Positions 1 to 64,000 are shown, counted from the stretch's first letter. The stretch: DNA of 64,000 bases from Octopus bimaculoides (GCF_001194135.2 NC_068982.1:84145111-84209110), one strand, 5' to 3'. Notes: a model not told the origin generated them from the sequence alone. Program-made: numbers and translations.

Positions 1-587
1 TTTTGAAGTTTGACATGGCGAAGTCAAATATGTGCGTACGCGCGTGAAGGAGAGAGAGAGCAAGAAGAGAGAGAAAGAAAGAAAGAAAGAGAGGGAGAAA
101 GAAAGAAAGAGAGAGAGAAAGAAAGAGAAAGAAAGAAAGAAATAGTATGTTTGTGACAACGGGAGAAACAGTGTTTGCCAAGCGTCTAAAAAAAAAAATG
201 AAAAAGTGGAAGAGGGAGACAAAGCGGCTAAGGAAAAAAAATTCTCTCACCAAGACAGTGTCTAACAAAAACAAAAAAAAAAGGAACGAACAAGTGGAAG
301 GGGGAGACAGTGTATTACGAAAGAAAATGTAGCTAAGGAAGACAGAGTAAAATGCATTTTTTTTCTTAAACATGAGATATAGTTTCAATTGTAAGATGTT
401 TTTGAAAGACACTATATTCTATAATAAGATTATATATACTTTCTCACATAACAATTAAAATATATTTATTTTAAATCATTTATTTATTTTAAATCGTTCA
501 TCTTTCTCCCCCCTCTCACTCTCACACATACGCACNNNNNNNNNNCCAACCCACCCCAACCCGTTTTTCGGACCACAAAAACGGTTT

Positions 588-705
588 GGTAATTTTTCAG
601 ATTAACACCCGCACGATTTCCACTAGGGTGTTACGGTTAGGATTAAGATTAGGGTTAGGGTTACGGTTTTAGGGTCAGAGTTAGGGTTAGGGTTAGAGTT
701 AACCT
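588..705 (+). mobile_element. Truncated copy of Merlin-type MITE with TTAGGG-like core
   Basis: Starts GGTAATTTTTCAGATTAACACCCGCACGATT (same TIR as 16550-16686), followed by degenerate TTAGGG repeats. No right TIR was seen. Confidence 0.7.
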
Positions 706-1004
706 AGAAGGGAGAGGCCCCTTATTTTTTGGTTAAGGTTGTTGGTAAGCTTTCCTAAGTTACTCCAATCCAGATCCCCAATGCAAACCTTCAGATCAAC
801 CTTCTCCTATGCAGATCTCTAATGCAACATTTAAAAAAAGAGTCAATGAGTGAAATTAACCAATAAACTGATTCTTTATGGGATTTCCCAATCAAATTGC
901 CAGCAAACCATTTTCAGCCAAACCAATTTCAACGGATTTCGCTCAAATCTGATGTCGATGTTACTTATTTTGGTTTAAAATAAAGCACTTAATCAAATAA
1001 TAAT

Positions 1005-1043
1005 CCTAGCTTAATCCGAGCAGCACTGGGCTATACAGCTAGT
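1005..1043 (-). mobile_element. End of a non-autonomous Helitron/Helentron-like (HINE) element
   Basis: Reverse complement reads ACTAGCTGTATAGCCCAGTGCTGCTCGG, the same terminal motif class as at 2516 and 57721. Confidence 0.45.
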
Positions 1044-2294
1044 TATACACTAAAAATAAGATAAATATATATAGGGAAAAAAACCCACACATGTCGAGCA
1101 GAGGTCAGCAATGCCTGTGGTGAGTTTTAGGTCCAATGAGGCTTGTACAACACCTTATAGACCCTCTCCACTTTATTGACATTATCCAGAGACAAGCTGA
1201 AGCAAGATGTCTGGTGCCAATATAAGTTGCAGGCTCAGGGATGTGGGAGCGCCGTGATCTCTAGCACAAACCAAAGATCTCCAAAATGTCCAATGCCATT
1301 CCCTGCATATTTGGTTTTATATCAGAGTGACCTTCTAGAGACATGCTTCAACAAAAGCTGAGGGGCGCCTCACTCCCAGTGGTCTTTCAGCACGCCAGAC
1401 ACCATCCCGGAATTTCTGCGTACCCGTGCTATTGCTAGATAGTTGTTGAGCCTGCACTAGGTCCATCCGAGCTTTCAACAGGTCTTGTTTTTAATCCTGC
1501 TGGGTTTCTAGCAACCCTCCTCACCAGGGTAGCCTGGTGGGGGTGCCAGTTTAGTCGCCGGCAACCCGACCATGCAACAGGTTGTACTGGATTACATGTT
1601 ACCAGTAGCACTTATGAGAGCCTCATACATGACCTAACATACATACATATATACATATATATGTCATTATGAGGATATAAAAGCCTCTTATAGGAATGGT
1701 TCCATCCAAGTTTCACTGGTTTAATATATTATAGTGTTAAGAGATATCTCTTAAATAAATATATTATAAATATCAAATTAAGTAAGAAAATGGAAAGATT
1801 TAAAGGATATGAATTAATTTATTAATTAACATGGCCTGCAATTGTTTCAATTAACATTCATTGCAAATTACAAAACATATGTAATAAAATAAGTTTGCCT
1901 TTTGAAAATTTTGAGTGAAATATCATCAGAGTGAAAGGACATTAAGGAAGTTACATGTAGATCAGTTGAGATATTCCAACAAACTAAGTATATGAAAGTA
2001 TGTTTAGTTATTTATACCATAACTATATATATATATATATATATATATANNNNNNNNNNNNNNNNNNNNNNNNNNNNNNNNNNNNNNNNNNNNNNNNNNN
2101 NNNNNNNNNNNNNNNNNNNNNNNNNNNNTATATGTATATGTATATATATAATTATGGTATATTCTCATAATGCAGGGAACCAGTTGCATAATCAAGTACC
2201 TGCACACCTGGAGAATTACGCTGCCTCAAAACAATTGTATTGATTAAAAAATAAATGTTCAATTCTACCCCTTCTTGTTGACTCCAATTTTCTC

Positions 2295-2330
<36 letters not shown>

Positions 2331-2448
2331 TAAAGTGTAACCATAGGAGAAAGGTAACAAGAAAAGAGAGAGATGAAAAAATGTGTGGTGTAAGTGTGTG
2401 TGTGTGTGTGCACATATATGTATGCGTATATATGCATATATGTGTGTA

Positions 2449-2508
<60 letters not shown>

Positions 2509-2515
2509 TATATAT

Positions 2516-2950
2516 ACTAGCTGACATACCCGGTAATTCCCGGGAAAGTGGGGCTTATCTCTTGGTTCTATTCTCATAATTGTTTCGCTAATCCAGTAAC
2601 AACAATACAAAGTATGTAGCCCTGAAAACGGTTTTTGTACCTTTATTGAGAATACTGAACTGTCTTGCACAGGATCTTGTCTTTAGGAATTCCCCATAAG
2701 TTATGAATACTCAAATTGTGAAGTCAGTTATGTAATAACATGATATTAATTACCAGATAGTAAGAATTCAAATAAAGTAGTCCCAAAAGTAGCTTTAATA
2801 CATTCCTAGAGTATATAGAACTTAGGAGGAAATACTAATAAGGTATAATACTAAAACTGTGAAGATTGTTATGTAATAACAGGCTAATCAGCTATGAGAT
2901 AATAACAATTCAAAGTAAATAACTCTGAAAAAAGCTTTTGTGTGTTCACA
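2516..2950 (+). mobile_element. HINE-like element with diverged ~140-bp internal tandem units
   Basis: ACTAGCTGACATACCCGGTAATTCCCGGG terminus next to a (TA)n tract. Two diverged copies of a 'tgtgaag..gttatgtaataaca' unit lie at ~2710 and ~2855. Confidence 0.5.
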
Positions 2951-3640
2951 GAGAATATCACCCTCAGCGGTGCTAGTGTTGGTATATTCGTGAATAAATC
3001 GCTAACTGAAACAAGTGGATCTATTGTTTAGGAAAATACTATTTACTTGTTTAAGCATTGTACTGGATAAATGGCAAAAAAAAACTCAAATAGTTCACAC
3101 AACTAAGAAATAAGTATACTCAATTTGATTTATATGAAATAATTTACGAACATGAATGGGTTATTTCCCTTGGCTATATATAAGGATCCCTTTCAGGATC
3201 GTTGGTTTGTCCGTCTCTGTGCAAAATAACTCAAAAAGATGTAAACGGTATTTAATGAAACTTGCAGGAAAAGTTGGTAATGACACAAGGAAATTTTAGT
3301 AGTGATCCGGGAATTTTTATGGATTCTTGAAGGATTTTTCATTTGTTATATTTACTTTACATGAAGTATTACGTTACATTCTTTGATTATCTCCCTTGAA
3401 AACACGTTCATTGTTTCAGCGTAACCTATGGTGGCGTTGCTGTTTCCAAAGTTTATTTTCGTTTCCCTATTAGTAATTTTACTTGCATTGTGTGTTATCA
3501 CTCAAGCTTCAGGTAATTGTTTCTTTTTAGTTGTATGGTGAAACTAGTTTGCTGTTGTCATTGATGTATTATAACTGCTTCAGATGATTCCTGTTTTTAA
3601 AGTTTTTTTTTTTTAAATCATATGATTGTGTTATTTTTTT

Positions 3641-3770
3641 TAACCCCGCCAAGGAGGTTATGTTTTTGCTGGCATTGGTTTGGGAAATTTGGCGATTTTC
3701 AGCATGCGTGTATATGGGTGGAAATGAGCTGCTTGGCGGAGGTCTGTGCTCTCCAAGTGCTTTTCTAGTT
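3641..3770 (+). mobile_element. Short non-autonomous Helentron (HINE)
   Basis: Subterminal inverted repeat CCGCCAAG (3646) / CTTGGCGG (3732), GGAGGTTATGTTTT after the left IR, and a 3' end GTGCTCTCCAAGTGCTTTTCTAGTT. Confidence 0.7.
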
Positions 3771-5151
3771 TCATGTTAGGTATGTTATTAAACACACACA
3801 CACATCTACACATACATATACATATGTAATGGTATGTTATTAAACACACACACATGTCTAGACATACATATATATCTATGTGACGGTTGACATGCATGAA
3901 TGTATGGCTGTGTGTGGCTGTCTTACTACATGTATGTGAGGGCTGGTCAGTGTCAATATGAAATTTTATTTTCATTTCGATTAAAGCACTATAACATTTC
4001 ATAGAGATAATCTTTCTATTGTCAACAGGACATCTTATACCACGACAACAATGACATCACATTTTGCATATGACTGTGTATCTGTCTGTGAGTGTATGTG
4101 TGTAAGTGTATGAGTGTGTATATGTCTCATAGGTATGTTATTAAACATACATACATCTACACATACATATACATATATAACGACTGAATGTATGTCTCCG
4201 TGTGGCTATCTTAGTATATATATATGTGAGTGTATATTAGGAATATTTTATACCACAACAACAACAATGATAACATCACATTTTGTATATGAGTGTACAT
4301 CTGTCTGTGAGTGTATGAATGTGTATGTGTCTGTGAGTGTGTGTGTTTCCATGTTATATATGTTATTAAACACACACACACACACATCTAGATATACATA
4401 TACACATGTGACGACTGACGTGTCTGAATGTATGTATGTGAGTATTAGAGGTGAAACTCTTGATAAAAACAATGAGGTGGCAAGTTCCAAAGTGTATATA
4501 AAAAAAATACACATTTACTGTTCCATTACCAGTTGGTAATTATCGCAGCAGTTGAAAGGTTGCAAGGTATTTACAATTACATATTTACCCTTACATCAAG
4601 AAATTTATATAATTCTTTGTCTCTCTGTACTAATTATTGTGGCATTTGCTGTTAAATTAGCAGTTCCATACATGTGCTTCTATTTCGTTCATTTGCTTAT
4701 ATTTAGTTAATTTACACTGTATACAAAAATACAGAGATACTATATTCATACCATGCAGTAAGCCATTATGCCTTATTTTTTCAAGTAATTCATCACTACA
4801 TATTCTCATGTGACCGCATAGGCTCACTTTATGTTTCTTATTCTACAGTCACACCAGCAATCCAATGTCAACCCTTCACCTTCTGCAACATTTCAGCAGT
4901 TCACTTCCCTGTTGCCGTCTCCCATTGCAGTCCATTTTGAGAATGTACCCATTTACGTACACTATCTCCATTACACCTCCATTCATTTGACTATCAACCA
5001 TACAATGAGTCATGTTAGATGCAGCGCTGACCACCTTAAAGGCATATATATCCAGTGACAGCTTTTCGATGGATTCAAAAATTACATACCCCACCCCCAC
5101 TCCCAATTTTTCCATGATAGGTCAGGGCATGGAATCCTCCAAACAGATGTA

Positions 5152-5334
5152 TTACTTGTCACTTGGCATTTTGTGGTTGAATACTTGCATACTTGAATAC
5201 TGTTCTAATCTGCTTAGCTCCTCCTCTGCCTGATCTATCCTCTCTCTAAAAGTACTAAATCTCATCTCATCTAGGTTGTCCCATAGGATACCCACAAAAG
5301 TACTAAAAGAAAGCAATATTAAAAGCTTAACTGT
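5152..5334 (-). CDS. Candidate exon of unidentified gene: (TVKLLILLSFS)TFVGILWDNLDEMRFSTFRERIDQAEEELSRLEQYSSMQVFNHKMPSDK*
   Basis: Open frame with two possible acceptors (exon start at 5334, or at 5302 after tttcttttag). Hydrophobic stretch followed by a coiled-coil-like segment, in non-repeat-looking DNA. No family recognised; it could be a decayed TE. Confidence 0.25.
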   Translation of the reverse strand, partial: TVKLLILLSFSTFVGILWDNLDEMRFSTFRERIDQAEEELSRLEQYSSMQVFNHKMPSDK

Positions 5335-5424
5335 CTGGAAATATTTTTATAAATTCATGTTCTAAGAAATTGCCTATAATTTTGACTTCTGAAGTTTATT
5401 GAATTTTTTTAACTCCAAATTTTC

Positions 5425-5583
5425 GCAGGAGTGGTTGTGTGGTAAGTAGCTTGCTCACCAACCACATGGATCTGGGTTCAGTCCCACTGCATGGCACCTT
5501 GGGCAAATGTCTTCTACTATAGCCTCGGGCCAACTAAAGCCTTGTGATTGGATTTGGTAGATGGAAACTGAAAGAAGCCCATT
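5425..5583 (+). mobile_element. tRNA-derived SINE
   Basis: A-box-like TGGTTGTGTGG and B-box GGTTCAGTCCC, ending in a (TA)n tail. An inverted copy is at 6417-6571 and a fragment at ~53350-53398. Confidence 0.8.
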
Positions 5584-6121
5584 GTATATATGTATATGTG
5601 TATATATATANNNNNNNNNNNNNNNNNNNNNNNNNNNNNNNNNNNNNNNNNNNNNNNNNNNNNNNNNNNNNNNNNNNNNNNNNNNNNNNNNNNNNNNNNN
5701 NNNNNNNNNNNNNNNNNNNNNNNNNNNNNNNNNNNNNNNNNNNNNNNNNNNNNNNNNNNNNNNNNNNNNNNNNNNNNNNNNNNNNNNNNNNNNNNNNNNN
5801 NNNNNNNNNNNNNNNNNNNNNNNNNNNNNNNNNNNNNNNNNNNNNNNNNNNNNNNNNNNNNNNNNNNNNNNNNNNNNNNNNNNNNNNNNNNNNNNNNNNN
5901 NNNNNNNNNNNNNNNNNNNNNNNNNNNNNNNNNNNNNNNNNNNNNNNNNNNNNNNNNNNNNNNNNNNNNNNNNNNNNNNNNNNNNNNNNNNNNNNNNNNN
6001 NNNNNNNNNNNNNNNNNNNNNNNNNNNNNNNNNNNNNNNNNNNNNNNNNNNNNNNNNNNNNNNNNNNNNNNNNNNNNNNNNNNNNNNNNNNNNNNNNNNN
6101 NNNNNNNNNNNATATATATAG

Positions 6122-6340
6122 TTTTATTTTTTTACTTGTTTCAGGCATTTGACTGCGGCTATGCTGGAGTACCACCTTGAGGGGTTTTAGCCAAAAAATC
6201 GACCCCAGGACTTATTTTTTAAGCCTAGTACTCTAGTACTTATTCTATCAGTCTCTTTTGCTGAACTGCTAAGTTAAGGGACATAGATACACCAATACTA
6301 ATTGTGAAGTGGTGATGGGGGGGAACAAATACAGACACAA
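6122..6340. mobile_element. SINE-like interspersed repeat (second family)
   Basis: An inverted homologous copy is at ~53125-53335, and the repeat abuts a CA microsatellite. Confidence 0.7.
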
Positions 6341-6341
6341 A

Positions 6342-6388
<47 letters not shown>

Positions 6389-6416
6389 ACACAGAGGCAT
6401 ATACATATATAAATAT

Positions 6417-6571
6417 GCGACAAGCTTGTTTCAGTTTCTGTCTACCAAATCCACTCACAAGGCTTTGTTTGACTTGGGGCTATAGCAGAAAACACTTACC
6501 CAAGGCACCATGCAGTGGAACTGAACCCAGAATCATGTAGTTGGGAAGCAAGCTTCTTACCACACAGTCAC
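6417..6571 (-). mobile_element. tRNA-derived SINE
   Basis: Reverse-complement homologue of 5425-5583. Confidence 0.8.
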
Positions 6572-6881
6572 ACACAAACACACACACACACACACACACA
6601 CATACATACATACATACAGACAGAGAGATAGATAAATAGCTAGCTAGCTAGATAGATAGATACATGCATACATACATACATACATATATTGAAAAATTGA
6701 ACAAAAGAATGACAAAGGAAAATTTACACTTAAGACATGGACATAATCTTTCTTCACCAGTTATCATTTAAAAACCATCACAATTTCACACCTTTAACAA
6801 TAATTTTGTCCTTTTCGGTGGCGTTAACAGCAAAACGTTGCTGGGAATAATGAGTGAGCATAGAGGATAGTGAACCCAATA

Positions 6882-8755
6882 ATCATCATCATCATCATCG
6901 TTTAACGTCTGCTTTCCATGCTAGCATGGGTTGGACGATTTGACTGAGGACTGGTGAACCAGATGGCTCCAATCTGATTTGGCAGAGTTTCTATAGCTAG
7001 ATGCCCTTCCTAACGCCAACTACTCCAAGAATGTAGTGGGTGCTTTTATGTGCCACTGGCACGAAGGTCAGTCAGGTGGTACTGGCAACGGCCACACTCA
7101 AAAGGCTGTTTTTTATGTGCCAGCGGCACTGACAACGACCTTGCACAAAAGATTTTCTAACATGCCACTGGTACAAGTGCTAGGAAGGTGATGCTGGTAA
7201 CTATCACACTCAAATGGTTCTATTTACGTGCTACTGGCGCAGAAGCCAGACAGCTGCTCTGGCAACGATCACGCTTGGACGGTACTCTTAGCACTCCTCT
7301 GGTACAGGTGCCATCACAATTTCGCTTTCACTTGCCCCAACAGGTCTTTGCAAGCCGAGTTGTGTCCAATGAAGGAGACGTTGGCATGGGTGCCAGTCGT
7401 TGAATTTAGTTTGATTTCGATTTCACTTGCCTCAACAGGTCTTCGCAAGTGGGCTGGCTACACCCCTGGCAGAGGCCTTGGATTACAGTCTCACTTGGCT
7501 TGCCGGGTCTTCTCACACGCAGCATATTTCCAAAGGTCTCAGTCAGAAGTCATTGCGTCGGTGAGGCCTAATGTTCAAAGGTCGTGCTTCACCACCTCAT
7601 CCTAGATCTTCCTGGGTCTACCTCTTCCACAGGTACACTCAACCGCTAGGGTGTGGCACTTTTTCACACAGCTATCCTCATCCATTCTCGCCACATGACC
7701 ATACCAGTGCAATTGTCTCTCTTGCACACCACAACTGATGCTTCTTAGGTCCAACTTTTCTCTCNNNNNNNNNNCTAGCAGCTACACTTTCAGTGCACCT
7801 TCCCCCACTACTAACTTGGTCACCTAGATAGCGGAAGCTATCAACTACTTCTAGTTTTTCTCCCTGGAATGTGGCAGAAGTTGTTTTCTGCATATTTTCA
7901 GTGGTTATTGATCCTGAACATCTGCCACATACAAAAACTAACTTCCCAGTTAATCTTCCTTTGATATTGCTGCACCAGTTGTGTGTCCATAGCTTGCACT
8001 GGGTACATCTTATAGAGTTTATACCTACGCCTTTTCTACAGATAAAGCAGGGCCATCTACATGAAGGGGTTTGTGCTTTGTCTACCTTCCTACTTATTAG
8101 TACTTTGGTTTTAGCTAGGTTGACTCTAAGGCCCTTCGATTCTAGTCCTTACTTCCACACCTGAAACTTTTCCTCTAGTACTGATAGTGACTCAGCAATT
8201 AGCACAAGGTCATCAGCAAAGAGGAGCTCCCAGCAATTCCTGTGTTATTGCCTGGAGGACTATGATAAATAGGAGAGGGCTGAGGACAGAACCTTGATGG
8301 ACCCCTACCTCTACCCAGAATTCTTCACTGTACTCATTGTCAACCTTCACCTTACTGACAGCATCTCTGTACATGGCTCGCACAGCTCTCACTAACCATT
8401 CTTCTATTCCTAGTTTCCTCATTGACCACCAGATAAGGGATGGGGGACCCTGTCAAAGGCTTTCTCCATGTCAACGAAAGCCAGGTACAGAGGTTTATCC
8501 TTGGCTAGGTATTTCTCCTGAAGCTGTCTTACCAGAAATATAGTATCAGAGGTGTTTTTTCCTGGTACAAACCAAAACTGCATCTCATCTAAACTGACTT
8601 TCTCCCTAATTAGTTGGGTTATGACCCTCTCCGTGACTTGCATTAACTGATCTAACAACTTGATATCTCTGTAATTATTTGTATCTAAAGCGTTACCTTT
8701 ACCTTTGTAGCAGTTGACTATGGTGCTGCTACACCAGTCATTGGGTATGACTCCT
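6882..8755 (-). mobile_element. 5'-truncated RTE-clade LINE (subfamily 1), decayed RT and long 3'UTR
   Basis: ORFs 8419-8658 and 8213-8422 carry RT motifs (QF.FVPG, LAFVDMEKAFD, GVHQGSVLSPLLF). (ATG)n tail at 6882. Confidence 0.95.
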
Positions 8756-9189
8756 AATCATTGGGTTGGAAATAAAGAAGAAAGCGAGGAAGAGAAGTAT
8801 GACCGAATACATCAACAGTCAAGCAAAAAAAGACAGTTGAAAGGAGAATGGGATGGTCACATGATATCAAGAGGAGAAAAGAGAGAGAGAAAACAAGTGG
8901 TGAAATACAGAGAAAAGGCTGAGGTAGAGATAGAAGCAAAGTAAAGGGAGAAAGGAGGGTAGATAGAAAGAAAGACAAACAGGAGATAAAAGAGATAGAG
9001 AGAAAGAAAGGCAGTGAAGGAGGGGTGCACAGAACAAGAGAGAAGGAGGGCAAATTGTAAAGTGAAAAGGGTAGACAGAAAAAGCAACAGATAGGTGAGG
9101 TGGTGAGAGAAGAGATAGATGGACAGGAAAAAGGAAAGTGTATGAGAGGGAAGGAAAGAGAGAGAGAGAAATGAGAAGAAAGAGAACTC

Positions 9190-9385
9190 ATATCAAATAT
9201 TGGTTTCAAATTTTGGTACAAGGCCCACAGTTTAAGGGGAGGGTCTAAGTCAATTATATCAACTGCAGTGCTCAACAGGTACTTATTTTATCGACCCCGG
9301 AAGGATGAAATGCAAAGTTGACCTCAACGAAATTTGAACTCAGAAGGTAAGGATGGGTGAAATGCCACTAAGTCTTTTGCTCAGT
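9190..9385 (+). mobile_element. CORE/MIR-like SINE fragment
   Basis: The motif 'ggtacttattttatcgacccc.gaaggatgaaa.gcaaagttgacctc' is a recognisable SINE core/tail. Confidence 0.55.
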
Positions 9386-10163
9386 GTGCTACAACTATTA
9401 CCTGTTGTATGGGATGGGTGGGTGGGGGCAATATGAGTAAGAACAAGGTGGGTGCATGGCATTACATTAAATAATAATAATATTCAAAAATTAAACAGCA
9501 GGACAAAAAAAGAACATAGAGAAAATTTACACACGAGACATGGACATGCTCTTTCCTCGTCAAACAAGTATATGTTACTGATAGATGTAAGGATGCAGTG
9601 GTTATTAGTATTGATAGTAGATTATTTAAAACTTTGAAGGCTAGTGTGATATATCAAATGAACAACCAGAAAGAAAAAAGTTATTTCTTACAAATTTTAT
9701 TTATCCATTACAATTCATCATTAGGAACAGTAAACAGAGGCAGCAGTTACTAGTTGGCTGTTGTACAGTGGTAAGGGAATGATAGTAATGATAAGGCTAG
9801 CGTATTTTTGATACTATCTGTGCCAGATGTAAGTGCCGGGTGGAAGAAACAACATGTACCTTTGGTAGAGGTGCCAAATGAAAGACAGAAAATTCTGTTT
9901 GGGCTCTATATTTATACATGTTTGAAAGCTGGAAGTAGGATTGGCAAACAAAATAAAATGAATGTGTTTATCAGTGTTGGACAGAATTTAACCTATGATG
10001 CTCAGTTAAAGAATAGAACTTATCTAAGTATAAAAGCTGACTCTCATAAATTTCCAAGTTCAAATGCCAAGAACAATAGAAAAAAGCTTACAGAAAAATC
10101 TAGACTTAGGGATTGGGTTATGGCTAAGAATCCAGGAAATGAATTGTTTCATATATCATAATA

Positions 10164-12546
10164 CAGGTACATAATCCCTTGTCCGGAACCTTTGGGGGCA
10201 GCTATGTTCTGAAATTCAGATTTTTCCAGATTTCAGAATAAAAGCCAGCTGCCCCAGATTGTAAACTAGACATCAAAACAGATGTCCTACTACTGTAACA
10301 AAACACATGTATACATACTCAGAATCAGTGGGGAAAATAAATAGTTGTAGAATAATATAGTGGCAAATGAACTAGTGAGCAAAATAAAACGGAGCTTTCC
10401 GTCAGTTACGACAACGCGGGTCCCAACTGATACAATCAATGGAACAGCTTGCTTGTGAGATTAACGTGCAAGTGGTTGAGCACTCCACAGACATGTGTAC
10501 CCTTAGCATAGTTATCAGAGAGATTCAGTGTGACACATGTAAATATGTAGCTGTAGTTAAATTGTAGAACAGGGTCTGTCAGTGTCACCAATGTTGTCAT
10601 CAGGTTGCAGGCAAATCTTTGATGGTGGACTTGGAATGGGATTCTCAAGTGATGAAGTAGCATTATAAGAGAGGGCATTTTTAAAGACTTCTTCAGGTGT
10701 CATCTGTCTCATTAGCATAGGTTTCTCTCTAAGCAATGTCTCTTTGAGTAAACTCCCATAATCTGTTGCTCACTTATAAATGCACATTGCTAAAGGCCAG
10801 CTATCAACTGATCACAAATTTTCACTATATTGTCTATAGGAATTTTTTCATTCTAATTTGTATTTAACACCATTTCAACAATTTCCCCATTACTCAAGGA
10901 ATACACAACAAGTGCATCATTGTCATTGTTTAGCATTTCTTCAATGTCTGCTTCTTCTACATCACTTACACTTCTGCATGATAAACTTTTAGTGTAAGTT
11001 ATGAGTTTTGATATCATCTTCTCATTAATGACACGAAATCCTCTGAACTCGTCTATAGGATCGTTTTCATCAAACATCATTACTGGCCACATTCTGTGCC
11101 AGGCATTTGTTACTGTTGATCTATCAACTTTATTCCAAGCATTCATGACTGAGTAAACGGCATCCTTAACAGTGAAATCTTTCAGATAGTCTTGCATTCT
11201 TACTCCTTTGTTGACTGCATCAAGCACACAGCTCATAAAGTTATTTTTATAGTTGTTCTTCATGGTGCATAAAATTCTTTGGTCATAAGGCTGTAAAAAA
11301 GATGTCACGTTGGGAGGCAAGTAAATGCCAAAAACATCACTTTTCACAAGAACTTTGGCAGGGGTGGTGGTGTGGAGCAGTTGTCCAGGAACAATAGAAT
11401 TTTAGTTTTCTTCCTGTCTAGCTTGCCTGCAATGAGCTTGTGCCACTGGTACAAAGTGATTATTGAACCAGTCAGAAAATATTTCTCAGGTTACCCATGC
11501 TTTTTTGTTTGTGTAATAATGGACATGTAAATTAGCTAGGCTATTCAGACATCTTGGACGTTGGCTTTTTCCAATGACTGCCAACTTCACCTTGTGTGTG
11601 CCTGCCCCATTAACATATCCAAGAATAGTTAACCTTTTCAAAGCATCCTTAAAACCTATTGGTGCTGTCTCATCTGCCATTGTTAGGGTTTTTCTTGGAA
11701 CATAACACCAGTATGAAACTATTTCATCAGCATTGTAAATTTGTTAAGGGGAAAGGTTTCCATCAAATACGATCTTGGCAAATTGGTGATGTAACTTTCT
11801 GCAGCTTTGTAATCAGCAAAAGCTTTTTCACCACAAATTTTCAGATATTTTACACCATGATGCTTCTTAAATTTTTGCAGCCAACCATCTGAATATTGAT
11901 ACTCTCCTTCAATGTTCAACTCTCTATGATATATTCTAGCTTGTTTCACAACCAACAAACCATTCAGTGGTATATGTTCCCTTCTTTGTTGTCGAATCCA
12001 TTCTATCACCACACAATCAAGATCTTCATTTTTCGCCCTATGTAGTGTTTTCCTATTTTTCATTAGTTTTTGATCATCACTCTCACTATAGAACTTCAGT
12101 AATTTGTCTTTCTGTTTCTTTAAGTCATAAACTGTGCTAATTCCAACACCATATTCTCAAGTTTCTGTCGTAACTCCACTTTCTACGTTATTGATAACAA
12201 TAAATGTTTCCTTTTCTTTTTCTCACTGTTATCCGTTGAGGTACCGGCAGTTCTTTTTGACATTTTCAGGGTAAATTATATACAAGTCACAAGAAACAAC
12301 ACAAAGACAGCAAACAGCAAATGGACATCTTCTCTCTACAAGTGTTGAGCCACAATTGACGCTTGGTGATAAGTGGTGGCTGACCTGTCAAGCATTGCTA
12401 CCTCAGGTCTGAATGAGGTGGTTCACAGTAGTCAGCTGTTTGTGCACCAAACAACCTCTGTTATGATGTGCTCCATCCTTCACAAAAAAGCTCGGTTTTG
12501 GGGGCTTTCTGGATTTTAGATTTCCAGATAAAGGATTGTGTACCTG
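10164..12546 (-). mobile_element. Full-length but inactivated Tigger/pogo (Tc1/mariner) DNA transposon, jerky/CENP-B-like transposase
   Basis: TA|CAGGTACATAATCCCTTGTCCGGAA ... TTCCAGATAAAGGATTGTGTACCTG|TA give TIRs and a TA TSD. ORFs 11719-12063 (CENP-B HTH, 'GWLQKFKKHHG'), 11486-11680 and 10853-11347 (DDE_1, 'FLQPYDQ') are frameshifted. A SINE fragment is inserted at ~10390-10540. Confidence 0.93.
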
Positions 12547-12949
12547 TAATAGTCTGATTCTACTCCCCATGACAAAGTTTTGAGGGTGTGTAGGACAAAG
12601 CCAGTCTCATCAGTCTCATTACATGCTAGGAGCAGGGTGAGAGTTGTAGCCTCACTCACCAGTCAGCCAGCCCAAAGGTTGGGGTGGGCTGCACCTCCAT
12701 CTCCCTGTTCTGATTCATCTGATGACCTTGTGACCATTCAAATGACTTTCCCAACATCAAATGGAGTATTATTTACAGAGGTCCTCTTCATTCATCAAAA
12801 GTGAGGAAGAGACAACTCCTCCACAATTTGTTTTGCAAGTTTTGGTGGTGGAGAAAGCATACCATCGTCATCAACACTACATTTCATACAATAGCAATAA
12901 TGGTTACCAGTTCTTTCATACTGCATATTTATTTCTAAAGGAGAAGAAA

Positions 12950-13620
12950 GTGTTGAATTATTTAATACCAAAATGCTCATCAATACCAAATACCAAAATA
13001 AAGAAGTGAGTCTGATAAAATATAAGGAAGGAAAGATTTGTTGATGCTCCACACATAAAACTGAAAAAGTCACTGTTGAAAAATCTTCATTTCTCAAAAA
13101 TTCTAAGTTGAGATTCTATGACTATTTTTCTGACTTATTTATGGTCCAGAAAAATCTCCATAAATAACTCATCTGATATGGCAAGTCTTTCAGAAGCAAC
13201 AGTGATACAGTGGTGTCAATACATGAGAGATATAGCAAGTCACCATCTTGTATGTAATCCCTACCAAACTGGAGAAGTTGGGCACATTGCTGAAATAGAT
13301 GAATCTTTGATGTGCAAAAGGAAATATAATAGAGGCAGAATACCACAGGAGAGGTGGGTTTTTAGAGGATGGAACAGAGAAGACAAAATAAGATTTTTAG
13401 TGTTTGTGAATGAGTGTTCCTCTGAAACTCAGCCCGCCCTTATCAGAAAATATATAAAACCAGGAACAACTATCCATTCTGATTGTTGGAGTGGATACAA
13501 TGGAATAACTAAAACTGATGTTGAACCACGGTATTAACTTTGTGCATACCAACTCAGTTGAATGTTACTGGAAAAATACAAAATGCAGATTCAAGAGTAT
13601 GATGGGAGTACATAAAATCC
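12950..13620 (+). pseudogene. Merlin (IS1016/IS1595-like) transposase remnant
   Basis: ORF 13118-13537 has 'AEIDES..KRKYNRGR...WVF' and 'YIKPGTTIHSDCWSGY'. The next frame has 'NFVHTNSVECYWK'. Frameshifted and C-terminally truncated. Confidence 0.9.
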
Positions 13621-14279
13621 ACCCCTCCCCCGATTTACAGTTTACACATATTTATACCCGTGGAGGTTTTTTTATCGCGGGTGCCATTGAGTTGCGCATG
13701 TGCATGCATCCGTCTACTGACTAGCACAGGTGCACCCGTCCACTGACTAGCCAGGGGTGGGGGCTGGGGGCGACGGTTTCACTCTTCTTAAGTAGTACNN
13801 NNNNNNNNNNNNNNNNNNNNNNNNNNNNNNNNNNNNNNNNNNNNNNNNNNNNNNNNNNNNNNNNNNNNNNNNNNNNNNNNNNNNNNNNNNNNNNNNNNNN
13901 NNNNNNNNNNNNNNNNNNNNNNNNNNNNNNNNNNNNNNNNNNNNNNNNNNNNNNNNNNNNNNNNNNNNNNNNNNNNNNNNNNNNNNNNNNNNNNNNNNNN
14001 NNNNNNNNNNNNNNNNNNNNNNNNNNNNNNNNNNNNNNNNNNNNNNNNNNNNNNNNNNNNNNNNNNNNNNNNNNNNNNNNNNNNNNNNNNNNNNNNNNNN
14101 NNNNNNNNNNNNNNNNNNNNNNNNNNNNNNNNNNNNNNNNNNNNNNNNNNNNNNNNNNNNNNNNNNNNNNNNNNNNNNNNNNNNNNNNNNNNNNNNNNNN
14201 NNNNNNNNNNNNNNNNNNNNNNNNNNNNNNNNNNNNNNNNNNNNNNNNNNNNNNNNNNNNNNNNNNNNNNNNNNNNNNN

Positions 14280-14645
14280 CTTACGCTATGAATCCTAAAT
14301 ATCGGCCTTTTCCGTAAAAAGTGTCTTCGGCGATCTTTACCAAAGATCGGCCTTTTCCATAACACCCGCACGATTTTCACTACGGTGTTAGGGTTAGGGT
14401 TTTAGTGTCACGGTTAGAGTTTTAGGGTTACGGTTACGGTTAGGGACGGAATTCCCTAACCCTAATCCTAACTGTAAACCCTTCAAAAGAAATCGCGCTC
14501 TCTGTATCTCTTTCGCTTTTATGACGTCGTTTCCCTGTTTCTCTCCAACACTTTTTACGGAAAAGGCCGATCTTTAGTAAAGATCGCCGAAGACACTTTT
14601 TACGGAAAAGGCCGATATTTAGGACTCGTACCGTAAGATCGCCCC
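14280..14645. mobile_element. MITE with ~85-bp TIRs, internal telomere-like repeats and internal hairpin
   Basis: Left 'cttacgctatgaatcctaaatatcggccttttccgtaaaaagtgtcttcggcgatcttta' is the reverse complement of the right end at ~14545-14637. The left terminus is lost in an N gap. Confidence 0.85.
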
Positions 14646-14649
14646 AGTA

Positions 14650-15003
14650 TTTTAAAAAATCTAAGCTGTTAGAATATTTCTTTTATTTTTTTTGATTTCC
14701 AGTACTTCATGAAGGAAGAAATCAAGAACCACTGCCCTAAGCAAAACAATGAGGCCGAAGCACAGTGAATGAAAAACAATTCTTCCGCGAATGCTGAATG
14801 AGCTAAAACTAGAAAGTTCCCTCGAAAACCGACCGTTTGTGACGAGAACTGACCCCCATATCGAAAAAACAACTTCTAAAACTCTCGGTTAGCATTAATA
14901 TTTTAAATGAAAAAGTAACATTAAGAATGAAACGATTTATTCATAACCAAACAGGTACATGAATCTTCGAAGTTTGAAGGACGTCACAGTTTAAGTAGCT
15001 GAC
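14650..15003 (+). promoter_or_regulatory. Probable FAHD1 promoter/5'UTR region
   Basis: Non-repetitive stretch with several CpGs directly upstream of the ATG, including a CRE-like GGACGTCA near 14979. Assignment is by position only. Confidence 0.45.
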
Positions 15004-15059
15004 ATGTCGCGGTATCTTGAAATTTGTAGGAAAGTTCTTGCAATCGGTCGGAACTACAG
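15004..15059 (+). CDS. FAHD1: FAHD1 coding exon 1 (MSRYLEICRKVLAIGRNY + AG), phase-2 donor GTAAAG at 15060
   Basis: ATG at 15004 with an in-frame TAA upstream at 14992-14994. The translation contains the FAH-family 'K.V.AIGRNY' motif. It ends AG|GTAAAG and joins exon 2 in phase (AG+A = Arg), giving GRNYRDHAIELG. Confidence 0.93.
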
Positions 15060-15527
15060 GTAAAGTGGAATAAAATTAACGCACTAATATGTTTATTCAA
15101 AATAGTGGTAATCGCATACTTTAGCTTTTCTTTCCGTTTGGCAAAGTACAATTTTATGTAGGTATGTCAAACAAGCAAGTACACTTGTGTCGGGGTGGGG
15201 GGTACAACTCAGTAGTTATGCCCACTTGTGTAGGTATAACCAGATTTTAATGCTTAATTAGACGGGCGATAAATGTAAATTATACATGTGGTGCAGGTCG
15301 GGCATTGGCACAACATTTGTTTAAAATTATATCTTCTTTATTTGTTTAGGCATACACTCGTACACCCATTTGCTTCCTCCACACAAATACCAAGAAACAG
15401 AACACGTTCGCACAACACACCCATTAGCTTCCTCTTCCACTTCGATACGTCAAATAGATCAAGCACGCACACACATATACCGGAGTGTTTACAGTTGATA
15501 AGACTACACGTGCTCACGGTACACTAT

Positions 15528-15605
15528 TTTTCCCAGCTAAATGCTAGATTCAAATTTTTTTCTACTAAATGCTTAGAAGAAATGCTAGATGCAGTCTTAA
15601 AAATG
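15528..15605 (-). mobile_element. hAT subterminal fragment
   Basis: Reverse complement matches ~25215-25290 and the left subterminal region of the 41801 hAT. Confidence 0.6.
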
Positions 15606-16549
15606 GATGTACAAACAAAGGGGAGACACTTAGCAATAAATATACGAGAATTGAAAAATGCGCACGTTCAAAAGGCTTACAGATTGTCATAATAAACCTT
15701 AAAAAGTATGGGACTAGCATTGTTGCTCAAAAATATTGGAATCGCTATATGTTGTGCATTTTGCGGTATCTTAAAACGAAAAGAGACTCGTGTGAATTAT
15801 GTCACAATAATTATTAAATCGAGATTTTAATATAAAAATTTGAAAACGTACAAGATATGATCCTTAATTTCGAATAAGTAAATTCATTGTAATACTCTTC
15901 ATACCAAAGTATATAAAAAACACTGCTTGCAAATTACCATAATAATAAAAAATAAAAAAACTGGATTTATGATGAAGTCGAATCTATATAACAGCTTTAA
16001 CCTTTTTTACCTGGTTGGGTGGTTCTTCGTTTATTTGTTTTTAAGGTTATGGTTATTCGTGAGTAACTCGCAGGTTTTCTAACCAATACTCAAGAAATTA
16101 TGTAAATCTGACTCGTAAAGTATTATTCAATATTTATTTACTTTATTAAATTCAAATTCAATTGTTTAAACAGTATGATAAATAAAACAGGAGTGCTCTC
16201 CCATAGTTTACTTTTTTTTTTAGAAGGCATATGATAAAAGGCTTTTTCTAATTCGTTTTCTTCTAAGAGTTTACTTGTTGAGATGGATGACAAGTATTGA
16301 ATTTCTTAACTAATTCCTCAAACTACTCCAGACAGAATTTAGATAAATTATTTAAGGTCATGATAGAGAAAAATAGACACTGCAATGTCTTTTTCATGAG
16401 CGTGACAATAATTCAACACTACAAGACATGAGGCAGCCTAAAAGTCACTGGAAAATATCAGAAAACCTGGGTTTCCAGAAGCGTCAGAAACAATTTTTGG
16501 TCGAATTTGACTTCGTCTAAACTTGTATTTTAGCGCCAATAGAAAATTT

Positions 16550-16686
16550 GGTAATTTTACAGATTAACACCCACATGATTACCTAACCCTAACCTTAAAC
16601 ACTAACCCTAACACTAACCCTAAAACCCTAACCCTGACCCTAACACCCTAGTGAAAATCGTGCGGGTGTTAATCTGAAAAATTACC
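16550..16686. mobile_element. 137-bp Merlin-type MITE filled with CCCTAA-like repeats
   Basis: ~31-bp TIRs GGTAATTTT(A/T)CAGATTAACACCC, GG...CC termini and an exact 8-bp TSD GAAAATTT (16542-16549 and 16687-16694). Confidence 0.9.
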
Positions 16687-17456
16687 GAAAATTTTCACTA
16701 AACAACTCCAGTGTATTTCAAAACATATCTGCTTCGAAACTTTTTACTACACAGCGAAAATACGAAACCGAAATAGTTATAAGTAAAGATAATTCGCATT
16801 ATGATACACTATTATGCAAATTAAACAAATTATTTCTAAATTATTTTTGATTGATTATTTGTAAATTTATAAAAATTATCATTCATAGATTGAATTGTGA
16901 CGTAATAAATGACATTAGTATTTTGTACACAATTGTTTTGTTAAAATTGAGTATACAATAATTCAATTTAATTAATTTTTGGTACAACTTAATTTCGATN
17001 NNNNNNNNNNNNNNNNNNNNNNNNNNNNNNNNNNNNNNNNNNNNNNNNNNNNNNNNNNNNNNNNNNNNNNNNNNNNNNNNNNNNNNNNNNNNNNNNNNNN
17101 NNNNNNNNNNNNNNNNNNNNNNNNNNNNNNNNNNNNNNNNNNNNNNNNNNNNNNNNNNNNNNNNNNNNNNNNNNNNNNNNNNNNNNNNNNNNNNNNNNNN
17201 NNNNNNNNNNNNNNNNNNNNNNNNNNNNNNNNNNNNNNNNNNNNNNNNNNNNNNNNNNNNNNNNNNNNNNNNNNNNNNNNNNNNNNNNNNNNNNNNNNNN
17301 NNNNNNNNNNNNNNNNNNNNNNNNNNNNNNNNNNNNNNNNNNNNNNNNNNNNNNNNNNNNNNNNNNNNNNNNNNNNNNNNNNNNNNNNNNNNNNNNNGGA
17401 TTGTGTAGAAAAAAAAATTAAATAAAAAAAAGGGGTGTTTATGGTAGGGTACAAAA

Positions 17457-17560
17457 GGAAGTCTTGCCCACCCGGTGTTTAGAGTTAGGTTTAGAGTTGG
17501 GGCTAGGATTAGGGTTAGGGTTTTTGTTACGCCGAAAACGGGTGGTGTGTGTATTCTTCA
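17457..17560. repeat. Degenerate small repeat/MITE with TTAGGG-like core
   Basis: 'gtttagagttaggtttagagttggggctaggattagggttaggg'; the flank resembles the reverse complement of 546-580. Confidence 0.45.
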
Positions 17561-18214
17561 CCTCCGCCATAGAATGTACAGCATATAGTGATTCCAATAT
17601 TTTTGAGCAACAATGCTAATCCCATACTTTTTAAGGTTTATTATGACAGTCTGTAACCCTTTTGAGCGTGCACACTTTTCAATGAATTAGAGTTTCGTAC
17701 TTTTTAAGGCAATGCTTGTAATATTTTATATATGTACCGTATTTCTCCTAATGGTGTGGTAGACTCTAATAACCACCACCTGAACGCCAACCAATTGAAA
17801 TAGTGTGACTGTCACAATATTAAAAAATGTACGATACAATCGATAATAATTGTTGTATCATATAGAGAGATAAATGGTTGCAAGAATCTGGTCGAGTGAC
17901 ATGACTTTCCAGTATTATAATGAAAATTGCCATGGAAGCTGCAAATCCGACCAACAACCTCCAAAAAGTTAAAGAAATTGCAGTCATTCACCTCTGAGAT
18001 AATATACCTCAATGGTGGGACCAGATTCATATTATCCTAATAAATTCATAAATGCACTTAAGCTATTCAAATAAAGCACTGTATAGAGATAAAAAGTTAT
18101 ATCTCACCACCTCTGTCACATTTCCTGTCTGACCATCAAGCAAATGATTCATCAAATAATACTTGTTGCTTTATATTGGCCTTGAAAATTAATTTCATTT
18201 CGATTCAATTTAAT

Positions 18215-18842
18215 TCAATTTTTCCAAGAATAACAGGTAGTTGTTAAGCAGTTTACACAGGAAGCTATGTACTGCTTGGAAGAGACGGCATCATCAATGA
18301 TGGCCCATTTGTCTTGGTTGCGAACAATGCTGGTGTAGTAGCCAGAGTCTGCTCTAGTCAACATGTGCAACACTGAGCTGATCAATCGGTATCTCTGGTT
18401 GTAAATGTTCTGCTTATTCAGAGAATAATTCATCAGCTCCAAATTAACCCTGACCATCTGATTGTCTATATATTTGAATTTGTTCAAATAAACAACCAGG
18501 TAACACATAGTTTGGGAACGCATGGCTCACTCTACCAGTGTGCTTGGTGTCAATGCCACACAGACTGTACGTCCTGATAATTGAAGCTTCGTTTTTGAGC
18601 AAGCTCTTAAATTGTTGCCGACCACTAATAGGATGCAATATCAGATCAGACTCGAGGTCAGTTGTATTTGTGGAAGTGCCACAGCCGTTTGGTTGATGCA
18701 CAGTCACAGTTATTATTGTGTAATTTGGGGCAATTGGCCTCGTGGTTTCTAGTGCACCTGAGCAATGTATTCTCCTCAAACATGAACATATAGTGATGTC
18801 AAGGTTATCCATTTTATAGTGATAATGTAGATTTAATGACAC
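18215..18842 (-). pseudogene. Intronless, frameshifted ubiquitin-specific protease (peptidase C19) C-terminal domain remnant
   Basis: Joined frames read 'YSLCG...FPNY..LVVYLNKFKY...YRLISSVLHM...SGYYTSIVRNQDKWAIIDDAV'. This matches the USP 'L.I.LKRF', 'Y.L..V..H', His box (GHY degraded to GYY) and W..FDD motifs. Confidence 0.75.
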
Positions 18843-18869
18843 TATAATTTAGTCGGTATGAGAGAAAGA

Positions 18870-19308
18870 GGGGTCACCATCTTGTTCATAAAAACAAGAA
18901 AATAGAGATTCACGAGACGCTTGTAATAAGTCATAGCTTTTATTATTGGAGGTAATGCGTTAACATACAAGGTTAATTGAAGGAAAACTTATAACATTAC
19001 ATGAATATGTTCTGTTTGCAGTCACATGTCTCCCAGTAAGAAAGGTGAATGTGTGCACAAGTGGGCATAAACTGTGGCGATTTGACTCAATGCCAGCCTA
19101 AGGTTAGACAGCTACAGAGTGGTGCGAATTTAGAATTTCTTCCTTTATATAAGGGATAGACTGGAAGTCCCCAACTTTCACATAAACCGGAAGCTTCCAG
19201 AAAGGTCTCGAGCATTCTAGAAGCTTGAGAGAAATTACTCTCATTAAATCCCTTTTCTGTTTTGCTTGCCAACGTAGCTGCCAGGGATCACTATTTAACT
19301 CCCCCTTC
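18870..19308 (-). mobile_element. LTR (~18883-19298) with upstream PPT and downstream tRNA-Trp PBS
   Basis: On the minus strand: GAAGGGGGAG, then the LTR with TATATAAA (19144-19151) and AATAAA-like signal, ending ...GAACA, then aga TGGTGACCCC (complementary to the 3' end of eukaryotic tRNA-Trp). Confidence 0.7.
19189..19228. promoter_or_regulatory. Heat-shock elements within the LTR
   Basis: gGAAg-cTTCc-aGAAa (19189-19203) is a perfect 3-unit inverted nGAAn array. A second array, aTTCt-aGAAg-cTTGa, is at 19214-19228. The first lies ~40 bp upstream of the minus-strand TATA. Confidence 0.65.
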
Positions 19309-20919
19309 AGATGAGCAGTCGATAAGCAGAGTCATTGTAGTGATCCAGGGCAGATACAAAGCAAAACGAGGTAGCAGAAACATGTACTTGCAAAACAAGT
19401 AGTAAAATAGAAAAATCAATACATGCATCATGATAGATACTGAATATAATTGCAGAGTTTGGCACAGTAAACCTTTAGCTACACAGTTATGCACATCAAA
19501 TTAAATGCAAAACATGGCAAAATGAAAATACAATGTGAAAACATGCATGGGAACAGTGTTTGTGAATAGCGTTCTTTGTAAAAGAAATAACAAACAGTTT
19601 GTGTTTTAATACAAAGTTAAATGTACATAGTTCTGGATAATTTTTGTGTGAGTGCGACAGTACGCAGTAAAGTGTATGCATCATATTAGATATGTAACAC
19701 TACAAAAAGGAAGCTGAAGGAAGCTCTTCATAGCTTGCTGCTTGGGAAGGTGGTTTCCGCGAGATAGAGCAAGCAAAACTTGATGTGCATGCGTGATAGC
19801 TGACGTCCAGGAAACTGGAAATCACAGGATGCGAAAGTCAAGGTGTATGAGAGTGCAATGTTGGCTGTTGAGACATAAGCAGTACCAAAATTTAACCTGC
19901 AAGAGCAGTGGGTCGTTTGCAGAGGCTGAAAGGGTGTAGGTGCTAGAAAAACGACAGTGACTAGCAAAGTGAGTCAAACCATAAGGATGGCGGCAAAAAA
20001 AGGAAGTTCCAACATGCAAGAGACTTGGTGTTGATCAGGCAACAAAGGAAGAAAATGCACGGATCTGCATTCATAAAAGGTGGTTTGTGCATCCTACAAA
20101 CCAGAGAAGAAACGCATGACAGAAACACGTAAGGAGCTGTTTTTTGCCAGATGAAAATGGCTTGAGAAAAGCATTCAGCTAGAATAAACCTAAAAATGTT
20201 TGGGATTGGATAGCATGCGACAGATAGCATGTATGTGTGTATGTATGAACGTTGAGCAATAAAAAAATGTGCAATTGTAACTGCTGAAAACACTGTAAAA
20301 CAACATCGATTGCAGAGTCTGATGCAGTATTTCCCAGCGAAAGCTGTGCATTGAAGACTGAGCGTGCAAGGTGAGGTACTGAATAGAGGGCGTTTCACAG
20401 TGTTAAAAGGCATGTTACAAAATGGATGGAAGAAAAAATGTAACAAAATGAACAGAAAGAAATTGAAGCAGAAAAGTTTATGGTGAGGCTGAAAAAATAT
20501 GAAGGAAAGACAAGAAAACATGCAAAATGTTCAGTTCATTGAATAACTGTTCCAATGAATGCTGTTAAGAAATGCATGGTTGTTGAAAAGAAACGTCACA
20601 TTTTGGATTAGGAAGTTGTTTGAGGTGCCGTCCAACTGTGTGGTGTTCAGAGTGACTGAAATTTGCTGTATAAGGCTATAAAACCAGTTGCTGTACAGAA
20701 AATTGCACAGGAACGATTCGAAACTGGCATTGAAATCGTGGCAGTGGTGACATTAGCACTGTAGTCCTGTACGAAGGCTGAGACAGCGTTGATGATAACG
20801 CTGTGTGCATGGTTGTCGAAGTCTGGCCATGTGGAAAATTTGAGACAGGTGAATGCAATAGAGAACTGTTGAGATTTGGCGTGCACATCCACTGCGCATG
20901 CACAGAGTGGTAATTTCAC

Positions 20920-22080
20920 AGGAAAAACCAGCGAGGAAGATGAAGACGGATGCCATGTTGGAAAGACTCCAACTTGTATTTTTGGCACGAACCGTTGACA
21001 GTTGACATTGTGAGAGTAAATTACTTCAAAAGGAGATTATTTGAAAGGACACTATGTATTTCCTTGTCAGAAGAATGCATACTCTGTTAGGTACAAGTTC
21101 AAGGTGAAGAAAACGAATTCTAGAGGTTCAGAAATGCTAATGAAGAAATGTGGTCTAGAAATAATCTTGGCTATTTCTGTTCTGTCAGAGAGCGAATTGT
21201 AAAGTCGCCAAACATTAGATTAACTGTGGATTCGTCAGAGCATTATTACCACAATCTGCTCATGCTCTTCAAGCTTTGGCATGGCAAGGAAAAAGACTAG
21301 CTTGAAGGTTACAAGACTTATAGGAGTCCTTTGATCAGTGTGCTAATGATTTATTTGAAATGGTCAGGTTCTAGAATGTGCACAGGTGTATAGAGGATGT
21401 GCTGGAACATGACAAAAATATTCAAAGTGAATCTCAGACTGATCTCAATGAGGGCTATTCTTGTGGTGATCATATGGCAGATGAAAATGTTGATGTCGAT
21501 TTGTCTCACATGAGAAATGTCACTGAGGGTGCACTGAGTCATAAAGAAAGCCAACTGAATGACATGCAAAGAAAAATTTATGATGGTATTGTGGCCAGTA
21601 TTGAGAAACAAAACAATCACTGGGACATCAACGAACCTTATCCGCGATGTCATTGTGATGACTGTGCACAAGTTTTGAAATTTGTTTCTGGTATTGGTGA
21701 CATAGGCAAAAGTCCGGCTGATAAAATTCAGTACATGTACCAAAAAGACAATGGCCCAAGTGTAGTGATATCAGCACCAAGCTTTCCAACTAAATGGAAC
21801 AATTGTTCATCGATTGTTAAAACTCAAAGTGCAGCACAGCAAAACTCCTGTGTATGAGGAACTATCAAAAGACAATCTAAAACTGTTGTAGACAATGCTT
21901 CAGTATGTGAGACTGATTATAAATGATGAGGTTAGCATGGTCAGTCAATTGCAGCTGGCTTTTATTCACTTGAGATTGTGCCAACTGTTTGAATCAACAC
22001 AACAGAGTTCGCCTTTCGGACATATAAATGTGGTTGTCTTTGGTGATTTGTTTCAATTACCACGTGTTAGAGATGGTAAC
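20920..22080 (+). pseudogene. Helitron/Helentron Rep-helicase linker and PIF1 helicase motifs I-III
   Basis: 'EHYYHNLLMLFKLW...EGYKTY'; ORF 21378-21857 ('QLNDMQRKIYD', 'FVSGIGDIGKS'); ORF 21895-22107 ('LIINDEVSMVS', 'PFGHINVVVFGDLFQLP'). Confidence 0.92.
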
Positions 22081-22084
22081 TGGG

Positions 22085-23300
22085 CAAGTCTACTCCAATC
22101 CAAATAACGCTTTAAGAACACCCATAGAAATAGTGGCCAAGTAGTTTGTCAGCAGCTTCATATCGGCTGTTTCACGCTTGCCTATCAACTGAAGTCTGAC
22201 ACTCTTATACTTTGAATAAAAGGACTTGGATTTGTCAATCTCAGCCCAAATGCCTTCAGTGTCACTCTTTTCGGACTTTGTCTGATAATAGTAACATATC
22301 AGTTTAGAATCATGCTATCTTCACTGATGTACTGTATATCAACATTCACCTTCCAGACATACAGAACGAGAGGGTTATAGTCATTAATGGACTCTTCCCC
22401 CTGTTGTCTGTCAAGTTTGTAAAGTTTCTTGACAGTTCTGCTTTTGTGGCAAGACTTTATACTCTCGTCTACACTAAGCAAATAGAAATTTCAACAGGAC
22501 ATGGAAATCCAAATCTGCATCCGGTGTAAAATTGACTGTCCGAATAAATCTGTTTTCTGCAGGATCCACTACAGACATGTTATTGAAAATGTGACACCAA
22601 GTCCGACAAAACTGGACTTTCCACATTCGACGGAATATGACAAGTGATCATAGACTGTATAAAAGTCTGAATCATTCTCTTGTTGTCTCTGTCTATAACT
22701 GGGCCACCTTTAATCCACTATTTCATGTGAACATGTGGTGCATCTTTCATATGGTATTCCAATCTCCAAGTGTCAAATGACCTCCTCATAAAGGTGGCAA
22801 ATCAATGGTGGAAATGTTCACTAACAGCCACTACATCATCAGCACACAGCTCATTGGTGTGCTCTGTAGCAATGTTGGTATATCTGCGTTCAACTTTTCC
22901 AAAAATTCATCAGATCTGGCCAAAAGTTCTTTGCACAAGACAAAGTTAAGAACAAGTGGGCCAGGCCATATTTTTCGTCCATAGTCATCAAGTCTGAACA
23001 TTTTCTAGATCAAAATTGCTTGGAACCACGAACATTGGCCACCATCATATTCAAACTGCCCTCATTATCATCAAGCCACCTTTTAAACTTGCTTATAGTC
23101 ATGCAGTTGTTTTTGGTAGTCTTCATAATGGCATCATATATACTGGATTCAATACCTCTCTTGTTGGCTTTATCAACAATAAACATAAGATATTGTATAT
23201 CTCACTGAAATTTATGATTCAGTCTGTTTCTCAGGAACATGTAAAGGTTTACAGAGCTGAATGGTCTGCTATCCATGAACATGCCACATCCTAGCACCAC
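22085..23300 (-). pseudogene. Helentron Rep (HUH endonuclease) remnant
   Basis: Minus-strand translation gives 'VRGSKQF..SDLMTM..YG..HLFLTLSCA', 'WRLEYHMKDAPHVH..WIKGGP', 'GCRFGFP', 'INDYNPLVLYVWKVNVDIQYISEDS' and 'YEAADKLLGH'. Confidence 0.9.
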
Positions 23301-23699
23301 ACTTTTCACATATTTTGCACATAGAGCCCAGGGAGATAATTTTTTCAGATGCATAATTACGATTAGGATCATAATTAAATGTTACACTTTGCCATTGAAA
23401 TCATCTGTACTTCTGATGATTTTCTCTGGAAAGCTTTCTTCATTTTAATCATACATTTCGGTCACTTTCACTCTCTTGTTTTCTATTTATTTGTATTCCT
23501 TGTTTTTTTCAATTTTCTTGTGCTTTTTTATTTCTATCATTTTCCTTCTCTGAAATTTTATTTCCCGATCTTTATCACCTTCTTGTTCTCTTGTCGTCTT
23601 CTCCTATTCTCTCATTTTTCACAACCTAACTTTCCGATAGTTTTCACTTTCTTTTACAATTTTCACAATAAGTATTTGAATTCTCATTCTTTTGTCTTT

Positions 23700-24214
23700 T
23701 TTTAATGTCTTGTAATATTTTATTTCCTTCTACATTTCTTTCACGCTCATGATTGTTTATGGGAAAGAGAGCATCATCGTGACCACTGTCAAATATGTCA
23801 TTATATAACACTGAAATCTTCCTTTCTGTCAATGTTCGACCACAAACGGTGAACAAAGGAAGAATAATTTCATTGTTGTTCTTGTGATGAACCTGAATTG
23901 TGACATTGTACAATTCACTAATGGTAGCTAATTCAACATGACCATGTTCCATCCCTACTCGTGTATGCTTGGTATTCCTGCTTTGTACTTCCAATTATTG
24001 CATATGTATTATACGTACTCTTCCTGAAGAGTTCAGTAATTTCTGTTGTTTTTGAGCTAGAGTGACATAGCTCTGAACATACAGATACCCTCACCCATGA
24101 CTTTATTAAAGGGGTGAAATAATAAATTAATGTAATTGTTGAATATTTTTCAATAAATTCAGTAAGGGACTTCCCCTTCAGTTTAAACTTTAGATGGTTT
24201 TGTGAACAGAACAT
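23700..24214 (-). pseudogene. OTU-family cysteine protease (deubiquitinase) domain upstream of Helentron Rep
   Basis: Frameshift-joined 'YQAYTSRDGTW|GHVELATISELYNVTIQV...ISVLY....SGHDDAL' matches the OTU WG..EL.A.S..Y..I.V and GHY..L boxes. Same strand as Rep, separated by a charged linker. Confidence 0.8.
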
Positions 24215-24546
24215 GACAGAAAATTACAACACCCAAAGGGATAAGATACTAAGTGATAGCAATTTCCCCTTTAGAAATCTGTCTATCTAACTTTGCGATA
24301 GATGAATGAGTGATTATAATTTTGTGAATAATAAAAACAAAATTAATAAGGTACTTCACCTTCAGTGTTGACTTGAAACATCATCTTTGTGAAAAGAAAA
24401 GTGAAAGTATTTAGCAGACAATAACTTGTTTATTGTCTGTTCATAAATGGAAAAAGGAATGCTTTGGTTATTTCCAGATACTTTCGGTTTAAATGTTGTC
24501 AAATACTTGTCTATAGATTTGTAAGTGTGTGTATGTGTGTGTGTGC

Positions 24547-24598
<52 letters not shown>

Positions 24599-25199
24599 AA
24601 AACAGACAGAGTGAGAAACAGAGAGAAAGAGACACAAGCGAGACAGAAAGAGATTGAAAGCGTGTGCGTGTGTATCTTTGAATGACAACTGTATTAACGT
24701 TACTATCCCACTGCCACTCCATATTTGTCACTTACACAACTCTGTCCTCTCCTTCCTGATATCAGTTACATTCTCTATGCTACTGTTTCCCCTCACACTA
24801 TCGCTAAGGAAGACAAAAATGATGAACACAAAATCCTCGATTGAAGACAGCTACAAAGCAAACTAAAACTATTGCTCATTGGTTGATTGAATTGAAAATT
24901 AACCAATAAAACATTATTACCATGCAAACCTCAACGGCCCCTTTGCACTTTTATTGGCAAGCTAGACATGTATTGTCAGGACACGCAGAAAGACTTGACT
25001 ATAACATTCTGTTGTTAGTAACAACACGCCTGACAGATAGTTATATGCTCCTTACAATATTAGAGTGCAAGGCTTAGTGGTTAGGGTGTTGCACTTGCTA
25101 TCTAGCGATGGTGATTTCTCTTCCTTGACTGGGTGGTTTGTTGTGTTCATGATTGAGCAAAACCCTTCACCTCCAGTTGCTTTGCGACATATTCCAAAA

Positions 25200-26083
25200 G
25201 ATTGCTTTAACATTTTTAAGACCACATATAGCATTTTTTCTAAGCATTTAGTAGAAAAAACTTTATCTAGCATTTAGCAGGGAAAATAGCAGTTTGAGAA
25301 ATGTTGCTTTTATTGAAGAATTTCTTAATCCTAACCCAAATTTAGGCTACAGGTATGAGAGAAAGATGGCAAAAGTGATAATCAAGAAGACTAGAAAATA
25401 ATATTCATAAAAGAGCTCAACGATTTTTACTCAGCCTTTATAAAGAACTCAAGCAACATTTGCAAGAAAACTTCTCATGCTGAGGAGTATCAAATGTTTT
25501 TCAGTAGAGAAATACTTTGAGACATTTAAAAGAGCCAATTTTTCCTGTCATAGAAACAATGCATTTAGATGAAGAAAAAATTGCTTCAGTTGAAATTCAA
25601 TTTAATAGCATCCATTTTATTAAGTGAACAAATCCATCTAATACTGAGACATTCTGGTTAGAAGTTTTAGATTATAAAGATACCACTGGAGGAAATCCTT
25701 TTAGAGATGTTGCAAAATATTAATATTGCAAAACTCAAATGCCAAAATTGAACAGTTGTTCATCAAATCAAAACTGAAAAACAAAATACAGCTTCCTTTG
25801 CTTTCTGTAAAATATGACCTAAAAAGATATGGGAAGCACTGCAAAAACTTTGACCTTCCAAAACCTATATTTGACAAGATTGGGACCTTGAAAGTGAACA
25901 CATCTGTGAAATTAAAGAAATTATTTCTCAGTGCTGAATGTAATTAGGGAATGTAAATAGAGACGAATTTTTTATAATATAATTAGCCTTTAGTAAGTTT
26001 TTCTGTGCAGCATATTTTTAGCATTTTTGGCTTTTTTCTATTGAAATTTAGCATAAAATTGTGATTTTATTTTGGCAACATTA
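25200..26083 (+). mobile_element. Internally deleted hAT transposon remnant
   Basis: C-terminal dimerisation-region remnant ('FWLEVLDYKDTTGGNPF', 'NSNAKIEQLF') and right end 'tggcaacatta'. Homologous to 41801-43604. Confidence 0.75.
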
Positions 26084-26850
26084 ACTCTGACACATTTCAC
26101 ATAAATATCTACAAAAATAACTTGAAGTTTTGTAAAAGAATTGTGTCAGTATGTATGTGCCCACTAATTTTTACTACATTTTTTACATATAAATTGCCAT
26201 ATAATCGTAATCTACATCATCTGAAAGGTATTTGTAGAGATTTTCATTTGAAAAATAATTTTTCTGAAAGTTTTGAGGAAAGAAAATTGGTGAGGGCTCA
26301 ATTGTGTAGGCATGACAAGAATCAGAATCAACAACAAAGTATCCATTGTTTATTATTATATTCTGCAATATCAGTCATTTATATTTTTTTACATTGATGT
26401 AAATAATATATAATTGCACTAATATGTGACTCAGCTTTCCATTATAGACTGGCAAGTACAACTACAGGCCACTATACTTATAATTTTAAGTTGTTTTGAG
26501 CTACAAAGCTGGATGCCTTTTATTCTTTGAGGTCATTCCCACCTCTTTTTTCATAATTTTTCAGTTTTGACTTTCTTTTGAAAATTTCTTCAGTTTTATA
26601 AAGCAGGTGTCTTTGAAGAATCATAATCTTAGATGTTTAAAACATAAAGCTGGAAAAAAAATGAAAAGAAAGTCAAAAGTTAAAAATTACAAAACAATGA
26701 AGGATGAAAAAGATTGCCCCTTCCCTGTTATGATGCTTAAAACATATACATCTGAAGAATTATCTGGAGTAGATAATTAGGCTTGTTTATTTTGAGAAAT
26801 GTGTCACTTGTTATCATGCTTTTATGAAAAAAAAAAATACTGTAGCTATG

Positions 26851-26888
<38 letters not shown>

Positions 26889-27391
26889 GTATATATATAT
26901 ANNNNNNNNNNNNNNNNNNNNNNNNNNNNNNNNNNNNNNNNNNNNNNNNNNNNNNNNNNNNNNNNNNNNNNNNNNNNNNNNNNNNNNNNNNNNNNNNNNN
27001 NNNNNNNNNNNNNNNNNNNNNNNNNNNNNNNNNNNNNNNNNNNGGAGTCAGCACTGAATAACAACTTTCATTCATTTCAATTTGAGCATGAACACTTGAA
27101 GCAAATGTTTATTTTTTTCTTCTTTGGCTGTTCTAGAGGACTACTTGCAAAGTTTAAAGTTTCTTTTACAGAAAATATTAAATATTGAATTACAAGGAAC
27201 AAGTAAAATCCATTTTGTAACAGATATTTACTCCGCTATAAGCTACAAGAATGCAAAAAGAGTTCATTGTACTGCTATAGGAATAAACTCAAACTGGAAT
27301 ATCTAAGTTTAAAAGGTTTTTATCAACTAAAAATACAGTAATCTACAATACTAACAAAGATTGTTAAATTGTAAGCAAAACTAAACTTCAA

Positions 27392-27534
27392 TGCAATAAT
27401 AGTTTTATGCGGCGAGTTGCTACAGTCTCGACTAACTAGAAACTAACACTGAACACGTTGTGCCATAAACAGAACAGGCAAATATCAGCAGTCGAGACAA
27501 TCAAAGTCACGTGATCAAAACTAAAATCACAACA
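27392..27534 (-). mobile_element. 3' LTR of Ty3/Gypsy element (outer boundary uncertain)
   Basis: Begins TGTTGTG on the minus strand immediately after a PPT (forward ttttcccccct, 27535-27545). A second copy is at 34846-34986. Confidence 0.75.
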
Positions 27535-27659
27535 TTTTCCCCCCTAAAAAAAAAGAACAATTAACCAACAAAATGCAAAATACAAACATAATCACGAACC
27601 AATCACAACAATGTAATAATGAGGCATTTCATAAGTGTAACACATCATCAATCATAAAT

Positions 27660-30600
27660 TTAACCTATCAGGAACTTTTTTGCTCTGGATGAACACCAGT
27701 GCAAAGTAGTTTGAGGTTCTGGTTCTTGAGCTGGTGTAGGTGGGACAGAATCAATCATGGTATCTGAAAAATCACCATGGTGTTCATGCACTTGAGTAGG
27801 ATCAGTATCAGCAACATCAGTTTGATCCTTACTTGACTGATACTCCTCAGTTGTTTTTCCAGTAGGAGCTAAATCTCTAATGGACACAGTACTTTCATGT
27901 CCATCTGAGTACTGCACACTCCCATGGTTAGGGTTAATTTGTACCAATTGGGCTTCATCTACTAACGAGTCATACTTATTGCGTACATGTCATTTAACAA
28001 ACACTTTGTCAGGTCCTTGCATTAACCAAGTAGGAACAGAAACACCACACATAGAACGTCTAGGAAATTTAAAGAATCTCTCATATGGGGTCTCATTAGT
28101 TGCCATGCATAATAATGAACGTTGTGAATGTAAAAGTTCTAGAAGCATGACTTCCCATTGAGAAACTGGTAAATTTCTGCTACGTAAGGCCAATTTAATG
28201 GAATTCCATATCACTCCATTAGACCTTTCACATTGAATGAGTAATTGCTATATCCATATCGTACAGAAATTGTTTAAGTTCTTTAGATACAAAACATTTA
28301 GCATTATCACTATGAATAACAGCAGGAAATCCGAAAAGATTTAACAAAACCTTCAAATGACTAATAACGGAATGAGCACTAGTATCAGTACATGGAAAAA
28401 TAAACGAAAAATGTGAATACTCATCCACAACAGTTAAAAAATAATGGTTCTTCGACACTGAAGGTAGGGGTCTTTTAAAATCAATACTCAATCTTTCAAA
28501 TACTTGAGTAGATTTAATTACTGACGAAACAGAGGTTTTAGTAAAGCAAGGCTTCACCTCACAACATATTACACAATTATTAGTTATATGCTTTACATCA
28601 TCTACAGAATATGGTAAATTCTTAACTTTATATAATGAAACAATCATGTGATCCCAGGATGACACAGTGCTGCATGAACATGGTACAGCTCATTATCAGT
28701 CGTAGCTGCACAATAGGTACACGATAAAGCATCAGATGCAACATTAAACTTGCCTTGGCAGTAAATGATATCAAATTTATATTGGGATAGTTTGATTCGC
28801 CAACGCATTATCTTTTTGTTTTTAGGTTTACTGCGCTTTTGACAATTAAACATAAAAGCAACACTGTTTTGATCAGTTATTAATGTGAAGTTACGTCCAA
28901 GAAGAAAATGAGACCATTTTCTCACAGATTCTACAATCGTTGTCACCTCTTTTACAATACAAGAATAACGATGCTCGCTTGGGTTGAGGGTTCTTGAAAA
29001 AAATGCAACTGGCTTTCCATTTTGGTGTAAAATGCCAGATATAGCTACCTCTGGTGCATCTGTTTCTATTGAGAAAGGAAGGCTCTCCTCAATCACTTTT
29101 AAAGTAGCATTTGCTAAATCATCTCATAAAGTTTTTAAACTTGATGAGGCTTGTTTATTCAAAGGAAAATATTTAGTATCAACCAACGGTTTTATGTTGT
29201 CAGAGAATTTTGGAATCCAATTAGAATACGCAAATAGACCAACAATTCGACTCAATGCTTTGTGGGTAATAGGAATAGGTAGTTCTAGTAAGGGTTTTAC
29301 TCAGTCAGGGTCAGGTTTCAAGTTACCATTTTGAATTTCATAGCCAAGCAATCGAATCAGTGTAGTGCTGTAAATGCATTTGGCATCATTAAAAGTTAAA
29401 TTACAGTCTTTAGCAACTTGAAGAAAAAGTTTTAAATTTTGATCATACTCTTCCTTCGATTTACCACACACAGTTATGTTGTCGATATATGCAAAAGTAG
29501 CTCTACAATTATGGCTCTTGATTATATTGTTGATCACTTGCTGGAAACAGGGCACTGCATTTGTAGGTCCAAAAGCAATACATTTGCTTTGATACAATTT
29601 TCCCAGTGCTTCAAAAACTGTGTAAAGTCGATCTTCAACTGGAATCTCAACTTGATGATACGCACTTTTGGGATCCAGTGTGCTAAAATAATTAAATTGA
29701 GCTATTTTTGTGACCATGTAATGCATATTTGGCAGTGGATATCCATTTAATTGTGTAAACTTATTTATAGTCTCACAATAATCAATACACAGTCTCTTGC
29801 AATGATTTTCTCCTGATATTTCCAACATTTGGGCTCGCCAGAAAGAAACACTGGGTTCAATTACCCCTTCTGCCAGATCTTGGCTTATAGTATCAGCAAT
29901 AAATGTTTCATAATTGGCGGACTGTCTTCTCGATTTCATAACTATGGGTTTACAGTCAAGAGTTTAAATTTTCAAACAACTTAGTTGTAATTTCACTTTT
30001 AATGCAATTTAGAGCTCCCAAATGTAACGAGGGCTTTTTGCTGTCAAAGGTAATTTGTACATGTTGATGCTGTTTTAAGAAATTTTGTCCTAAAATTATA
30101 TCTACAAACAAATTAAGTACCACCAGCTTTACTTGCTCGTAAATTCTTCTTTGAAGTTCAATTGAACCCATAGAATAACCGTCGCTTTGGGAACAATTTC
30201 CATTGACAGCCATGTTAATTTCATTCCTTTCGGACTTCACCACCAATTTGTTTTTCTTTGCAAAGTCTTTGCTAATATGATTCATAGTAGAGCTGGTATC
30301 AATCAAAGCAAATGCTTTCACACCATCAACTGTTATTGTATAATTAACTTTAGTAGCAGCTCCACCTTGACATAAAAACACAGTTATCAAGAGCTGCTAA
30401 TGTCTTGAGTGGCATTCTTTAGCAAAATGACCAAAATATCCACATTTGTAACACTTGCTCCACTTAGCAGGACACTTAAACCTCAAGTGAAAGTCATTAG
30501 ATCCACAAAAGGTGCAGGATTTTCAAGTTCGTTTTGTTGCTGCACAAGCTGTGTTTCCGTCAGGAATTGAGATTTTGTCTTCTTCACGTGGAATAAACGT

Positions 30601-31198
30601 TGACAAACAACTTCCCTGGCTGTTTATAGCAGTATGACTGCTATTATACACTTTGGAATTCCTTTGAGCAACTTCCAGTGTGCGAGCTTGGTTAAATATC
30701 GCTTCTAAAGTTATCGCAACATCTTGAACATTTTTTAAAAGTCTAAAGTGAGTTGAAGATGACGTTAATCCCAAGATAAATGCGTCATGAACAGCTTCAT
30801 TTTTATGAGTCTCAGCGTCCACTGCTCTGTCCCTGCAATCTTTAGCTAGTCATTTCAATTTCTGTAAATAGTCATCAACTGATTGACCTGGTCTTGTTTG
30901 ACATCAAAAGGTGTCTCACAAAAATAATGTTCAAGGGTTTCACGTACAGCCTCACCAGAGTTTGAATTGCTTCTGCATAATTCTCACATTCACTTATGAG
31001 TTCATGAATGTCTTTATATTATGTGCACTATCAAACACCTAAGCTTGCTTTCATCAGTGATAGGCTGTTCAGCAGGAAATAATTCTAAAAAACTTATAAA
31101 AGTTCTGAACCAACATTTCCATTCTATTGAAGCTTGACTCAAACTTGGATCATTGGATCAGTGGTGAACAAATTTGGTTTTATAAACTTGCTGTCCAT
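27660..31198 (-). pseudogene. Ty3/Gypsy gag-pol remnant (gag with CCHC knuckle, PR, RT, RNase H, IN)
   Basis: CYKCGYFGHFAKEC at ~30400-30450; 'ALIDTSS' protease; RT 'YIDN' (YxDD broken); RNase H 'IETDA...VAFFSRTL'; integrase 'ERLSIDFKRPLP...IHSDNA'. The PR-RT-RH-IN order indicates Gypsy. Many stops and frameshifts. Confidence 0.96.
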
Positions 31199-31219
31199 TC
31201 TCTCTCTCTAGCTATTATT

Positions 31220-34200
31220 CATCATCATCATCATCGTCGTTTAACGTCTGCTTTCCATGCTAGAATGGGTTGAACAGTTTGACTGAGGACTGGCGAGCCA
31301 GAAGGCTGTACCATATGTGCTACCTGCACAGGAGCCAGTCCGGCAGCACTGGCAATGACCTCGCTTGAATGTTGTTTTTCACATGCCACCAGGACATGTG
31401 CCAGTAAGGTGACGCTGGCAACAATCACGCTCAAATGGTGCTTTTTACGTGCCACCAGCACGGGAGCCAATCCGTGGCCCTGGCAACGATCACGCTCGGC
31501 TGTGCTTTTAACATTTCACTGGCACGAGTGTCAATTAGGTGGTACTGTCATCGGCCACATCAGCGATTTTGATTTTGATTTCGCTTGCCTCAGTAGGTCT
31601 TTGCAAGCAAAGTTTGTTGTCCAATGAATGAGGGGTATTCATAAGTGGCCTGGTTACACCCCATGCTTGGATGTGCTTTTAACATTCCACTGGCACAAGT
31701 GCCAGTCAGGTGGTACTGTCATCGGTCATATCAGCAATTTTGATTTTGATTTCACTTGCCTCAATAGGTCTTCGCAAGCAAAGTTTATTGTCCAATGAAT
31801 GAGGGGTACTCATAAGTGGACTGGTTACACCCACTGGCATAGGCCATGGGCTATGGTCTCACTTGGCTTGCCGGGTCTTCTCAAGCACAGCATATCTCCA
31901 AAGGTCTCGGTCACTAGTCATTGCCTCAGTAAGGCCCAATGTTCAAAGGTCGTGCTTCACCACCTCATCCCAGGTTTTCCTGGGTCTACCTCTTCCACAG
32001 GTTCTCTCAACTGCTAGGGTGTGACACTTTTTCACACAGCTGTCCTTGTTTATTTGCAACACATGACCATACCAGCACAGTTGTCTCTCTTGCACACCAC
32101 ATCTGATGCTTCTTAAATCCAACTTTTTTCTCAGGGCGCTTACATTCTGTTGTGTATGCACATTGACATTACACATCCCAGAGTATACTGACTTCATTTC
32201 TTGCAAGCTTACGCATGTCCTCAGCAGTCATAGCCTATATTTCACTGCCATGTAGCATGGTTGTTTGTACACATGAGTCATACAGTCTACCTTTTACTCT
32301 GAGCAAGAGGCCCTTTGTCGCCAGCAGAGGTGGGAGCTCTCTCAACTTTGCCCAGGCTATTCTCATTCTAGCAGCTACAGAGTATCCACCCCCGCTACTG
32401 ACTTGTTCCCCTTGGTAATAGAAGCTATCAATTACTTGTAGTTTTTCTCTCTGGAATGTGACAGAAGTTGTCTCTGCACATTTTCAGTGTTTATAGCACC
32501 TGAACATATGCCACATACAAAAACTATCTTCCCAGTTAGCCTTCCTTTGATATTGCTGCACCTCTTATGTGTCCATAGCTTACATTGGCTACATCTTATG
32601 GAATTTCTACCTACACCTTTTCTACAGATTGAGCAGGGCCATCTACCTGAAAGGATTTGTGGTTTGTCTGCCTTCCTACTTATTAAGACTTTGGTTTTAG
32701 CTAAGTTGATTCTAAGGCCCTTCGATTCTAATCTTTGGTTCCACACCTGAAACTTTTCTTCTAGTTCTGATAGTGACTCAGCAATTAGAGCAAGGTCATC
32801 AGCACATAGGAACTCCCAGGGGCATCCTGTCTTGAATTCCTCTGTTATTGCCTGGAGGACTATGATGAATAAGAGGGGACTGAGGACTGATCCTTGATGG
32901 ACCGCTACCCCGACCTGGAATTCTTCACTGTACTCGTTACCAACCCTCACCTTACTGACAGCGTCTCCGTACATGGCTTGCACAGCTCTCGCTAACCATT
33001 CATCTATCCCTAGTTTCCTCATTGACCACCAGATAAGGGATCGGGGGTCCTTGTCAAAGGCTTTCTCCATGTCAACAAAAGCCAGGTACAGAGGTTTATC
33101 TTTGGCTAAGTATTTCTCCTGCAGCTATCTTACCAGAAATAGCATCAGTGGGTCTTTTCCTTGGCACGAACCCAAACTGCATCCCATCTAGACTGACTCT
33201 CTTATTTCATTACCTGATCCAACAACTTGATACCTCTGTAATTACTTGTATCTAAAGCGTCATCTTTACCTTTGTAGCAGTTGACTATAGTGCTGCTGCA
33301 CCAGTCATTGGATATAACTCCTTCATGTATCACCTGGTTAACTATAAGGGTGACTAGGTGATACATGAAGGAGTCATAGCCAATGACTGGTGTAGCAGCA
33401 CCATAGTCAACTGCTACAAAGGTAAAGGTGACGCTTTAGATACAAATAATTACAGAGGTATCAAGTTATTGGATCAGGTAATGAAGAGACTATACAGGTC
33501 ACTAGGCTATAGCCAACACTGCCAGATATTTTGAGCATCTCTGCGGTGATTCCTGATGGGCTGGGGGCTTTTCCTGTCTTCACACTCTTAATTGCTCTAT
33601 CTACCAAGGTACTGTCAATTCGGATAGCTGGTCCCTCTGTTGGGTTGGTATTTGGCAGATTCTCTTTCTCCCATTCATTCTCTTTATTTAGTAACCTTTC
33701 ATAGTGGCGTCTCCAAACCTCTCTCTTTGCAGCTTCGTTTAATGCAAGTGAACCATCATTCATGTGGACACATTTCTCTCCCACAACATCATGATTCTCT
33801 CTCACACACTGTCTTGCAACACGAAATACTTCAAGTCTTTGATCCTCATGGTGCAGAACATTGGCAAATTTTTTTCATATCTGCTTCCCCTCTGGCTAAA
33901 TAAACTTGTCTCCTAGCTTCCCTTCTGGCAGTCTGATACACTTCCCTGCTACCACTGTTCTTCCAGTCCTTCCAAGCCTGTTTTTTTTCCCTAATGGCCG
34001 TGAACAACATTGTTCCGCCACCACGTTACCTTGGGTCGAGATGGGACTTTGCACCATCCACAGATCTGGTCAGTAGCCCTCAGCAGGTTGTTCCATAGAA
34101 ACCTCCAGTTGTCTTCCACATCATGTGATGCTATATCCTCCTCTATTTCGTCTGAAGCTTGAAGTAATACGTCTCTAAATCTTTGTCCATTCGCAGGATC

Positions 34201-34843
34201 TTTAAGCTTCCAGACCCTTCTCCTCCATGCTGGTCGTCTTCTGGGCATCCATGTAGCCCTGATCCTAAAGTCGCTAGCTACTAGTCTATGTTGAGGGGTA
34301 CATTCTTCACCTGGGAAGGTTTTGGCATTTATAAGCAGCCCTCTTTCTCTTTTTCTTGCGAGGATGTAGCCAATTTGGCTAGTGTGTCTACCAGAACGGT
34401 AGGTGACTATGTGATTGGCAGGTTTCCTGAAGTTAGTATTGCAAACCATAAGATCGTTTGCATCGCAGAACTCCAGCAGCCTGGTTCCCTCCTCATTGTG
34501 GGAACCAAAACCATAGCCTCCATGTACGCCATGGAAGCCCCCTGCATGTTGTCCAAAATGTCCATTGAAGTCACCAGCTATAAAGAGAAGGTCCCTGTCA
34601 TTTGTCAACGAGGTAGTCTGCAAGACGGTGTCATAAAATTGGTCTTTCTGTCCATCAGGTAGCTCTGGTTGAGGGACATAGGCCGAGATAATGGTTGCTA
34701 ACCCATGATGTAGCACTAATCTAATCTTAAGTATTCTATCACATACTCTGACTACCTTGATTACCTTATCAATCCATTTCTCTGCCAGAAATATACCCAT
34801 GCCCCCGACCTGAAAAGAAAGCTCACATTTGGCAGAATTCATA
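31220..34843 (-). mobile_element. Near full-length RTE LINE (subfamily 1), inactive, nested in the Gypsy element
   Basis: APE ORF 33991-34842 (MNSAKCELSFQV..., AGDFNGH), RT ORFs 33461-33805 and 32432-33070, and (ATG)n tail at 31220. Confidence 0.96.
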
Positions 34844-34845
34844 TA

Positions 34846-34986
34846 AGTTGCTAGTCTCGACTAACTAAAAACTAACACTGAACACGTTGTGCCGTAAACA
34901 GAACAGAACTCTGCGCAGTTGCACTGCAGGCAAATATCAGCAGTTGAGACAATCAAAGTTATGTGATCAAAACTAAAATCACATCA
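34846..34986 (-). mobile_element. 5' LTR fragment of the Gypsy family
   Basis: Near-identical to 27415-27534 apart from a 23-bp extra segment. Starts TGATGTG. No TSD could be matched. Confidence 0.8.
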
Positions 34987-35109
34987 CGCGTCATCAATAT
35001 CCAACCAAACAAAAATCAGAAGCAAACCACCTAGTAGAAGAAATTCCTTAGTGCAGGCAAGAATAAAGTGCCATTTGTGGAATGCCTTTTTTATGCCTGG
35101 CAGAAGTGC

Positions 35110-36200
35110 CCAGCAGATCATCATTATCATCATCATCATTTAATGTCCATTTTCCATGTTGTCATAGATTGGATAGGTTGACTGGATCCAACACACTACA
35201 GAGCAATGTCAAGCCCCATTGTCAGTACAGGCATGGTTTCTATGTTTGGATGTCCTTCCTATCACCAACCAGTTCACAGTGTTCTGGTTACCTTTTATGA
35301 CACCAACACTGGACAAAAAACAAAAGAAAGGAAAAAGCCTCTTTGACTGAATGGAAGTGTATTTAAGAGAGGAGGAGGTGGCTTCATACCAGGTGTTGAA
35401 GTCTAAAGCATGATAGACAAGCACAGGTTTTTACTATAGAGGAGATACATGACCATCCAGCATTATTTGGGGGTGAGTGAGAATAATTGGAAGCGAGATA
35501 AAGATGGTGGTGACAAGGTGCTAGAGCATAATCTCAAGATACAAGAAGGAGAGTGTAAGGGAGAAAGAATAGAGATAGTTGATCAGGAGGGAGAAAAGGA
35601 TAGGTAATTTCATAAAGTGTGCAAGAATTGTAAAGAATGGTTAGAGATGAGGCTAGAAGTGAATGTTGTGAGTGATGAACAAGGTAGAGGATGGTTGATG
35701 GTAAATAATTATGGATAGGCTATGTGAGAAAGATAGAAGTGACCTAAGATATAGCTCAGAAGGAAGGAGGAAGTTACTGAAGACACAGAAGAAGAGTGAT
35801 CAGGGCAAAGTAGTAGGGACAGCGATAATAATGGAATTGAGGTAACTGGTAGTGCCAAAGGCAGGAATGAAGTATGATTCTACTGTCAAATGACTACAGC
35901 AGCTGAGTAGTACCATAGTCAGAAGGATGGGTGTTAGAAAGATGAGACTTTGTCCCACTTCTCCTGGGTCTTCTCTTCACAAATCCCATCCACATTTAGC
36001 AATTAACACATTTTTATGTGGCCATCCATTCACATCACATGACCATACCCATGCAGTCTTTTGTCTTGCATACTTCATCTGATGCCTCATATGCTAAATT
36101 TTTCTCTCAATACATTTGCTTTTTGTTGTAAATGCACTGACATTGCCCAATTCTCTATATTCAGTCAACCTTGTAGCATTTTGTTTAGCACACAAGCATC
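35110..36200 (-). mobile_element. 3' fragment of RTE subfamily 2 (long pyrimidine-rich 3'UTR)
   Basis: RT C-terminal remnant at ~35950-36200, plus the 'tatagaggagatacatg' motif shared with 44170-45330 and 47215-48300. Confidence 0.65.
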
Positions 36201-36689
36201 ATGATGTCTACCTTTCACTCAGAGAGAAGCCTTTTTCCGACCAACAGTTAATTTTTTCTTTCTCTCCCCTTCCCCTACTAGATATGAGTAACCATGCACA
36301 ACCTGCAATAAGAACATTCACTGCTCCCACTTCTCATTGTTCAATCTTTCATCCACTAGCATGACCTGACTACCCTCAGGTCTTATAGTTCAGTGAGCTG
36401 CATGGTGACGTCAATAGTGGTATGAAAAAGCACCCACTCCATGCTGTAAAGTGGCTGGCATTAGGAAAGGCATCCAGCTGTAGGAGCCATGCCAAAATAG
36501 ACACTGTAGCAGAATGCAGTCCTTGGGTGCATCAGATCCTGTCAAACTGTCTAACCTATGCCACCATGGAACAGATTTTAAATGATGATGATGATGATTT
36601 ATATTTGTGTGTGTGTATACATATGTATTATACATTTGCATATGTATATTTATTTACATAGAGTACATATAAAAAGTTCTGAATATTTT

Positions 36690-36739
36690 TCTCCCTCGTG
36701 CACTGACCACTACCCTCTCTCTTTCTCTGCCTCACTCTG

Positions 36740-36789
<50 letters not shown>

Positions 36790-39700
36790 CTTCACTCTGT
36801 CTGTCTGTCTCTCTTTCGATTACCACTCGCTTCACCAAGACTTCCTCCACCACCACCACCCTATATAAACTAGCGCACGCACTCAGATTCCCCTACTCGA
36901 TTTTAATACCTCTGTTGAAGAAATGCGAAGCTCAGAAGATGCTCAGATAAGAAGTTTTGTCTTTTCAACCTCATTCATCTACTCTTCTATTTCTGTGCAG
37001 ATCATAAACCCCTTATTTAGTTCCTTTCATTCTTCTGTTTATTTCATTACCATGTAAACATGTAAATATAGTTTCAATAGTTTCGTCTTCCCTGTTGTTG
37101 CCTTAAGATAGCCTTAATTCATGCATTTCCTTAACCACAACATATATTCATTCATTTATTCAAGTTTATCACACAGTCACTTATTTCTCTAATTTTGTCA
37201 TAGATTGGCTGACCGAAAACTCTCAGATTTTTCAATTCTATTTTGCTATTATCAACATTTGCTATTTCGTTAAATTATGCTACCCAAATCCCAAAAGAAT
37301 ATTTTTCTCCCTTGTGTTCTGACCACTCTCTGCCTCACTCTGTCTGTCTCTCTCTCTTGGCCTCACTCTGTCTGTCTGTCTCTCTCTCTTTCAATTACCA
37401 CTCGCTTCGCTAAGACTTCCTCCACCACCACCACCACCACCACCACCCTATATAAACTAGCGCATGCACTCGGATTCCCCTACTCAATTTTCTTAATATC
37501 ACCGCCGAAAGAATACGTATCCAGATGCTCTCGTCTAAATTTGTTAGATCGCAGTACAAACGCCCTCCCACCCCCTCATCCTGTACCGGAAGTTTCTATC
37601 CTCTCTCATCCTTTGGTTGTCTCCCATGAACACTTCTAAAGGCTTTACGCCAACCCCACCCCTACTTAGGGTTTATCTCCTATGTAAGGTTTTGATCATA
37701 TAGTGCAAAAATATGATGGTGTAGTGTATGCAGATTGAATTGAAGGGTATTGTTTGTTTATGAATTCTGCCAAATGCGAGCTTTCTTTTCAGGTACATGA
37801 CGCTGCTGTCCCCCGTCCCAGGGTCTCACGGGACCATACCTCCCACACCCTCAGGGTTGGCACTCTCAATGTTGGCACACTGAAAGGTAGGTCTGGTGAG
37901 ATTGAGATGCTAGAATGGAGATGTATCGATATCTGCTGCCTCAAAGAAGTAAGGTGGAGAGGAGGTTCCGCTAGGTTCCTCACAAGCAAAGAACACAGGT
38001 ACAAGATTTTCTGGGCAGGGAACACCGACGGGGTCGGTGGTGTGGGTATACTTCTTGCGGAGAAATGGATTGATAAGGTAGTCGAAGTAGTCAGAGTATG
38101 CGACAGGATACTTAAAATTAGATTGGTGCTTCATCTTGGCTTAGCTGCCATTATCTCAGCCTATGCTCCTCAGCCGGGTTACCCGATGGACAAGAAAGAC
38201 CGATTTTATGACACCCACTTACAGACTACCTCGTTGACAAATGACAGGGACCTTCTCTTTGTGGCTGGTGACTTCAATGGACATTTTGGACAACATACAG
38301 GAGGCGTACATGGAGGCTATGGTTTTGGTTCCCACATTGACGAGGGAACCAGGTTGCTGGAGTTCTGTGATGCAAATGATCTTATGGTTTGGAATACTAA
38401 CTTCAGGAAACCTGCCAGTCACCTAGTCACCTACCGTTCTGGCAGACACACTAGCCAAATTGACTACATCCTCACCAGAAAAAGGGAAAGAGGGCTGCTT
38501 ATGAATGCCAAAATCTTCCCAGGCGAAGAATGTACCTCACAACATAGACTTGTAGTTAGTGACTTCAGGATCAGGGCTAAAGACAACCAGCATGGAGGAG
38601 AAGGGTCTGGAAGCTTAAAGATCCTGCGAATGGACAGAGGTTTAGAGACGTATTACTCAAAGCTTTTGACAAAATAGAGGGGGATATAGCATCACATAAT
38701 GTGGAAGACAACTGGAGGTTTCTACAGGACAACTTACTGAGGGCCACTGACCAGATCTGTGGATGGTGCAAAGTCCCCTCTTGACCCAAGGTAACGTGGC
38801 GGTGGAACAATGTGGTTGACAGGGCTATTAGAAACAGGCTTGGAAGGACTGGAAGAATAGAGGTAGCAGGGAATTGTATCAGACTGCCAGAAAGGAAGCT
38901 AGGAGACAGGTTTATTTAGCCAAAGGGGAAGCAGATAAGAAAAAAATTGCNNNNNNNNNNTTATTTAGCCAAAGGGGAAGCAGATAAGAAAAAAATTGCC
39001 AATGTTCTGCGCCGTGAGGACCAAAGACTTGAAGTATTTTGTGTTGCAAGAGAGTGTGTGAGAGAGAATCGTGATGGTGTAGGAGAGAAATGTATCCGCA
39101 TGGATGATGGTTCACTTGCACTAAATGAGGCTGCAAAGAGAGAGGTTTGGAGACACCACTATGAAAGATACCACTATAAAGAAAATGAATGGGAGAAAGA
39201 GAGTCCCAACTGAGAGACCAGCTATCCGAGTTGACAGTACCTTGGTAGATAAAGCAATTAAGAGTATGAAGATAGGGAAAGCCCCCGGCCCATCAGGAAT
39301 CACTTCAGAAATGCTCAAAGTGTCTGGCAGTATCGGCTATAGCCTAGTCACCCGTATAATTAACCAGGTGATACACGAAGGAGTCATAACCAATGACAGG
39401 TGTAGCAGCACCATAGTCAACTGCTACAAAGGTAAAGGTGACGCTGTAGATACAAATAATTACAGAGGTATCAAGTTGTTAGATCAGGTAATGAAGGTCA
39501 CGGAGAGGGTCATAGCCCAACTAATTAGGAAGAGAGTCAGTTTAGATGAGATGCAGTTTGGGTTCGTGCCAGGGAAAAGACCCACTGATGCTATATTTCT
39601 GGTAAGACAGCTTCAGGAAAAATACCTAGCCAAGGATAAACCTCTGTATCTGGCTTTCATTGACATGGAGAAAGCCTTTGACAAGGTCCCCCAATCCCTT

Positions 39701-41516
39701 ATCTGGTGGTCAATGAGGAAACTAAGGATAGATGAATGGTTAGTGAGAGCTGTGCAAGCCATGTACAGGGAAGTTATCAGTAAGGTGAGCGTTGGCAATG
39801 AGTACAGTGAAGAATTCCGGGTAGAGGTAGGGGTCCACCAAGGTTCTGTCCTCAGTCCCCTCTTATTCATCATAGTCCTCCAGGCAATAACAGAGGAATT
39901 CAAGACAGGATATCCCTGGGAGCTCCTCTATGCTGACGACCTTGCTGTAATTGCTGAGTCACTATCAGCGCTAGAGGAGAAGTGTCAGGTGTGGAAGCAA
40001 GGATCTGAATCGAAGGGCCTTAGAGTCAACCTAACTAAAACCAAAGTCCTAATAAGTAGGAAAGTAAATAAAACACAAATCCCTTAAGGAAGATGGCCCT
40101 GCTTGATCTGTAGAAAAGGTGTAGGTAGAAACTCTATAAGATGTACCCATAAGAGTTGCAGCAATATCAAAGGAAGCCTACTGGGAAGATAGTTTTTGTA
40201 TGTGGCAGATGCTCAGGTGCTATAAACACTGAAAATGTGCAGAGAACAACTTCTGTCACATTCCAGGGAGAAAAACTAGAAGTAGTTGATAGCATCTGTT
40301 ACCTAGGTGACCAAGTCAGTAGCAGGGGAGGGTGCGCTGAAAGTGTAGCTGCTGATGACAAAAGGCCTCTTGCTCAGAGTAAAAGGTAGACTGTATGACG
40401 CATGTGTATGAACAGCCATGCTACATGGCAGTGAAACATAGGCTATGAGGACATGCGTAAGCTTGCAAGGAATGAAGCCAGTATGCTTTGCTGGATGTGT
40501 AATGTTAATGTGCATACTCGACAGAGTGTAAGTACCTTGAGAGAAAAGTTGGATTTAAGAAGCATCAGATGTCGTGTGCAAGAGAGACAACTGTGCTGGT
40601 ATGGTCATGTGTTGCAAATAAATGAGGACGGCTGTGTGAAAAAGTGTCACACCCTAGCAGTTGAGAGAACCTGTGGAAGAGGTAAACCCAGGAAAACCTG
40701 GGATGAGGTGGTGAAGCACGACTTTTGAACATTAGGCCTCACCGAGGCAATTACTAGTGACCGAGACCTTTGGAAATATGCAGTGCGTAAGAAGACAGGC
40801 AAGCCAAGTCAGACCATAACCTGTGGCCTATGCCAGAAGTGTAACCAGCCACTTATGCGTACCTTTCCTTCATTGGACACTAAACTCTGCTTGCGAAGAC
40901 CTGTTGAGGCAAGTGAAATTGAAATCTAACCAAATTCGACGACTGGCACCCATGCCGACCTTCCTTCATTGGACACTAAACTCTGCTTGCGAAGACCTGT
41001 TGAGGCAAGTGAAATTGAAAACAAACCAAATTTGCAAATTTAATGACTGGCACCCGTGCCAGTGGCATGCTAAGAGCACCATCTGAGTGTGACGCTGCAA
41101 GAGCAGCTGAATGGCTTCTGTGCCGGTGGCACGTAAAAAGCACCATTCGAGCGTGATCGTTGCCAACATTGCCTTACTGGCACGTGAAAAAATATTTGAG
41201 AAAGGTCGTTGCCAGTGCTGCTGGACTGGCTCCTGTGCAAGGTGGCACGTAAAAAACTCCACTTGAGCGTGGCCATTGCCACTACCGTCCAAGTGGCACA
41301 TAAAAATTACCACTACACTCTCTGAGTGGATGGCGTTATGAGGGCATGCAGCTGTAGAAACTCTGCCAGATCAGATTGGAGCCTGGTGCAGCCATTTGGA
41401 TCCCCAGTCCTCAGTTAAATCGTCCAACACATGCTAGCATGGAAAGTGGATGTTAAATGATGTTAAATCGTCCAACCCTTGCTAGCATGGAAAGTGGATG
41501 TTAAATGATGATGATG
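36690..41516 (+). mobile_element. Full-length-sized RTE LINE (subfamily 1) with long 5' region; frameshifted
   Basis: APE ORF 37754-38677 ('RVGTLNVGTLKGRS', 'AGDFNGH') and RT ORF 39125-40087 ('LLYADD'). Duplicated 3' terminus with ATG tail. The 5' region is homologous to 57100-57520. Confidence 0.95.
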
Positions 41517-41800
41517 TAATGTAATAGGTGTGTAAGAGATGCTCAGGTTGGTTTACCAATAAAGCTGTGACTCCATCTGCTACTAAAACAAATTGGTGTT
41601 GTGAACACCTACCAAAGAATGGCTGCTACTAATGGTTCATCATTGAGCAGGTAGATATATATTAGAAAGAAAGAATGAACAAGCAAAATGTGGTATCACT
41701 TTAGAGCATGTAATTTATAATTCAAGCATTACTGCAGAGTTGTTAAACTGAATAAGGGATTAAGAAGTAATCTGCGATTATGATTGGATTATAAATTACA

Positions 41801-43604
41801 CAGGGTTACTGATTTAGCATATTTTATGCTAGATCTAGCATTTTTTTTCAGTATTTAGCAGAAAATTTTTAAATTTAGCATTTAGCAAGGAAAATAGCAG
41901 ATTTAAAATTTTATTTAGGGTTTTTTTTAAACATTTTTCACTGATCATGACATTTCCACAATAGTTACCCTTTTTTCTCTTCTTTTTCCTCCTTTTCTAC
42001 TTTCATTAAAGTATCTTACAACCAAATTTTAATATTATCAGTTAGTGTTGAATTTTTCTTTCACTTCCATGAAACTTCAAATGAAAGTTTGTCAAAAGGA
42101 AGTTTATCAAGTTTTGAACTCCCCCCCTCCCCCCACACTTCAATACCGAGTGGTTCTGGTGTGGGAGGGGGAAAAGGTAACTCATATCAGCATTTGAACT
42201 CACTGCTCAATAATGTAAATATGTTGGAAAGAATGAAAGCTTGGACATTCGTCTTAACAATGTCATTATTCTGCACTGATGAGTTGCCTGTGTTTTTTCA
42301 TGCTTGTTTTGGATTATATATCTTGTGTAGAAGTATGGGGGTGGCAGGGTCTCCCCCTTTATATTTCTACTTACTTTTTGTTTTCAAGTATCATAGTTAT
42401 ATTTGTGGTTTTACCAATAGATATTAAATTTAAGATTGGAATTGAAATATGATGTTCCCAGGTTTATATCGGGACACAGTTTTAGGATTTCTGCAGATTT
42501 TACTTTTCCATTTATAAGTTGGCCACCCAGCATCCTGAATCAGTATTCTTCACTTCAAGAATTTGTAAGCAGCAAACATAAGAATTGTTAAAGGCAAATG
42601 AAAGAATTGTCAGTAGCAAACTGTTAAGTTGTGTTTTCAATTTTATATTTTTATTTATCATTCAATTTATTTTCTTGCTTCCCACTACATTATAACGTAA
42701 AACAAAAAAAAAACGAAGTTGTACCAGCAAAAATTCCGAAAGGAATGGCTTAAGGTGCCAGCGTTTACTAAGTGGTTGTGTGAAGTACTTAGTGACCAAT
42801 CTAAAGCACATTGAAAATATTGTAGATGTAATATGTTGACAAAATACTCTCTTTTAGTAAGCCACTGTGAAGCAAAGAAACATAAGACACCAACTCTGCA
42901 ACAAATGATTCCTCTTAATTTTATTAAAACCTAAAATGATAAGACATCTATGCTTAAAGCAAATTTAGCAATGTTTATTTGTTGCCACTCATTATTTAAT
43001 AGCTGTGATCACTTAATAGAGTTATGTAAGAATTATATGTCTGATAGTAATATTATGTCCAAAGTGAAGTTGCATCGTACAAAATGCGTAAATATTGTGA
43101 GAAATGTTGTAGCTCCATATTTTGATGGAGATTTGATTTCTGATATAGGAGATAGAAAATTTAGCCTGTTAGTAAATGAATCCAATGATATATCAATAGA
43201 CAAGTTGTTAGGAATTGTTATCATATATTATAGTGACACTCACAAAAAAGTGGTATATACCATACTGAGATATGTATCTCAGTATGGTATCTGTCTATAA
43301 AATATGGCCTGAAAAGATATGGCAAATGTTGCAAAAACTTTGATATTCCAAAACACATAATTAACAAGATAGGAACCTTGAATGTATATAGAAGTCAAGA
43401 CCTAGGCACTGCAGCTGAAAGTGATCAAATCAGGGAAATTCAAGAAATTATTTCTCAATAATGAATATAATTAAAGAAAGTAAATAAAAATTAAGCTTTT
43501 TGATATAATTAGTCTTTAGTATTTTTTTTCTTTTTTTAGCATTTTTTTTGGTATTTTTTCTACTGAAATTAGCATGAAATTGTGATTTTAAGTTGGCAAC
43601 ACTG
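41801..43604 (+). mobile_element. Internally deleted hAT DNA transposon
   Basis: Imperfect TIRs CAGGGTTAC.../...TGGCAACACTG and an 8-bp TSD AAATTACA / AAATTACT (7 of 8 match). ORF 42950-43300 has 'KLHRTKC...FSLLVNESNDIS'. Confidence 0.88.
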
Positions 43605-43633
43605 AAATTACTTATTAGAGCATGCTTTGCATG

Positions 43634-43696
<63 letters not shown>

Positions 43697-44169
43697 GTAT
43701 GTATGTATGTAAATACATTTGTGTATGTATGTATATTGTAATAAACAAATAAATGAATGGATTTTAAATTTTGTAACAATTGTTTCACTAAGAGTCTTTA
43801 TTAGATATAAGAATAAAACTATTTTTGATTACACCATACATTATGCAATTATCAAGCTCACCAGGCACTATTTAAAACAGAGTTGAATAATGATTTGTTA
43901 AATAATCAACTGATTCCCAAACAAATGAAGTTATAGTAAAATGAACAAAGTGGGCATGTCATGAAGCTAACAGTCAAGAGTAGTACTAAACAATGAGAGG
44001 ACAGAATTATAATTCACAGTTATAGATCTTAAGATAAAAAAATTTAACAGATTTTTTTACAGACAATTACCACTGAGGAACATCTGAACTTTAATAGACA
44101 TTTACAGAGCAGACATATATTGTGGCTCAAAGGAAATCATTTATTTTATTTTACCTTTATTTATATGAA

Positions 44170-45330
44170 CACAGACTCTGTTGTCTGTCTTACCCTTCCT
44201 AACGCCAATCACTTTACAGAGTATACTGGGTGCTTTTTATGTGGCAGCAATATAGGTAATTTTTACATATCACCAGTACCAACGGTGTTACCAAGTAATT
44301 TGCAAGGCAGAGATCCCCTAACTGGGAGAGAGAGTGGTACTGAGGGTGGTGGCTTTGTGCCCATTGAAAGGTCAAAGTATAATACAGGAATAAATATAGG
44401 TGTCTTATTATAGAGGAGATATTGGCTACCCCAGTAGGAAAAGAAATGAGAGGAAAGAGAGATAAACTTAGAGAGAAAGACGGAGTGAGAGAGATAGAAA
44501 TATTAGAGATGTATTTGGACATTACCACAAGGTACAGTGGGGTGAATATAAGTGGTATAGAGGGGAATTTTTCATAAGAGTGTGAGGGAAGATGTTTAGT
44601 GATAGATAAGAGGTGACTATCAAGTGATGGTAAGAGAAATTGAAAAAGCTGGGTGGGGGGCTGTATGTGAGAGCATGAGTGTCTGTTGGTAGGCATGTGA
44701 AGGAGAGAAGAGGGGTGACCTGCAGTGAGTGGTAATCAATGGTAGGGCAAAGAAGGTGTTGGAAAGATGGGTTGTGGGGGAATTTTGATAGGAGATAGAT
44801 TGTCTGTGGTGAGGATGGTATGGCCACAAATAACATGCCTGTAAGGCCATGATTTTACTCAGTTTATTGTCTTCTCAGACTCAGCAAATTACCAGACGTT
44901 TCAGTCCCTTGTCATCTTTGTGTTGCACAACATCTGAAGATTATTTCTCACATCTTCCTGGGTCTACCTCTTCTACCAGTTCCCTCCACAATTAGCATTC
45001 CTTTATGCATCTGTTGACATCCATATGCATCACATGGCCATACCTTCACAGTCTTCTTTCTTGCACACCGCAACTGATACCTCTTGTACCCATGAAAGAG
45101 GACAGAAACAGGTGTGCTGCTGTAGAGGAGATTTTCACTTTGTCATATGTGTGCACTTACATTGCACATCCAACAGAGCATGCTTGCTCTGCAGTCACAT
45201 CCCATGGTGCACTGCCATGTAGCACAGCTGTCTGTACATAGGCATTGTACAGTCTGCCTTTCACTCTGAGGGAGAGGCCCTTTGTTACCAACAATAGTAA
45301 TAGCTCTCTGAACTTTGTCCAGCTGGTTCT
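44170..45330 (-). mobile_element. 3' fragment of RTE subfamily 2
   Basis: ORF 45157-45384 'TKGLSLRVKGRLYNAYVQTAVLHGS', followed by the subfamily-2 3'UTR. Confidence 0.75.
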
Positions 45331-45350
45331 TTTATATATATATATATATA

Positions 45351-45931
45351 GGATCTTTTTTAAAACGGGGGCCACATTTTTCATTAATGTTTTACGTAGT
45401 GTTTTTGGTACCGAAAGACTTTCAAACTTCGTATACTTATCTATTTTGTGTTATAGAACAGAAAAATATTTTTGTATTCTAATTTATTTCATGTAAAAAA
45501 TTGTCTTATTTCGATAATTTCAACCAAACACTGACAAGTATTCAGTTGTTTACATTTACTCCTTTGGCTCATTAAGCGATGTAAAGCGTATTTAATCTCC
45601 ATACCTTCGTTTTATTTGCTCTTTTCATTTTAAATTTGCTTTAACCCTAACCCTAACCCTTAGGGTTAGAGTTAGGGTTAGGGTTAGGGTTAATTGTTTC
45701 AGAATCGTTTGTTTATGTAGTCGGCACTTAATGTATATCGGCTGAATGGACGTCAGTGATTGGTTGAAATTACAGAAATACGACAACTTTAACATGGAAT
45801 AATTTATGGATTTCTTTTTTTTTTAAGAAGACTAAGAGAAAAAGATGTTTTATATGACACATTCTACCAGTGTTCCAAGTTTCAAAGTGTTTCGTTAATG
45901 AAAAATGTGGCCCCCGTTTTAAAAAAGATCC
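45351..45931. mobile_element. 581-bp MITE with perfect 37-bp TIRs inserted in (TA)n; central CCCTAA/TTAGGG palindrome
   Basis: GGATCTTTTTTAAAACGGGGGCCACATTTTTCATTAA at both ends (inverted), with TA repeats on both flanks. Confidence 0.9.
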
Positions 45932-46085
45932 TATATATATATATATGTGCATGTGTGTGTGTTTTTGTATGTATGTGTGTATACATATGTGTATGTGTGT
46001 GTAGGAGAGATATATTTATACATGTGCATGTATGGATGGATATAAATATGTTTATATAAATTAAAATAAAATAAATGAATAGTTA

Positions 46086-46845
46086 TGTAGTGAATCTTGC
46101 AGGCATGAAGTGGATTCAATCCACTATACCCAAATTTAAATTAACACTGCGTCAGAACTTTTCCCACAGTGGAACAATGGTTGTGATCTGACAGCAGTTT
46201 AATATTTTCCAGATGCCTTTGGCTGGGCCGAAACAATGTCTTCACCACTTGACCCTTTCTAACCTCTTCTACTCCGTCAAAATCTAGAATAGAGATAACA
46301 AGACCACCAGCTAAATCCATTGTTCTCAGTAATATATCTATCCTTCTAGATAGTTATAAAAACAGGAGACCCCAAGCCAAACAGTCAGTAGTCACGTGGG
46401 GACACAGAGCGAAGTAACTAGTGACAACTCAATTAGTTAGGAAACGGTCATCTACAGATATAGTCACAAGCAGGCAGCGACCTAAAGACAAAACGATCAA
46501 AGGGAGAAAGAAGTTTACAACCAGCCAACTATGAGACACAACTTTCCTCGACTCTATAACTATCACTAGCTCGCATCCTTTTCTCGGTAACATTACCCTA
46601 TCTTTATCTATATATATACTACTATGAGAAAGTGTACATACATATACAGGCTGAAATCAACTTTCTTTACCTTGCATGTTTTACGTACAAACTGTTATAC
46701 TATTACACTAACCTACTCGTCGTGGTATGGCATTTATTAACGTAACGGTAAATAAATATTTATATAAAAATTTCGATCACTCTTCATCATTCATCTTATA
46801 ACCTGTTACAATTGGTAAATAATACTTATTGTTACAATTGGTGAC
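46086..46845 (+). mobile_element. LTR-like sequence followed by possible PBS
   Basis: TGTAG start, TATA-like and AATAAA signals, ending TGTTACA then atTGGT(GAC). No TSD and no internal ORF. Confidence 0.4.
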
Positions 46846-47214
46846 ACATCAACTACACAACACAAAAACATTTATCGTTACAGTTATCTTTGAATCCAAA
46901 ATATATTACATTAAATAAAGATTCTTAGCAAAACAATTGTTGTAAAATTTCAAATCCTTTAATTTCTTTGTTGCTATTTCTTGGTACAACATGGGTTTGA
47001 ATACACCAATCATTAAATTATTTTTAAACAATCAAGATTGCATATTACCCAACAACAGTGTGTGGTCTTCATCGTTGCTTTCTATGCAGATAATGGATTA
47101 CTTCACTGTCAGCTTTGCATGATTCTGCCTAGCCAATCAGTGCCATACTACTTGTTGATGTGCGTCAATTCTTTACAAATCCTATGTAACTAAAATATGT
47201 ATACATACATATTT

Positions 47215-50200
47215 ATCATCATCATTGTTTAATGTCTGTCTTCCATGCATGCATGGGTAGGATGGTTGACAGGAGCCAGCCAGGTAGATGACTACCCCAG
47301 GCTACTGTGTCTGTTTTGGCAGGGTTTTTACTGCTGAATGCCCTTCCTAACACCAACCTCTCTACAGAGTGGACTCTGCTTTTTATGTGGTACTAGCACA
47401 GGCGAGTTAGTTTTGGCATGATTTTTACATCTGGATGCCCTTCCAAATGCCAATCACTTGACAGTATACATGCTTTTAATATGGCACCAGTACTGGCAGG
47501 GTCATCAAGATATTTGTAAGACAAGGAATTACGAGAGGGGCAGAGAGGCATTTGAGGAGGGGACTTGTGTCAGAGGACGAAAAGTTAGAATGTGACAGAG
47601 AGGCAGAAACAGGTGTCTTGTTATAATGGAACGGGGGGCATTGGAGGAGGTGATGTGGTGTAAAATGATGAAAAGTTAGAGTGTGACAGAGAAATAGAGA
47701 GGCAGAAACCGGTATCTTGCTATAGAAGAGGTATACGGTTACCCAGTGAGAGAGAGAGAGAGAGAGGAAGAGAGGTACATGAAAGACAGAAACAAGTGTG
47801 CTGATCTAAAGGAGATACCTTGTCAGAAGGAAAAGCAAAAAAAGAATAGAGAGAGTGATCAAGAGGAGGGCAGAAATAGGTGTGCTGCTGTAGAGGAGAT
47901 ACATGGCTACCCAGCTTGAGGGAAAGAGAGGGAGAGTGGGAAACAGCAAAAATACAAAAGAGAGCAGGAGAGAGATGGTGAAGTGCCAGGGTATATTCAC
48001 AAGTAACAAGGATCAAAGCTTAGATGTGATGGTAGAGTAAGGAAGAGAGCAGTACTGAGGTCATCATATGCACTTTCGGGTATTGCCTAGAAGGTACAAG
48101 TAAGAAGTGGGGATTGCAGTGACTGGTAAAAACCTAAGTATAAAAATGGGTGGGTTAAAGCAGTGATACAGGGAGCAATGCAGGGAAAGGGATTGGAAGG
48201 TAATCATAGTTTATGAAGAGAAAATGTGAGGAAAAAGATGCAGCTTAGAAGAGATGTAGTTTGGTTTCTTAGGGTAGGGTGTGTGAAAAGTTTGTTGTTA
48301 AATGTGGTTGGTACACAATGCTTCTTGCACTCAGTTTCACTGACGTGGGCGGGTCTTCTCTAGAACTTCATTTTGCCAAACATCTCAGTTCATTGTCATT
48401 TCCGCCATGTGCCCTAACATCCTCAGATCGGTCCTCACCACTTCATCTCATGTCTTCCTGAGTCTCCCTCTTCCACAGATGTCATCCACTTCAATGACAG
48501 GTGCTTCTCTATACAGCTGTCTTTACTCATATGCATCACTTGTCCAAACCCACGCATTCTCCTCTCCTGCATGCCACATTTAATCCCTCTTCTGCTTAAC
48601 TTTTCTTTCAACACAGTTGTGCTTTGTTAGTTATACACATTGATGTTGCACATCCAACAGTGCATACTTCATTTTTCTCCAGTCTGCACATGTCCTCTGC
48701 ATTCAGAACCCATGTCTCACTACCATGGAGTATAGCTGTTTGCACACAAGCATCATGCAATCTACCTTTCACTCTGAGAGAGAGTTCTTTTGTTGCCAAC
48801 AGAGGTAATAGCTTTCTGAACTTCCTCTATCCTATTCTTATTTTAGAAAAAATAATTTCAGAGCATCCTCCACCATTGCTCATTTGGTCACTTAAGTAAC
48901 AGAAACTATCTACAACCTCAAAAGAGCCACCTGGGAATTTGATAGAGTCTAAGTCCCTCATGTTCTTATTGCTTATTGTTCCTACACATCAGCCATACAT
49001 GAAAGTGACCTTATCTGTTAACCTACCGGCAATTGCATTGCATCACTGATATGTCCATAGCTTACACTTGGTGCAGCATATGGAATTACTTCCCATTTCT
49101 TTCCTACATATTGAGCAGAGCCATTTTCCTGACAGAAAGAGAGTATTATTTGCTTTCTTCCTAACAAAAAATTTAGTCTTTGCTAAGTTAACTTTTATGC
49201 CCTTTGATTTCAGATTCTGTAATAAGAGCAAGGTCATCAGCATATAGCAGTTCCCATGGGTATCCAGTTGCAAATTCCTCTGTTATGGCCTGGAGAACTA
49301 TGATGAATAAGAGTGGATTAAGAACTGATTCCTGGTGAACTCCAGCTTGTGCCCTAAAATCATCACTGTTTACAAGGCCAGCTCTCACCTTACTGACAGC
49401 ATTGCTGTACATGGCTTGTATGGCTTTAACAAGCCACTCCTCTATTCCTAGCTTCCTGAGAGACCACCAGATGGGAGCAGGGAATCCTGTCAAAACCTTT
49501 CTCCAGATTGACAAAGGCTAAGTATAGTGGTTTACTTTTGGCCAAATACTTTTCTTGCAACTGTCTCACTAGGAAGATGGCATCTGTGGTACTTTTACCA
49601 GGAACAAAACCAAACTGCATCTTATCTAGTTTAATCCTATTTCTAATCAATTGAGATATAACTCTCTGTAATTTTCATGACCTGGTCCAGCAGTTTAATA
49701 TCTCTGTAGTTGTTTCTATCTAAGGCAATACCTTTACCTTGTAACAGGTAACTATAATACTACTACTACACCAGTCTTTGGGGATAACGACTTCCTGAAT
49801 AACCTGATTAACTATGCAAGTGACAAGGCTGTATTCTACACTGGCTGATATTTTAATCATCTCAGCTGTGATACCCGATGGTCCAGTCTTCATTTTCCTA
49901 ATTGCCTTATCTATTATACTGCTATCCACTCTGATGGCTGGTCCCTCAATTGGTTCAATATTTGAAAGACTCTCCTTCTCCCAATCATTCTCCACTGTTA
50001 ATAACCTTTCATAATGGCATCTCCACACATCTTTCTTCTCTGAGTCACTGAGTACAAGCACACCGTTATCCATTTGCACGCATTTCTCACCTATCACATC
50101 TCTATTCTCTCTGATACACTGTTTTGCAATCCTGCACATCTCATGCCTCTGATCCTCATGCTGTAGAACTTTGGCAAACTTCTTATCTTCTGCTATTCCT

Positions 50201-50415
50201 TTTATTATATAAACCTTCCTTCTGGCTCCCTGATATAATGCTCTGCTTCCACTGTTTTTCCAGTTTTCCATGCCTGTCTGTTTGCTTTTATAGCGCTGTC
50301 CACCTCCTCGTTCCACCACCATGTCACCCTTGGTCTAGCAAAGACTTTGCACCAGCCACAGATTTGATCATCAGCACCCAGTAAATTGTCTTGCAGGAAC
50401 TTACAGTTGTCCTTG
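47215..50415 (-). mobile_element. RTE LINE subfamily 2, more diverged, 5'-truncated
   Basis: ORFs 49720-50322, 49426-49650 ('MQFGFVPGKSTTDAIFLVRQLQEKY'), 49188-49514 ('ELLYADD') and 48608-48799, then a ~1.1-kb 3'UTR different from subfamily 1. Confidence 0.9.
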
Positions 50416-50519
50416 TCGCCCGAGAAGGAGGTAATCAACTGGGCTTATATTCCCACCAGATTAGGTGGCTGGCTGTATGTATGTATGTATATATGTGTGT
50501 GTGTGTGTGTGTGTTTGCA

Positions 50520-50660
50520 CAAAGGTTGGCAGAAAAGTTCATAGGCTAACCAAGATACTCTCATGGAATGTGACCAAATGAGGTTTATTTTTCAACATAG
50601 TCCCCCTTGTGATCCACACACTTCTTCCATTAGTGCTGCAGTGCTTGGATCCAATTGCTG
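50520..50660 (-). mobile_element. Mariner terminal fragment
   Basis: Homologous to the 62195-62320 end of the mariner element. Confidence 0.7.
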
Positions 50661-50889
50661 AAGAAGTTTTCATTCTTTCTTCCACTTCTACTTTATCCTC
50701 TGCACTGTCTCTGTGTTCATCTTGATTTTTTTTTTCTCACTTCCTGAACCATCTTCACAATTCCTTGATCAGTTGGTTGATAAATAACAGGCATATCATT
50801 ATCCCTTTTCATCCATTCCTCTAGGTTTGTCTCTGTAGTTACTTTGATTACTGGCTGACACTCTGGGTTAGTCATAAGCCTAGTAAAGG

Positions 50890-51225
50890 GTAAAGATCCT
50901 TTTCAGTCATGAATGACCATAGAATTGCACCTAGAAAGTTACCCTCTGAGGCACAAATCTAAGGAAGGTTTGTCTATGGAAGACCAGCAGTTGCCCATGC
51001 ATACCAGCCTCCCCTCTCCATGCCACTGGTGTTATCCAGGGGAAAGGCAAATGCCAATACAGTTTAGCACCAGTGACATTGCAACTCATTTCTACAGATG
51101 AGTGACCTGGAGCAACATGAAATAAAGTGCCTTACTGAAGAACACAACACACAGCCTGGTCTGGGAATTGAACTCACTACCTCATGATTGTGAGCCCAAT
51201 GCTTTAAACACTGGGCCATGCTCCT
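50890..51225 (-). mobile_element. tRNA-derived SINE (third family)
   Basis: Reverse-complement homologue of 52785-53092. Confidence 0.8.
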
Positions 51226-51879
51226 TCACCATAAACCTAGTATACTCTACCAATTTATGGATCAATTTCTTTTCATTAGAAACCCTAAATCCAGAGTACT
51301 CATGATGTTTTATGTTTATGCTTTCTAACACTAAAACCATCTTCTGTACCTTATGGACATTGTGAAGGGCTAAAATACTACTGAGTATGTGAAATTAATA
51401 GAACTGTGTCAGAGATACTCTGCTGGTGGTTCTAGTTTAAACATAAACAAGCCTGGCATCTAATGATACACACGTCTGTGCAAAGCTTGACACACACACA
51501 TACACGTTAATACACTAGCATATACACATAAGTAAATATATATACGTATGTATATATGTATATCTATATATATATACATATACATACATATATATATATA
51601 CATATATATATGTATGCATATACACATATAAACATATGCCTGCATACATGTATACACATATTCACACTAATATACATACACCTACAAAAATGCAAATGTG
51701 CACAGATGAATGTAGACATATATCTATATATATATGTACATATGCACACGCACACACACACATACTTGTACACATATGCATATACACACGTACATACACA
51801 CACACACACATATATACATGTATATATATATACATATACATATATGGATATAGATTGCGAGATCAAATGTCAAATACAA

Positions 51880-52740
51880 GTTATTCGAATATAGCTCCTC
51901 AAGTTCAGGTGTATTTAGAGTTGTGGGTGCCATGTATACATCAAGTTATGTATGGTTGGGATTGAAATATTTGAATGTGTGTTTAGCTGTGTGTAGATGT
52001 CTGGGTATTTGTTCAATGAATTTATTCATAATGCGCACCTTTGTTAACATTCTCAAGAGTGACTCCTTGGAGCATAACTGGCATTTCTGGGATATAGTGT
52101 TATAGGGACATGCGTGTCTAAGTATGGACCATGTAAGGTCGTATTTTGTCTTCGCTTCCTTAAGTCTCCAGATAAAATCGGCCAGCAATGTTACATGTTA
52201 TTTAAGGATATTTCGAAAGCTGGTGATGTGGTTGCAGTATTGATTTTTGTAAAAATCGGTTGATGCACCGATATATGCGTAGGGGCCTCCTCTAGTGTTT
52301 ATAGTGCACTTGTATACCACTTCTTAGTCATACATTGGTTATCCAAAGGACAATTGGATCTATCTCTGCATGAGCATAACTGTTTGATTTTGTTGGCTTG
52401 TGTACATTGAGTGCTGGAGGGATTGGTTCTGTTCGGTATGTTGGTTGTCAATATTATTGTTTTATTATCGCTATTTGTAGGTGTTCTCAGTTTACTATTT
52501 GAATTGTTGGTGGTTTTATTTGTTGGATGGCTATCATGGTTATTGTAATTATTGCTCTGTTGGTTGGTGGTATAATTCGAGTTATAAACAATCTCTTTAG
52601 GTTGATGTCGAGAAGGTTATTTTGAATGCTGACTAATCTTCGGCTTAGTTAACGGTTGTTAATCCTATGAATATGGTGCTCTAAGTTTGATGAATTTTCA
52701 TAGGATAGTTTTATAGTGTAATGGTTGAATATTTTGCTGT
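51880..52740 (-). mobile_element. Penelope-like element remnant (GIY-YIG endonuclease end)
   Basis: 'CSCRDRSNCPLDNQCM' followed by ORF 51946-52188 'FIWRLKE..Y..TWSIL..ACPYN....KCQLCSKE', typical of the PLE C-terminus. Confidence 0.8.
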
Positions 52741-52784
52741 ACACTCCATTTTTAGGGAAGGAGTATATATATATATATGCATAT

Positions 52785-53092
52785 GCATGGCTCAGTGGTT
52801 AGAGCATTGCACTCACAATCATGAGGTAGTGAGTTCAATTCCCAGACCAGGATGTGTTGTGGTCTTGAGCAAGACACTTTATTTCATGTTGCTCCAGTTC
52901 ATTCAGCTGTAGAAATGAGTTGCAACATCACTGGTGCCAAGTTGTATCAGTGTCTGCCTTTTCCTTGGATGACATTAATGGCATGGAGAGGAGAGGCTGG
53001 TATGCATGGGTGACACCCTTACCTGGACTTGTACCTTGGCAGGTAACTCTCTGAGTGCAATTCCATGGTCATTCATGACCGAAGGGGGTCTT
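52785..53092 (+). mobile_element. tRNA-derived SINE (third family)
   Basis: A box TGGCTCAGTGG, B box GTTCAATTCCC, and body 'gagcaagacact...ctgtagaaatgagt'. Confidence 0.85.
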
Positions 53093-53400
53093 TATATGTA
53101 AGCATACATAGATACATACATATATATGTTTGTGTGTCTATATTTGCCCCCCCCCTACCATTGCTTGACAACTGATGTTGGTGTGTTTACATCCCCATAA
53201 CTTAGCAGTTCAGCAAAAGAAACCGATAGAAGAAGTACTAGGCTTACAAAGAATAAGTCCTGGGGTTGATTTGTTCGATAAAAAGCAGTGCTCCAGCATG
53301 GCTGCAGTCAAATGACTGAAAGAAGTAAAAGAATATATACATATATACTGAGGTGCTCTTTCAGTTTCCATCTACCAAAAAACCAAATCTACTCACATAT

Positions 53401-56400
53401 ATCATCATCATTGTTTAACATCCGCTTTACATGTTAGCACGGGTTGGACGATTTAACTGAGGACTGGCGAACCAAATGGCTGCACCAGGCTCCAATCTAA
53501 TCTGGCAGAGTTTCTACAGCTGGATGCCCTTCCTAACGCCAACCACTCCAAGAGTGTAGTGGGTGCTTTCACGTGCCACCAGCATGAGGGCCAGTCTGGT
53601 GGTACTGGCAACTGCCACGCTCAAATGGTGTTTTTTACGTGCCACCTGCACAGGGGTCAGTCCAGTGGCACTGGCAACGACTTCACTTGAATGTTTTGTT
53701 CACATTCCACTGGCACAAGTGCCAGTAAGGCGACACTAGTAATGATCACACTCAAATGGTGCTTTTTACGTGCCACTGGCATGGAAGCCGGATGGCTGCT
53801 CTGGCAGTGATCCCGCTCGGATGGTGCTGTTAGCGCTCCACTCGCACGAGTGCCAGTCATCGAATTTGGTTCAGTTTCGATTTCACTTGCCACAACAGGT
53901 CTTCGCAAGCAGAGTTTAGTGTCCAATGAAGGAAGGTTGGCATGGGTGCCAGTCGTCGAATTTGGTTCAATTTCGATTTCACTTGCCTCAACAGGTCTTC
54001 GCAAGCAGGGTTTTGTGTCCAAAGAAGGAAAGGTACGCATAAGTGGGCTGGCTACACCCCTGGTAAAGGTCACAGGTTATGGTCACACTTGTCTTGCCGG
54101 GTCTTCTCACTCACAGCATATTTCCAAATGTCTCGGTCAGTAGTCATTGCCTCAGTGAGGCCTAATGTTCAAAGGTCATGCTTCACCACCTCATCCCAGG
54201 TCTTCCTGGGTCTGCCTCTTCTACAGGTTCCCTCAACTGCTAGGGCGTGGCACTTTTTCACACAGCTATCCTCATCCATTCTTGCCACATGTCCATACCA
54301 GCGCAATCGTCTCTCTTGCACACCACAACTGATGCTTCTTAGGTCCAACTTTTCTCTCAAGGTACTTACACTCTGTTGAGTATGCACACTGACAATACAC
54401 ATCCATTGGGGCATACTGGCTTCATTCTTTGTGAGCTTACACATGTCCTCAGGAGTCACGGCCCTTGTTTCACTGCCATGTAGCATGGCTGTTCGTACAC
54501 ATACGTCATACAGTCTGCCTTTTACTCTGAGCGAGAGGCCCTTTGTCACCAGAAGCGGTAAGAGCTCACTGAACTTTGCCTAGGCTATTCTTATTCTAGC
54601 AGCTACACTTTCAGTGCACCCTCTCCGCTACTGACTTGGTCACCTAGGTAACAGAAACTATCAACTACTTCTAGTTTTTCTCCCTGGAATGTTGCAGAAG
54701 TTGTGTTCTGCACATTTTCAGTGTTTATTGCTCCTGAACATCTGCCATATACAAAAACTATCTTGCTAGTTAGCCTTCTTTTGATATTGCTGCACCTCTT
54801 ATGTGTCCATAGCTTACACTGAGTACATCTTATAGAGTTTCTATGTATGCCTTTTCTACAGATCTAACTGGGCCATCTACCTGAAGGGGTTTGTAGTTTG
54901 TCTACCTTCCTACTTATTAGGACTTTGGTTTTAGCTAGGTTGACTCTAAGGCCCTTCGATTCTAATCCTTGCTTCCATACCTGAAATTTCTCCTCTAGTT
55001 CTGATAGTGACTCAGCAAGGTCGTCAGCATAGAGGAGCTCTCAGGGGCATCTTGTCTTGAATTCCTCTGTTATTGTCTGGAGGACTATAATAAATGGGAG
55101 AGGGCTGATGACTGAACCTTGGTGGACCCCTACCTCTACCCGGAATTCTGTACTCATTGCTAATCCTCATCTTACTGACAGCATCCCTGTACATGGCTCG
55201 CACACCTCTCACTAACCATTCATCTCTCCCTAGTTTCCTCATTGACCACCAGATAAGGGATTGGGGGACCCTGTCAAAGGCTTTCTCCATGTCAACAAAA
55301 TCCAGGTATAGAGGTTTATCTTTGGCTAGGTATTTTTCCTGCAGCAGTCTTACCAGAAATATAGCATCAGTGGTGCTTTTTCATGGCTCAAACCCAAACT
55401 GCATCTCATCTAAACTGACTTTCTCCCTAATTAGTTGGGTTATGACCCTCTCCATGACCTCCATTACCTGATCCAACAACTTGATACCTCTGTAATTATT
55501 TGTATCTAAAGCGTCATCTTTACCTTTGTAGCATTTGACTATGGTGTTGCTACACCAGTCATTGGGTATGACTCCTTCGTGTATCACCTGGTTAATTACA
55601 TGGGTGACTAGGCTGTAGCCAACACTACCAGATATTTTGAGCATCTCTGCAGTGATTCCTGATGGGCTGGGGGCTTTCCCTGTCTTCATACTCTTGATTG
55701 CTTTATCTACCAAGGTACTGTCAAGTAGGATAGCTGGTCCCTCTGTTGAGTCGACATTCGGTAGACTCTCTTTCTCCCATTCATTCTCTTTATTGAGTAA
55801 ACTTTCATAGTGGCATCTCCAAACTTCTCTCTTTGCAGCCTCGTTTAGTGCAAGTGTACCATCATCCATGCGAACACATTTTTCTCCCACGACATCACGA
55901 TTCTCTCTCACACAGTCTTGCAACACGAAATACTTCAAGTCTTTGGTCCTCACGGCACAGAACACTGGCAAATTGTTCTTATCTGCTTCCCCTCTGGCTA
56001 AATAAATCTGTCTCCTAGCTTCCCTTGTGGCAGTCTGATACACTTCCCTGCTACCTCTATTCTTCCAGTCCTTCCAAGCCTGTTTCTTTTGTCTAATAGC
56101 CCTGTCAACAACATTGTTCCACCACCACGTTACCTTGGGTCGAGAGGGGACTTTACACCATCCACAGATCTGGTCAGTGGCTCTCAGCAGGTTGTCCCGT
56201 AGAAACTTCCAGTTGTCTTCCACATTATGTGATACTGTATCCCCTTCTATTTCATTGAAGGCTTCGAGTAATACGTCTCTAAATCTCTGTCTATTTGCCG
56301 AATCTTTAAGCTTCCAGACTCTTCTCCCCCAGACTGGTCTACTTCTTAGCATCCATTTAGCCCTGATTTGGGAAGGTTTTGGCAGTTATAAGCAGCCCTC

Positions 56401-57522
56401 TTTCCCTTTTTCTGGCGAGGATGTAGTCAATTTGACTAGTATGTCTGCCAGAACGGTAGGTGACAGGCGGGTTTCCTGAAGTTGGTATTGCAAATCATAA
56501 GATCATTTGCATCACAGAACTCCAGCAGTCTGGTTCCCTCCTCATTGCGGGAACCAAAGCCATACCCTCCATGTACACCATAGAATTCCCCTGCATGTTG
56601 TCCAACATGTCCATTGGAATCACCAGCCACAAAGAGAAAGTCCCTCTCATTTGTCAACGAGGTAGTCTGTAATAGGGTGTCATAAAATTGGTCTTTCTGC
56701 CCATCTAGTAGCCCCGGTTGAGGGGCATAGGCCAAGATAACGGTAGCTAACCTATGGTGAAGCACTAATCTAATCCTAAGTACTCTTTCACATACTCTGA
56801 CTACCTTGATTACCTTATCAATCCATTTCTCCACAAGAAGTATACCCACGCCCCCGAACCCGTCAGTGTTCCCTGCCCAGAAAATCTTTTGCCTGTGAGG
56901 AACCTAGCGGAACTTCCTCTCCACCTTACTTCTTGGATGCAGCACAAATCTACGTGTCTCCGTTCAAGTATCTCAACAATCTCACCAGACCTACCTTTCA
57001 GTGTGCCAACTGTGAGGGTGTGGAATGTGTGGGTCTACGAGACCCTGGGATAAGGGACAGTAGTGTCATGTACCTGAAAAGAAAGCTTGCATTTGGCAGA
57101 ATTCATAAACAAACAATAGCCTACAACCTACATACACTACACCATTTTAATGTGCTATATGATCGATAAACCCTGGGTAGGGGTGGGGATGGCGTTAGGC
57201 CCTTAGAAATGTTCGTGGGAGACAACCAAGGATGACAGAGGACAGGAACTTCCGATAAAGGTGAAGGGGAGGGCAGGCATACCGCGAGCCAGCAAGTTTA
57301 GACGAGAGCATCTTCTGCACTTGTATACTATGGTAGACAAATTTAGAGAGAATGAATAAACGAAATGATAAGCTTGAATAAAATAAATAAAATATGTCGA
57401 TTAACGGATATGCATGAACAAAGAAGACGAAACTATCGGAACTATGTTTACATGTTAAGGAAATAGATAGATAATAAAGAACGAATGCAGGGGTGGGGGG
57501 TGATTATGATCTACGCAGAAAC
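53401..57522 (-). mobile_element. Full-length-sized RTE LINE (subfamily 1), inactive
   Basis: ORFs 56436-56849, 55381-56352, 55024-55290 and 54169-54549. Same MNSAKC start at ~57100, 5'UTR running into an N gap, ATG tail at 53401. Confidence 0.95.
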
Positions 57523-57720
57523 ANNNNNNNNNNNNNNNNNNNNNNNNNNNNNNNNNNNNNNNNNNNNNNNNNNNNNNNNNNNNNNNNNNNNNNNNNNNNN
57601 NNNNNNNNNNNNNNNNNNNNNNNNNNNNNNNNNNNNNNNNNNNNNNNNNNNNNNNNNNNNNNNNNNNNNNNNNNNNNNNNNNNNNNNNNNNNNNNNNNNN
57701 NNNNNNNNNTATATATATAT

Positions 57721-58492
57721 ACTAGCAGAGATACCTGGCGTTGCCCGTGTTACATGCAATTGAAGGATGAGACTTTTCTCTTATATTTCCTGTAAGGAAC
57801 TGGAATAGATATGATTCGAATTTCAGCAAAATTGCACATGAGGGTTCTTTCCCTCTTTACACACCCTAAAAAAATTCTAATCATGAGACATGTATCCCAT
57901 ACTATTAATCTTTATGCACATATTCCAAAATTTCAGTCTTCTGGAATCTGTAAAAAGGATTTTGCTCCTGAAAAATGGAGCTCATGGAGCTCTAAAATGT
58001 GGGAATGAAGGCCCCTATTGGGCGTGGGTGTGTTAATGTCAACCAGAGAAGTTGAATTTCTGGGAATGTTTTTAACTTGGGTCTTATAGTATACCTGTAT
58101 ATATGTGAGAGTATAGTTTCACTTTAATAGTTTCAGTATGAAATTGAAAGTATTAAAGTGAAAGTATTTGAAATTACAGTAGCGGCATGTTATTGTTTCA
58201 CTTTTGAGATGTAATACTGAAATAGTTTCAGTGTGAAAGTGAAAATATCTGACATTACAGTAGAGTGATGTTATTGTTTCACTTTTGACATGTAATACTG
58301 AAATAGTGGAGGAGATATGATATTAGTGTGGGCTCGAACTATGCAAGAAGTTAAAAAAATTGTTTTGGCCTAAGACACTACATGGACCCTAAGTAAGGCA
58401 TGTGTTAATTTCAAATGAAATTGGTTGTGTAGTTCTCGAGTTTTAGGGAAACATACACACAGACACACATTCTCATTTTTATATATATAGAT
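57721..58492 (+). mobile_element. HINE-like non-autonomous element with internal ~70-bp tandem units
   Basis: ACTAGCAGAGATACCTGGCGTTGCCCG start, repeats at 58120-58310, and an end 'acagacacacattctcatttttatatatatagat'. Confidence 0.6.
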
Positions 58493-59504
58493 AAGAGAGT
58501 ATTGTAGTTCACTTGAAACATTGTGTATTGTTTGTATAAACAGTTTTGAATGGTACAANNNNNNNNNNNNNNNNNNNNNNNNNNNNNNNNNNNNNNNNNN
58601 NNNNNNNNNNNNNNNNNNNNNNNNNNNNNNNNNNNNNNNNNNNNNNNNNNNNNNNNNNNNNNNNNNNNNNNNNNNNNNNNNNNNNNNNNNNNNNNNNNNN
58701 NNNNNNNNNNNNNNNNNNNNNNNNNNNNNNNNNNNNNNNNNNNNNNNNNAGCTGTAAGATGCATTACGGATCTATAGCAATTGGAAGGGCATGACCCAAT
58801 TGAAATAACAATGTGTGACGCTTGGAGTAAAGGGAAATGAAAGTGTTGCCTCTGGAGTTTGCAAATGACCACTATACTGATAGGTAACTGCAGAAAAAAT
58901 TTACAATCAATAAATGTCTTAGAACAACCAGTCACTCATCTGAGAAGGCCTTGAAATCAATGTTACCAACTGGGGACTATGTGTGACTCAGTGATAATAA
59001 AAAGACTGAAAGGAGGTCTGCAACGAAATAATTTTACTCAACACTTTGCAAGTGAATCAGTGGAGGCAAAGATGGGACCCTAAGTAAGGCATGTGTAAAA
59101 TTTGAATGAAATTGGTTGTGTAGTTCTCGAGTTTTAGGGAAACATACACACAGACACACATTCTCATTTTTATATATATAGATAAGAGAGTATTGTAGTT
59201 CACTTGAAACATTGTGTATTGTTTGTATAAACAGTTTTGAATGGTACAACAATGCACTATAATACAAAAAATGGACTATATACTTGTTGAAATTTAGTTA
59301 TCCGATGATATTTTGGAATATAATTCTTTCTTCAGATATTCTTAGATGGAATCTCTGCTACAAACTGTTTACTAACGGCTTTTCTTTTTGTTTTTTCCAG
59401 AAGTGTCCTATATATTACCTATATATATAGGTAATTGTTCAGTTTAGGGATATCAAAATTAAGGGGGAGATAATTAGTAAAGGGACATATATAAGTTAAC
59501 ATAA

Positions 59505-59770
59505 ATCATCATCATCATCATCGTTGTCGTTTAACGTCCGCTTTCCATGCTGGCATGGGTTGGACAGTTTGACTGAGGGCTGGAGAGCCAGAAGGCTGCA
59601 CCAGGCTCCAATCTGATCTGCCAAAAGTTTCTACAGCTGGATGCCCTTCCTAATGCCAATCACTCTAAGAGTGTAGTGGGTGCTTTTACATGCCACCGGC
59701 ACAGGAGACAGTCAGGTGACGCGAGCAACAATCATGCTCGAATGGTGCTTTTTACGTTTCACTGGCATGG
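59505..59770 (-). mobile_element. RTE 3'-end fragment
   Basis: (CAT)n-cgtttaacgtccgctttccatgc terminus shared with the full RTE copies. Similar fragments are at ~36410-36600 (+), ~61060-61300 and ~63563-63980. Confidence 0.85.
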
Positions 59771-60559
59771 GAACTGCCTATTCCTGATAATATCAATTTT
59801 ATATTTCCTTTCAATAGTTTTCAGTCAATCTCTTTTTATTTGAAAGATCTGTAGTTTCATGTGTTGTGGGTGTGGAGCTCATAGGGCTAACACTAGTTAT
59901 GCCTCTGTGCTCAGAGCTGATAGGGTCAAGAGGTTATTATTGAATAACTTTTACATCTCTATTTGAACAGAACCATGGCACCAATATAGCGTAGGAGCAA
60001 CACACATGTCCAGTAACCCAAATATGCTGGTATATAATGTCTGACATATAATACTGGGTGAAATTTCTGTATCTGACCAAGTTTCCAGTCATAGGAATTT
60101 TGTATTTTTGTTGTGGGAAAGGTTTTGTAATATACAGGATTGAAATCACAAGATACTCATTTTAATAAATGAGAGATGTGTAAGATTGGCTGCTACACTG
60201 AAACTGGAAAAGTATCAAAACAGAAAATCCAATTTTTTTAAACATATTGATTTACAGATAATGTAAATATTATGTCTCAGATATAAAATTGATATTTGTT
60301 ACTTTTTGCCTGTGCATTTGAAATAACGGATAAGGCATCAGTCTATATTATAGAGCCACATGAAAGGGTTGAGATGTTTGCATACAGGGGCATGTTGTAT
60401 TATTCTTTGAACTCTAGGGAAGCTGCAAAAATTAGAAAGGATTGAATTATTTTTGGCCTATCAAATAATTTATAAATCAGCAGTCTATAATGAAAAGCAA
60501 ATAAAAAGACTTATCTGTTTAGCTATAGTTGCTTGAACACCCAGAACAGTGAGATCAGC

Positions 60560-61040
60560 TTTAATATCAATCAATACAATATGGAAAGATAGAACTCTTA
60601 ACAAGAACCTCAAATTAAAGCTTCTGTAGATATTAGTTAGGCCTGTTACATGGTATGGATGTAAAACTTCGACCCTAAGAGCAAACAACACTGCCAAATT
60701 CAAAACATTTGAAACCACATGCTACTGAAGAGTACTGAGGTTCAGCTGAGCTGACTATTGAACAAACAAGTCAGTACTTAAGAAAATGGGAACAAAAAAA
60801 GTTTTGGGAAACTGAAAAGAAGAGAACACTGCAGAACCTTGGCACCCACAATCTAGACGGTAGAGTCAATGGGAAATGCAGAAGGGTGGGAAAGATTGAA
60901 AAAACAATGACTGGCTGGCATAAGAAAATGGACTGGAAAACTCTGGCTGAATGCACAACCGCAGCCAGAGGCAGGAAGTGATGAAGGGAGATAGTGCATA
61001 CATCTATAGTCCCCAACCCTTAGTATTGAGGATGGTAGTA
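60560..61040 (+). pseudogene. Ancient RTE (BovB-like) RT C-terminal remnant
   Basis: 'YGCKTSTLR.....FKTFETTCY*RVLRFS*...TNKSVL' matches the YGCETWTL...AFE..CYRR.LRI.W pattern. Confidence 0.65.
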
Positions 61041-61688
61041 GGCAAACCAAAGAACAACATCATCATTTAATATAAGTTTTCCATGCTGGCATGGTTGTAT
61101 CGTTTGACAGGAGCTGGAAATGTAGGAGACAGCACCAGGCTACATTGTCTGTTCAGACTCAGTTTCTGTGGCTGGATGCCCTTCTTAATACCAGCCACTT
61201 TGTAGAGTGTATTGGGTGCTTTTAATGTGGCACCAGCACCAGTGCTTTTTATATGGCATCATCACCAGTGCTTTTTATGAGACATCAGCACCAGTATCAA
61301 TTCTGCTGTGGTTGATGGGTCTTTTTGACTACAGCAAGAGATCAGCCTTCAGTGACCTTTGTAAAAATAAGTATTAATAGTATACCAGATTGAATGAATT
61401 GCTAGTTTAGATAATAAAACTAAAAATATAACTCTATGTACCTTGAGAAGAAACTGATCTTAAATTTAAACAAAAAAACAATTTTTTTTTTTAAATGAAA
61501 ATAGCGAAAATTAATTTATGGATGTTGCTTCTCTGGTATCGAGAGGAGTTTTGCAGACTGAAAAAGGTTTTTCAGAGCTCAAGACAGAAGAAATATTTCT
61601 GAGAAAAAAAATTGCAAAATATAATAGATTATCATACTTCTCGTGGTATTAATATCTCTTAATGTGATTATATATTATTTTCCTTCAG

Positions 61689-61785
61689 AGATCATGCCAT
61701 AGAACTTGGAAATGAGGTACCCTCAAAGCCAGTGGTGTTTTTGAAGCCACCATCCTCTATTATTTTAGAAGGTCAAGCAATTCAG
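61689..61785 (+). CDS. FAHD1: FAHD1 coding exon 2 (A + DHAIELGNEVPSKPVVFLKPPSSIILEGQAIQ)
   Basis: Acceptor ...tttccttcag| at 61688 and donor CAG|GTAAAA at 61786; 97 bp = 1 nt + 32 codons. 'DH..ELGN.VP..P..FLKP.SS...EG..I' is the FAHD1/YcgM pattern rather than the FAHD2 pattern. Confidence 0.93.
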
Positions 61786-62194
61786 GTAAAATGAGTTTCA
61801 TTTCAATAGATAATCTACAGCATTACAATTCTTTACACTTCAGGTATATTGGTGTTGGGCATTACAAAAACGTTTCAGTTACATTTAGTTAAATGATAAA
61901 GCTAGTAAAGTTATATTCTCTTTTGCTGTTTTGTATGTGCCATATTTGTTAGGATTATAATTTGGAGAGGGATCTTTGGTCAATATATATCAGAGTTAGC
62001 TGAAAAGTTTACTGGCTGACCAAGATACTCTCATGGAATGTAACTAAATGAGGTTTAGTTTTCAACATAGTCCTCTTTGTGGCTCATGCACTTCTTACAT
62101 CGGTGTTGCAGTGCTTGGATTCTCTTTTGCTGTTTTGTATGTGCCATATTTGTTAGGATTATAATTTGGAGAGGGATCTTTTGGTCAATATATA

Positions 62195-63255
62195 TCAGAG
62201 TTAGCTGAAAAGTTTACTGGCTGACCAAGATACTCTCATGGAATGTGACTAAATGAGGTTTAGTTTTCAACATAGTCCTCTTTGTGGCTCATGCACTTCT
62301 TACATCTGCAGTGCTTGGATCTCATTGGTGAAGAAGCTTTCATCCTGTTGGTCAAAAGCATCAATACCAAATATGACATTATCATCACAACCAAGTATTT
62401 TTCATGTTGAGGAACAGATGATAGTCAGATGGGACCAAATCAGGAGAATAGGGACAATGATCAACCAGTTCAAAGCCACAGTCACACACAGTAGCCATTG
62501 AAGCAAACAACTTGAGTGCTGGAGCATTGTCCTGAAGAAACAAGACTAGTTTTGTCAGTTTTCCTAGGCATTTGATTTGGATAGCCTTTTGTAACTGCCT
62601 CAGCAAGTTAGCATAGTACTCTCCATTGATGGGTGGCCCATTTGAAGATAGTTAATACATACAATGTCTTTTGCATACCCAAAACACTGAGGCCATCTTC
62701 TTTCCTGCATATGAAATTACATTAGCTTCTTTGGAACAGGTGAGAAGGGGTCTTTCCATTGCATCGATTGTCTCTTTGTCTTTGGCTCAAAGTGATGAAG
62801 CCCACACTCATCCTGGATTAGGATATGTTCAAGGAAAACAGCTGAATTTACCTGAATCAATGTCAAATTTTCTCTGGTGTGCTTTTGATTAGGTGTCATA
62901 AGGTATGGCACCCACCAAGCAGAAACCTTTGTCATGCCAAGTTGATTGTGCAGATTATTCTCAACTCTCTCATGGGATATGCTTATAGCATTGGCTATTT
63001 GATTTATAGTCAATCACCTGTCATCCACCACCATGTGGTGAACACAATCAATGTTTTCCTTGGTGGTTGGCAGCTGCAGGATATCCAGCCCTTGGGTCAT
63101 TTTCAAGACTCTCTGTTTCCCTCCTAAATTCAGCTGTCCACATTTACACTGTTGATAAAGCCCTAATGTAGCACACATGTTAGCATGAATGTACTTGGGG
63201 CTAAACCCTTTTTCTGCAGGTATTTGATAATACCACATTGCCAAAGTTTTGTATA
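62195..63255 (-). mobile_element. Mariner transposon remnant (DD34D)
   Basis: 'KVSAWWVP', 'LIQDE..LHHFEPKTKRQSMQW', 'FLQDNAP', 'HCPYSPDLVPSDYHLF'. Frameshifted; one TIR is visible at ~62195. Confidence 0.92.
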
Positions 63256-63562
63256 TTTTAAATTCTGTTTTACATGTGTTTCATTACACTAAAGAAAATG
63301 CATTATGAATAATATATAATAATAATATTATAAGTATAAAAAATTCATAATAGGTTTACATGTAGAATACATGCATGGGAATTATCCATAATTCTTTAGG
63401 CACAGATGCACAAAAAAAAATAATACTAAATAATATGATTTATCAGATAACTTTCAACAAGTATGTATGCTTCACTTAGAATAAGACATTTATATACATA
63501 AATTTGATTACCTGAATGTACAGATGCACTTCATGATGATACAGCTTGGATTATAATCCCTT

Positions 63563-63980
63563 CATCATCATCATCATCATCATCATCATTATCATCATTT
63601 AATGTCTGCTTTCCATGTTGGCATGCGTTGGATGGCTTGACTGAGGACTGGCAAGCCAGGAGGCTGCACCAGGCTCCAATCTGTTCTGGCAAGGTTTCTA
63701 CAGTTGGATGCCCTTCATAACGCCAACCACTCTGAGAGTGTAGTGAGTGCTTTTAATATGCCACCGGCATGGGGGACAGTCAGGTGGCACTGGCATCACC
63801 CACACTTGAATGGTGCTTTTTATGTGTCACCAGCATGGAAGCCAGTCAGGTGGTACTGGCATCGACCACACTTGAATGGCGCTTTTTACATGCCACCAGC
63901 ACTGGCATTGGCCATGCTTGAAAGGCGCGTTTTATGTGCCACCAGCATGGGTGCCAGTCAGGCAGCACTGGCATCAGCCA
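63563..63980 (-). mobile_element. RTE 3'UTR fragment with internal tandem units
   Basis: Long (CAT)n tail and the subfamily-1 3'UTR, with repeated 'gtcagg..gcactggcatc' units. Confidence 0.85.
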
Positions 63981-64000
63981 TATATATATATATATATATA

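What the first reader, a model, noticed from the sequence alone, without database searches (positions are those of the whole stretch)
18215..24214. Helentron locus carrying two different deubiquitinase folds (OTU in-frame region plus a neighbouring USP)
Seen: within ~6 kb lie Helentron Rep and PIF1 remnants, an OTU domain directly upstream of Rep on the same strand, and an intronless USP (C19) domain on that strand further downstream. Known: OTU proteases occur in some Helitron/Helentron RepHel proteins. Inference: the USP may be second cargo of the same element. A rolling-circle transposon with two DUB classes would suggest a module that counters ubiquitin-based silencing or degradation. I do not recall USP as standard Helitron cargo. 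All parts here are dead, so the interest lies in the family rather than this copy. An LTR sits between USP and helicase, so linkage is unproven.
Basis: partly seen in the sequence, partly recalled or inferred. Interest (0 to 1): 0.7.

Follow-up and report, generated by a model that had tools for sequence, protein, structure and literature searches.

The report
Dead Helitron-like transposon carrying two deubiquitinases
This is a broken, rearranged octopus copy of a rolling-circle (Helitron-like) transposon whose transposase carried an OTU protease domain in front and a USP deubiquitinase domain fused behind the helicase. The USP really belongs to the element, but USP-bearing Helitron-like elements were already reported in 2024.

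Summary
All four coding remnants are real. On the minus strand lie OTU (24101-23752), Rep (23291-22082) and the C-terminal ~60% of a USP (18824-18215). The PIF1 N-terminal half lies on the plus strand (21129-22080).

The USP is a C-terminal in-frame domain of the RepHel transposase, not loose cargo. Three uninterrupted ORFs from distant organisms read DUF6570 / Helitron_like_N / PIF1 / UCH, with the catalytic Cys and His conserved. Three further cephalopod copies carry helicase and USP remnants side by side. One of them (L001) shares both element ends with the window and has both OTU and helicase-USP.

Corrections:
- The helicase piece is inverted in this copy.
- The helicase C-terminal half and the USP N-terminal half are replaced by 2.3 kb of unassignable DNA. 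No LTR evidence was found.
- No AP endonuclease is present, so this is an HLE2-type element and not a Helentron in the strict sense.
- The element spans about 15644/17666 to 25038.

Novelty is modest. HELIANO (NAR 2024) lists UCH as a stable HLE2 domain, and Helentrons with two DUB classes (VTD plus OTU) are known. What may be new is the OTU+USP pairing and the in-frame USP fusion. The pairing rests on two degenerate copies.

The parts
24102..25038 (-). 5' non-coding region of the element, containing an (AG)n microsatellite at 24550-24632. Shared sequence with L001 starts at about 25038.
   Evidence: Collinear blastn matches: L001 8419-8548 to window 25045-24916, and L001 8551-9614 to window 24757-23751 (82.9% over 1070 nt). 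Sequence upstream of the boundary differs between the two copies.
23752..24101 (-). OTU cysteine-protease (deubiquitinase-fold) domain remnant, spread over three reading frames with stops. Cys box GEGICMFRAMS at 24098-24063, WGG-like GHVELATISELYN at 23943-23905, His box SGHDDALFPINN at 23787-23752.
   Evidence: Pfam OTU scores 26.7 bits, E 8.5e-6, on the frame-joined translation. The L001 orthologous piece scores 37.6 bits, E 3.7e-9, covering profile positions 7-128 of 128. PDB sequence hits are OTUD3, OTUD5, OTUD1 and OTU1 at E 7.5e-5 to 1e-3.
23292..23751 (-). Lys/Glu-rich low-complexity linker in the OTU frame (8 stops), ending in a CxxC motif (MCKICEKCGARMW, 23322-23284). Positions 23750-23351 are absent from L001.
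   Evidence: Translations. L001 position 9614 maps to window 23751 and L001 9612 to window 23350. Reading it as a linker or zinc-finger start is inference.
22082..23291 (-). Rep (HUH endonuclease / Helitron_like_N) remnant in three frames. HUH-type motif DAPHVHMK at 22744-22721, CRFGFPCPV at 22519-22493, NDYNPLVLYVWKVNVDIQY at 22385-22329, Tyr-motif region YVTIIRQS at 22298-22275, RYEAADKLLG at 22165-22136.
   Evidence: Pfam Helitron_like_N E 6.2e-10. tblastn with P0002, P0003, P0021 and P0052 gives 30-54% identity.
21129..22080 (+). Inverted segment holding the Rep-helicase linker (YYHNLLMLFKLWHGKE, 21244-21291) and the N-terminal half of the PIF1 helicase. Walker A at 21681-21713, motif II at 21913-21942, motif III at 22030-22068.
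   Evidence: Pfam PIF1 E 6.5e-7. tblastn: P0021 residues 1509-1602 map to 21781-22071 on the plus strand. In L008 and L009 the same two blocks are collinear with Rep, so the inversion is specific to this copy. Breakpoints are 21129 and 22080/22082.
18825..21128 (.). Unassigned 2.3-kb spacer. It replaces the helicase C-terminal half and the USP N-terminal half (about 510 codons of the canonical ORF).
   Evidence: No Pfam hit in six frames. No repeat pair. No match elsewhere in the window or in loci L001-L012 by blastn or tblastx.
18215..18824 (-). C-terminal ~60% of a USP (peptidase C19, Pfam UCH) domain in three frames. The zinc-ribbon region (QQFKSLLKNEASIIR) is at 18617-18573. The His box reads ADSGYYTSIVRNQDKW (18352-18305), so the catalytic His is replaced by Tyr. 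Stop codon at 18215-18217.
   Evidence: the search for homologous proteins gives P0001 at E 9e-56, 63% identity. tblastn maps residues 243-416 of the L001 ORF to 18824-18296. P0021 residues 2116-2244 map to 18611-18204. Pfam UCH E 4.2e-5.
17666..18214 (-). 3' non-coding region shared with L001 and L008, ending in the left arm of a palindrome (ACTAGAATTGAAAAATGCGCA...).
   Evidence: L001 10549-11794 matches window 18787-17566 (82.4%). L008 11822-12179 matches window 18043-17666 (82.6%). In L008 the palindrome is a short hairpin with dG -8 kcal/mol, z -3.7.
15644..17683 (-). Possible 3' extension: two ~111-nt inverted arms (17683-17573 and 15760-15650) around a loop with TTAGGG-like arrays and an N gap. 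The outer arm end (...CAATTCTCGT, 15644) is where the window, L001 and L008 all diverge into different flanks.
   Evidence: Inverted repeat I1, 92% complementary. Collinear L001 matches: L001 11826-12040 to window 16999-16751, and L001 12455-12772 to window 15985-15640. Whether this is the element's own terminus or a nested repeat is unresolved.

Best explanation
The locus is one dead, rearranged copy of a cephalopod family of HLE2-type Helitron-like rolling-circle transposons.

The ancestral transposase read, 5' to 3': N-terminal OTU domain, linker / zinc-finger (DUF6570-like) region, HUH Rep endonuclease, PIF1 helicase, and a C-terminal USP deubiquitinase. The USP sits where true Helentrons carry an AP endonuclease.

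Transposition is assumed to follow the established Helitron scheme. Rep nicks the 5' end, the 5'-to-3' helicase peels off one strand up to a 3' hairpin, and a circular intermediate reinserts. This step is known from Helitron biology and was not tested here.

The USP, and here also the OTU, most likely removes ubiquitin from the transposase itself or from host factors at the transposition site. That would stabilise the transposase or blunt a ubiquitin-dependent host response. This is inferred from two things: conserved Cys/His catalytic motifs in intact relatives, and the demonstrated DUB activity of the analogous VTD domains of zebrafish Helentrons.

In this copy the linker plus helicase N-half is inverted. 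The helicase C-half and USP N-half are lost to 2.3 kb of unrelated DNA. Every domain carries stops or frameshifts, and the USP catalytic His is mutated. Nothing here is functional.
For: Shown:
1. Single uninterrupted ORFs with DUF6570 + Helitron_like_N + PIF1 + Pif1_2B + UCH exist. These are P0021 (2245 aa, UCH 75.9 bits), P0052 (2746 aa) and P0026/P0061. Their contigs L007 and L012 carry them as one gene each.
2. P0001 starts with helicase motif VI (YVALSR). Searching it against 1.84e9 representatives returned only 55 hits. Twelve of them span both the helicase C-terminus and the USP. 38 have UCH, 15 Pif1_2B and 13 UvrD_C_2.
3. Alignment A2 shows conserved YVALSR...EYNRLR, then SCYANS (Cys box), QQDA, two CxxC pairs and SGHY...W..D. 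The profile hits USP12/USP46 structures at E 4e-24.
4. Cephalopod copies:
- L001 has OTU at 9218-9613 and a 416-aa ORF with UvrD_C_2 + UCH. It is collinear with the window on both sides of an internal deletion, at 82-83% identity.
- L008 has Rep end, linker, helicase C-terminus, USP N-half and 3' region on one strand.
- L009/L010 carry Rep, helicase and USP within 3.6 kb.
5. Flanks beyond about 25038 and beyond 15644 differ between the window, L001 and L008. These are separate insertions, not a segmental duplication.
6. The window's Rep scores about 200-218 bits against USP-bearing relatives and about 87 bits against an EN-bearing Branchiostoma Helentron.

Literature:
- UCH is stably included in HLE2 elements (PMC11417382).
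- Helitron VTD domains are active DUBs and often co-occur with OTU (PMC9741609).
Against: - No intact OTU-RepHel-USP ORF was found. The OTU+USP pairing rests on two degenerate octopus copies (window and L001).
- OTU was not detected in any of the non-cephalopod RepHel-USP relatives examined.
- DUF6570 is not detectable in the window itself.
- HELIANO states that UCH and 16 other accessory domains lie in ORFs separate from RepHel, which differs from what I see.
- Element termini are defined from only two or three copies. The 3' end is ambiguous (17666 or 15644).
- DUB activity and its role in transposition are entirely inferred.
- The inversion could in principle be an assembly error.
Confidence: 0.8

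Rival explanations
1. Chimeric element. An OTU-bearing Helentron-like 5' part and a USP-bearing HLE2 3' part were joined by nested insertion or recombination. The composite then spread as a non-autonomous unit. No transposase ever carried both DUB folds.
For: - Only the window and L001 show both domains.
- Other RepHel-USP relatives lack OTU.
- A different HLE2 protein (P0004) carries OTU after the helicase and not before Rep.
- These copies are rich in deletions and inversions.
Against: - OTU is contiguous with and upstream of a Rep whose nearest relatives are the USP-bearing lineage.
- The OTU-to-Rep-start junction is shared by the window and L001 (L001 9612-9681 matches window 23350-23281).
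- Both copies share the same 5' and 3' non-coding regions.
Confidence: 0.15
2. The USP is a host gene fragment or processed pseudogene. It was captured once by, or lies by chance next to, a Helitron copy in the octopus lineage.
For: - Helitrons are known gene capturers.
- The window remnant is intronless and dead.
- NCBI annotates the L001 relative as an ordinary gene (LOC128249111).
Against: - The same helicase-USP fusion is found at 21-35% identity in full-length ORFs from unrelated samples. Any capture was therefore ancient and the domain has been retained.
- Canonical host USPs barely register with P0001.
- LOC128249111 begins inside helicase motif VI and has Phe at the catalytic Cys position.
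Confidence: 0.03
3. Same element, different function. The OTU and USP domains act mainly as cis-acting processing proteases that cut the giant transposase into Rep/helicase subunits, as viral papain-like and OTU proteases do. Deubiquitination of host or transposase ubiquitin conjugates would not be their main role.
For: - Thomas et al. (PMC4067079) raised cleavage of Rep/Helicase/Endonuclease subunits as a possible role for Helentron OTU.
- The domains sit at the two ends of a polypeptide of more than 2000 aa.
Against: - Helitron VTD domains tested biochemically cleave K48, K63 and K11 diubiquitin and Ub/NEDD8 probes (PMC9741609).
- USP enzymes need a ubiquitin-like C-terminus at the scissile bond, and I saw no ubiquitin-like module in P0021 or P0052.
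Confidence: 0.1

Closest known systems
UCH-bearing HLE2 Helitron-like elements (HELIANO subgroups c and d; Li et al., NAR 2024, PMC11417382)
   Same: - HLE2-type Rep with DUF6570 in relatives, and a PIF1 helicase.
- A Pfam UCH (USP/C19) domain downstream of RepHel.
- No AP endonuclease.
   Different: - HELIANO found these mostly in lungfish and axolotl, and describes UCH among domains encoded in ORFs separate from RepHel.
- Here the USP is in frame with the helicase in three uninterrupted ORFs and in two cephalopod remnants.
- The cephalopod copies also have an N-terminal OTU.
- Placement of this family in subgroups c/d was not tested.
Helentrons carrying VTD (Herpes_teg_N-like) plus OTU domains (Erven et al., Nat Commun 2022, PMC9741609)
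   Same: - A rolling-circle transposase carrying two unrelated papain-fold DUB classes.
- OTU upstream of Rep.
- A proposed role in protecting transposition proteins from ubiquitin-dependent degradation.
   Different: - The second DUB there is a VTD and those elements keep the C-terminal AP endonuclease.
- Here the second DUB is a USP at the C-terminus and there is no endonuclease.
- VTD activity has been demonstrated. USP and OTU activity here has not.
Classical Helentron / Helitron2 with OTU ORF (Poulter 2003; Thomas et al. 2014, PMC4067079)
   Same: - OTU-like cysteine protease associated with RepHel.
- An internal microsatellite and a 3' palindrome.
- Frequent internally deleted derivatives.
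- Flanks compatible with T/T insertion.
   Different: - The defining AP endonuclease of Helentrons is absent.
- The 11-13 bp subTIRs were not identified.
- A USP domain is present.
P0004-type HLE2 protein (contig L002)
   Same: - Related Rep and helicase (42-54% identity to window pieces).
- A DUB-fold domain placed after helicase motif VI.
   Different: That domain is an OTU (residues 1019-1105, 37.7 bits) and not a USP. This suggests the C-terminal slot can be filled by different DUB folds.

Membership tests
Helitron-like element (HLE, rolling-circle transposon) | HUH-type Rep domain (Pfam Helitron_like_N) | tested here: met
   Pfam E 6.2e-10, 40 bits. Rep motifs are located. tblastn to RepHel proteins is.
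Helitron-like element (HLE, rolling-circle transposon) | PIF1-type helicase downstream of Rep in the same ORF | tested here: inconclusive
   PIF1 is present (E 6.5e-7), but in this copy it is inverted relative to Rep and truncated. It is collinear with Rep in L008 and L009, and in one ORF in P0021, P0052 and P0061.
Helitron-like element (HLE, rolling-circle transposon) | Defined left and right termini with a 3' hairpin, shared among copies | tested here: inconclusive
   The 5' homology boundary is at about 25038. The 3' palindrome ACTAGAATTG...CAATTCTAGT is seen in L008 (z -3.7). In the window and L001 the arms are 0.85-1.9 kb apart. Only two or three copies were available.
Helentron (strict sense) | AP endonuclease (Exo_endo_phos) fused C-terminal to RepHel | tested here: not met
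   No Exo_endo_phos in six frames of 17500-25000, nor in P0021, P0052 or P0026, which end just after the USP.
HLE2 group (Helentron / Helitron2 clade) | DUF6570 upstream of Rep (HELIANO marker), and Rep closer to HLE2 than to HLE1 | tested here: inconclusive
   DUF6570 was not detected in the window. It is present in all closest full-length relatives: P0002, P0003, P0021, P0052 and P0026. No formal tree was built.
HLE2 group (Helentron / Helitron2 clade) | Insertion between T and T | tested here: inconclusive
   The flanks can be read as T|ATCTGT...CTAG|T in the window, L001 and L008. That is weak evidence in AT-rich DNA.
UCH-bearing HLE2 (HELIANO subgroups c/d) | Pfam UCH domain at a conserved position downstream of RepHel | tested here: met
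   The USP follows helicase motif VI in L001, L003, L004, L008, L011, P0021, P0052 and P0061.
UCH-bearing HLE2 (HELIANO subgroups c/d) | Phylogenetic placement of RepHel within subgroups c/d | not tested
   The HELIANO sequences and supplement were not available.
USP / peptidase C19 deubiquitinase | Cys box, QQD box and His box in a USP fold | tested here: met
   This holds for the family. Alignment A2 shows SCYANS, QQDA and SGHY. Pfam UCH reaches up to 80 bits. PDB hits are USP12/USP46 at E 4e-24.
USP / peptidase C19 deubiquitinase | Catalytic residues intact in the window copy | tested here: not met
   The Cys-box half is missing. The His box reads GYY at 18352-18305. Three reading frames and stops are involved.
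OTU deubiquitinase | OTU domain with Cys and His motifs | tested here: met
   Pfam OTU scores 26.7 bits for the window (frame-joined) and 37.6 bits for L001. The Cys (GEGICMFRA) and His (GHDD) motifs are present. PDB OTUD3 and OTUD5 hit at E about 1e-4. The ORF is broken, so no activity is expected.
   No direct repeats of 40 nt or more in 14300-30000. No Pfam hits in 18825-21128. No similarity to anything on hand. A solo LTR cannot be excluded without a repeat library.

The most novel reading that the evidence does not exclude
Cephalopods host an HLE2 family whose single transposase polypeptide carried two unrelated deubiquitinase folds flanking RepHel: OTU at the N-terminus and USP at the C-terminus. 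The USP occupies the slot that holds an AP endonuclease in Helentrons and an OTU in another HLE2 lineage (P0004). With VTD+OTU Helentrons, this would make DUB activity a recurrent, interchangeable and probably required accessory function of HLE2 transposition, recruited independently at least three times.
Probability: 0.5. Interest if true: 0.5.

Novelty: new variant of a known kind. Interest (0 to 1): 0.33.

Why it matters
This settles that the USP here is transposon-encoded and not a host pseudogene. It refines the 2024 survey-level report of UCH in HLE2 elements in two ways: the USP is fused in frame to the helicase, and its catalytic motifs are conserved across very distant copies.

If the OTU+USP pairing is ancestral, it adds a third DUB combination to rolling-circle transposons. 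That would strengthen the case that these elements need deubiquitination to transpose, which is testable with the intact relatives found here.

There is also a practical point. O. bimaculoides LOC128249111 is annotated as a gene but is a transposon fragment.

The window copy itself is dead and has no functional consequence.

Tried and rejected
- Six-frame translations of 17500-25000 with stops masked as X, scanned as 2500-aa proteins, found only Helitron_like_N and PIF1. OTU and UCH needed short ORFs or frame-joined pieces.
- I guessed a degenerate USP Cys box in the ORF 19272-19087 ('GFNESNFSQASRMLETF'). I rejected it because tblastn with P0001 and the L001 ORF shows no homology upstream of 18824.
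- The LTR search found no direct repeats, no self-matches, no coding signal and no match to related loci. The spacer stays unassigned.
- I looked for OTU in non-cephalopod RepHel-USP elements: the N-termini of P0021 and P0067's partner, and the upstream ORFs of L011 and L012. None was found.
- I looked for OTU in L008 and L009. L008 is 5'-truncated and L009 ends inside Rep.
- The HELIANO supplementary tables, which would give host species and co-occurrence of UCH and OTU, are not held.
- Organism names for the Logan, ENA and JGI contigs were not obtainable. DNA for P0066 (GCA_041442895.1) could not be fetched.
- I first suspected that the window and L001 were segmental duplicates. I rejected this because their flanks on both sides differ.
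- The word-index protein search with the alignment profile added only a few new fusions (P0065-P0067) and no OTU-containing protein.

Full report
**What is in the window**

The window is AT-rich eukaryotic DNA with N gaps. Its relatives identify it as octopus-like.

On the minus strand I confirm three coding remnants.

- **OTU.** The raw ORF 23994-23644 gave no Pfam hit. Joining the three frames that carry the Cys box (MGEGICMFRAMS, 24098-24063), the GHVELATISELYN motif (23943-23905) and the His box (SGHDDALFPINN, 23787-23752) gives Pfam OTU at 26.7 bits, E 8.5e-6, above the cutoff. The equivalent piece of a related octopus locus scores 37.6 bits and hits the OTUD3, OTUD5 and OTUD1 structures.
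- **Rep.** Helitron_like_N scores E 6e-10. Homology to RepHel proteins runs from 23291 to 22082 through the HUH and Tyr motif regions.
- **USP.** The ORF 18523-18215 alone scores UCH at 23.7 bits, E 4e-5. The frame-joined remnant 18824-18215 finds one protein among 5.8 billion. This is O. bimaculoides LOC128249111 (P0001), a UCH protein, at E 9e-56 and 63% identity.

The PIF1 remnant is real (E 6.5e-7) but lies on the plus strand at 21129-22080, convergent with Rep.

**The USP belongs to the transposase**

P0001 begins MAYVALSRARKL..., which is helicase motif VI, and runs straight into the USP.

Its genomic locus L001 holds a 416-aa ORF with both UvrD_C_2 (helicase C-terminus, 29.6 bits) and UCH (29.8 bits). 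An OTU domain sits about 180 bp upstream on the same strand.

L001 is an internally deleted copy of the same element as the window.
- L001 8419-9681 matches window 25045-23281. This covers the 5' region, OTU and the start of Rep, at about 83% identity.
- L001 10549-11794 matches window 18787-17566. This covers the USP and the 3' region, at 82% identity.
- The sequences outside these blocks differ.

OTU and USP lie inside shared element ends in two separate insertions.

An exhaustive phmmer search of P0001 against 1.84 billion representative proteins returned only 55 hits.
- Twelve hits align across both the helicase tail and the USP.
- Pfam on all 55 gives 38 with UCH, 15 with Pif1_2B, 13 with UvrD_C_2 and none with OTU.
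- Three are giant single ORFs: P0021 (2245 aa), P0052 (2746 aa) and P0026/P0061. Each reads DUF6570, Helitron_like_N, PIF1, Pif1_2B, UCH, and ends just after the USP. They are carried as one uninterrupted gene on contigs L007 and L012.

Further contigs show Rep, helicase and UCH in order on one strand: L003, L004-L006 and L011.

The alignment of 13 helicase-USP junctions shows conserved YVALSR...EYNRLR, a basic linker, then SCYANS (catalytic Cys), QQDA, two CxxC pairs and SGHY...W..D. The profile hits USP12/USP46 structures at E 4e-24.

The USP is therefore an old, retained, probably active C-terminal domain of this transposase lineage. It is not a host pseudogene.

**More cephalopod copies and the state of this one**

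- **L008** is from chromosome OX597826.1 of GCA_951406725.2, which I believe from memory to be Octopus vulgaris. It carries Rep end, linker, helicase C-terminus, USP N-half (interrupted by a SINE-like insert) and the 3' region, all on one strand.
- **L009/L010** are Logan contigs. They carry Rep, linker and helicase on one strand. The USP N-half is inverted right after the helicase tail.

In both L008 and L009, the blocks matching window 22074-23238 and 21129-22073 are collinear. In the window they are opposed. The window copy therefore has an inversion with breakpoints at 21129 and 22080/22082, with about 170 bp lost at a junction.

About 510 codons of the canonical ORF have no counterpart in the window. 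These are the helicase C-half and the USP N-half, including the Cys box. In their place is 18825-21128, which matches nothing:
- no Pfam domain;
- no repeat in the window;
- no similarity to any fetched locus.

The surviving USP His box reads GYY instead of GHY. Every domain is split across frames with stops.

**Ends of the element**

The window and L001 start to align at about 25038 (TATCTGTCAGGC...). The 5' region holds an (AG)n microsatellite at 24550-24632.

At the 3' side all three copies share sequence up to ACTAGAATTGAAAAATGCGCA.
- In L008 this closes immediately into a hairpin (ACTAGAATTG / CAATTCTAGT, dG -8 kcal/mol, z -3.7) followed by unrelated flank.
- In the window and L001 the two arms are about 111-125 nt long. 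They are separated by 1.8 kb (window) and 0.85 kb (L001) of collinear sequence. The copies diverge only after the outer arm, at window 15644.

The element therefore spans 25038 down to 17666, or more likely down to 15644. The flanks are compatible with a T/T target, but this is weak evidence.

**Classification**

The nearest full-length relatives all have DUF6570, HELIANO's marker for HLE2. The window's Rep scores more than twice as high against USP-bearing relatives as against an endonuclease-bearing Branchiostoma Helentron.

No AP endonuclease is present in the window or in the intact relatives. The defining feature of a Helentron in the strict sense is therefore not met. This is an HLE2-type element in which a USP occupies the C-terminal position.

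**What was already known**

- HELIANO (PMC11417382) lists UCH among 20 domains stably included in Helitron-like elements. It is almost exclusive to HLE2 and enriched in subgroups c and d, which came mostly from lungfish and axolotl. The paper places UCH among the domains encoded in ORFs separate from RepHel.
- Erven et al. (PMC9741609) showed that many Helentrons carry VTD deubiquitinase domains. 121 of them also have OTU, and the VTDs cleave K48, K63 and K11 chains. The authors proposed that Helitrons benefit from DUB activity supplied by different classes.
- Thomas et al. (PMC4067079) describe OTU in Helentrons.

So 'a rolling-circle transposon with two DUB classes' and 'USP in a Helitron-like element' are each published. 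What I do not find described is the OTU+USP pairing, a cephalopod representative, and the in-frame helicase-USP fusion.

**Limits**

- The pairing rests on two degenerate copies.
- None of the non-cephalopod RepHel-USP proteins I could examine has an OTU.
- A different HLE2 protein (P0004) has an OTU after the helicase, in the USP's position. This hints that the C-terminal slot accepts different DUB folds. It also keeps a chimera scenario alive.

**Mechanism, and which steps are shown**

- Shown: the domain order, the fusion, and conservation of the catalytic motifs.
- From established Helitron biology: Rep nicking, helicase-driven strand peeling to a 3' hairpin, and a circular intermediate.
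- Inferred: the USP and OTU deubiquitinate the transposase or local host factors, stabilising it or evading a ubiquitin-dependent response. A processing-protease role is a weaker alternative.

**Verdict**

The labels 'Helentron' and 'LTR' are not supported, and the novelty is modest.

Noticed in passing
window 21129-22080 (breakpoints 21129 and 22080/22082): The linker plus helicase N-half is inverted relative to Rep in this copy only. L008 and L009 have the two blocks collinear, and about 170 bp is missing at a junction. This could be a real rearrangement or a misassembly.
   Followed up: partly
L009 121-946 and L010 121-946: In two Logan contigs from different runs, the USP N-half (plus strand, 121-593) is inverted directly after the helicase C-terminus (minus strand, 946-577). 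This is a second, different inversion in the same family.
   Followed up: partly
L002 4475-7927 (protein P0004): A related HLE2 helicase protein carries an OTU domain at its C-terminus (residues 1019-1105, 37.7 bits), in the position the USP holds in this family. The window's OTU is weakly similar to it (tblastn E 0.003 at 24101-23994).
   Followed up: partly
L001 10001-11041 (O. bimaculoides LOC128249111): This NCBI gene model is a transposon fragment. It starts inside helicase motif VI, has Phe at the catalytic Cys position, and ends prematurely within the His-box region compared with the window.
   Followed up: yes
window 17683-17573 and 15760-15650; L001 11671-11797 and 12645-12772; L008 12157-12189: The 3' palindrome of the element is a 10-bp-stem hairpin in L008. 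In the window and L001 it is a pair of ~111-125-nt inverted arms separated by 1.8 kb and 0.85 kb. It is unclear whether the long form is the true terminus, a 3' transduction or a nested foldback element.
   Followed up: partly
window 14382-14445, 16582-16650, 17479-17522 (also 585-696): Short degenerate telomere-like (TTAGGG/CCCTAA)n arrays lie inside and beside the loop between the 3' inverted arms, next to the N gap 17000-17397.
   Followed up: no
window 15528-15605 and 25211-25286 (also 41833-41912): A ~78-nt repeat in inverted orientation lies just outside both ends of the element (90% identity). It is absent from L001, so it is probably an unrelated SINE- or MITE-like repeat and not a terminal inverted repeat.
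   Followed up: partly
window 34087-34810, 37941-38735, 56191-56937; L008 9034-9840: Another ~0.8-kb dispersed repeat family is present three times in the window (78-86% identity to L008). In L008 it abuts the 5'-truncated end of the Helitron-like copy.
   Followed up: no
L011 1767-2591: In a JGI metagenome contig, a 274-aa ORF about 2 kb upstream of the Rep gene has a weak UCH match (E 0.004). It may be the tail of a preceding tandem copy of the same element.
   Followed up: no
L004, L005, L006 (protein P0067): An identical 663-aa helicase-USP protein occurs in three independent samples (two Logan runs and one ENA metagenome), each downstream of a DUF6570/Rep gene. This suggests a young, possibly active RepHel-USP element in an unidentified organism.
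   Followed up: no
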